Origin: Azolla caroliniana
Taxonomy: Eukaryota; Plantae; Polypodiophyta
Direction of reading: 5' to 3'
DNA: 64,000 nucleotides
Assembly: GCA_043228905.1 (NCBI GenBank)
Contig: JBHGNT010000015.1
Location: 3,100,001 to 3,164,000, forward strand
Both the position numbers and the translations under genes were made by a program. Numbering within the stretch: position 1 is the stretch's first letter; each line of letters opens with the position of its first letter. The notes under the pieces are model-generated. The model saw nothing but the letters and a program-made list of their open reading frames with translations, had not been told where the DNA came from and made no database searches. This document shows positions 1 to 64,000 of the stretch, one piece after another.

Positions 1-419
1 ATACCTTTGACCTGCCTGCCAAACAAAGAAAGAAACCACCTTTGATCAGGAATTGTGCTCTTGCGTCTTCGGCTATTCAAAGCACGAAGCTCCTGGAAAG
101 AACCAGTGTTTCATTAATATACATTACACAAACACTTGCCTAAGCTTTACTGAAAGCCCAACAGAGAAATGTATGCTTTTAGTTCCTTCTTACAACCTCC
201 ATGAAGTATGCATAGCAAGTAAAACTTCCTTTCAGACAAGCTTGCTATTCCCATTCAAATTCAACATGTAGACGTCATGAGAATGGGCATCTTCACCATT
301 TGTACTGCCTACTCAAAATTTACCCAAAGCATGCATATCTTTGATGTGGGCCATTGGCCGAACCAAGCTTAAGAATCTTTCATCTTTTATCTATATATCA
401 CGTGGTCTGCCCTTTGTGA

Positions 420-1712
420 TTATGCATAGTAGTTCAGGTACCACTTAACAAACTTCTTCAACCCACTTTGCAAGTCTGTTGTCGGTTTGTATCCAAGCTC
501 CAAATGTGCAAGAGTAACATTGGCATGTGTGAATGGAACATCTCCGTTGCCCGGCATTGCCACCATATTCTTTTTTGCCTTGACCTTTAACAACCTTTCT
601 AATATGTTCACAAGATTGAGCACAGTCACAGGCGAAGTGTTACCCAAGTTGAAGATTCTATACTGCGCTGATCCCTTCTTCTTGCCTCCACTACCTGTGC
701 TTTTCTTCGCAGTATCGAGAGAAGCCACACAACCTCTCACAATATCATCAATGTATGTAAAATCGCGTGCCAGATCCGCCTCATTCAGTCCCTTATACAC
801 AGTTATTGGCTTACCCTGCAATATATCCCTCGTGAAAGAGAAGTATGCCATATCAGGGCGACCCCATGGACCATAAACAGTGAAGAACCTCAAGCCAGTT
901 ATAGAAAGCCCATAGATGTGATTATAGGTGTGTGTTATTTCCTCACCTGCCTTCTTTGTCGCTGCATACAAGCTAGCTGGTCTATCTGTTCTATCAAACT
1001 CTGAAAAAGGAACCTTTGTATTGAGCCCATACACAGAACTTGATGATGCCCATATAACCGCCGGCTGTGGATCAGCGGATTTGCAAGCTTCTAAAAGAGT
1101 AACCAACCCTGCAATGTTGCTGTGTACATAGGAAGAAGGGTTCTCCATGGCATATCGGACACCAGCTTGTGCAGCTAGATGCATCACATGGGTAAAATGT
1201 ACAATGTCAAAAAGCTTCTTTAGTAGGGCAGCGTCATTGATGTCGGCTTCAATAACAAAGATACCGTGACTCTCCACAAGAGCCCTTCTTGCCCTCTTGA
1301 GGGAAGGATCATAGTAACTGTTAAAATTATCTAGGCCAATAACCCCATCACCTCGTTTCTTCAAGGCGAGAGACACATGCATCCCAATGAATCCAGCTGC
1401 CCCGGTCACAAGCACAATGTTGCCATCAGTTCTCTTTGGCCGAGATGAATGTCTGACTTGTTTTTCCCATTGTGGCACTTCCCATGAAGATAGCTTCAAG
1501 GAAATTGTGTTGCTGTTATCACCATCTGAGAGATTATCCAACACAAGCACAACCAATATAAGCACGAGGCTAAAAAGTCCAATTAGCCAAGGGAATGGAT
1601 TGGACATAGCTGGCTGCCAACGATATAAAGACAGTCTTCCAAAATAATTGCTTCTCTCGATCTTGTCCTTCCCTGGAGTGGATGGGAAGTTGTCCAGTAC
1701 CAAAGGAGGCAT
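420..1712 (-). CDS. GAE: UDP-D-glucuronate 4-epimerase (GAE1-like), Golgi type II membrane SDR
   Basis: 430-aa ORF. N-terminal FPSTPGK motif typical of plant GAE1, one hydrophobic TM segment, Rossmann motif VLVTGAAGFIG, HLAAQAGVRYA, catalytic YAATK, RFFTVYGPWGRPDMAYF. Intronless CDS, as is usual for GAEs. Confidence 0.96.
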   Translation of the reverse strand: MPPLVLDNFPSTPGKDKIERSNYFGRLSLYRWQPAMSNPFPWLIGLFSLVLILVVLVLDNLSDGDNSNTISLKLSSWEVPQWEKQVRHSSRPKRTDGNIVLVTGAAGFIGMHVSLALKKRGDGVIGLDNFNSYYDPSLKRARRALVESHGIFVIEADINDAALLKKLFDIVHFTHVMHLAAQAGVRYAMENPSSYVHSNIAGLVTLLEACKSADPQPAVIWASSSSVYGLNTKVPFSEFDRTDRPASLYAATKKAGEEITHTYNHIYGLSITGLRFFTVYGPWGRPDMAYFSFTRDILQGKPITVYKGLNEADLARDFTYIDDIVRGCVASLDTAKKSTGSGGKKKGSAQYRIFNLGNTSPVTVLNLVNILERLLKVKAKKNMVAMPGNGDVPFTHANVTLAHLELGYKPTTDLQSGLKKFVKWYLNYYA

Positions 1713-1713
1713 G

Positions 1714-3143
1714 CTGTCAAAATTAATAATAAGATACCAATGAATTTCCTTTAGAAAACACCAAGTGATTTATCTGTAATCACCCAGACAAGAGATAAGT
1801 AGATACATATGGTTAATACACATATGCATGGTGTATATACATTCACATACACACGTATATGCAGGTAAATGTTTTACCAACAGCTAAATGACTTGCCAGT
1901 GTCAGATATATCACATGCAATGCATGCAATGTGTGTGATGTATGTACTTAATCACACAGACATGCATATATAAATTCATACTGCTGACACATACATACAT
2001 ACATACATACATACATACATACATACATACAACATATATATTATGGTACACACATATATTGCATGTTTATCCGCAGATAAATCGCTTGGTGGTGAAGGAA
2101 TGGAACTCGAAGATAAATTGCTTGAGATCATGGATTCAAACAAAATCTCAACATATCTACTTTCCACAACCCAAGGAGCAGTAACAGCAGTGAAAAATAT
2201 GTGTGAGTGATGTACTACCTACCATACATGCCATTTTCCGGGAAAGTCAAATGACAGTTTAAGGCATTATTCCTTGCTTACACGTCACTATGGTAGAGAG
2301 TCAATCTGGAGAAGCAATGAGCAGAGTGAATAAGGAGGAATATAAAATAGGTATTGTATTATCACCCAGATCACATGCATAAACCTCCCCTTCACTTGAT
2401 GAGGATCTATCTGGTCATATCTATGATGAATTAGATACATATATCAGATTACCAGCATTTCCTTCTTAGGGAATCCTTATAATAAAAACAAACCAATCCC
2501 TTATAGACATGGTGAAAAAGAAAGCAATCCCCTCCCCTGGTTCACATCCTCAATTCTAAAATTGTTTCTTTGCTTCAAATATTGCATCGAAAAGAAACTA
2601 ATTCCTCATATATGTGGTATAAAAGTAAAGAAGCCTTTGTTTACTTCATATTTTCACCTTCCAGGAAACATATTGCTTCATTGGTTAGATCAATGCAAGT
2701 CCTCCTATGCATGGAGGTACAATTAAAAAATGCCCTCATTTACATATTTATATATATATATATATATATATGTTGGGAAAAAATCTAACCAATCCTTGAT
2801 CTCACCTTCTAGAAAAGATGTTTAAGGAATTTTCTCATGTCATATTTCCCTGCACTGTTTGAGCTTCATTACTTCAGGTCACCAATCCATCAAATATAAA
2901 CAACGTGAAAGAGAAAGCAAACCTTCAATTTCATATCTTCACATTTTAAGCCAAAAGTTGTAGGCATCTTCTTCCACTAGAGTTCAACATTAAGCACAGG
3001 AAACATACATACATTCACACACATACATACATACATACCGAAAAACGGATGCAGAGAAAACTACCCAAAAACATCCTCAAGAGGTCAGCGTGTGTGGTGT
3101 AATCTCTCTATCTATCTCTCTCTAAAGACAAGAAGAAGATTAC
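1714..3143 (-). other. Predicted 5'UTR intron of GAE
   Basis: Minus strand: acceptor ttttgacag|cATG immediately before the start codon, and donor cacag|gtaatc at 3143. A CT/GA-rich leader lies upstream (3144-3520). Confidence 0.6.
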
Positions 3144-3537
3144 CTGTGCTTTCCTGCTGAGTGATGGCAAACAACAAATTTGAGCCAGAGAGAGAGAGAG
3201 AGAGATTTCTTTTGACTTACAAAGGAAGCAAAACAAAAGGAGAGAGATATATATACCCTTTTGTAATGCTAAGAAAGGAAGAAGAAAGAGGCATCCCACT
3301 CCCACTCCCCTTCTCCTCCACCCTCTTCTTCTCTCTCTTCTCCTTCTTCTTCTTCTGCTTCTTCTTCTTCTTCTTTTCTGCCCTGCCTCCTGCAGCTTCG
3401 TGTTCTTATTTTGTCTTCTTTTCCTTTCCTTGTTATCGTGCCCTGCACGATCCTCTCTCTCTCTCTCTCTCTCTCTGATACTCTGTTTCTTCTTCTTCTT
3501 CTTCTTCTTCCTCTTCCTCCCGTGTGAAGCGCCCCTA

Positions 3538-3556
3538 GACACGTGGCGCCACGTCA
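3538..3556. promoter_or_regulatory. Paired G-box/ACGT bZIP sites upstream of GAE
   Basis: GACACGTGGCGCCACGTCA: canonical GACACGTGGC G-box/ABRE abutting GCCACGTCA. The core ACGTGGCGCCACGT is a perfect 14-bp palindrome. Confidence 0.55.
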
Positions 3557-3654
3557 CCGACAGGATGACAGCTGGGCTTCCGTGAAAATGGATCCCCTCC
3601 TCCCGCCCCCTTCCCTTTATTCAATTATCTTGCCGTACGTTTTTTTTCCTTTTT

Positions 3655-4182
3655 AATATTTTATTTATTTATTTATTTATTTATGTGTGTATGTATGTAT
3701 GTATTTATTTATTTGTTTGTTTGTTTGTTTATTTATTTATTTATTTATGTATGTATGTTAATGTATGTATGTATTTATTTATTTATTTGTTTGTTTGTTT
3801 ATTTTTTTATTTATTTGTTGGTTTACTTATTTATTTATTTATTTGTTAGTTTAATTCTTTATTTATTTATTTATGTATTTATTTAATTGTTTATTTATTT
3901 ATGTATTTATTTAATTGTTTGTTTATTTATTTATTTATTTATTTGTTGGTTTAAGTCTTTATTTATTTATTTATTTGTTGGTTTAATTCTTTATTTATTT
4001 ATTTATTTGTTGGTTTTTTTTATTTTTTTATTTTTTTATTTTTTTATTTTTTTTTTATTTTTTTATTTTTTTATTTTTTTATTTTTTTATTTTTTTATTT
4101 TTTTATTTTTTTATTTTTTTATTTTTTTATTTTTTTATTTTTTTATTTTTTTATTTTTTTATTTATTTGTTTGTTTGTTTGT

Positions 4183-4221
<39 letters not shown>

Positions 4222-4330
4222 TTTGTTTGTTTATTTATCTATTTATTTGTTGGTTGGTTTGTCTTGTTTTGTTTTTTTGCTTTTTTGTTATTTTACTTAT
4301 TTTTTATTTTATTTTATTAATTTTTAGTGT
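3655..4330. repeat. Compound AT-rich microsatellite (TTTA)n/(TATG)n/(TTTTTTTA)n
   Basis: Directly visible tandem repeats; they explain the FIYL-rich spurious ORFs. Confidence 0.95.
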
Positions 4331-6222
4331 GTTTATTTATTTTACACATTCGCTTGTTTGCTCTATTTATTCGATAATTGCCTTTTTCATTTATTTGCTT
4401 ATCTTTTCAGTCCGTTTTAAGAAAAAAATACAAAAACAAATAACATTTGTCTATGTTTTGTTTCTTTTTGCAAAATCCATTTTGTCTTTATTTGGGAGCA
4501 AAGATTTATTGTAGGTTTTATTTAGCACACTTTAATTTTATTTATTATTTTTCTTTTTCTTTTGTTATTAGCCTGTTTTCTTTTTGTCTTACATTCTTTC
4601 TTCCTTTTATTTTTCTTTGTAATGGTTTTTGGTTGGAACTTGGAAGATATAACCAAAATGAAGAAAAGAGTTAAAAAGGCCTTCCCTTTTTGTTTTTTGT
4701 GTTTTGTCACCCAAAGCCTTAATATGCAGTTATTTGGAAACCCATCCTAATCCTCCTCTTCTACTTAAGAAGTCTCATTTTTTGTCCCTCACACAAAATA
4801 GCAGCGTCTCGGATCGGTACATTGACCTAAACTCGGATGCCATACAACCGTTTTGAGGGGGCCTATTACTCGAAAGCGGTTTTTATTGAATGGATAGCTC
4901 AATGTGAAAAAAAATAAAGTTCCCTTAGACTCGAAATCATGGTATGTCGAAATTTGGTGCAAATCGTAATGCACTTTTTGTCTAGGTTGTTGACATAAGT
5001 TCTCTCGCTTATAACTTCATGTGTTATTAGAAGCACATAAAGCGTAATGTTGTACATAACTTACTAGATAATGAACTTACTAGATAATGTATAGTTGCCT
5101 AAGTCTAACTCTTGTTGGGAATAAAAAAAGGTCATTTCATGACTTGATTACGTTCTTACATCATTTGAAGATGATTGGCTTTTGGAGCGACTAGATTTCC
5201 TCAAAACATAGGGTGCATAAAATTATGCTCAAAATCTTGCAATGTAGTAGTAAACTATACGTACAAATTCACAAAAAAACTTGTCCGACACATGTAACCT
5301 CTATCCACAAATCGAGGTTTTGTAAAACAATTGCTAAATTCATATGGGTGCTCAAGTAGCCACATGACAATTTAAAGAATAACAGTTGAAGGCTTTTGTC
5401 CCATATTGTAAAGTACAGAATTAATTTTTAGTGCAAGGGTGATGTTAAGCTTTCTAAACCTTAGGTTTGTGGAAGAGGACTTTGGAAAGCAATTTGTCAA
5501 TAGCCATTGCTAGTTAATTATTATTGTAATGATCTTGAGGTAAACATATGGTTGCTTGTGACAATCAATATAATAAAAGCCCAATAACTATCCATGACCA
5601 TAAAGTTATAATGCATATACTCAACCACTAATCCTTTTTTAAATCCTAATCGCATGTTACCATACAATATTTTGTTACAAATCAAATTAAGACTTCCTTG
5701 TAACAAAAATCATTAGGATGTACCTCCTCTACATGGACTCTCCTAAGCCATATACTTCCTATATGGGGAGTCCCCTAAACCATTTTGTGAAGCCTATCCC
5801 ATGTGAACTAACTTTTGGAGAAAGATAAGAATGCCTTACAAAATGGGTGCATGAAGAGTATATATGATTTGGGGAAAGCCCTTGGACTTCCCCCATCACT
5901 CCATTGTTGCATCGTTGCATGATCTTCATTTATACAACATACGCACATACAAGATCAGGAACCTACGATCGAAAAAAATTTGCATATTGAATTGATAAGA
6001 ATATGAGAGCCTCAAATCAACACATAAATGATACCACGGAGTCTCATCATTGGACAATTTAGGAGTCTGACAAGGCATATGCCATGAAAAAACTATAAGA
6101 AGCTAAAGGCACGCGAACATCGTCACCCAATCATGCATATGCAGTTCGTTGTTCAATCAATATTCAAAACTAAACTCTTGTATGGAACTTCAACTTAGTT
6201 GCCTGTTCTTACACAATATAGT

Positions 6223-6297
6223 ATACATACATACATACACACATACACACAAACAAACAACACATACATACATACATACATACATACATACATACAT

Positions 6298-6360
<63 letters not shown>
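6223..6360. repeat. (CATA)n-(CA)n microsatellite
   Basis: Directly visible. Confidence 0.95.
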
Positions 6361-6361
<1 letters not shown>

Positions 6362-6636
6362 TAGAAGCTCCTCTCGTGCCGATTCAAGACAAGATCACCA
6401 TCAACTTAATGGTGTGTTTAACGAAAGTGATCTCGACATAGTGAGTGTCAAGTGATACAAGTATGTATACTCTTCAATGAATGCCTGGGTTATGGTTTTT
6501 TTGCTTTTCTTTGCTTTTAGAGTTTTGCTTGTCTTTTTCTGATTACACGTTGGTGGAGGGGTATTTTGGGAATTAAATAAAAGTGAGCGAGCCAGCGAGC
6601 CAGCGGAAGGCTCCTCTGAAAACGCGAAGCTCGCGA

Positions 6637-9600
6637 ATGGCGCAGGAGGAGGTGCAGGGTCCGTCGCCCGTCGCTGAATCTGCTTCTGCTTCTGCTGCTG
6701 CTGCACGAAGGATGGTCGTCCTCATGGGAACATGCGGTAAACAAGACCTCCTTCCTCATCATTCCCTATCCCTTCCTCCTAGGACTTATTCACTGCATGT
6801 CATTCCGCTTCCATGTTTTTGATTCTTTATATTCATTTATGTATGTATGCATGTATGTATATTTATTTATGTATGTATATTTATTTATGCATGTATGTAT
6901 ATTTATGTATGTATGTATGTATGTATATTTATGTATGTATGCATGTATGTATATTTATTTATGTATGTATGTATGTATGTATGTATGTATGTATGTATGT
7001 ATGTATGTATGTATTTATTTATGTATGTATGTATGTATGTATGTGCATGTATCTCCTCTACATTGTCTGCATTATCATCTCCATGACATCAGCACCATTA
7101 TGCCACCATGGCCTCATGAGTACGTAAGTACGTACGCATGTATTTACGTACATGTATGTATCTTTTCTACGTTTTCTGCATTATCATCACCGTGATATCA
7201 GCACCATTATGCACCATGGCCTCTCAGGTACGTATGCATGCATGCATGCATGCATGTATGTATGTATGTATGTATGTATGTATGTATGTATGTATGTATG
7301 TATGTATGTATGTATGTATGTATGTATGTATGTATGTATGTATGTATGTATGTATGTATGTATGTGCATGTATCTCCTCTACATTGTCCGCATTATCATC
7401 ACCATGACATTCACCACCATTACGCCACCATGGCCTCACGAACATGACACCATTAAGTCATCACTGTCATCACCATCACGACATTATGGCTTATCATCAA
7501 CATCATGGGGATACTACCACCATCATTGTCATCATCACCATCATAACATCATCATGACATCACCATTAGCTTATCATCGTCTTCATCAGGATGGAGTGAC
7601 CACACCCTTCTCAAATGTGGAAGGTTCTATCCTGCCTCAGTTCGCTCTACAGAAGATCGCTTACGCCATTACAGCAACTATTTTCCATGTAAGTTGCTCT
7701 TTGCTTTCCAAGGTGGTTCCTTTAGATGTCCACACGATTATTTCCTTAGGTGTCTGCCAGGGAATGTTTCTTTAGATGGTTATCAGAAACAGGTTCTTCG
7801 GATGATTGTCATATTTGCTATGCAAGATATGTTTTTTTGGGTTATGTCTACTAGTTTTACTTAATCTCAAACATAATAATCTTTCTCTAATTGTAGAAGG
7901 TCTATAAATTGTGGAAAATTATGATTTTGATTATTGAATTTGCATTGTCAAAGCTCGAAATCAAGATGAGGTTAGGTGTTTGTAACTTCTTTGATTGCTT
8001 CCTTGTTGATTTGTTTTATGACAGGTGTAGAGGTGGATACATCTACTTATGCCATTCCATCAATACCCTCTGTGAAGTCATGGTTGTATTGTGTTCCAAA
8101 AGGATTCCTTTTTCATTTCAAAGCATTTGGTTTATTTTGCAGGTAATATACATTTAGATATTTTCTAGTTACTATACTGAAAGAGAGAAAATATGACGTC
8201 TAATTGTATGACACCAAAGCACCTCGTATGACACCAAAGCACATAGTATGAAAAAGATTGTGCTGTGAAGATCCAGCATATAGGAACATTACATTTATCT
8301 ATTCACACTTTTATCTTTCATTGTAAATTGTAGGATAGAGGACCTGTAGAGAAAAGTGGATTAGGAATTTAGTGCGTCCCTAATTATATCAAATCAGCAC
8401 CCACGCAACATGAGTGCAATATGCTACATTATGAAGAGGTAGTCTATCCAAGTACCTGTAGACTGTTATCACCGTCATAGAGCAGGCGTATTGTGGGGAC
8501 GGTGGAAACCATTCAGTTTGACATATAAGACTAGGCATAGAGAACAATCATACAATCATATGTATAGAAAGAGAAACAGAGACTGATGGTGAGGTTGATG
8601 ATATATTAACCGAAACATTTCAATTGGGGTGTGCTTTTTCTGTATAGTGTGATTGAGGAGGATAGCATGCTGAGATACCTCACATATCTTGTTGCTAAAG
8701 CCATTTTGGATTGTTATTTCCCAACATTGGGTATTTTAAACTGAAATTTTTTTATTGCCCTTTTGTGGGTTTTTGCTCAAAAAGCCAGAACTTTACTCTC
8801 TGCATTAGGTATTGGGGTCTATGGTACAGTTCAAGAACGAGAAATAGTTTCTTGGTTTATGGTACTATGGAGTGCTACACCAGGTATATAGGCTGAAAGG
8901 AAAATTGATTTGGTTGTTTTTGCAATTGAATTCTGCAGGCACCTTGTCCTCAGAAGAGTTGACTTTATATTAGTTAGACTTACAACACCGTAGAGGCTCC
9001 TCACAATTGTACTACGAATAGCAATGGTTTTTTATATTCTCATGTCTTTTTAATAAGAGAGAGACATTCTATATGTGCTCAATAGTTGGTAAAACTTGGC
9101 AAGAAGCTTTGTCATATTTTGAATGGGCAATATCATCGAGTATAGGCTGAAAGGAAAATTGATTTGGTTGTTTTTGCAATTGAATTCTGCAGGCACCTTG
9201 TCCTCAGAAGAGTTGACTTTATATTAGCTAGGCTTACAATACCGTAGAGGCTCCTCACAATTGTACTAAGAATAGCAATGGTTTTTTATATTCTCATGTC
9301 TTTTTAATAAGAGAGAGACATTCCATATGTGCTCAATAGTTGGTAAAACTTGGCAAGAAGCTTTGTCATATTTTGAATGGGCACCATCATCGAGTCGACA
9401 ACAATGTATTTCATTACAAAGGAATTACTTGTTTCTTCTAGTTTTTTATACCAGCAAGGAAAAGAGAAATTGGGAAGTTGTGCCAGCTCAAGGTGTTCGC
9501 ATCAAGCGCATGTCTATGTATTAGCGGAGTTTTGTCTCTATGTTAATATCATTTGCCAAGGGGTCCGAGCCACCATATACCCCGTTGATGACAAGTTGGG

Positions 9601-10819
9601 CAAGAGTGGTTGTCAATCACTCTTGAGGCGCTAACCTTGTTTACTCTAACCTCGTGAACCATCGCTCTCACCACAACTCTATTTAAGAAGTTAACTCATG
9701 CCTTATGGAGGCTTAAATGTTAAGTACACACACATTTAGAGGAAGAGATTACACATAATAGTTCTAACCACACCTTGATTAAGTAGAGAAGTCAACACAA
9801 CACATACAAAAGGAGGGGTGTTTAGGGTTTGGCTAAGTAGCACTTAGTCCTAGTTACTCAATTCACAACAAAAATGTATTGTATCATCATTGCAGGGTTT
9901 CATTATATTGGCTCTCAAACAAAGGGAAGATGGATTGGAATGTATGTAAGTTGGATTTAGGGTGGTAGAAAATGTTATAACGTAGTGGGCATTCCCAATT
10001 ACTATTTTTTGCTTTATTTGGAGAGTGAAGATTAGGATACCATTAGGTTCAACCTAGGATTGGGAATCTCGCACATGTTTCTTTTGTACAATTCCATTGG
10101 AAGATAGTATACACAGGTTTATTCAATGCCTTATTGCTCATACCATTTGGAAGTATTTATAAGAGATTTAGCAAGTTTTGACCCGTTGCTATTTGAGGCC
10201 GACATGTTCAAAATGGTTCAAATGATGGATGGAGATAATATTCCAATCTTTACATTATTGGGAGTTACAACATAATTGGAACATGCGTAAAGCTTTCATC
10301 TTTGATGATAGACAGAATTAAAAGCATATATTAGGAAGTTGAAAGTTGTTCTTATGTGGCACTTTTGGGTATCATTTCATCAATTGCATGTTCAAGTTTT
10401 TTGATGGTCCTCCACCTTAATAAAGAGGGTTAAACAATTGAAATGGTGGTTTTTACATGCAATTAATGTAATTGATTGCTTTACATACACACATTTTATT
10501 ATTGTCCTTGAATATCAAATATGACCTATGAGACCAAAAATATAACATTTTCACATAGTGCATGTGAAAGGGAGTAGCAACTCTCAATGTTCAAGAACTT
10601 TACTAATGAATGTCACAATCAAGGATGCACACCATGACTGTGAGAGATATTCGTGCAAGGATTGGGTTTGGTTGAAGATGTGTAGAAAGCATAGGCGGAT
10701 GTGATCAAAGGCTGAGCATTATATCAAAGTGTGATACTCAGACTCCTGAACTTGTTTAGGGCAAAGTGTGAATAGTCAATTACTCTCATCACTTGTACCC
10801 CAATGCTCTGTCTCACATC

Positions 10820-10866
<47 letters not shown>

Positions 10867-13800
10867 CATAGGAGGAAATTAGAATATTTCAAATATTTAT
10901 GCATAGCAGCAAGTCATGCCCTCTAGCATCACTTCCAGTTCACATCCGTAGCAAGGTCTCCCTGGAATGTCCAGAACAAGATTACATCCATCTTAATGGT
11001 ATGTCAGATACTATAAGGTGAGTTTCCATTTATTTAACATTTATAATTATATTTAATGTGGTGTTTTAAGTAAACTGTTCAAAGATATGCCCCTATAAAC
11101 ATGCGCTAGAAATGAGCTATGGGATATTTTCAACTCCACTCTTCATATCGCATATAGCACCGGAAATCTTGGTGTAATAGTTTTCCAGGTATCCTTATGC
11201 CTGATCTATTATTTTTTATGACCTTTTTCTCTACTGTATGCTGCAGTTTCATGAGCCTGCCTTTAATTATGATGGTATAGTTTCATCTGAATTTCAAACA
11301 TTCAAAAGAGAACCAAACACATGTCGAATGGTGCCGGCAAAATTTGGATCCATCTTACTCAATGGTATGCTTCATGCATTTTCTTAGTGCAAGTAAATAT
11401 TTAATGGTTGATTGACTCCTTTTATTAAGGTACAGATATTAATCTAACTAGGAGATGACAGAATTTTAGATTCTTGATAAGTCTATTGATGTTTATCGTT
11501 CTCCTGTAAAATGACGTTAAATAACATATATTTGACATACCTATATATCTATTTGGGAGTTGACTGTTGATTTTATTGATATGTCATCGAGCCATTCATT
11601 ATAACAGTGTTACTAGCACACCTAATTAGATGATTAAGAAATGTAACAATGAATTGAAGAACAAGATATATAATATATTGCAAAGAACAAAATGGGGCTA
11701 CAATATGTGACAATGGGATAATGTGGAAAATAGAGGGTATGCCATTCATGATAAGAGCAGTACTAGCACATATATGAAATGGTTAAGAAATCTAACAATG
11801 AGGTGAAGAACAATATGTATAATATATTGTTAGCAGAACATGGTTCTACGATAGTTGATGATGGCATTATCTCAAATATAGAGGGGTGTGGTGACTTTAT
11901 ATGGGTTGGGATGTGGAATCACAGTGGCTCCTCTTTTGGGCTTGGATATGGTTCATTGAATGCTATGGTATGCATTAACTATAAGGCCTAGGCTTTGATT
12001 GTAATAGAGAAGATTTGGAATCATGAGGGGGTTTATATAAATTTGAACTCTTCTGCTAGCATTGAGAATGATAAACATGCCCCTTAGAGTTGAGAATATG
12101 TACAAGGGTTTTTGGTGATGCAAATCATGGTGATGAGGCATCAAGTTTTTAAATTATTTCAGGCAGTGGAATTCCGATGTAGGGATTGGTTCAATGAACA
12201 ACATTTCGTCTCAACAACAGAGTGGTTGGAGAAATGGGGTATTGCACTTATTGCTGCGGTATGTGGATGCTCTCTAATGAAATGAATAATAGTACACCCT
12301 AAACCATGGTGATGGAAAACACTTATGTTGCAAAAGAAAATTTCAGGATGAATTGCTGCATGAGACTTTTCAAAAGGACAAACAACAAATTGGTCTATCA
12401 AAAGGACAGGTTTGTTGCAGTTATTCTTGTCATAAAATAAATGCATAAGTTACACAATTTATCATTATAGATAAAGGAGAGATTGCATATTATGTAATGT
12501 ATGATATCAGGAATACAGAAAATGTCCATTGGAGATGTCTAACATTGCATCATTCATTCTTCTGTTTTGACAAGAACTTTCTCCTTCTGCTATTTTTTTC
12601 ATAACAGATTGACTACCATGTTCCTTCTGTTTGCTTTGTTCTTTGTGTCTGTTTTCTATGTGGTCATTTTTTCCATTTTGATCCGAATTCCTTTCACAAC
12701 TGGGAGACAGCTTTTCAAGTTGCTGTGAAAAATGGATTGTCATAATTCTCTATGTTCTGCCAATGCTGCATTTCGGTGAAAAACTAAATGCAATAATTCT
12801 CTATGTCTCGGTGATTCTGGCTTAGCCAGCTTGTTTCGTGACGAGCCACTGAGTCGAAGTCTGTATCCTATTTCTCCCCCCCCCCCCCCTGTGGACCGGA
12901 TCAGAAATCCAGGTTCCGTGGGAATAAGATTTTACCACGGGAGCTTAGGGAGGTCAAGTTGTTATTACTTCCAACGGGAGTTACTCAGTAAGACGTATAC
13001 CAATGCTGCAAACTTTGTGTTAATTCTGTCCTAGTTTCCGAAACAGATACTAAGATTTTAATCTGATGATATATATATGTGACATCTCGTTAAATTTTTT
13101 GGTCAATGTGTAGGGATAGACTATAGTATCCAAATTTGCTGTTTATTAGTTTGTTCCTTTATGGAATATGTTAAGATTGTTGTCAGTGACTAACTCACCA
13201 AGTCATTCTTTTGAGTTGTGACCATTAATAATTAACTCATCATGATCAGTAGAGGAAAGGTTATATATACCATCATCTCAGTCAAATGATGTACTTCATA
13301 GAAGGGGTAGATAAGAAGCAGACCTTCTGAAAAAGAATTGGCCTCCACAATTCTTTTGGAAGATGGTTCTGTTTGGTGGCAAAAAGCCATGCTATTTTAT
13401 GAGTTATTTGAGCTGATAAAGATGAGGTCAAAGACAAAGTTAGGGGCTTGATGAAGAACACCAGAATAGTATTAAACAAAATAGTGCACCATTGCATGAA
13501 GGCACCTGACAAGGGTTTCCTTGATTACTAGCATCATTTGATGGTTTCCTTTGATTCCTCACATCTTGCATTTTAGATATTCTCTCGTAGCAAACGTTGT
13601 GTAGCTACTACATATCAGTGACCAACAATGTTTTCTCATCTTCTAGATTGAAGCTCAAAATTTCTTTCATTCCCTCTTCCTTTTTCAGAACAGAGTTATA
13701 TTACCAGTTGCTTGGGCACTAACGCAACCCAAATTTATGTACATAAGGCTACATAGAAGGGAGGTAAGCTGCATTTTTCTTGGTTATAGTGGATATTACT

Positions 13801-14455
13801 TGACATGTTTTTGAATGGAGTAAAATATACAGGGTACTCAGCGTCTGCTTTCAGAGTCAGAGCTACTCACCTGGGCAAGTCGGCTTAAAGATGATATACC
13901 TTCCGAACTGAAGGTAACATTTGAAGAAAATATTCTAAAGTGAACCAATGTATGACACTTATTTGCTTCCTATTTGTGAGACAGGGGCCAATTTATTTCA
14001 TGTGGGGAACAGACTGGGAAGATCAGCCGATTATAAATGCAAAACGCTTGAGCGATAAATTGGCAGACATGGCCTTCAACTGGAAAATGTTCAGACAATG
14101 CTCAAATAAAGGACTTGACTCTTATTTTGGGAGCAAAGCTCAGATGAATAGCCATGTTGCAAGGCATGATGAACCCTTTTCCACATTCTCAGGCAAGAGA
14201 CAAGTAAGTACACGGGATGACAAGAGTGATTTGGTGCTGTTGAATGAGACCCATGTAGACAAGAGTGCAGAAAGTACATGGGATGACAAGAGTGATTTGA
14301 TGATGTTGAATGAGACCCATGTAGAAAAGAAGAGTGCAGAAGTAGTAGTTCCACTTCCAAAGAAGATGGACTTTGGCATTAGGAGTGCAAAAAAAGAAGG
14401 AAATAAACTAAAAACCATGCTACCTATCCATAAGTACTTCCAGAAGTCAAGCTAA
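6637..14455 (+). CDS. DUF72 (UPF0759/YecE-YunF-like TIM-barrel) domain protein, 11 exons, ~457 aa
   Basis: Exons 6637-6736, 7590-7688, 8025-8142, 10910(or 10907)-11017, 11110-11188, 11281-11364, 12163-12258, 12347-12409, 13689-13763, 13833-13913, 13985-14455. All introns are GT-AG, phases are compatible and there is no internal stop. Family motifs occur in order: MGTCGWSD..GRFYP..RLRHYSNYFPCVEVDTSTYAIP..W..VPKGFLFHFKAF..LWDIF..GNLGVIVFQF..AVEFRCRDWF..IAADE..YIRLHRR..ELLTWASRL..IYFMWGTD..NAKRL. Confidence 0.9.
6830..7440. repeat. (TATG)n tracts interleaved with three copies of a ~75-bp unit, in intron 1 of the DUF72 gene
   Basis: Unit tgcatgtatctcctctacattgtctgcattatcatc...caccatggcctca at ~7044, ~7150 and ~7365, separated by TATG runs. 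Confidence 0.85.
8887..9394. repeat. Direct tandem duplication, 254-bp period, in intron 3 of the DUF72 gene
   Basis: tataggctgaaaggaaaattgatttgg...atcatcgag at 8887-9140 and again at 9141-9394 with few substitutions. Confidence 0.92.
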
Positions 14456-16262
14456 TAGCAAGGTTTATGAAGCACTAGGTACAATTCTTGCCTAGATGAA
14501 CTCCCAAGTTTTGCGTCTTCTATATAGCTAAGATAATCATGATCGTGATTAATTAATCATTCTTACAAAAAACGTATCAAGCCGATGTCTTCTTTTTTGT
14601 AAGGCTATTGTTTCTCTTACACTCCACATCTCTCCAGCTTCTCTCAACTGCAATGGTTTATTTACTTTTGGCTTATCAGGATCCACTTGATTATAAATGC
14701 ACCTTTCCCAAATCTTTCTTGTTTGTCGCACAATGATATAACAAGGTCATAGTGATCTGCTTTCAAGTCTAATATCAATTGACTCAAAACCCCAATCCCC
14801 AAGTTATATTTTTGTTAATCACATACTTACATTCAGTCAAACCCCATCATTAGGCATCACCCATGTCTTACTTTTTTGTAAGGCTATTGTTTCTCTTACA
14901 CCCTACATCTCTCCATTTTGACTTATTAGTATATCGCCGTAATTGTAAATACCTCTTTCCCAAACCTTTATTGTTTGTACCATAATGATATAATAATTGA
15001 CTGAAAAACCCAATCTTGAAGTAATCCGTTCATTAATCTCATATTTATATTAGATCCAACCCCATTATTATGTAAATGTGTATTCCTTCATATATTGTAT
15101 GTGTTTAATAAATGGATGTAGCAAGGACATGTGTAGATTTCTCAGTCTTTGAATGTGAATCTGCTGTATACATCAAAGGAACATCTTTCTCATAAGGATG
15201 TTCAATGATTCAATATATAATGTCAATTATCAAGGTGAAGCCTAACTGAATTTTACATTTACAAATATAAAATTCATATGGAAGCATCAAAATACCCATC
15301 AAAATTCATATGGATGCACACAAAACCCGGGTGATTTAGGAACACATCAAAATATACTTGCATAAATTACATAACACTTCCTAGATGTGTAAGAAGAACG
15401 CTTAAGAAGTTGTAAGAGCGTATAAACAAGCAAACACTCATGTTAATTTAGTTAGTAATTTTTATCAAACCTGAATTGCCGTTAAAATTATAACTCTCTA
15501 GAAAAAACACCTTTAAAAATACATGAATTTACAATATTTTAAAACTTGGCACCCACTATTCAAGAGAAGCTTGGCTGTTAGTATAATGTTAAAAATCTGA
15601 GGTTAACATTTCTAAAACTTGAGCATTTGCTAAGGAACTTTCATTATGCAACTGACTATGAACACGGAAAGAATTTCATCCAATTAATATCCTCAGTAGA
15701 CAATTTTGTCACATATTTTGGAATTGGATTCGTGTAAATAGCATACCACTACTTCAAATATCTGCATGCTATACAAACCAGTATATTCGATAAGTGTTAA
15801 TGGATATATACTCAAGAAGTGTACAAGGATAATTCACTTGCACAAATACAGTCAATAACTCGATTGATTGCATGAATGATGCATCCCACAAAGTTCTTTT
15901 AGATCCACAATGTGTTATTGATTAAGGTTTAAGAAATGCCATAAAGTTCTGCTCACGTCAATCTTTTCTGCAATAGATCCACACTTGACCACTGTTGCCA
16001 CATATAGAAAATTCCAGCTGGATGTCGCAATGACATACTAAACAATTGTACATAGTTAATTTACTCAGACGCAAGAACTCAACAAAAATTTGACACAATA
16101 GAACCTCCTTGCAAAGCACATAAAAGATTGAAGTACACTAATCAAAACCATACATATCAAAACTTTAGACGCAATTGTCAAGCATCTACAATGAAATCAA
16201 ATTGCATGATATCATCTCTATGAGCATAAGCCCGGTTTGAAATTGTTTTTAAAAGAACCTGC

Positions 16263-18339
16263 TCAGGCAGCTGGAACTGCAATGCGTCCTGCAACCTGAT
16301 CCAAATCTCTCTGTCCATTGGAAGTGATTTTTCTTCCCCTGCAGATATTGAAAATATGAAAATAAGCACAAAAAATAGACACAATTTAATAACACTACAA
16401 ATGTATACACCACTAGCAGTATTTACCCTTTAGGATCCTTCTCAATGATGTCAATCTTCTCGAGTTGCTTTAACACATCACGTGCGATGGAACCACTACT
16501 CTTTCCAAAGTGTGATGGCCTGCTACCATTGCTTTTCCTTCCTCCATAAATCTTTCTGAAGGCTCCTACTCCAATACCACCACGCAGATAGATCTTCCTT
16601 GCCATCGATGCTGCAAATTATTTTACAGTCAAAACGAGAGAGATCCTTGCAGAGTTAAGGCTGAATACAACCCTTTGGTATTATAAACTAGTCATCTTTA
16701 TTTTATCATTTACTCATTTAAGATGAGTATGACCACATAGTACTACTGTACACACCTGTCCTTATGTAATACCAATCTGGATCATATGGAGCTAGCTCCT
16801 TGAATGTTGCAGTCTTAACAATATCAACCCATGACGGAACTTCGATCTGAAAATCAATATGAAGATCAGATTGAAACAGTTCCAACTCAAAGAAATGCTC
16901 TACAAAAGAGTTTCAACAGTTTCAACAGATAGTCTCAAAAGACATACTAATACATGTGTTCCAAGTGAATAAAGACTGCAATTAACAGAAGTTATACTTT
17001 GAACATATTACCCACAAGTAAAATATACAATGTTTGAGCTCAGTAGCTGCAATTAGCTTCCATTCATCAGTCTAGAGCCCCTATAAATCTTTTCATGTGC
17101 ATGAATAGGAAAATGCAGCAAGAAAATACTAAAATTGAAAGAAGATGCCTACAGGACTATCACATATATCATGGCTAAAGTCATTCTGCAAAGAGAATCC
17201 AAATGAATGCCTACTGCTTCTTCAGGGATACTCTGCCTCCACACATTCCTTAAATAGATGGTTCGCACAGCAGCAAATTTCAACTGCTTGCAATATCTTA
17301 TTAGAAAATAACTGCTGTAAGTGTGGCTAAGTCAGAACTGTGTTTAAATCAGAAATTACAGGAATCACTTTAACATTAGAATATACAGCCTGTGCAAACG
17401 TGAAAAACATAGACGTATAAATCCATGAAAATATTTTACTTGAAAACGCGGAAGAAGTCCTGGAGGTCAAAACAGCACACAGAGCCCAGTGAATAGCTGA
17501 TGTATCACACATTAACCGAGCAAAATCATCGCGACTGAAGCAAAAAAACCTAAATCTGTATCAAAGAAGCGTAAACCAGAAACAACGATTTGCAATCAAA
17601 ACAGAACGTCTCAGGGAATTTCTAGAATAAAGCCTGAAAGGTTAATCGAGTGAATCAGGAATTGTTCTTGAAGAAAGAATCAAAACTCTTACGAATCCTG
17701 AGAATGCATCACTAACAGACGCTATGCTGGTCAGAAGAAGCATGATCATTTTCAATGACACAATCTCCATGATTGGTGCCAGCAAACAGATAATGACTAG
17801 AAATATATAAGTGCGGGATGACCGAAAACAAATCGTGCGAAGCATACTAGGGATTAACCGGAGAAGCACTCCAAGCAGCCGAGTCAATGTATTACATGCA
17901 CGATGAGCATTATGATTTCGAAAACTAATGGTTACACAAGTATGTAGTATGACATGTCAACACGATCAAATAAACCCTAGAAAATACCCGAGGAGAAGAA
18001 TGATTCGGAAAAAAAAGACAAAGCTGGTGATGTTCGAAGATACCGTCTCTGCGGTCAATACAAGCACGAATAGCCGACAAACCTAGGAATAATGCTTGAA
18101 CTCTAGCGATTCCTGAGAATGTGAATTTGAAAACAAACAAGAACGCTAAAGATTTCTGAATAGGTACAGCCTGCGTGGTCAATCGAGAACAGCATATAAA
18201 CCTACATAAAAAAAAACAAATCTCTCTCGAGAGGATCAACGAATCAAAAGCCGACCTTGCCAGATCGTTTGAGATGAGCTGCATAAGCACGAACAAACTC
18301 GTGGGAGGAGACGTCCTTCACTGTCTTAGCAGTCGCCAT
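16263..18339 (-). CDS. RPS19: 40S ribosomal protein S19 (eS19), 4 coding exons, 144 aa
   Basis: Exons 18339-18256 ([28 protein letters not shown]), 16846-16756 ([30 protein letters not shown]), 16610-16427 ([18 protein letters not shown]...EKDPKG), 16338-16263 ([24 protein letters not shown]). GT-AG introns with matching phases. Confidence 0.97.
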
Positions 18340-18463
18340 GGCCGGGTAGCTCGCTGGGCAGGCAGGATCGATTGCGCGTGCACCCTAATTCTTCGCAAGG
18401 AGAGGATCAGAGAAAGAGATGGGAGCAGAGAGGAAGCCCCGCAGAGGAGAAGGAAAATCTCAG

Positions 18464-18472
18464 AAACCCTAA
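18464..18472. promoter_or_regulatory. Telo-box (AAACCCTAA) upstream of RPS19
   Basis: Exact motif ~125 bp upstream of the ATG; a second AAACCCTA lies at 17972-17979 in intron 1. Telo-boxes are typical of plant ribosomal protein genes. Confidence 0.7.
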
Positions 18473-18927
18473 TTCTTCAGTTCACATGGTTTCACATTAG
18501 GGCGGACAAAACGCACCTCCCCCGTCCAAAATGCCCACGCCCATCCATCTCAGAAAGGGAAGAAGTCATCGTCGAAGTCAGAGTCTCGTATCGTGTCCTT
18601 CCTGTTGGAGTTTGGACATACATATTGTTCTCTCGGATTCTGACCGTCGAGTCCTCTGAATGACGTAGCTGGATCACGGACGATCGAACTTTCTAACTCT
18701 TTCTCTGAGTTCCGCCACTACGAAGGGCTATAATCCATGGACTCAAGCTAGCTAGTTGCCTCGTCGTCGAGAGTGTCACATTTCGAGGTATCTTGTTGTG
18801 TATGACCACTTTCGAGCTTGCCTTCCACACATTTGAACCTCAAGAGTTACTATTGAATTCCACGCATGCTACGTAATAGTGTTTCACTTTTGGTCCCGTA
18901 GATCATATTTGACATCTAAGGACAATA

Positions 18928-18985
<58 letters not shown>

Positions 18986-19802
18986 AACAATGAGATCTAT
19001 GATATGATCTACGAATATCAATTTTGTAATCAACTAAAGCTAATAGGTTTTAGAGGTATACTTCTCATAGGGTTTGATCCTACAATGGCAAACACTCATA
19101 AGGCGGCCACAAAGTCTTAGAGTATGTTGGATAATGAGCCAAAGTCACCAATGGTTCTTGATATTAATGCAACAAATTCAGCCATAATGGAGAATATTCT
19201 TATGAGTTACTTGATTTCTCTTCAAGAAACCATAAACAAGCAAGTGAAGAGATTAGGACACTAATGAACAAGAATACTAAGTTACAATTTGTTGTTATCG
19301 AGAATAACGGTCTTAAGAAAATGGTTGCAAAACTTGGAAATTGTTACGCCTCAACAATTTTTAATTGAAAGAAGCATTAAAAGATGAAAAAATGGACACA
19401 ATGAGGCGAGATGTAAGTGAAATGAAAAATCAACGCACAACAAAGTCATGGGTCAATGTATGTGATTAGGCCTTTCTTGGGAACAAGCAACACCATGTTT
19501 CCCAACTCGACATGCCTCATATACATTCACATCCAACATACCATAATGCATGCTAAGGATTTCATTGATGACCTTTTTCAAGGGATGCAAGTGTTTCCAT
19601 GCACACCTCTTTAATTCCTCGATGATAATGTTCTTTGATCATCGTTCAAGTTCATTCAATTATGGAACATCTATGCTTTCTACATTATTCTCTTGATTTA
19701 TCATATGCATAATAAACAAGTTTAATACCACATCCCCGTATTCAATGGTCCCTCATTGTTGGGGAGAAGCAAAGCTAGTTGAAGAGGGGTCGAAGCATTA
19801 AT

Positions 19803-20065
19803 CTACCCAAAGGGCATGACTAAACATACATAATGGTCATAACCATGCAAAATATCCTCCTCAACAAATATTGTTTCATGATAACTAAATTTGAGATCAA
19901 ATTTGGTAAAATATCGAGCAATGTGCAAACAATCAATTAAATCATCAACACATGGTAGTGGATATGATTTTTTTATAGTTACTTTATTCAAACGACGAAA
20001 AATTAACACACATTCACCATGTTCCTTTTTTTTTCCAAAAAAGAATATAGTCTGTTGGTTGAATA
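19803..20065 (-). pseudogene. Degraded Ty3/gypsy (chromovirus-like) RT fragment
   Basis: KKKGTW*MCV / FRRLNKVTIKKSYPLPCVDDLIDCL..YFTKFDL..VMPFG, with frameshifts and stops. Confidence 0.75.
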
Positions 20066-20884
20066 TGTCCTTTTGTACATAGTCCCCTTATCGGGTAGTC
20101 CTTGCATAAATTATCCTATCATTCTTAGCTACTATATACCCTATATTGGTTGTACAAAAGTGTGAGGAATAGCGCAGAATACTGCTTGGCCAAAACTGAG
20201 TCTTAGGTCACTTCGTTTAAGGATCAAACACAGAAATGGGAATAGAGATGAATACTTGTACACCAAAAGAAAGTACACATGATGTTTACGTGGAAAACCC
20301 TAATAGGGAAAAACCACGGGAGCCCACAGACTCCAAACTATCACTATCTGAGAAAGGTACAATCAGAGACTCGGAGGCAACGACCTCGAGCTTTGTTTCT
20401 TCGCCAAGCGGCGGTTACAACAGAGTATCGCTTTGTATCTCCTCTCTCTCTCTATCGCTCTCTGTACAACAGTTACAACAATATGAACAACCATGCTCAC
20501 ACAATAACAAAATGACTGCCCTAAGTCATATTTATACTTATATGAACTTAGGGGCTATTTACAAATATAGCCTCAATAGGCTTACTCAAAACATATTTAC
20601 AAATATGTCTTCTCTTCTGGTTCTCACCGTGTCCTCTTCATTCATCATTGGATCCCATTTGGAGGGACCGATTTCCCAACAATCTCCCCCTTCACTCTGG
20701 CATGGGATGTCTCGTCAACTTGATCCGCTTTCGGCACACGTCCAGCTTGTCTGTCGTCAACACCTTGGTCAACATATCCAACACATTCTCCTCCGTGTGG
20801 ATCTTCGTCAGCATGAACTCTTGAGCTTCTACTCTCTCCCGGATCCAGTGGTACCTTCGTTGGATATGTTTCGTCCGGGAATGG

Positions 20885-23744
20885 CAGAACCGGAGAAGCC
20901 GATGGAGGTGCGGACTACGCACTTAGAAGACGCGGCCCTAGAAGACGAGTTGGCGGAAAGCCACTACGCGAAGCCGCATTGGACCAGGGCAACTACGGAA
21001 ACCTCTGTGCGGATCGACGATGTTCCGGAACCGGTGGTGACCTTGGTAGACCATGGATCCAAAATCAACCTGATGTCCATGGATTTGTACAAGAGGGGTA
21101 AATGGCCGATCAACACCAAGCATGGGTGGAAGATACGCGCGACGACGCATGCTACAGAGGAGCTGCATGGTGCGTGCCCGAATATACGCGTAAAGGTCGG
21201 TGACGTCGAGATAGATCAACATTTCTTCGTGCAGGAAACATCCTCGCACCTGGTGATTCTCGGCGAACCATACATTACGGCGGCATGCATGGAGACGAAG
21301 GTGCTGGACAACGGTTCGGCGTACGCGCGCGTCAAGAGCCAGGACGGTCGCCATTCCGTCCAATTCATGACCGTACATCCGAACCATGAGAGGAATCGCG
21401 AGACCCTCAACGGTGACAACCGAGGGGATTTTTAGAGAGGGCTATCAAGGCGTGGGGCCGCGGTAGTCCGGACGTACCGGAAGAACCCCACACATGTACA
21501 GTAGGTAGGAAGTTTTGGTTCTCCGGAAACGGAGGTTGTACTATAACCGGCATCAGTGGCTGGGAGAGGAAGCTTGCGGAGGAGTGGCTCAGGGGATGCA
21601 GAGTCCTCTTCCCCGACGAAGGGATCAATGGCGCCGTGGAGGTGGTCTCTTTTGATGACACCTTGGGCGAGTTGCGAAAGGTGATCGGTGAAGACCTTAG
21701 AGAAGACCGGACCGTTCCGATTGGTTCGATGGGAATGTACGAAGTCATCGCGGACTTCGGGGAAAGGATCGGGTCGGATTGGACGGCTCGAGTGGATACA
21801 AAGTACAAGACTGTGGACCGGAAGGTGAGGCTAGTCGCGGCACCCTTGCTGGAGGGTAGCGAGGAGCGGATAAAGGGGGTCGCGTCAGACCCAAGTTTAC
21901 GGAATCCGGTTGGCATAGGGCACTAGTTCACCGACATAACGCTACGGGAGCTCAAGGTCGGTGGGGGTGGCTTCCTACTGCCGGGGGAGGAGGATAGGTT
22001 TCGGAGAATGCTCAGAAGGCATGGAAAAGCCTTCGCTTTTTGGCCGGAGGAGATCGGGTGCGTGGACCCGACGATCGTCGAACCGATGGTGATCTTCACG
22101 GTACCGCATGTACCGTGGAATCTCAAACCGATTCTGGTACCGAGAGCTCACATCCCGAAGTTGATGGAGCTTCTGAAGCAAAAGGTGGAGATGGGCATCC
22201 TCGAACCGTCGAGTGCCACGTATTCGAATCAGTGGTTTACGGTGCCGAAGAAGAACGGCAAGCTGCGCTTCACTCAGGACCTGCAACCGGTCAACAGGGT
22301 GATCATCCATAATGCAGGAATCAGACCGACCATAGACGAGTTCGCGGAGGCCTTCGCTGGAAGGTTGATCTATTTGGTCGGTGACTTATACTCGGGGTAC
22401 GACTAGTTCCAACTAGCCGTGGAGAGCAGGGATATCACGACGATGCGAACCCCTCTCGGCCTAGTACGGATGTGCACCCTACCGCAAGGCGGGACGAACT
22501 TGGTGGCGCATATGGTGAACGCAATGAACAAGGTGCTGAGGGACTGCATCCCGGACATCACCATGCCATTCTTGGACAACATCTCGATAAAAGGGTGTCC
22601 GGTGGATGATGCAGATGAGACTGTCGGGCCAGACGGATGCCGGAGGTTCATCGTGAACCACATCAACGACTGCGAGAAGGTGCTGAAGAGGCTCGAAAAT
22701 GCACGACTCACCTTCTCCGGAGAGAAATCGGCATTCGGGCAGTCAGAGATCTTGGTGGTCGGACACCTGTGCGGGCCTTACGGTAGGAAACCGTCTCCGG
22801 CAAAGGTAGAAGCCATCTCCGCGATGAGGAACGATTGCGGGTCGGTCACGGAGGTCCGCAGATTCTTGGGAGTATGCGCGTTCTACCACATCTGGATCCC
22901 GCACTACGCACATGTCGCGGAACCCCTCTACGGACTATTAAAAAAGGGGCGTAGCTTTGAGTGGAGGACGGAGCACACGGAGTCAGTCTAGAGACTAAAA
23001 GTGGCGCTTACGGCAGTGCCAACTCTTTGTAAAGCGATTTACGGTAAGGGGGTCCCCATCTACGTAACGGTGGACACGAGCCCGACCGGGATCGGGTGGG
23101 TGATCAACCAGGAGGACGAGGATGGCGCACGGTTCCCGATCCGGTTCGGGGTGAAGGTATTGTGCGAGCGACAACGAGGATACGCCCAAGTCAAGTGCGA
23201 ACTGTGGGGTATCGTTTCGGCAGTCAAGGCCGACAAGGACTACCTGATCGGGATGGAGGTAACAATCGAGACGGACTGCCTGCCGATACTCGGCATGGTT
23301 TCCGGATGCGCGATGTCATACCTAGCAATGCTCCGGTGGATAGCGTACATCAAGTCCTTGAACCCGGAGATATGGCACATCTTCGGAAAGGATAACGCCA
23401 TGGCTGACATGCTTTCGAGAGCAAGGTTCAATGACGAAGAGGGCGTGGTTTCGGATGACGAAGAAGTCGGCGAGGACTTCTTCAGGTCGGCTAATGTGAC
23501 GACGAGGAAAGGGGACTCTCCGATGCTTAACGAATTTGACGAAAGCAGGTACGACGGGGAGTGGCTCCAAATCGGGAGGTTCCAACGGGCAATGACGCCG
23601 GACGTAGCGTGGACGAGAGAAGAGGTGAGTCGGGTACGGAAGAAGGCGTACCGATTCTTCCTACGGGATGGGTGCATATGGAGGCACCCAAAGAAGAAAA
23701 ACGACATCCCGCTCCGAGTAGTGGCAAAGAAAGAAGAACAGGGG
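20885..23744 (+). mobile_element. LTR-less Ty3/gypsy pol fragment (protease-RT-RNase H), GC-rich, inserted antisense inside Copia A
   Basis: Protease LVDHGSKINLM..VILGEPY; RT KKNGKLRFTQDLQPVN..DLYSGYD..LPQGGTN..PFLDN; RNase H VTVDTSPTGIG..ETDCLP..NAMADMLSR. Several premature stops. Confidence 0.88.
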
Positions 23745-25653
23745 TGACTGCCTTTGCCTTCAACATGTTGAACTGTTGAAGCACCTTTGTCACGTACTTC
23801 TCCTGTGACAACCACAATAGCTTCTTCAACCGGTCCCGGATGATGTGCATTCCCAATATCTGACTTCTCCGACTCCCAGTCAGCAATGGTCCTGTCTTCC
23901 ATGAAGACTATGTCCCGACTTCGGAACACCTTCTTGTCGACCAGATCCCACACCCGGTAACTGAACTCATCATCGCCGTATCCAAGGAATATGCATGGCC
24001 TAGACTTCGGATCCAGCTTTGCTCTCTTATCCTTTGCAACATGCACATATGTGAGACACCCGAACACCTTAGATGCCGATAAGACACGTCCTTACTGGTC
24101 CATACTCTTTGCGATGTGACTCCATCCAAGGGCACTGAGGGTGGTCTGTTTTTCACATAGGTCGTCGTCGTCATCGTCTCAACCGAAAACGTCTTGGGTA
24201 ACTTGGCATGTGCCAACATGCTCCAGACTCTCTCCATCACAATCCGGTTCATCCTTTCGGCTAGTCCGTTTAGTTCCGGTGTCTTCGACACGGTAAACTC
24301 GAGCTGGATTCCCTTCGACCGACAATACTCCTCGAACTGCCCCTGGTATTCTCCTTCGTTATTTGCTCGAACCGTCTTCAGCTTCCGACCGGTTTCTCTT
24401 TCCACTCTCGCGTGGAGCTCCTTGAAGACAGATGGCACATGATCCTTCATCTCCAATGGTGAAACCCACAGCTTCCGGTTGTGGTCATCTATGAAAGTCA
24501 CGAAGTACTGCAATCCGGCATGTGACTTCGTGTCCACTTGACACACATCGGTATGCACCAGTTCCAGTGGTGCACTCCGTCTCATCGATGGTCTTGACCG
24601 GAAGGTGGTTCGGTTTTGCTTGCGGGCAAGACAATCGGTGCACTTCTCAAGTTGCACTTCCTTCACCGGAATGAGATTGTCTTCGACAAGTCTCTTCATC
24701 CCCTTCTCACTCATGTGACACAGTCTTTTGTGCCACAGCTCACCGGTAGTGTCGAATGCTATGTTCACTTCTTCCCAGCTCCGGGCATGCATCAAGTACA
24801 ATGTGTTGACCTTCCGGGCTCAAGCCACTATTAGACTCCCTTTGCAGAACTTCATAACTCCATTCCGGATGCTACCCGTGTAGCCTTCATCATCTAGCTG
24901 ACTGACTAATATCAAGTTCAGTCGAACCTCCGGAACGTGTCAAACATCCTTCAACAACAACTTGCATCCGGTTGATGTCGTCAACAACACATCTCCTATG
25001 CCGATAATTCGACATGTACCTTCATTTCCCATGCGGACACAACCATGATCACTGGTTGTGTAGGTTGAGAAGCATTTTCGATCCAGTGTTAGGTGGAATG
25101 ACGCTCCGGAATCGACAACCCACATTGTCTCGTCGCCGACAAGGTTTAACTCATTCTCTTTAGTAATGATTATCGGTTCTTCTTCACTTGTCGCGATTGT
25201 CAACGTTCCCTTTCGATCCGGGCCTCTCCGGTCTGAACCGTTTCGGTCCGAACTCTTCTTCGAATCGATAGTGCCAGTTTCTTTCTCTTTCTGGAAATGC
25301 CGACAGTTCTTCTGGAAGTTTCCCGGCTTCCCGCAATAGAAGCACGTGGGTCTCCTCCTTGACTTCTACCTCGTCCCCGATTTGTCCCGGTTTTGGGGAC
25401 TCTGATACCGGCCTCTTCCCCGGTTGTGGTCATCTTCCATGACCAAGGCCTTCGGATTGGTTCCGGACTCCCGGTCCTTACGACGAGCTTCTTCATCTAG
25501 CAAGCTTGATTTTACCCTTGCTAGGGACAACTGTTTCCCTTCCGGCTCGGCGTTGCCCAACGTGACAACTAACGTCTCCCACGTACCCAGGAGGGAACCG
25601 AGTAGGAGCAATGCGAGTACCTCATCGGCGAGAGGTACTTCCAACGAGGTTGT

Positions 25654-28600
25654 TGTTGGGGATATGTCCCTCCAGTGGGAGGAACTGACTGTTCGGAAGT
25701 AGCCGACAGTCGAAGAGTCGACAACCAAGAGTCAATTGTATTTTATTATTGCAATAATAATTATTATGATATGTGGCAATGACTAAAATTGTAAATGGGT
25801 TATACGATGTATCAATATATATACACCTAGGGAAAAAATAGTATAGTGTGTAGACAGTAAAAGTCGAGAGAGAAAGTAAGTGTGAGAGAGACACGAGTGT
25901 GAGAGAGAGCAAGCGGTGCCATAGCTGTGTGTGCAACAACAGACGCCAAGAGCCCTGCGCGGCTGATACATTTGGACGGAGTGTTGTAATCTTTCGATTG
26001 TACATCCATTGTATAGTGAAGTTCTATTTACCCATGGTTTTGTCCCGCTTTAGGGTTTCCACTTAAAACTCTGTGTACTCTTATCATTGTGTACCTGTGT
26101 TGTGTATTTTCAGCATCGTTTGATCCCGTGATTTTATGAATCGATCTCTAACAATATGGTATCAGAGCTTGAGGTGCAAGCATGGAAGGAGGTGTGAGCG
26201 GTTTCCTAGGTATGATAGTTCTAAACTCACAGAACTATGCAGATTGGAAGATAAAGATGGAGGACCTACTCATAGTAAAAGACCTATAAGAGCCAGTCGA
26301 CAGAGCAGATATACCCAAGGGGGTATTGGAGTCGGATTGGAAACTTCTTAACAGAAAGGCGGTGTCCACCATTCGACAATGCGTCGACGTAAGTGTCTTG
26401 CAACATGTGGCAAATGACACAAATGCCCACGAGATGTGGTAGAAGCTGTCGGGCCTATATGAGAGGAAGAACACACTCAATAAAACCTCACTAATGAGAA
26501 AGATCGTACGACTGAAATACAGAGATGGTGAGAGCATCGTCGAACACATTGGCACATTCATGGGGTATGTAAACCAACTGCAGTTCCCCCTGGATGATGC
26601 GATGCATGCCATTTTGTTGATGTGCACACTATCGAATAGCTGGGAGAACTTGGTGGTTACTCTCAGCACCTCTTGTCAAGAAGAGAACTTGTCTCTACAA
26701 ACGGTGAAGACAAGCATCCTAAATGAGGAGGCAAGAAGGAAGGACAAGGGAGTCCTGGCTTAGTTAGAGTCGAATGTAACACAACATTCGGATAGAGGAA
26801 GGAACCGACAAAGAAGTCCACCAAGGAGAGAAAAGAGCCAAGCTAGATCGAAGTTCAGAGGTAAGCTAGTGTGCTTTTATTGTGGTAAACCTGGACACCA
26901 GAAGGACTGCTAACACATGAGAAAAGACAAGGGTGTCGGAAACAATGTCGAACCTAGGAAGATTCCTGATGAGAAGAACACTTCTACCATTTCTACGAGC
27001 AATGAAGAACTGTTGTTCATATGCGAACAGACAAGTGCAAATCTTGCAAGTGAAGAATGCACTTGGGTGATTGATTCCGGGGCATTGTTCCACATAACTC
27101 CGTTGAGAGAGTGTTTCTCGACTTACATAGCCGGAGATCACGGTTATGTGAAGATGGGTGATAGTGGAGAGTGCAAGATGACCAGAGTCGGAAGTGTCTG
27201 CTTGACGATGTCGACAGGGTGTCGACTGATTCTGAAGGATGTTCGACAAGTCCCTGATATCAGATTGAATCTGATATCGACTGGAAGGTTAGATGACGAA
27301 GGCTATAGTGGTAGTTTTCGGAATGGCAAGTGGACGTTCTACCGAGGGAATCTTATAGTGGCCCGAGCACAGAAAGAAGGCACATTATATATGATGCATG
27401 CCTGACTGTGCAAATCAGAAGTAAATGTGGCAACGGACTTGGCAGGAGAGATATGGCATAAGAGGCTAGGCCACATGAGTGAGAAAGGAATGCACCTGCT
27501 AGCAGACCAAAAGCTTCTACCAGAAGTTAAGGGAGTGCACCTAGAGAAGTGCGTTGACTGCTTAGTCGAAAAGCAGAACAGAGCAGCTTTCCACACAAGA
27601 CCACCAAGAAGAAGAGAATGCCACTTGAACTGGTACACACGAATGTGTGATATGTAGATGCTCCATTGCATCAAGGTGGACATTACTTTGTGACATTTAT
27701 TAACGACTATAGTCGGAAGACATGGGCCTTCGTATTGAAGTCGAAGGACCAAGTACTGTCGTTTTTCAAGGAGTTCCAGGCTAGAGATGAACGAGAGTCG
27801 AGTAGGAAGTTGAAGGTTGTCCGGACCGACAACGGTGGCGAATATAGAGCGCAGTTTGAGGAGTACTGCAAGTGCCAAGGTATTCGGATCGAATACACAG
27901 TGCCAAAAACCCCAGAGTTGAACGAGCTTGCAAAGAGGATGAATTGAACAATCATGGAGAGGGTAAAGAGCATGCTCTCTCATGCGAAACTGCTGAAATC
28001 CTATTGGGTTGAGGCGATGTACACGGCTGTTTATCTGATGAACAAGTCTCCCTTAGTACCATTAAAGGGTGATGTTCCACAGAGAGTGTGGATAGGGAAG
28101 GATGTCTCCTACCAACACCTGAGGGTGTTCGGATGTTTGGTGTATATGCATGTACCGAAGGATCAGATGTCAAAGCTCGACAGTAAGTCGAAAGACCCCA
28201 GAGTTGAACGGGCTTGTAGAGAGGATGAATCGAACAATCATGGAGAGGGTAAGGAGCATGCTCTCTCATGCGAAACTGCTGAAATCCTATTGGGCTGAGG
28301 CGATGTACACAACTGTTTATCTGATCAACAGGTCTCCCTCAGTACCATTAAAGGGTGATGTTCCACAGAGAGTGTGGATAGGGAAGTGTCGAATACGAGT
28401 GTATAATGGCCGTATTCACATTGTCCCTTTGGACAACCCAAGTTCGGGCTATTTTTGTAAATAGCATAAAGGGCAGTTGCCCTAGGATAGTCACTATATA
28501 AAGTGACTTTGTAACCTTTAGTAAAGGTTGGTTGGTTGGGTGTCATTTGTAATTGTTGCTATTGCAATATATCGTTTTCCTTTGTGCCTTTGTGCCTCTC

Positions 28601-31600
28601 TCTCTCTCTCTCCCCCTCTGTGTCTATCTCACTCATGCATACACAGGTTCTTCTTCATCACGAATGCTGCTTGCACTTCCGCATTGACGGCCTTGTCCCC
28701 AACATTTGGTATCAGAGCGTTGGAGGTTCCTCAACCCGCTGTCGGCCGTCATCGCACAATACAACATTCTGTTTTTGTTTTCTTTGAAGAACAGAGAAGG
28801 GAGAAGAAAAAGACAAAGGCCTCGCATCTCACTGTGTTAAATCACAAATTGGAGTAAGCCAGTCGGTTGTACTCTAATGTTGTGATTGTAACCGCTTGAG
28901 GAGAGCTCCTTGAGCAACAACCGACCCAATCCTGCTTCATTTGGTTAAACAACATCCGAATAGGTCATCGGACGTTATTCACCCGCTTGATGTAACCACC
29001 TGCTGTAGATTGGTCTCCCGGCAACAACCACTTCGTGCTTCACTCGACTGATCGACATTCAGGAGGATCAGTTGGATCCGTCCCTTTCATCACTGCAGTC
29101 ATCCGAAGCAAAATCAGACCAAACAATCAGTTTCGCGTAATCGGTATTCGGCATACAATCGGAAGCTAACCGGGCTCACTCTGACTTGGCAACATTCGGG
29201 AAGACCAACCGGTTCTGTCCCTCAAGTTACTGGAGTCACTCCGAGCAAGTTCAGCAACAAGTATCCGAAACCAAACCGACTAGAACGATATCGGGTGAGC
29301 CGACCGGCTGCACCCCACTAAGGTTCATAGTCAACTCCGAACCGAGTCTTACCAACCGAAACCAAAGCAGATGGAATCAACATCCGGCTCATCGGAGATG
29401 AGTCTAAGGAGGTTCGACGGTTCAAACTTCAACTTCTGGAAGGAACAAATGCAGGACTATCTCATAGTCAAGGGTCAGATAGACCCGATTGAGAATGAAA
29501 ATCCTCTAGAAGCATATAAGGCAAACAAGTGGCTAAAGTTGGACAGAATCGTCCACGCCATGATTCGGATGCACTTGTCAGAGTCAATGTACTTCACAGT
29601 GCAATCATGCACGACAATGTTTGAACTTTGGAAAACACTGTCGGAAACTTATGAAAAGAAGGTTGCCGCAATGAAGATGTACCTGATCCAACGCCTCTAC
29701 AACTTGCGGATAAAAGAATCTGATTTGGTTCAGGCACACCTCAACGAGTACGAAAGCATAAGCTCCCAAATCTCGTCTCATGGGACGGCAATGGAGGATG
29801 AACTCAGAGCAATGATACTCATGAGTAGTCTCCCCTCTTCATGGGAAACTTTCGTTACAACCGTGTGCAATGCTTCAACAACGGCCATTAAGTACTCTGA
29901 AGTCATGAGCGCAATCCTGACTGAAGCAACTCGGAGAAAGTCTTTCGCCAAAGACTCGGCAGATGAAGCTTACGTAGTACAAGGTTCGACCGATTGATCG
30001 AACAACCGAGGAAGAAGTTCTTCCCGACCGCCGAACAATCAGCGAAGCCGGAGCAAGTCCTGGTACAACCGAATCTGCAACTACTGCAAGAAACCGGGAC
30101 ACATCAAAGCCGACTACAGGGCACTCAAAGAAAAAACCGACAAAGCTTAGAGAGCGGATCATAAGAGTAGCCGGCATGAGGAGGTCAACTACGTCGGCTC
30201 TTCAGCTGAAATTTTGACGACCGACCCGAACATACTGTCCATAGAGAACCCAGTCAAATCAGAAGTTCTGTTTATGACTGAGGAATCGAGCACATGGCTC
30301 CTGGACTCGAGCGCATCGTAACATGTGACACCTCACCGATCTCAGTTTCGGCAATACTCGAACCGGCACTCCGACTAAGTTCGAGTCGGAAACTCGCAAC
30401 ACTGTGCTATAATCGGAATCGGCACCGTAGAGCTCAATTTCCGGGAGGCTCTACACTCGTACTACACAACGTCTGACACGTTCCTGAGCTCTCAAGACCC
30501 CTAATCTCAGTTGGACAACTTGACGAAGCCGGCATCCGTGCCAGATTCTCATCAGGAGGGTGGACACTCCACAAAGGGAACCTCTTGCTTGCTCGAGGAC
30601 CAAAGGTACATTCCTTGTATCCTTTATATGTCACACTCAAAGAGGGTGACTTATTTTTGGTTGATATCCCCGTGTCATCGTTATGGCACGGACGACTGGG
30701 ACACCTTAGCAAGGCCGGCATAGCGCACCTATCCAGAGCCGGTTACATCCCCAAACTCTCCTTCTCGGATCACCAATTCTGCGAGCATTGCTAGTACGGA
30801 AAACGGGTAGCCGCATCACACCCGACATCAGCACCAAGAGAATCGGGCCCCCTCGATTTGGTCCATTCGGACGTCTATGGCCCGATGCCACATTAGTCTC
30901 TTGATGGTGCTTCGTACTTCGTCAGTTTTATTAACGACTCAACTTGGAAGGTGTGGGCTTACCCCATCAAAACCAAAGATCGGGTGTTCTCGATCTTCTC
31001 CGAATGGCTTGCAATGGTCGAAAATCAGACTGGTCGGAAACTGAAATGTCTCCGAACCGACAATGGAGGATTCGTCAACTTCTGCTAGGAACGCGACATT
31101 CGACATGAATATACGACACCCTATAGTCCGGAGCAAAACGGAATTGCTGAACGCATGAATCAGACGATTCAAGAAAGCGTAGTATCCATGCTCCAACACT
31201 TCGGACTGTCGGATGGCTTTTGGGCGGAGGCTCTACTTACGGTAGTACACATAATCAATATGTCACCAAGTAGACTTCTAGGACTTCAAATACCTCAGGA
31301 AATATGGACCGACAGTAAGCCGAATGTTGACAAACTGAGGATCTTCGGTTGCGAGGCGTATGCTCTCATACCAAGAGATGACCGCCGGAAACTCGAACCA
31401 AGGTCAAGGAAATGTGTTTTTCTTGGATATGGACCCGATGGCGAGATCGGATACCGACTCTGGGACCCCGAGCACAGACAAATCGTCCGAAGTTCAGACG
31501 TCGTGTTCAACAAGTCGGCTATGCATACAACGGCCGAAAGGCCTATTGAAGTCCGAGGGGTAATATTTTCCGAAGTGCCAACCCTTCATGACGGCCCAAC

Positions 31601-34600
31601 CCACAACACGAGATCGGTTTCACGGGTAACCGACAACTCTCGCACCAAATCCACCGATTCGGCACAGCCGAATGGCTCGGCTCCCGACCATTCGACATCG
31701 ACACCCGGTGCGACTAGTTCAGTCATACCTCGCAGATCCAAGCGACTGTCGCAACCTCCGGAGAGGTACTCTCCCGAAATTTTCTTTACCGACGCCGGTG
31801 AACCGACGTCTTACGAAGAAGCATCGGCACTTGCCGATTCAGCCACATGGCATCTGGCGATGGAGTCTGAAATGCACTCCATTCGGTCAAACAAGACTTG
31901 GGACTTGGTTGAATTACCGAAGAATCGACGTGCTCTTCCGTGCAAGTGGGTCTATTGACTAAAAGAGATGTCCGACTCGACCACCCCAAAGTACAAGGCC
32001 AGATTAGTTGCGAAGGGATTTTGACAAGAATATGGCGCCAACTTCAACGAAATCTTTTCACCAGTGGTGAAAATGACGACCCTTTGTCTCATGCTCGGCG
32101 TCGTGCCTCCGACAACTTGGAGGTGATTTAGCTAGATGTAAAAACGGCCTTCCTCCACGGTGACCTACAGGAGGAAATCTATATGGAGCAGCCGAAAGGC
32201 TTTGTGGCATCCGGCTAGGAACATCTAGTTTGCCGACTCAAGAAGAGTCTCTACGGCCTGAAATAGGCACCCCGATAGTGGTACAAGAAGTTCAAAGACT
32301 TCATCCAATCGATCGGCTTCTCAAAGAGCGATGAGGACCACTGTCTCTTCACCAAAACAGCTCAAGATGGGTCTCCCGTCTTCCTCATCATCTACGTGGA
32401 CGACGTGCTCCTCTCCGGCCGGCATGCCGGAGAGCTCACCGAACTCATTCGGAAACTGCGGTTGAAGTTTGCCATGAAGGACCTCGGTCCGGCAAGACAC
32501 ATACTTGGTATGAAGATTAGTCGGCATCGCAATAAATGACAACTTTTCTTGTCTCAAACCGACTACATCGGATGTGTCTTGGAACGCTTCAACATGCACT
32601 TGGCCAAGTATGCTTCGACCCCGCTCCCCATTAACCTTCGGCTGTCTCAGCGATACTGCCCGACATCCGGTCCGGAGGGGGAAGATATGAAGTCGGTACC
32701 GTATGCACCGGCAGTCGCCTCCCTTATGTATACGATGGTTGCGACACGCCCTGATATTTCTCACACCGTAGGAGTCGTCAACAAATTCATGCACAACCCC
32801 GGCCGATCGCACTGGAATGCAGTCAAGCATGTGTTCAGATATCTACCTGGCACAAAAGACCACGACATTCTTTTCGGTCCGAACTCAACCTTAGGCGTAG
32901 TCGGTTACACCGACTCGGACTTCGCCGACTGTGTGGACAGTCGGAAATCAACAACCGGATACTGTTTCAAATTCGGCAATGGAGCAATCTCGTGGAAGTC
33001 GAAACTTCAGGAGTGCACAACCACCTCAATGACCGAAGCGGAATATGTAGCTACGTCCGATGCGGCAAAAGAAGCTTTATGGCTCGGTCGGTTGGCGCAC
33101 ACGTTTCGACAGGTCGACTCCGACTCGGCTCTAGTTGTCTACAACGACAGTCAGGGTGCCGTTGCTTTGTCAAGAAATCCGGTTCACCACAACACCTCGA
33201 AGCACATTGACGTTCGATATCACTTCGTTCGGGATTGCGTCATTTCAGGGAAAATCGGTCTCGAGAAGGTATCCACAACCGATAATGTCACAGATGGAAT
33301 GACCATGTGGCTTTCGGCGGATCGTTTCCGGTCCCTTCAGCACCAGATGGGCGTAACGAAAAATCGGTCCGGTTAAAGTCGGACACACGGCACAAGATGG
33401 TTTTAGACCACCGACATCGGTTCTCTGAGGATCGGCTTCAGCTCTTCCGACCCGACCGGTTCGGTCTTCTGTCTTCGGATCTTGCCGACTTTGACAAAAC
33501 CGATTTGTCTGATAAACCTTGTATATATATACCTGTAATTCTTTAGATAACCCATGTATACGCCCATTACGGGGGAGTGTCGAATACGAGTGTATAATGG
33601 CCGTATTCACATTGTCCCTTTGGACAACCCAAGTTCGGGCTATTTCTGTAAATAGCATAAAGGGCAGTTGCCCTAGGATAGTCACTATATAAAGTGACTT
33701 TGTAACCTTTAATAAAGGTTGGTTGATTGGGTGTCATTTGTAACTGTTGCTATTGCAATATATCGTTTTCCTTTGTGCCTTTGTGCCTCTCTCTCTCTCT
33801 CTCTCTCCCTCTGTGTCTATCTCGCTTATGCATACTCAGGTTCTTCTTCATCACGAATGCTGCTTGCACTTCCGCATTGACGACCTTCTCCCCAACAGGA
33901 AGGATGTCTCCTACCAACACCTGAGGGTGTTCGGATGTTTGGTGTATATGCATGTACCGAAGGATCAGAGGTCAAAGCTCGACAGTAAGTCGAAAGCATG
34001 CATATTCATGGCATACTCGGAAGATGAGTTCAGCTGTAGGCTATGGGACCTAGTCGACAAGAAGGTAGTGAGAAGTTGGTACGTAGTCTTTCTTGAAGAT
34101 AAGAAGATTGAAGGTTGGAAGCAACAGAAATCGGATACGACTCCCCAGTCAACCTTGACTATCGTCAATCCAAGGTCAAGTGAACCGACAACGTTGGCTG
34201 TTCGGAGATGGACAGTCGACACGGCCGAATCCGAGTCGGTTAACTCGGAGAGACCGACCGACTATGAGTTAGAGTCGGTAGAGCTGCTAAGGTAAATTGA
34301 AGAGTATGAGTTGGAGTCGTCCAACCTGGAGATGCCAATTGACGTGTAGGAACCCGAGCGAAGAGAAGAGTTGGCAGAGACATCCGGAAGAGAGCCAACA
34401 ACGAGTGGAAGAAGATACCCACTCAGAGAAAGGAAAGCACCGACAACATATGCCAGTCAATACATCCCCTTGACTGATGAAGGTGAACCGGAGTGCTATG
34501 AGGAAGCCATTGCTGACGAGCACAGAGAAAAATGGTTGAGCGCGATGCAAGATGAGATGGAATCCTTGCACGAGAATTACACCTACGACCTAATAGATCT

Positions 34601-36533
34601 GCTGAAAGGTAAGAGAGCACTCAGGAATAAGTGGGTCTACAAGGTGAAGACTGGAGAAGTCAACAGTGAGCCTAGGTATAAAGCCCGCATAGTGGTGAAG
34701 GGCTTTCAACAGAAAAAGGGCGTCGACTTCGACGAAATATTCGCACCAGTTGTGAAGAGGACATCCATTCGAACTGTTCTGAGCATAGTGGCCAATATGG
34801 ACCTGGAGATCGAACAATTGGATGTCAAAACCGCATTCTTACACGGGGAGCAAGAAGAAGAAATCTACATGCAGCAACACGAAGGCTTTGAAGAGAAAGG
34901 GAAAGAGAACTCAGTGTGTCGAATGAAGAAAAGTTTGTACGGTCTGAAACAAGGTCCATGCCAATGGTACAAGAAGTTCGAGTCCTTCATGATGGAACAC
35001 CGGTTCCAGAAAATACAGGCTGTGTGTTCGTCGAAAGGTACGAAGAAGGAGACTTCTTGATTCTCTTGTTATATGTCGATGACATGTTGATAGTCGGTCA
35101 AGATACAAGGAAGATTGGAAGCTTGAAGAAACCTCTAGGCAAGTCATTTCCCATGAAAGACCTTGGACTAGCTAAACCGATCTTAGGAATCCACATAGTT
35201 CAAGACAGAACTCAAAAGGTGCTATGGTTGTCACAACAAAAGTATGTGACGAAGATCCTAGAAAGATTCAACATGTCAGATGCAAAGCCAGTCGGTTCGG
35301 TGTTGCCGACAAACTACAGGTTGAATGCGAAACAATGCCTGAAAGGGGAGAAGGAGAAGGCCAAGATGAGGAAGATACCATATGTGTCGTTTGTCGGCAG
35401 TCTAATGTTTGCTATGGTCTGTACTAGACCAAACATAGCATTTGTTGTGGGAACAGTAAGCCGATATATGAGTAATCTAGGAAGAGAACACTGGGCAGCG
35501 GTGAAGTGGATACTCAGGTACTTGAAAGGCATCTCGAGGGTGTGCCTTAGGTATGGTGTCGGAAAACCTATGTTGGAAGGTTTTACCGATTGTCAAGAGA
35601 TGTAGACTCGAGCCGATCCACGTCAAGGTACGTGATGACCTATGCAGGGGGAGCAGTGTCGTGGCATTCATGACTGTAGAAGTATGTAGCCTTGTTGACT
35701 ACAGAGGCAGAGTATATGGCAGCGATAGAGGCCGACAAAGAGCTGATCTGGATGAGAAATTTTCTCAATGAGCTAGGGATGAAGTAGAGGGAGTTCTTGC
35801 TTCACTGTGACAACCAGAGTGCCAGACATCTAGCCAAGAATGCTGCTTACCACTCCCAAACCAAGCACATATAGAGGAGGTATCACTGGTTGCGGGAGAG
35901 AGTCAAAGGAGAGTTTTCCTTGGTGAAGATCCATATTGACGAAAATGGATCCGACATGCTCACGAAGAACCTACCTACGGACAGACTTAGAATCTGTCGA
36001 CAGAAGACATGATTGACTGACTCCCTCCCACAGGAGTGAAGGGGGAGTTTGTTGGGGATATGTCCCTCTAGTGGGAGGAACCGACAGTTCGGAAGAAGTC
36101 GACAATCGAAGAGTCGACAACAGAGAGTCGATTGTTTATTATTATAGCAATAATAATAATTATGATATGTGGCAGTGGCTACAATTGTAAATGGGCTATA
36201 CGATGTATAAATATATATACACATAGGGCAAAAATAGTGTAGTGTGTAGACAATAGAAGTCGAGAGAGAAAGTAAGCGTGAGAGAGACGCGAGTGAGAGA
36301 GAGAGCAAGCGGCGCCATAGCTGTGTGTGCAATAGCAAACGCCAAGAGCCCTGCGTGGCTGATACACTTGGACGGAGTGTTGTAAACTTTCGATTGTACA
36401 TCCATTGTATAGTGAAGTTCTGTTTACCCGTGGCTTTGTCCCGCTTTAGGGTTTCCACGTAAAACTCTGTGTACCTGTGTTGTGTATTTTCAGCATTGTT
36501 TGATCTTGTGATTTTACGAATCGATCTCTAATA
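25654..36533 (+). mobile_element. Copia element B (Tork-like), nested in gag of A
   Basis: LTRs at 25654-26153 and 36050-36533. PBS TGGTATCAGAGC at 26157-26168, PPT gagtgaagggggag before the 3' LTR, TSD GTTGT/GTTGC. gag, protease (VIDSGA), integrase, RT (QLDVKTAFLHG, LYVDDML) and RNase H are all broken by stops or frameshifts. Confidence 0.93.
28387..33897 (+). mobile_element. Copia element C, full-length but decayed, nested in integrase of B
   Basis: LTRs at 28387-28704 and 33578-33897 (~3% different). TSD GGAAG (28382-28386 / 33898-33902), Met-i PBS 28707-28718, PPT gggggag 33571-33577. gag starts at 29371; integrase, RT (YVDD) and RNase H (KHIDVRYHFVRD) follow, ending at 33376. Confidence 0.95.
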
Positions 36534-38394
36534 GTTGCTTGATGTATCAGCCCTTGGAAGGCATTCATGTGCTCCGTCATACTGGAGTTGTCCTGGTACT
36601 GGAGCCTCACTAGCTTTCTCAATACCGAAACCCGATTAACGACATTCTTGTTTTGGAACATGATGCCGATCTTCTCCCAGAGTTCATGAGCATTGCTCTC
36701 TTCATTGAAGGTGTTGTATTGGCTCATGTCGATGAAGCACTAGATATATGCCACAGTCTTCATGTGCATCACCTCCCACATTGTGGCGTCGATCTTATTC
36801 GGTCTCTTGTCCCCGAACTAAACCGGAAACCAAAGATCTTTAACCACCAGCATATCCCTCATCTTTGACTTCCACACTAAGTAGTTGGAGCCGGTGAGCT
36901 TGAACATGCCGCCGAATGATTCTTCCATTTCCTGTGTTGTTCGCTCTGATACTAGTTTGTGAGAAATAGCGCAGAATACTGCTTGGCCAAAACTGAGTCT
37001 TAGGTCACTTCGTTTAAGGATCAAACACATAAATGGGAATAGAGATGAATACTTGTACATCAAAAGAAAGTACACAGGATGTTTACGTGGAAAACCCTAA
37101 TAGGGAAAAACCACGGGAGCCCACAGACTCCAAACTATCACTATCTGAGAAAGGTACAATTAGAGACTCGGAGGCAACGGCCTCGAGCTCTGTTTCTTCG
37201 CCAAGCGGCGGTTACAACAGAGTATCACTTTGTATCTCCTCTCTCTCTCTCTCTCTATCGCTCTCTGTACAACAGTTACAACAATATGAACAACCACGCT
37301 CACACAATAACAAAATGATTGCCCTAAGTCATATTTATACTTATATGAACTTAGGGGCTATTTACAAATATAGCCCCAATAGGCTTACTCAAAACATATT
37401 TACAAATATGTCTTCTCTTCCGGTTCTCACCAGGTCCTCTTCATTCATCATTGGATCCCATTCGGAGGGACCGATTTCCCAACAAAAAGCTCGCCACCAG
37501 ACGTATACTTACATCTGGGCGACATCTCATATTTATCTTACACTTTTGCATATGTCTCTAACCAATCTATACCTGATTTTATCTATTTATTAGTTATCCA
37601 CCCACTTTCCATACACATCATCTGCATTCAATAGCCCACACATTTGTTCTCTATGTATCTCATCTCATTCACGTCCCTCTTTCAAGTAATGGGAGGGGGG
37701 AACAATCATTTGGGTACCACATACTGCCATCATATATCCATTCCATTTTCTGCAGCCATCGGTGTAGTACACCAACGTTTTCTAAAATTCAACCTCATTA
37801 GTTCTGAAGCATCATCAGTTTCATCAATCCGCTTAGAATGCGCCCTTAATGTAGTTGTCAGTGTGCGCCATATTAGCTTAATCAACACGAGGCCATTTGT
37901 TTGTTGAAAATACCGTGGTACACCTGTTACCGGCCGGCAAGGAGTCCAAAATACGGAGTGAAGGAATTAATTAGATATGGTTGTAAATGAGCATAGTGTG
38001 GACGGACGGACTGGAAACGGTATGCCGTTCCAGATCCGGACGGATCCCGAATAGGTGCGAGAGGCACCGTTTTGTACTACGGGCCGGAAACCTATTTAAA
38101 GGCCCGGACCCCATTGTAATCGCAGCGGATAATTAATAGAGCTTATGTTGTTTATACTTCTGTCTTGATTTCCGTTCTGTAATTACTGTTATATCTTACG
38201 CGTGTAATTAACCGAAGCATTCTAATCGTGTAACCTATGTAAGTCGGTGTAATCGTTGAATCTTAATCCTATGCCGTAATCACCCTTTGGTGAAGTGTCT
38301 CCGTGACACCTTGTGTTAGGCCTTGTCCGGCTAGAGAATAACACAGTTTTGGCGACCACGATTCCTGCTTTCTCGCAGCGAACGACGGTAATGG

Positions 38395-41300
38395 ATGACT
38401 AGACCAACGCACGACTTGGTTACAGACCGAGCTCGACGCCTCGCCGAACGGCAAAGACGGCGTGAGACTTTCCAGCAAGCAGCACAGGAAATTCGCTCGG
38501 ATCGTTCGTTCTCCAACGAGATCCGGAGAGTTGCGGAGGAATCTCTCCGGTTACGGCAAACTCGCGACCAGGACGACGGAAGCAGTCTAAGTAGTCTCCG
38601 GGAAACAGAACGCCTCCTGGAGGCACTGGCAAGCGGAGAAAACGAGGCGGAAGCCTTTTCAGCCTACGAATCGGATTCCGAAGGGGGATACAGCGTGCAC
38701 ACGAACTACCGGAGCAGCAACGATACCCCCGGCGGCCCGGAGGACGACGGGTCGGATACCGTGCCGACTCCAGAACCGGAACCGCTCAACCAGGGCTATC
38801 CGGAACCGCAAACGGAAACCGTCAACCCACCAACACCGGAAGTGGAAGAAGCAAAACCACCGACACCAACGAAAGAGCCGGCAAAGGTACCGGAAGAAGA
38901 GTCGGTGAAGGAACCGGAAAAAGCACCGGCAAAAGAACCGGAAGTGGAACCGGAGAGAAAACCCGAAAGTTATCAACAAACGCCACTAAACCGCGGCCTA
39001 ATACTGGACGACGACATGCCGTTCCAATACTCAAAGTATCGCGATGATCCGGACGCGGAAGCGCATGTTGATGACTTCGAGCAGACATGGGAAGCAAATC
39101 ACACGTCCCAGCGAATGACACCGGAGGAAGAAGAACGCTCGAAGATAGCGGAATTCGGAGTCACGTTGGAGGGACCAGCGACACGATGGCGGCGGTCGCA
39201 GGACCCGGCGACCATCACAACCTTTGCAGAATTAAAAGCAAAATTCTTGCATTTTTTCCACAAGGAGGTCGACCAGACGACAATGGTGGGCCTGTTTTAT
39301 ACGATCCGGCAGGAGGCAGGGGAAAGCATTCCCCAATTCATCATCCGTTTCCAACGAATGCATAGCCAGCTTGCCCGTGCACCCCCGGAGGAGGAATTAC
39401 GGACGATATTTTTAAACGCACTACGGGAACCGTTACGCACGGTGTGTACGGTAATCGACTTTCGAGGATGCACCATCGACCAGGTCATTGACCGGGTCAG
39501 AGAAATGGAAAAGACAAGCTCATGGCTTATGCTGGGAACACTGCAACGGGCGTTACCCACCGAGGAAGATCTCCGGTTCCGGCAGGCAATTCAATGCACA
39601 ATCTGCTTGAATGCCGGACACTCGGCAGTAGAGTGCACCATGCGCACTCAGTGTGTGATTTGTCAATCCAAGAGTCATACAACGGACCGGTGCGAGTACA
39701 ACCTGTTAAACCGACAAGCACCACCCGTCCGACGGATCGAGCCAAGAAGCAGCCAAGACGAAGATGAAGATCGTTGGCAAAAAATGAACCGGTACCGACC
39801 GGCACAGGATGTCCGGTACGGAGACAGGCAAGATAATGATGGCCGATACGGGAATCGGCGTGATAACTACGACCGGTATGATCGATCGGACCGTTATCGG
39901 GAGCCCAATAGACGACACGAGCAATACGACAGAGACCATTCCCCTGGTTACCGACGGCACCAGGAGGACTATGGCCGATTTTACGATCCACCACGACCGG
40001 ACTACCGAAATAAAAATAAGAATAATAAGAAACGTAATTTCAAGAAAGGTGGTCACCCTAGGGACCCGGAACATGGAACCCCAAGGAGCCAACCGGCACA
40101 GAACGCACCACTCGCTACGGGACCGACTCCGGCTACCAGCAATGCTGAATCCAGCAATACCCGTAAAGAGTACTGCTACTACTGCAGGCAAGAAGGCCAC
40201 TACAGTAACCAGTGCCCGGTAAAGAGCTACGAAAAACGACCAGCAGTTAATATGGTGGTTCCGGAAGTGACGGATGTACAGCAAGTAACCACACGGTCGA
40301 AAGGCATAGCCAAAGAGTGGGAAACACAAGAGGCCATACGAAAGCAGGCGACGGAATGGGTGAAGGAAGCCAACGAAAGGAACGTCGCGGACGCGGAACG
40401 GCAAAAGGCGAATACCATAGGGAGTGCCGGCGGTAGCCACCCAGAAAACGAGACATGGCAAGCACTGCAAGAATGTCAGATCACGTTACCATTAGGAAGA
40501 CTCTTGCAGCTCGTGCCGCGATTCACAGAAGGACTAAAAACGGTCATGACAGACGGTATAGCCCAACCGGCACCAGTCCTCTTCTCGAATCCGGAGGAGG
40601 GACCGACGGTGGTGGACACTAGTAGTCCGGTGCTCACAGCTATTGTCAAAGGGCACGAACTTCCCGACACAATAATCGATGGAGGTTCCGGAGTGAACGT
40701 AATAAGCCTTCGCACGTGTGATGCCTTGGGTATACATGAATGGGAGCCATGTCCGTTCTGGCTACGGATGGCGGATACGAGCTCTGTACGGCCGACGGGC
40801 TTAATACGGAAATTGGAAGTCACCATAGGAGGCCACAAATTTCACATCTCGGCTGTAGTGCTGCAGCTACAGGCGCAAGGCGCGTACCCACTGCTGCTGG
40901 GCAGACCATGGTTGAAAACAGCACACATCAAGCAAAATTGGCGAAAAAATATGATTACCTTCCGGCGCGGAAAAGCCAAGGTCCGGGTACCGACACAACC
41001 ACGGACGAGCAACGGTAAGGAATGCACACCGCTGTATGCGGAATGTGTGAACATGCTTGAAGGATTGGCAGACGACGAAGAAGCCCAGTACTTGGAGGAA
41101 CACCCGAAGATCGTACCACTCTTCGAGATTGACGTAGCTGAAGCCGTAGCCCCATACTTGCCGCAGCGGGACGACACCGAAGCCGAACCAGACAAAGATG
41201 CGATTCGGGAATTACGGCAAGCACAGGAAGCCTTGGAACGGGAAATGGCCGTTTCCCAACGGGTAAAAGCATCCCAGCTCGACGAAGTGAACCTAGGAAG

Positions 41301-43662
41301 CAAGGACGAATCAAAGCCGGTACACATCGCCAAAGAAATGAAGCCGGAAGATAAAGGGGCGATGATCAAACTTCTCACGGAGTTTCGCGACGTATTCGCC
41401 TGGTCATACGAAGACATGCGAGGGTTGGACCCTCAATTATATCAGCATCAGATCCACTTAGGCAAGGACGCGAAACCAGTGGCGCAAAGACGATACCGAA
41501 TGAACCCCAACTACGCCGCCAAAGTGAAGGAGGAAATCGACAAACTCCTAAGAGTGGGCTTCATCCGGCCGGTAAAGAAGGCGACGTGGCTGAGCCCCAT
41601 CGTCGTCGTCCCAAAGAAGAACGGTAAAATCCGTGTGTGTGTAGATTACAGGAAACTAAATGCCGCCACAATTACGGATGCATTCCCTCTTCCGTTCACG
41701 GATGGAGTACTGGATGCCGTCGCCGGCCATGACGTTTATAGCTTTTTAGACGGCTTCAGCGGATACAATCAAATCCGGATGCACCCCGACGACCAGGAGA
41801 AGACAGCGTTCGTCACCGAATGGGGGGTGTTTGTGGCCGAAGTCATGATGTTCGGCCTAAAAACGGCACCAGCAACTTTCCAGCGAATCATCATGGAGAT
41901 CTTCGGCGAATACATTCCTGCCTTCATGCAAGTTTTCCTGGATGATTTTGCAGTCTATAGCCGGGGAAAAGACCATTTGCAGCACCTACGGTTATGCCTT
42001 GAAAAGTGTAGGTTATACCGGCTAAGCTTAAACCCAGCAAAATGCATCTTTGGGGTTTCAAGTGGAATATTGCTGGGACACATTGTAAGTAAGGAGGGCA
42101 TTGCGGTCGACCCGGACAAAGTAAACGCCATACTAGGGGCACCGGCGCCGAAAACGGCCAAAGCACTAAGCCGATTCTTAGGACAGATCCGGTGGCACAG
42201 CCGGATGCTCCGTCACTTGGCTGACTTGGCTACACCATTACACACCGCGGTACATCGGACACCGTTCCAATGGACGGATACGGAGGATAAGGCATACAAT
42301 GCCCTGAAGGTACTTTTATCGCAGGCACCCATCGTGCAGCCTCCGGATTGGAGCAAGGAATTTCATGTGTTCGTGGACGCTTCCGACATCGCTATCGGCA
42401 GCGCCTTAATGCAACTTACGGAGCCTAAATGGTACCGGCCGGTATATTACGCCAGCCGGAAGCTGTCCCAAGCGGAGAAGAACTATTCAACGACGAAACG
42501 GGAGGCCCTGGGCATGATCTACAGTGTAACAAAGTTTCGTCACTACCTATTGGGAAGGAAGTTCTCCTTCCATGTGGATCACTCGGCGCTCCTCTACTTA
42601 GTTTCCAAGGCGTCCTTGACCGGTAAGTTGGCCCGTTGGACCTTGCTGTTGCAGGAGTTCGAATTCGAGATTTTCCACCGGCCCGGTATCCAGCATGCCG
42701 TAGCAGACTACCTGAGCCGGTTAGAGTCCGGAGAACCAGGCGACGGAGTAGCGGATGAATTCCCGGACGCGGAGTTATTCCGTATCACCCCGGACACGGC
42801 AGCGGACGACACGGTGGCATCAGAAGATAAATGGCTGACAAACATGCACCAGTTCCTAAGCACGGGCCTGCCACCGGAGGAAATGAACCGGGACGAGAGG
42901 AAACGACTGGCGGTGCAGAGCCGCAATTTCTGTCTGTTACGGGACACTCTCTACCACAAAGGAGCAGATGGAATATGGAGACGGGCAGTCCGTAGTGACG
43001 AGAAAGAAGTAATCTTACGGGAAGCACACTGTGGGGTTGCCGGAGGACACTATGCCGGGGAAGCGACGGCGAGGAAAGTATGGCAGAGCGGCTTATGGTG
43101 GCCCACGACGTTAAAAGACGCCGTCAAGTATGCTAAGGAATGTGACCTATGCCAACGAATGGGCCAGCCTACGGAGCAAGCACGGATGCCACACCAACCG
43201 GTACTTCCACTAGAGCCATTCCAGAAGTGGGGGTTGGATTTTGTCGGACCGTTCAAGCCACCGGCAATGAGAACAGGTAATCGTTATGTCATCGTGGCAA
43301 CGGATTATTGCACGAAATGGGTGGAAGCTAAGGCCCTGAGAGACAACACCGCGTCATCCACAGCAAAATTCCTGTACGAAAACATTTGGTGCCGGTATGG
43401 ATGTCCGATTGAATTAATCAGCGACCAAGGAGGCCACTTCCTTGGCCAGGTAGTGGAAAGCTTAACCACGTTCTATGCCATGGTCCATAAACGAAGCACA
43501 CCGTACTACCCACAGGCGAACGGATTAGCAGAGTCCACCAACAAAACGCTGCAGAACATTCTCCGCAAAATTGTCAATGAAAACCGGACGGACTGGGACA
43601 CAAAGCTCCATAGTGGAAAAGGTATGAACGGGTGTGAAAGCAAGGCGCGAAAAGGTACGTAG
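38395..43662 (+). CDS. Gag-Pol polyprotein of element D (single frame; integrase C-terminus truncated)
   Basis: 1755 aa: gag core, three CX2CX4HX4C knuckles, protease IIDGGSGVN, RT FLDGFSGYNQI..FLDDF, RNase H VDASD..HAVADYLSR, integrase HCGVAGGH..CDLC and D(FVG)-D(QG)-E. Integrase similarity ends abruptly after DWDTKLHS. Confidence 0.95.
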   Translation: MTRPTHDLVTDRARRLAERQRRRETFQQAAQEIRSDRSFSNEIRRVAEESLRLRQTRDQDDGSSLSSLRETERLLEALASGENEAEAFSAYESDSEGGYSVHTNYRSSNDTPGGPEDDGSDTVPTPEPEPLNQGYPEPQTETVNPPTPEVEEAKPPTPTKEPAKVPEEESVKEPEKAPAKEPEVEPERKPESYQQTPLNRGLILDDDMPFQYSKYRDDPDAEAHVDDFEQTWEANHTSQRMTPEEEERSKIAEFGVTLEGPATRWRRSQDPATITTFAELKAKFLHFFHKEVDQTTMVGLFYTIRQEAGESIPQFIIRFQRMHSQLARAPPEEELRTIFLNALREPLRTVCTVIDFRGCTIDQVIDRVREMEKTSSWLMLGTLQRALPTEEDLRFRQAIQCTICLNAGHSAVECTMRTQCVICQSKSHTTDRCEYNLLNRQAPPVRRIEPRSSQDEDEDRWQKMNRYRPAQDVRYGDRQDNDGRYGNRRDNYDRYDRSDRYREPNRRHEQYDRDHSPGYRRHQEDYGRFYDPPRPDYRNKNKNNKKRNFKKGGHPRDPEHGTPRSQPAQNAPLATGPTPATSNAESSNTRKEYCYYCRQEGHYSNQCPVKSYEKRPAVNMVVPEVTDVQQVTTRSKGIAKEWETQEAIRKQATEWVKEANERNVADAERQKANTIGSAGGSHPENETWQALQECQITLPLGRLLQLVPRFTEGLKTVMTDGIAQPAPVLFSNPEEGPTVVDTSSPVLTAIVKGHELPDTIIDGGSGVNVISLRTCDALGIHEWEPCPFWLRMADTSSVRPTGLIRKLEVTIGGHKFHISAVVLQLQAQGAYPLLLGRPWLKTAHIKQNWRKNMITFRRGKAKVRVPTQPRTSNGKECTPLYAECVNMLEGLADDEEAQYLEEHPKIVPLFEIDVAEAVAPYLPQRDDTEAEPDKDAIRELRQAQEALEREMAVSQRVKASQLDEVNLGSKDESKPVHIAKEMKPEDKGAMIKLLTEFRDVFAWSYEDMRGLDPQLYQHQIHLGKDAKPVAQRRYRMNPNYAAKVKEEIDKLLRVGFIRPVKKATWLSPIVVVPKKNGKIRVCVDYRKLNAATITDAFPLPFTDGVLDAVAGHDVYSFLDGFSGYNQIRMHPDDQEKTAFVTEWGVFVAEVMMFGLKTAPATFQRIIMEIFGEYIPAFMQVFLDDFAVYSRGKDHLQHLRLCLEKCRLYRLSLNPAKCIFGVSSGILLGHIVSKEGIAVDPDKVNAILGAPAPKTAKALSRFLGQIRWHSRMLRHLADLATPLHTAVHRTPFQWTDTEDKAYNALKVLLSQAPIVQPPDWSKEFHVFVDASDIAIGSALMQLTEPKWYRPVYYASRKLSQAEKNYSTTKREALGMIYSVTKFRHYLLGRKFSFHVDHSALLYLVSKASLTGKLARWTLLLQEFEFEIFHRPGIQHAVADYLSRLESGEPGDGVADEFPDAELFRITPDTAADDTVASEDKWLTNMHQFLSTGLPPEEMNRDERKRLAVQSRNFCLLRDTLYHKGADGIWRRAVRSDEKEVILREAHCGVAGGHYAGEATARKVWQSGLWWPTTLKDAVKYAKECDLCQRMGQPTEQARMPHQPVLPLEPFQKWGLDFVGPFKPPAMRTGNRYVIVATDYCTKWVEAKALRDNTASSTAKFLYENIWCRYGCPIELISDQGGHFLGQVVESLTTFYAMVHKRSTPYYPQANGLAESTNKTLQNILRKIVNENRTDWDTKLHSGKGMNGCESKARKGT

Positions 43663-43933
43663 TGGGCATTTAAGAGCCGCCACGCTACTTAATACTAAAT
43701 TGGTACACGACGTGTGCATGCTCGAAAAAGGTGCCAAAACGCACAAAGAAGAAGCAGAACGCATGGAGACCTTTTCATTTCGCGAGCCAAGAAGCACAGA
43801 AGCACCAAGGCAGTGGAAGCTGAGCAAACGCGAACCTGCACGCAGAGAACCCCCGCGCTCAGAACGCTCTCTCTCTCGCTCTCACTCTCATCACCACTCT
43901 ACTTCGCCATCTTTCCTCGACCTCGAAGCAGAC

Positions 43934-46633
43934 ATGGAACCACAAACGCTGTCGGAAGCGGCCAGGAAATGGTTCAGGCAACACGGACTGGAGGGCTTCT
44001 TGGCCATCATGGAAGCACCACCGCACAGAGAAGCCGACCAGGTCATCAAGGAGCTCGACAAGGAAGTCATCACCGAGGAAGCGATCCGTGCGCTAACAGG
44101 CCTTCCGGAGGGAGGAATTTTTCAGATTGATAATCCAACCTCGAAGCAACTCACCCGATATTTCGGTGAGTACTCTGTTGCCGGCAAAGGCTATCGAACG
44201 CAGGGCGGCGAAGATCCGCTGTTCAGGGAGATAGCTCGAGTGCTCCATGAGTACGGCCACGTGTACCCCCGACCCCCTGTCATGGCAAAAAATCGGGCAG
44301 GGATGATCATAGCCACCTATGAAGGGACCAAGGTGGATTGGCCGGTGTTGATTGCAGACGGTTTGTGCGTGGCAATCGACATGGTACGAGGAAAGGACGG
44401 CAAGGAGGGCCGGAAGCTGTGGCATGCCGTCGCTCAGTGGATAACATTGCTCGTGCCGCCGGTCGAGACCGTTCAGCCAAAGAAGCGGCCAAGAGTATCG
44501 GAAGGAAGCACCTCGAAGCCGGCGTCCAAACGACAGCAGCTGCTGGCGTCGAAGGCGACGAAAGGGAAGAAACGGGTCCCAGAACCGGAGGAGGTGTCAC
44601 CGGTCCGACCCGTCAAGATAACCTTACGGAGACCGGGACAGAAGGAACCGGAACCCTTGACGGCACAGAAACATGCCGTGACACAGGAAGAGGAAACGGA
44701 GGAGCCAGAAGAGCACCTCCAACGACGGTCAAGAAGTAGGGCCGCCGAGACAGGAGGGGAGCGGTCGTACCCGCGAGAGGCAGAAACGCCCCCAACTCAA
44801 CCTGAGCAAACCACAAGGGAAGAACCGGAACCGGTGCGTAGGGAACCGGTCTTGTCGACTTCTATAGAAGAAGTCAGTCCAACGGCTCCGGAGACGGCGA
44901 GAACCGGAACTCAACAGCCGGCGAGCCCAGCCAGAGCACACGGCGGCCAAGGAGTAGAACCAGAACGGCATATGCAGGCACTCAGGCCAGACAATTCCAC
45001 AGGGAATGAGCCGACCCGACCAGTACAGCAACAAGGCACCAGTAGCATGTGGCTACGGTGGGTAGGCGAGCAAATCGCCGGAGCGGTCGAGTATATAGAG
45101 GCGGAAGAGAGAGCGCACCAGGAACGGTTGCTCGTCACAACCGTAGATCTAGAGACGGCCCGATCCAGAATCCGGAGCCTTGAACAAGACTTGGACAGGG
45201 TCACAAGGGAAATGGCTCAATTCGCTTTGACAACACAAGTCCAAGCACCGGTGACTCTGGGCAATGTACAGAATAAAGTGTCAAATCAACCTGTACATAG
45301 CAATCAGACCCCGGCAACGGAAACCGTTCCGGAGAGAAATGCGGCACAAGCCCAAGAGCTTGCGGATTTAAAGGATGAGCTAGCTGCCCAAGAAGCGCTG
45401 AGGAGCCGCGAAAGAGAATTGAAGACGGCAGCGGAGGCAGAACTCAAAAAGACTGCTGAGAATCTACGCCGGGCCGAGGAGAGCTTACGGAAAGGCCACC
45501 AAGCGTACGACCGGCTCAAGGAGGAGAAGGAGAAAATGCTGCAAGAGAAGGAGAGGCTCCGGAGGAACGCCGAAACAGAAGTAGAGCGCCTGAAAGAGGA
45601 ACTCCGGCAGGTAAAGGACCGGGAGGACCGGAACCATCGCCAGATCAACGGCAAGCTCAAACAAAAAACGGAGGAATTTGAGCAATTGCACCGGGAGTAT
45701 AAACGGTTGCAAACGGAGCACAAGGAACGGACGGATGAGCTCCGGCAAGCAGTTGATCGGACCGCAACCGCATTCGCCAAGGAACAAGCGGAAAACAGAA
45801 GACGGTTGGAAGAGGCGGAGAAGGTTCGGACAGAGCTCCTCAGGCAACAGCAGGCGGAAAAAGAAAGAGCGGCGGAGGTACTGCAAAGGCTGCAAACGAC
45901 ATATCAAGGGCAGCTGACGCGCTACAGAGAGCAGGCGGAGGATACGGCAAATCTCATCAAGCAGTTGAAGGAGGAGCGACAAGTGGTGGAAAGCAGAGCA
46001 CAAATGGGAGCAAGTCGCATCCAGGATATAATGCGGGCCTGGTTGAACCAGACCAAGACCTTGATTGACAACGGTTCCGTCAAATGGTGGACCAAGTGGG
46101 CCACGAACGCGGCGGAACTCCAATTGCTCCGGGCCGACGTAGAGAATCGGCGGAAGGAGGGAGATGATTGCTATATGCTGAATTCTGAAGATTTCACCGG
46201 CATAAGAGATGAGCTGGCCGAAGACTTTCAAGCCTTGGCAGAGGACCAACTAGAGCAAGTCCGGCAACTTGTAGCTCAGCTGGACGACGACAGGCTGGAG
46301 GCGCAGATCCAGTTTGAAAGCTACGAGAGGTCCCGGATCCGGGAAGAGAAAGAACGAGAACCAGTTACGGTCAACCTCAGTGATGAGGAACCCTTACTGG
46401 AAGGAGACCGGACCGGAAGCAGTCAAACGGAGATGCCGGAGCCAGAGAGACAAACGGAGCAGCCGGAGTCAGCGAAACAAACGGAGCAGCAGCAGCAAGC
46501 AGAGCAGCCGGAGCAGCCTCAGTCCCAACCGCAACCACAGCAGCAGCAGCAAGCACAGCCGCAACAACCACAACCGGAAGAACAAGTGGAAATTCTTGAA
46601 CAAAGTAATTTGGACAATTTGGGTGAACAATGA
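43934..46633 (+). CDS. Additional 3' ORF of element D (~899 aa; globular N-domain, disordered linker, long coiled coil, Q/P-rich tail)
   Basis: Uninterrupted frame (open from 43634). Likely start is MEPQTLSE at 43934, after a CT-rich tract; the ORF ends ~50 bp before the 3' LTR. Confidence 0.85.
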   Translation: MEPQTLSEAARKWFRQHGLEGFLAIMEAPPHREADQVIKELDKEVITEEAIRALTGLPEGGIFQIDNPTSKQLTRYFGEYSVAGKGYRTQGGEDPLFREIARVLHEYGHVYPRPPVMAKNRAGMIIATYEGTKVDWPVLIADGLCVAIDMVRGKDGKEGRKLWHAVAQWITLLVPPVETVQPKKRPRVSEGSTSKPASKRQQLLASKATKGKKRVPEPEEVSPVRPVKITLRRPGQKEPEPLTAQKHAVTQEEETEEPEEHLQRRSRSRAAETGGERSYPREAETPPTQPEQTTREEPEPVRREPVLSTSIEEVSPTAPETARTGTQQPASPARAHGGQGVEPERHMQALRPDNSTGNEPTRPVQQQGTSSMWLRWVGEQIAGAVEYIEAEERAHQERLLVTTVDLETARSRIRSLEQDLDRVTREMAQFALTTQVQAPVTLGNVQNKVSNQPVHSNQTPATETVPERNAAQAQELADLKDELAAQEALRSRERELKTAAEAELKKTAENLRRAEESLRKGHQAYDRLKEEKEKMLQEKERLRRNAETEVERLKEELRQVKDREDRNHRQINGKLKQKTEEFEQLHREYKRLQTEHKERTDELRQAVDRTATAFAKEQAENRRRLEEAEKVRTELLRQQQAEKERAAEVLQRLQTTYQGQLTRYREQAEDTANLIKQLKEERQVVESRAQMGASRIQDIMRAWLNQTKTLIDNGSVKWWTKWATNAAELQLLRADVENRRKEGDDCYMLNSEDFTGIRDELAEDFQALAEDQLEQVRQLVAQLDDDRLEAQIQFESYERSRIREEKEREPVTVNLSDEEPLLEGDRTGSSQTEMPEPERQTEQPESAKQTEQQQQAEQPEQPQSQPQPQQQQQAQPQQPQPEEQVEILEQSNLDNLGEQ

Positions 46634-49144
46634 AGGGGCCGAGAAGGGTTCGACGTACAAGGTACTGTCCCACGGGCGTGCCATGTGTTACCGGCCGGCA
46701 AGGAGTCCAAAATACGGAGTGAAGGAATTAATTAGATATGGTTGTAAATGAGCATAGTGTGGACGGACGGACTGGAAACGGTATGCCGTTCCAGATCCAG
46801 ACGGATCCCGAATAGGTGCGAGAGGCACCGTTTTGTACTACGGGCCGGAAACCTATTTAAAGGCCCGGACCCCATTGTAATCGCAGCGGATAATTAATAG
46901 AGCTTATGTTGTTTATACTTCTGTCTTGATTTCCGTTCTGTAATTACTGTTATATCTTACGCGTGTAATTAACCGAAGCATTCTAATCGTGTAACCTATG
47001 TAAGTCGGTGTAATCGTTGAATCTTAATCCTATGCCGTAATCACCCTTTGGTGAAGTGTCTCCGTGACACCTTGTGTTAGGCCTTGTCCGGCTAGAGAAT
47101 AACAACACCTTGTCGTCCATATGCACCATAAGATAATGGGTGCAAGCAGCATCCATAGATCTCCAATTTTCTTCTTTTGTGCAATAACTCTAGGTACCTT
47201 TTCATCTATGATAAGCCAGATAGATCCATTCTCCCCTTTGTACATTACTTTGCAGGTGCTATCATATTTCTCCACATCATCATCAAGACAGTTCCAGTAA
47301 GCATGTCTTCATTTGAGGGTAAATGAGCTAGAGGCATGTCATAGCAATTGTAATGCCCTTCCCCATATAGCCGCAGCCTCACGACATTCCCATAGACAAT
47401 GGGGAATGCTTTCTAACTCTCCACATGCACTACATATGGGGTCTACATTGGGCCATTTGCCCCACATCCCTATCGACAAATGCTCTATGCACAATAAGCC
47501 ATAAGCACATCATTATCTTGTGGTCACCACTACCATGTCATATCATTTTCCAGATTTGATCTAATCACGTTTCAATAATGCCCTCCTATATCCAATATTT
47601 TTATGTTGCAATATCTTCGTGTTCTTGTTCTAGAATAATTTGCCTCTTGATTTTCGCGTTGTACCTAAAAAACTAAACCAACTTTGCACCCCCAATTCGC
47701 CCTTGAGTTCTCCAAAAATACATTGTCGGGTCCAAAGATAGTTGATCTAAATGCCCTTCTATCGGCTACCACATTGTTATCTCACTTAACTTTGGGTCAA
47801 TCATCATATACTTTCAACTTTTTGCAATCATTCAATGTTCTATTTTGTAGTAGCATGCCTCATTAGATCTAGTTTTCATTCCCTTAATTCCACTTAGATA
47901 GTTTCCAACATTTATAAGTCTCATCCATTCAATTTCAAGGATAATTATATCTTCATCTTCCAAGGCTTGCCTGCTACATGCAATGGCATCTGTAATTCTC
48001 TTGAGCATGTTTTTACCTCTGCTTATCCTCCATATCCTAGCCTTTTGAGTGCCTACATCATTAGATAGAAATCTCTTCCAGTCCGCTAACGCATTCCCTT
48101 AGGCCTTGATTTAGTTGGCCCATTTGAAGCTTGTTTTTTGTCCTATCATCAACCCATCCACATCTCTGATCAATGGGTTCCCCACAATTGGCATGTACAT
48201 CCGGGCATATGCATCATTCCTCCACCTACATGTGATCCCCTTTCTAATTCCCTACCACACCTTCATAATTCCAATAGCACATATACTCTGAATATATATA
48301 TCCCCAACATTTGGGTCGCATTTCTGGCACAAATCCCTAGAAAGGGTTGCTTGGCCAACTTCCACCTTGTCTCAACAACCACATCTTCCATCCTCATCTC
48401 CATAGAATTTTCCAAGGTGCCTCAAGTGGTTGCAAGCTCCCGACCACCAATTTCCCTAACAAGGCCTTCATTTGCACCATGGGATCTACTCATCCCACCT
48501 CGCCTTCACTTTTGCCTTTTATAAGCTTGGTCCAGGCAACCTTTGCACGAGCATGTTTTTCCTCAGTGCTCCCCCATAAGAAATTTCTGATAAGCCTTTT
48601 TATCAATTTCATCAACTTGCATGTAGCAATATGCCATATAGTGGCCATTAGAATCTGATTTGCAATAAGAATCTTGCTTGCAAAGGATAGTTTTCTAGCA
48701 TTCCACCAAATTAGCTTGGCTTTTTTTTTGTCCACTAGTAGATTGTAGTGTTCTGATCGATCAATGTCCATACCGATTTTGAAACCCATGTATCTAATAG
48801 CTTCTCCTCTTCACAACAATTTGAAATTGGGGTTCAGAGCCCAATTTAACATAGGCTTATTATTAATCCTGATACCCACTAATTTATTCCAATTTATTTT
48901 AGCACCCAAGCCCCTGCAGAACTCATCAATTGCATTTTGCAATCTGTCCAAGTTGGTTGCATTACCCTTAATGTAAACTGTTGCGTCATCTGCATATTTT
49001 GTATCAATCAACATTCCTACATCATCAAGCAAGGGGAGGCCTTGTATTTGCCCAAATCTATTTGCAATTTGATAATGCAAAGCTTATGTTGCAATAATGA
49101 ATAGGTATGGGGCTAGTGGACATCTCTTGTGTACCGATTGTGAC

Positions 49145-52100
49145 GTCTTAAAGGTCCCCACGGTGGCTCTTTCCCTAGTTGTAGGTTGATGGGACAATCA
49201 TAAGGTCGATGCTCAGGGAGTATACCAGCTTTCACTTTGTCGAAGACATCTGCAAATTCTTTATACTTGTGTGGAAGTTTAATCTCTGAACTACCCTTAG
49301 AGTCTTTAAAAGGCTTTGCTAATATTGCAAATACAAACATCTCCTCCTTTCTTCCTTCTTTGCATAATTGTTGTAGCGAAATAGTAGAAATTTTGCGGTA
49401 TTTAGCCTTTACACAACCATCTTCTAACATTTGGATTTCTTTTTTACCTTGACTTTGACATCTAATTGTCTGTTTCTGCCAATCAATGCTTAGTTTGTGA
49501 AGCTCGAACCAAGGTAAGCCTAGGACGATCGGATGCTCTGGACTACTAATAATATTGATGGATATAACACATGCCAAATCATCTAAGACTACTCGTACAA
49601 GCTCGGACTCTTCAGTTATGTTTCTGGAAGAAATAGGGCGTCCATCAATGATTACTACGAAAGCTTGATAGGGGAGTTTATGCAAGGATATTTTTTGTGC
49701 TAAGGCAAATTCCCTATCCATGAAACAAGAATTGGCTCCATTGTCTAGAAGGGCTAAGACATGAACTTGATGTTGGCTTGACGTACTAACTTCTACTTGA
49801 GCTGAAAAGACTTTACTTACTTCCTTGAAAGAAATGGAACCACTACTAGGGATAGGCTGTACAGATCTAGGACTGTCCAAGCAAATGGCTCCTATTTTGG
49901 TTGGACCTATTCATTTAATGCTTCCTCTAATTGACTCAAAAAAACTTCAAATCTATTTGAGAGAGTTGGGCTATGAGGATTATTTGTTGTATTTGGGAGA
50001 GTTGGGCTATTGAGATTGTTTTCAGATATTCTTATTGGATTAGACTCGGGTGTAGTAAGGATTTGATTTACCTGACGCTTTGGTCGATTGGGACAATTGA
50101 TTGCAATATGTCTAGGGCCCCCACAATACAAGCATTGGCGATTTGCTCGACGTCTTTGCTTTTCCTCATCTGATAACGGTCCTCGTCTTCGTGTTGCTTC
50201 AATCTCCATTGGTGTAGGCACATCCATTGGAGTAGTATTAGATGATTGCCTAGAAAGTGGTCTTGCTGCAACTGATGCATAAGTAAGCTCTAATCTTGAT
50301 CGCACCATAAGTTGTTGATGCTCGGAACGCCTTTCAAATAGTCTATTGTCACATCTAACCGCTCTACTTATTGCCTCCGTAAGTGATTTGGGATCCTCCG
50401 GAAAAGTAAGAAGAAAATCCTTCACATAATTGCGAAGGCCATATTGAAATTGTTCCATTAATGCTTGCTCGCCCCACGGGATGTCAGATGCAAGGAGACA
50501 GAAGTCAGCGGCATAGGCCGAAGTTGGAAGATCCCCTTGTCGTAGCCTACGGATCTTATTTATGGTTGTCCTTACACTATCCGTATCTCCAAAACATGTT
50601 TTGAATTCCTCTATAAAAGCTTCAAAATCATCTAACAATGGAGATTTTTGTTCTAATAGTGGTGCTTAATAAAGTGCCTATTAGTCCCACTCGAGATGCT
50701 TGAGTTGGATAATGTGTCGGGTGCATTTGAATTACTAATTGTACCTGATTCAAAAAGCCCCGAAATTGTGAGCGTGTCTTATCAAACCGTGCTGGAAGAC
50801 TTATCTTAGGTTCCTTAAAAATGCCTTGAGTTTCGACTGCTTGTTGTTGCGAAGAAGCTAGTGCCATCTCTAATTGTTGAACCCACTCCTCATATTGTCG
50901 TACTCGTTGTGTCAATTCTTCATCATGTTGTCACTTCTCCATTGTGACTTGTTGTAGATCTCTAAGTAGACGTTGATTCTCTTGTTCAAGAGCCATGAAC
51001 TTGCCTTTCAAGAATTCAAGCTCTGATAGGACAAATTGATGTTCCTCAAGGCTAATGGAAGCCATCAGAGTATTAAGAGATTTTGGGTAGAGGGGTATTC
51101 CGGTTCAAACTGTCAGCATGTGAACAAGAGAAAAGGGATAAGGATATTTGGAAGAAGCAGAATGGAGATATTATTATTATTATAAAGAGAGAATATTATA
51201 ACTGGTAGTTTGCACACGGACAAGAGAAAAGATAGAGTTTCTTGTTGAAGCAGAATGGTGAGATATTTATTATAAAGAGAGAATGTTACAACTAGAGAAT
51301 TAAGAGAATGATTGATAATGTAGGCTAGAAGGCTGGAGACTGGTGTTGAACCGGAATAAATTGAAATAGTGAGGGGCTTCAATTTATAGGAGTAGGTAAT
51401 GACACATGCAAGAGCAAGCAATGCCACGTGTCATCCCTTCATGAGTTTCCTTAAATGTTCTAGAAAGTTCCACAATGTTCCATAATGATCTAGAATGTTC
51501 TATAATGTTGTATGCATACATCTCTTAATAATGACATGAAATATTATTATATAATCTAAATGACCTAGTGGGTAAGGTGCTATAAGATGAGTGCCAGGCT
51601 CGAGGGTTCGAGCTTTGGCATGACCAGTAATCATGACAATATCCCCCTCTTAAAACGACAAGTGTGAGGGACGAAAGGCTAGGTTTTTCTGGATACTTGC
51701 GATGGAAGGCATTCACAAGTGCTTGAGCATTAGTAACGTTGTCGACAGGTTCCCATGTACGATCATTGGGACTGTATCCAAGCCAATCCACCAAGTAATA
51801 TAGGTTATTGCGGATGATCTTGGAATCAAGGATAGCGGCAACCTCATATTCTGGGCTATCAGCGAGTTGAACGACGGGTGGAGGTGGCACAATACGATGT
51901 GGAATAGTGGTAGTAGCACAAGGCTCAAGAAGTGAACAATGAAATACTGGGTGAAGACGCATATGGGAAGGTAGATCCAAGCGAAAAGCTACATCATTTA
52001 TTTGTGCAGCAATCCTGAATGGGCCTAAGCTTTGATGATCCAATTTATCACAAGGGCGTGTTGTTCGCACATGTCGTCGTAGAAGCCATACAAGATCTCC

Positions 52101-53737
52101 CTTTTGGAAGTTATGTGGAAGTCGATGTCGATCGACGACTGTCTTATGGGATGCTTGAGCGTGTTCTAGGTGGGTCAACACCTCTTCTTGAATATGTCGA
52201 ATGTGGGACACTCGATTTTCGGCTACTGGATTAGTTGGAACTTCGGAAAGCTCTAAGAAATTCCATTGAGGGTGATGACCTGTATATACAAAAAATGGAG
52301 TGACCTTAGTGGAAGATTGGACGGAATTGTTGTATGCAAACTCTGCGAAATGAAGAATATCGGCCCAATCATCTTGTTGATAGTTGATAAAACAACGAAG
52401 ATATTGTTCTAATGTTTCATTGGTTCTCTCTGCTTGACCATAAGTTTGTGGATGATAACTTGAAGAGAGGTTGCAAGAGATATTGAGTAGTGATAATAAA
52501 TGCCGCCAAAATTTTGAGATAAATTGTGGCCCACGATCACTAATGATGTTATCCGGAAAGCCATGATGTCGAAATACCTCTCGCATAACAAGATCACTTG
52601 TCTCCTTGTTGTTGATGGTCTTCGTACATGGTAGGAAATGTGCCATCTTTGTAAAGCGATCCACCACTGTCAAGATAGTATCAAACCCTCGAGAAGGGGG
52701 CAAATCAATAATAAAATCAAGCGAAATAGATTGCCAGGTTTTTGTTGTGATTGGCAATGGTTGTAACAATCCATAAGGATCGTGATGAGACATTTTTGTA
52801 CGACAACATGTTTCACATGTATGAACATACTCCTCAACAAAATTATGGAGCTTAGGCCACCAAAATGCTCGACTGACTAGGTCTAAGGTCTTTTGAATCC
52901 CAAATTCCCAGCCATATAAGTGTCATGGAAATGTTGTAACATCTTAAGACGAGAAGATCCATCAGGGACATAGAGAAGACCCTTATAAAATAGTAGATCA
53001 TTCTGCCATGTGAATTTATTGTAATCTACATGAGGATGTTGTGCCTTAGAACAAGAAGTGTGATTCGGATCAATGTGACGAGAACTTCTTGAGCAAAGAC
53101 ATCTATTTGAAGATCCCGGTGAATAGAATTAAGGATGCTGGAATCAACTGGCATGTGTGAAACTTCCATTGCTTGTAACCATGCAGGACAAAAAACTGTG
53201 GTTCAAACTGTCAGCACGCGCACAAGAGAAAAGGGATAAGGATATTTGGAAGAAGCGAAATGGAGATATTATTATTATTATAAAGAGAGAATATTATAAC
53301 TAGTAGTTTGCACATGGACAAGAGAAAAGATAGAGTTTCTTGTTGAAGCAGAATGGTGAGATATTAATTATAAAGAGAGAATGTTACAACTAGAGAATTA
53401 AGAGAATGATTGATAATGTAGGCTAGAAGGCTGGAGACTGGTGTTGAACCGGAATAAATTGAAAATAGTGAGGGGCTTCAATTTATAGGAGTAGGTAATG
53501 ACACATGCAAGAGCAAGCAATGCCACGTGTCATCCCTTCATGAGTTTCCTTAAATGTTCTAGAAAGTTCCACAATGTTCCATAATGATCTAGAATGTTCT
53601 ATAATGTTGTATGCATACATCTCTTAATAATGACATGAATTATTATCACATAATCTAAATGACCTAGTGGGTAAGGTGTTATAAGATGAGTGCCAGGGTC
53701 GAGGGTTCGAGCTTTGGCATGACCAATAATCATGACA
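49145..53737 (-). mobile_element. Tcn1-like chromovirus E, rearranged (LTR-INT/CHD-LTR-gag-PR-truncated)
   Basis: LTRs at 53209-53737 and 51111-51638, PPT gagggggatat at ~51639-51649. Integrase with chromodomain EYEVAAILD..YLVDWLGY..TWEP (51660-52900). gag with CLYCGGPRHIAINC (49907-51060) and protease ALLDNGANSCF. Confidence 0.92.
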
Positions 53738-53835
53738 TTGATTTTCTAGGAAACTAGTTAGCGTTGTATGTATGATGTCGCCTAGTATCGTTTTTAGTCG
53801 ATTGCTTGTAACTTTAGCCATTATCTTATATGTAT

Positions 53836-56800
53836 GGTCTCGTCTGACAATTAGCATGTCGTCCACATACAACAAAAGGATGAGGAAATCTCCTCCATCG
53901 AACTTCTTCACAAATGTGCAGTGATCGGCCTGCATTTTGTGGTACCCGTTTTCAGTCATGAAGGATTCGAATTTCCGGTACCATTGCCGTGGAGCCTCTT
54001 CAACCCGCACAGGCTCTTCCTCAATCGGCATACTAGGTTTTCTTTACCTTTCATTACGAATCCTTCCGGCTGCTGCATATATATCTCCTCTTCGAGATCT
54101 CCCTGCAGAAACGTCGTCTTGACATCCAATTGTTCGACTTCGAGATCCATGCTGGCCGCATTGCTCAGCAGGGTTCGGATGGATGTCATCTTCACTATCG
54201 GGGTAAATATTTCGTCGAAATCCACGCCCTTCTTCTGTTGAAACCCTTTTACGACAATTCGTGCTTTATATCTGGGTGGATTTCATCCATGTCCTGGTTT
54301 CAACTTGTATACCCACTTATTTCGGAGTGCATTCTTCCCCTTCGGCAACTCGGTCAGCTCGTATGTGTGGTTCTCATGCAAGGAATCCATCTCCTCTTGC
54401 ATGGCACGTAACCACTCTCGGTTGTGGCTATCTTTCTTAGCTTCTTTGTAGCTTTCCGGTTCCCCCTCATCAGTTAGCAGTACGCGTTCTTCATCCGGAA
54501 ATCTTCGGGGGGCTCTTCGCTCTCTAAGGGGGTATCTTCGGCTCGCGTTCGGTACAGTTAGTTTGTTTTCAACCTCTTCGTCCGAGTCGATTTCGGTTCC
54601 TCGTTTGGCCGACTCCCCTTGATCATCAGTCGTTTCTCGATTTTGCCAAGTATTAGATCGATCAACTGGTACAGGTTCAATTTCGATCGAACCGTCTTCT
54701 ACACGATCCAGCCGAGCATTGACTCGGCTCGATTTGGTGGTTGGAGACTTTTTCTCGTTCTCCCAATCGATCATTGTCTTCTCTTCCATGAAGACAATGT
54801 CTCGGCTCCTAATCACCTTCTTCTCGGCTAAGTCCCATAGCCGATAGCCGAACTCATCATCGTCGTAACCGAGAAATATGCATGGCCGAGATTTCAGGTC
54901 TAATTTCCCTCGTTGGTCCTTTGCCACATGCACAAAAGCAAGACAACCGAACACCCTCAAATGTCGTTACGTCACGTCTTTGCTGCTCCACACCCATTGT
55001 GGAATATCACCATCCAAGGGTACTGAGGGTGATCGTTTTATCACATATGTTGTTGTCATTAGCGCCTTAGCCCAGAATGTTTTCGGTAATTTCGCATGTG
55101 CAAGCATGCTTCAGACTGTCTCCATTATGGTCCGATTCATTCTCTCGGCCAACCCATTCAACTCTGGCATTTTTGGCACGGTATACTCAAGTTAGATTCC
55201 TTCTTTTGGCAATATTCTTCGAACGGTCCGCGGTACTCTCCGCCATTGTCCACTCAGACTGCCTTCAACTTACGGTCGGTTTCTCTCTCGGCCCTCGCTT
55301 GGAACTCTTTGAAGACGGATAACACTTGATCTTTCGTCTTTAGCACGGAAGCCCGCAACTTCCGGCTATAGTCGTCTATAAAGGTCATGAAATATTGTGA
55401 ACCACTATGCGACTTCGTGTCCACGTAGCATACATATGTATGCACGAGTTCTAGTGGTATTTTCTTCCTCATTGGGGGCCTTGTTCGGAAGGATGTTCGA
55501 TTTTGCTTACCGGCCAAGAAATTCGTGCATTTCTCAAGTTGCACATTCTTCACCTCTAGAATGAGGTTATCCTCGACGAGTTTCCGCATCCCCTTTTGGC
55601 TCATCTGGCACAACCTTCGGTGCCACAGTTCACCGCCTGTTTTGGTTGCCACATTCACTTATTCACGGCATAATCGAGCATTCATTACATACAGTGTGTT
55701 GGTTTTCCGTGCTCAAGCCACGAGTAGGCTCCCCTTGCAGAATGTCATGACACCATTCCGGATGCTACATGTGTAGCCTTCATCATCCAGTTGCCCGGTT
55801 GATATCAGGTTCAATAGAACCTCCGGAACGTGTTGAACATCTCTCAACACGAGTCTACAACCAGCTGAGGTTACCAAACACACGTCTCCAATGCCGACGA
55901 TTCAACATGCTCCTTCATTTCCCATCTTTACGAATCCGAGATCATCGGCCATGTACGATGAGAAGCATTTCCAGTCAGGGGTTAGGTGAAATGATGCACC
56001 CGAATTGACCACCCATGTCAATTCCTCGCCGACAAGGTTCACTACGTTCTGCTCGCTAATGAGCAACAAATCCTCCTCACTTGTCGCGATCCCCAAGGTG
56101 TTCTTGCTTTCCGAATTTTTTTTCGATTGCACACCATCGGCTCCCCCTTTTTCCTTTCGGAAATGTCAGCAATTCTTTTGAAAGTGCCCCGACTTCCTGC
56201 AATAGAAGCACGTGGGCCTTCCTCTCGACTTCGACCTCGTCTTCGATTTGTCCCAGTTTTGGGGACTCTGATACCGGCCTCTTCCCCGGTTGTAGTCATC
56301 TTCCATAACCAAGGCCTTCAGATCGGTTCCAGAATCCCGGTCCTTTCGGCGAGCTTCTTCATCTAGCAAGCTTGATTTGACTCTTGCTAGGGACAACTGT
56401 TTTCCTTTTGGCCCGGTGTTGCCCAACGTGACAACTAACGTCTCCCAACTATCCGGGAGAGTACCTCATCGGCAAGAGGTACTTCCAACGAGGTTGCCTG
56501 GTTTATCAATCCCTGGAAGGAATTCATGTGCTCCGCCATACTAGAGCCGTCTTGGTACCGGAGCCTCACTAGTTTCCGGAATATCGGAACTTGATTAACA
56601 ACATTCTTGTTTTGGAACATGATGCCGATCTTCTCCCAAAGTTCATGAGCCTTACTTTCTTCATTGAAATTGTTGTACAAGCTCATGTCGATGAATCACC
56701 GGATGTATGTCGTCATCTTCATGTGCATCACCTCCCACACTGTGGCATCGATCTTATCCGGTCTCTTGTCCCCGAACTGAACCAACAACCAAAGATCTTT

Positions 56801-57487
56801 AACCACCAACATATCCCTCATCTTCGACTTCCACACTGAGTAGTTGGAGCCAGGGAGCTTGAACATGCCGCCGAATGATTCTTCCATTTCCTGTGTTGTT
56901 CACTCTGATACCACTTTGTCGAGAATCGTGACTGGCCACAATCGGCTTCTCGTTCGGATGTTCAGGTGTAGGGAACGTAAAATAGAATGCACTCAGACAG
57001 AGTATGAAAGCAGAAATAGCACACAAGAGACAGAAACACACTATTTTAGCGTGGAAACCTGAAATGGGAAAAACCACAGGGGTCCAAAAACCCTGAGAAT
57101 TAAAATCACTATGCTAAAAAAGAGGAGTACAACTAGAAGCTTTGAGGCAACGACCTCGAGATTCAATTCCATCAACAGACAGCTACAGAGTTACACACGC
57201 TCTCACTCTCACTCGCTTACTGTTACCCAGTTACAGAGGAAACGACCTTCTAAGTAACCCCTTTTTAACAATAACTCATCATCATACTAACATTATGATT
57301 GCCCTAAGTACTTATATTGGTACACCTTTGAGGTTATTTACAAGTGTAGCCCATAAGGGCATATTTAGACTATTTACAAGTATAGTCTTCCGAGTTGGCT
57401 GTCTACACAATTTCGGTTTCGACCTCGGCCGAGTTTCTCAACAACTCGGCTTTTCTCTTCCCATCAAAAGGGACCCGTTTCCTAACA
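53836..57487 (-). mobile_element. Copia element F (same family as A), 3'-truncated, inserted in the 5' LTR of G
   Basis: 5' LTR 56917-57487, PBS 56902-56913, gag MEESFGGMFKL..MRDMLVVKDLW as in A, then protease, integrase and RT up to LYVDDMLIV. Fused directly to LINE sequence at ~53836. Confidence 0.88.
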
Positions 57488-62346
<4,859 letters not shown>

Positions 62347-62514
62347 GCCCCATTTGTCTACATGCAAAGCAAATCAACGCCCTCTTGGCATAGAGGTGAG
62401 AGAGAGTGAGAGGCAATGGCAACAGAGGGGTCATCAAACAATGACATATTTGTCTACATGGAAAGCATTCTTGGGCAAAGCAAGGTCTACATGCAAAGCA
62501 TTTCCCCGGAAGTC

Positions 62515-63650
62515 CATCAAGTTCTTTTTCCTTGATTAAAATAATCAGCACACCCCAAGACTTATTATTGTAAATGTGACCATCCTTAAATAATCCTTAA
62601 GTTGTGTTGCGATCTCATCCTCTTCAACGTGACTGAGTTGATAAGGTGGAATACTCATTATAGGACCAACACACGATATTATGAAATCACTTTTATGGTC
62701 AACATTATGTACATGTGGTAATATCAACGGTAGTTGCTTATGAAAACATCTTTGAAATAATTTATGATTGAACCAAGTAATCTTTATTCATGAATAGGTA
62801 ATTGATTCGCATCAACATTAAAATGATAATATTGAATCATTAGATCAAACGCATAACAATAAATTAAAGAACACAAAACTTAGTTAATGATGCAGAATAA
62901 ACAAGAGATTTGAAAGGGATTTTTGTACATTGAATAAAATTTATAACATTATTTAGCACAAAAGTGATTGAATGGTTAATATTCTAGTATTACATTAGTG
63001 GATCTCAAATTCATCCAATGAAAATCAAGCTTTTCCATATATGAATCTATGGAAATTAACAATTAATGAATCGCATTCCTCCATTTGCTAAGTGAACTTT
63101 ATGTGTCATCGCTTAAATGATATATCTATATGAAGTCCTAACATTTGTACCAAGTTATCATGAATAAAATTGTGTGAGCCACATGTATCAAACAAGTAAT
63201 GCCCTAGATATTCATTGATTTGACCGCTTACTCAAACAAATCATTTGGTCACAGTAAAAGCTCAGGAGAACAACATGGACAATTGTTAAAATGTTGAGTT
63301 TGAACCTCAATAATATAAAGGGACTGGCCCTTATGGTCATAATTTCTGACTTTTGGCTCATGAGGTGCATAAGTTTTAGTTTTCTACTAGAGTTGACAAC
63401 AATTGTCTTTTGTATACCCCTCTTTTCTTACAATATGTACAAGAAAGGAGAATGTGCTTAGTGTTTTGACCAAAGTCATCATTGGGTTTTTGATGCTTTC
63501 CATTGAATGATTTGTGCTTTGATCTTATTGGCCTAAGTGTATTATGTTCCTTCTTTGAAGTGCCTTTTCGATCCAGGCTCGCTTTCCATCGGGTTAGGTA
63601 CTAATTTCACAACACACTAGCCCGCATATATCGAAGTACAATCTTTACAA
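62515..63650 (-). pseudogene. Highly degraded Ty3/gypsy gag-PR-RT-start remnant
   Basis: ILPHVHNVDHK..PPYQLSHVEEDEIATQLKDYL..SWGVLIILIKEK is a PR-RT linker and RT start; the upstream part is too decayed to translate. Confidence 0.55.
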
Positions 63651-64000
63651 CATTGTCAAAGGATTTAAGATATGTATCATACATTGTCCAATGATAGTTT
63701 GAAATTGGAATGCCCTTAAGGGATTGGGCAATAAACCAAAATTCTCCCTCAAGTATCAAAATTTGAATTTATGTTCATGTTTGATGGACGTAATCCTCAA
63801 GAGAGTAGAATGATCAATAGAAAAAATCATAGGTTTTGTATTGTTTTAGTCTGAGAAGGTGGTTGTCGAAACTATCATTTAAAGATGTCAATGAAGTTAT
63901 ACCATGTATTGGGAAATTTCTTTCTTGTATGGTTAAACCTGATGATGATTAAAAGAATAAGATATTAAGAAGAATAATGAATTAAAGGTGCTTAACCACA

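Follow-up and report, generated by a model that had tools for sequence, protein, structure and literature searches.

A 64,000-nt stretch of the genome of the fern Azolla caroliniana (the window) carries an intact and old gene of the DUF72 family, which encodes a TIM-barrel protein and belongs to a eukaryotic subfamily found from green plants to corals. Our best explanation, in which we place moderate confidence and which is built from sequence comparisons, is that this ancient subfamily was inherited vertically and that its products may be nuclear, PCNA-tethered proteins acting on damaged DNA.

Structures have been solved for the large DUF72 family, no tested function was found for it in the literature, and its eukaryotic branch offers clues that bacterial sequences lack: a conserved docking motif of clamp type, a fusion to an AP endonuclease, and a ubiquitin-binding finger. 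As a gene discovery the finding is modest, because orthologues are already machine-annotated. If the proposed role is true, the repair enzymes of ancestral eukaryotes would gain a member, and so would the list of repair genes dropped by flowering plants. Since the gene is present in the tractable models Physcomitrium and Ceratopteris, the repair hypothesis is directly testable, and a moss or Ceratopteris knockout could reveal what a DUF72 protein does, a first for the family as a whole.

Gene model, splicing, and selection

The gene runs from start codon to stop on the (+) strand, from 6637 to 14455 (Table 1). Its ten introns (69-2767 nt) all have GT-AG ends with phases that agree across the joints, and the coding length of 1374 nt gives 457 aa plus the stop, with no internal stops. 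The spliced model put forward in a preliminary description thus holds in ends, phases, and frame, and every DUF72 motif quoted there is present in the same order.

Table 1. Exons and other features of the DUF72 gene in the window
Feature	Positions	Strand	Content and support
Exon 1	6637..6736	+	start codon, short N-terminal leader, barrel strand 1 (GTC)
Exon 2	7590..7688	+	intron position matches moss
Exon 3	8025..8142	+	VEVD motif, conserved Tyr, invariant Lys (codon 8120-8122)
Exon 4	10910..11017	+	RNA-type contigs; moss intron match
Exon 5	11110..11188	+	last residue is the invariant Gln; RNA-type contigs; moss intron match
Exon 6	11281..11364	+	main acceptor; RNA-type contigs
Exon 7	12163..12258	+	AVEFR with invariant Arg; weak DUF72 match; RNA-type contigs
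Exon 8	12347..12409	+	conserved Asp and eukaryote-specific insertion; RNA-type contigs
Exon 9	13689..13763	+	invariant Arg-x-His-Arg-Arg; RNA-type contigs
Exon 10	13833..13913	+	RNA-type contigs
Exon 11	13985..14455	+	MWGTD (14000-14014), barrel end, disordered tail, stop; RNA-type contigs
Inner motif LDSYF	14114..14128	+	hydrophobic-x-x-aromatic-aromatic; helix after barrel
Tandem repeat	14206..14340	+	two copies of a 66-nt (22-aa) unit, disordered tail
PIP-box-like motif IHKYF	14426..14440	+	C-terminal, after Lys-rich stretch

All ten introns are identical in residue and phase to those of Physcomitrium, which beyond the gene model is the support for introns 1 and 2; the intron after exon 1 has the same position in moss and in Chlamydomonas eustigma. 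Introns 3-10 are borne out by RNA-type contigs (four runs from three studies, their RNA nature guessed) of close relatives with exons ~97% alike. The joints of introns 4-10 are exact in these contigs, and exons 3 and 4 are joined in them, with a loose end at intron 3 coinciding with the end of exon 3. An acceptor at 11247 was rejected as the main start of exon 6, being out of frame and present in one exon-skipping contig only.

Could the gene be in decay in this line of ferns, most of its transcripts being unproductive? Intron 4 is kept in three runs, bringing an immediate stop, an exon-skipping form with a stop also occurs among the contigs, and one relative (organism B) shows an 8-nt loss in exon 4 together with skipping of exons 7-8. 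We nevertheless consider decay very unlikely, given the open frame in the window, the retention of conserved residues described below, and dN/dS of ~0.15 against a fern transcript, a comparison that the preliminary description had proposed. Each of introns 3 to 10 is, moreover, also found correctly spliced in another relative (organism A), and exon pieces are closer in sequence to the window than the intron pieces are. The gene is under purifying selection and is transcribed and spliced in close relatives.

Family membership, fold, and pocket

Pfam and database searches of the window gene were run with single exons, while full-length folds and trees used retrieved orthologues as proxies. Exon 3 by itself matched PF01904 (E 1.1e-6, 29.3 bits) above the gathering cut-off of 25.3, bearing out the DUF72 assignment made earlier from motifs; it also matches structure 1VPY. 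Exon 7 gave a weak match (E 0.027), and PF01904 is present in all full-length orthologues retrieved. No other family, AP endonuclease IV and UVDE included, appeared in the Pfam scan of every exon, and a profile search of the PDB returned DUF72 entries only, with no AP endonuclease IV or UVDE among them.

The TIM-barrel fold expected from the family is found in the model of the Adiantum orthologue (mean pLDDT 85), which as a proxy matches 1VPY at Z 26.2 and 1VPQ at Z 23.7, the next best score being 13.5. The barrel is common to the DUF72/UPF0759/YecE/YunF family (PF01904; 1VPQ Tm1631, 1VPY and 1ZTV EF0366; orthologue model Z 24-26), with which the window protein shares Glu, Asp, Tyr, Lys, Gln, Glu-Phe-Arg, Asp, Arg-x-His, and Asn positions. 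Of 54 conserved positions, it keeps 53. Below the pair of DUF72 structures in the ranking against the Adiantum model, barrels that act on sugars score level with UVDE and EndoIV. UVDE and AP endonuclease IV are DNA-repair nucleases whose TIM-barrel fold is related (Foldseek E about 1e-4, Z 11-12), but identity is 8-12%, no better than that of sugar isomerases, and they have a multi-metal active site, whereas no metal is reported for DUF72 crystals (PMC3828134).

The function of Tm1631 is a modelling result, which predicted that its pocket is a phosphate site and gave matches to nucleotide kinases (PMC3828134). The residues of that predicted site map onto residues kept in the window protein: Asn44, Tyr48, Lys72, Gln114, Arg145, Arg191, and His193 correspond to Asp, Tyr, Lys, Gln, Arg, Arg, and His in exons 3, 5, 7, and 9.

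Eukaryotic members differ from bacterial DUF72 in a signature of GTCG for GTCS, HRR for HGR, and WGTD for FNN, in an insertion of ~15 aa after the conserved Asp, and in an added disordered tail that ends in a PIP-like motif. Thr or Asn replaces the first Tyr of a Tyr-Tyr pair that was proposed to act as a DNA wedge, and extra conserved Arg residues surround the pocket. The MWGTD that takes the place of bacterial FNN in the final strand, remarked on in the preliminary description, is present but not peculiar to this gene; the whole eukaryotic group has it, with WGTD in >80% of eukaryotic members vs Asn-Asn/Thr in bacteria. On this sequence distribution, WGTD is a mark of the eukaryotic subfamily and not a loss of DUF72 membership.

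Distribution and origin

Orthologues occur in public proteomes of ferns, a lycophyte, mosses, a liverwort, green algae, corals, a sponge, stramenopiles, Capsaspora, Euglena, and Lotharella. Land plants and other streptophytes are represented by Adiantum, Ceratopteris, Psilotum, Diphasiastrum, Physcomitrium, Ceratodon, Calypogeia, and Spirogloea, and other eukaryotes by seven chlorophytes, Pocillopora, Acropora, Corticium, Ectocarpus, and Dinobryon besides the three genera above. Among animals, orthologues are named in corals and one sponge only. No match was named in seed plants, fungi, or bilaterians among the homologues retrieved, in line with the preliminary description, which recognised no counterpart in angiosperm model plants. 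Machine-annotated proteins such as Physcomitrium LOC112281937, Adiantum GOP47_0013561, Ceratopteris KP509_04G082600, and a coral "UPF0759 YunF-like" protein are direct orthologues with the same tail motif and no essential difference. Identity to land-plant orthologues is 59-71% over exons 2-11 (barrel part), and 84-90% for exon 2 against fern and moss.

The only mention of eukaryotic DUF72 that we found in the literature is a table entry among lineage-restricted coral domains (PMC6214176); no paper on eukaryotic function was found among the matches listed for DUF72 and YecE/YunF/UPF0759, and those for DUF72 included none on plants. The YecE/YunF/UPF0759 literature, among the matches listed, chiefly concerns phage insertion sites. 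A parallel to the DUF72 pattern is offered by the unrelated repair protein DNA-PKcs, retained in green plants from algae onward and not found in angiosperms (PMC10419180), but present in gymnosperms, where no DUF72 was named.

In trees built from quick searches, with the nearest bacterial subfamily only as outgroup and without cyanobacterial rows, eukaryotes form a single group, separated by a long branch from the bacteria (SH-aLRT 100 for the split); branching among plants follows plant phylogeny, and deep branches are poorly resolved. The nearest bacteria (Chloroflexota, Actinomycetota, Burkholderiales, and others) are about 29-35% identical to the eukaryotic group, a GTDB scan gave relatives at 29-31% only, and no cyanobacterial or alphaproteobacterial match was among the nearest bacterial relatives. 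The intron at FQ|FH (after exon 5) is common to fern, moss, coral, and sponge, its sponge position being taken from tblastn; as a single shared intron, it may be a parallel gain.

The preliminary description had proposed an old, horizontally or endosymbiotically acquired gene, domesticated and kept in this lineage. The age stands, while the scope was wrong: green plants, holozoans, and stramenopiles all have orthologues, as do one euglenid and one chlorarachniophyte. A plant- or fern-specific acquisition would suit a mostly prokaryotic family (at least 6731 matches to one bacterial query) with no seed-plant match seen, but is largely refuted and highly improbable: AU tests reject grouping streptophytes (p 0.018) or ferns (p 0.0009) with bacteria, several eukaryotic supergroups have orthologues, coral and sponge share an intron, and the closest bacteria are distant, the named ones not being cyanobacteria. 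An endosymbiotic origin is unsupported because neither cyanobacteria nor alphaproteobacteria turned up as nearest relatives. Plastid transfer predicts a cyanobacterial sister group and confinement to plastid lineages; no cyanobacterial match was among the nearest bacteria, and Capsaspora, sponge, and corals have the gene. Unlikely, but less so, is that some eukaryotic subgroup acquired the gene early and once from bacteria, followed by eukaryote-to-eukaryote transfer, for example through algal endosymbioses, in place of descent from the last common ancestor. The patchy distribution, with corals and a sponge the only animals named, and the weak deep branches would fit such a spread, as would the grouping of Euglena with Lotharella, both of which have green secondary plastids. 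Against it, Capsaspora, sponge, and corals carry the gene without plastids, land plants share the FQ|FH intron with coral and sponge, and Euglena and Lotharella are not nested inside chlorophytes in the tree and AU tests. That the gene is an ancient eukaryotic one is very probable, and its history is best explained by vertical inheritance with many lineages, seed plants apparently among them, losing it.

A phage origin was rejected, as no match was found in phages. One match in a viral collection (L011) has an EF-hand gene and a DEAD-box helicase as neighbours and groups in the tree with environmental chlorophyte-group sequences, so that it is probably host DNA.

The C-terminal tail and a putative role in DNA repair

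The tail of the window protein comprises 146 aa, its disorder being based on low pLDDT for the tail of the Adiantum orthologue model. A PIP-like core motif is present in the tails of 78 of 135 homologues vs 0.65 in shuffles, and the canonical Gln form (Gln-x-x-hydrophobic-x-x-aromatic-aromatic) in 19 vs 0.01; the window tail, like land-plant tails, has the core without the Gln. Judged by these motif counts, a C-terminal PIP-like motif is conserved in the eukaryotic DUF72 group. The inner motif occurs in a loose version in 94/135 homologues and in a strict one in 19/135, both counts without shuffle control.

Several associations point to DNA. One homologue, a single case in a eukaryotic contig, carries a fused AP endonuclease of ExoIII type (EEP) that scores above cut-off, and a Cymbomonas homologue, likewise a single case, has a UBZ finger just below cut-off. 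One relative sits in an imuA-imuB-dnaE2 operon. On the opposing side, repair genes lie near DUF72 in only three of ten bacterial neighbourhoods examined, all three on Paraburkholderia plasmids, and none were seen in those of L004, L006, L007, L008, L017, L018, and L020. DUF72 is also enriched near PolB2 operons, like SRAP (PMC11791011).

We propose that the protein would be nuclear, as suggested by the Lys-rich tail and the lack of a long N-terminal presequence, that its tail would bind PCNA or a related repair hub, and that a Lys/Arg/His/Glu/Asp pocket on the C-terminal face of the barrel would hold a DNA phosphate and, at replication forks, cut or trim DNA that is damaged, either hydrolysing phosphodiester bonds or acting as a lyase via the invariant Lys. 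A role in DNA damage is probable, and PCNA is, with slightly less assurance, the expected partner of the tail; abasic sites or blocked ends, the likeliest lesions, are a tentative and somewhat doubtful choice of substrate. It is possible, if not quite to be expected, that the group represents a clamp-tethered enzyme for DNA lesions that has escaped recognition, is of the same age as eukaryotes, and has an active-site variant of its own. Such an enzyme would have been overlooked because the gene seems to be missing from seed plants, fungi, and bilaterians.

The protein might instead be nuclear but act on a damaged nucleotide or on some small phosphorylated metabolite, in pool sanitising or in a reaction of sugar phosphates, its tail serving only to position it close to forks or binding another hub, for example Rev1 or Mlh1; PIP-like motifs also bind Rev1 (PMC9225081). 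The fold lies among xylose-isomerase-like barrels, with epimerases and C-deglycosidases ranking level with or above UVDE, and both the predicted phosphate site with its nucleotide kinase matches (PMC3828134) and the loss of the first wedge Tyr would suit this alternative. We regard it as rather unlikely, since the AP-endonuclease fusion, the UBZ finger, and the imuA-imuB-dnaE2 operon indicate DNA and the additional Arg residues around the eukaryotic pocket also speak against it.

No measured activity was found in the literature for any DUF72 protein, and no DUF72 passage was seen in the 2013 SRAP paper. HMCES/SRAP offers a functional analogy only, its fold and chemistry being unrelated to those of DUF72, and HMCES is retained in animals. 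HMCES has a C-terminal PIP box. It belongs to a bacterial SOS-linked family, SRAP, that entered eukaryotes early (PMC3765255), and acts at abasic sites at forks (PMC10250235).

Structure, transcripts and family membership of the gene

The eleven exons join into 1374 nt, or 457 amino acids and a stop. All ten introns have GT-AG ends and matching phases, and each of the four split codons is sense, bearing out the gene model of the preliminary description in exon places, boundaries, phases and protein length.

Exons of the spliced DUF72 (PF01904) gene, in window positions
Feature	Position	Strand
Exon 1	6637-6736	+
Exon 2	7590-7688	+
Exon 3	8025-8142	+
Exon 4	10910-11017	+
Exon 5	11110-11188	+
Exon 6	11281-11364	+
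Exon 7	12163-12258	+
Exon 8	12347-12409	+
Exon 9	13689-13763	+
Exon 10	13833-13913	+
Exon 11	13985-14455	+

Transcript contigs (presumed RNA from close relatives, exons ~97% alike to the window; four runs from three studies) were compared over 10880-14500. Within that span the joints of introns 4 to 10 were matched and intron 3 was fixed, because a loose contig end at 10906 corresponds to the 3' end of exon 3, giving the proposed junction support for these eight introns. Two unproductive forms, whose frequency contig depth does not give, were also seen: retention of intron 4 (11018-11109), leading to an immediate stop, in contigs of three runs from one relative (organism A), and splicing of exon 4 to an acceptor at 11247. 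The retained intron is possibly a splicing-coupled decay switch. Over 10910-14455, single contigs of a second relative (organism B, run X9) showed loss of 8 nt at 11003-11010, skipping of exons 7-8 with removal of AVEFR, a probable GC donor at 13875, retention of introns 6-8 and a deletion in the tail; these differences may reflect a decaying copy or noisy splicing. A small repeat in intron 8 (12800-13005), where contigs of organism B pile up to very high depth, is probably a high-copy element. Intron 3 holds a direct duplication of ~250 bp, seen by eye (9105-9390, with the other copy at ~8885-9135), and long microsatellites lie in the region of introns 1 and 2.

Searches were run exon by exon, and whole-protein questions were put to retrieved orthologues as proxies. 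Exon 3 by itself scored above the cut-off of the Pfam family DUF72 (E 1.1e-6), and it also matched structure 1VPY; exon 7 matched the family weakly. The predicted structure of the Adiantum orthologue, in which a confidently modelled barrel is followed by a disordered tail, matched the DUF72 structures 1VPY (Z 26.2) and 1VPQ (Z 23.7), with the next fold at only 13.5. UVDE and EndoIV stand amid sugar isomerases in this ranking, so that the suggested likeness to EndoIV is no better than that to the isomerases. The gene belongs to DUF72, not to EndoIV or UVDE.

Distribution and origin

The exon 3 search, over 1.84 billion representatives, matched 135 proteins. Of the full-length relatives, those with a name belong to ferns (Adiantum, Ceratopteris, Psilotum), one lycophyte, two mosses, one liverwort and Spirogloea and, beyond streptophytes, to chlorophytes, corals, a sponge, Capsaspora, Ectocarpus, Dinobryon, Euglena and Lotharella. 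Over exons 2-11 (barrel part, summed) the gene shares 70.6% identity with Adiantum, 68.6% with Ceratopteris, 62.5% with Physcomitrium and 49% with Pocillopora, values that make a fern the most likely host. Among matches to the exons or the streptophyte profile no seed plant, fungus or bilaterian was named, an absence that is fairly strong for angiosperms, given their many proteomes, and weaker elsewhere, because limited candidates were scored, most matches are unnamed, and Marchantia and Selaginella are likewise missing. As orthologues are already machine-annotated, the gene itself is no discovery; what is undescribed in the literature searched is a eukaryote-wide DUF72 subfamily with an altered active-site signature and a clamp-type tail.

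All ten introns agree with Physcomitrium in position and phase; intron 1 is common to Chlamydomonas eustigma, and intron 5, within the conserved FQ|FH motif, to a coral and a sponge. In a quick tree of 99 rows a long branch (SH-aLRT 100) separated the 21 bacterial rows from all others; streptophytes and chlorophytes were each cohesive, and land-plant branching was as expected. AU tests on 44 rows, from which environmental sequences and five bacterial near-duplicates were excluded, rejected grouping streptophytes (p 0.018) or ferns (p 0.0009) with bacteria; a single green-plant clade was not rejected (p 0.58). The nearest bacteria, at 29-35% identity, include Chloroflexota, Actinomycetota and Burkholderiales, with no cyanobacterium among these matches. 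A plastid or plant-only origin therefore fails, on these results and the intron common to coral and sponge. The observation in the preliminary description is confirmed, and its interpretation is partly supported. The simplest history is a single acquisition at a very early stage with numerous later losses, and some eukaryote-to-eukaryote transfer is possible.

Barrel, tail and proposed function

The window gene keeps 53 of the 54 positions conserved at ≥85% in eukaryotes, and comparison with a fern transcript gives a dN/dS of ~0.15 (0.22/1.49, near saturation). Residues of the phosphate site predicted for Tm1631 (PMC3828134) map to kept residues in exons 3, 5, 7 and 9. Eukaryotic members are marked by GTCG, HRR, WGTD, extra Arg residues and an insertion in exon 8, and the first Tyr of a Tyr-Tyr pair is replaced by Thr or Asn. 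WGTD being among these marks, the MWGTD replacement noted earlier is real and characterizes the subfamily, and is not peculiar to the window gene.

A hydrophobic-x-x-aromatic-aromatic core lies within the last 25 residues of 78/135 full-barrel homologues (shuffled tails 0.65), with the canonical Gln in 19/135 (shuffled 0.01); these counts are not independent, the homologues being related by descent. The canonical PIP-like form occurs in corals, sponge, Capsaspora, Chlamydomonas eustigma and Lotharella; land-plant tails, including that of the window gene, lack the Gln. The protein would most likely be nuclear, its tail docking on PCNA and its basic barrel pocket cutting or trimming damaged DNA, for example at abasic sites or blocked ends. 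Rev1 is another reported partner of PIP-like motifs (PMC9225081), and a small phosphorylated molecule is a possible substrate instead of DNA.

Several associations bear on a repair role. One uninterrupted eukaryotic gene (contig L021, 6001-8940; a single member, grouping weakly with Euglena and Lotharella) fuses DUF72 to an ExoIII/APE-type AP endonuclease, and the Cymbomonas protein carries a UBZ finger that scores just below the cut-off. A close bacterial relative directly follows imuA, imuB and dnaE2 at one locus, and two others lie near Ku and near DNA ligase with imuA, respectively; all three are on Paraburkholderia plasmids, and seven other loci examined had no repair genes. DUF72, like SRAP, is reported to be enriched near PolB2 operons (PMC11791011).

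Other features of the contigs and window

On a eukaryotic metagenome contig (L002, 5610-9362) two ORFs for 3'-5' exonuclease (PF01612) are arranged head to head with the DUF72 gene, and in L003 a MutS-family gene lies ~5.5 kb away; both proximities are probably chance. An IMG/VR contig (L011, 4001-4924) carries a eukaryotic-type DUF72 sequence broken by frame changes amid eukaryote-like genes, and is probably algal host DNA.

In the window, an uninterrupted 430-aa NAD-dependent epimerase ORF (420-1712, -), presumably a UDP-glucuronate 4-epimerase, lies head to head with the DUF72 gene, ~4.9 kb off. A Gypsy-type retrotransposon (38395-46633, +) has an open 1755-aa gag-pol followed by a 999-codon ORF with strong A skew and no Pfam match. 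Fragments of one chromodomain-bearing Gypsy element, together with those of several Copia-type elements, occupy 49113-52793 (-), 23908-24801 (-), 31155-31958 (+) and 58736-59671 (+).
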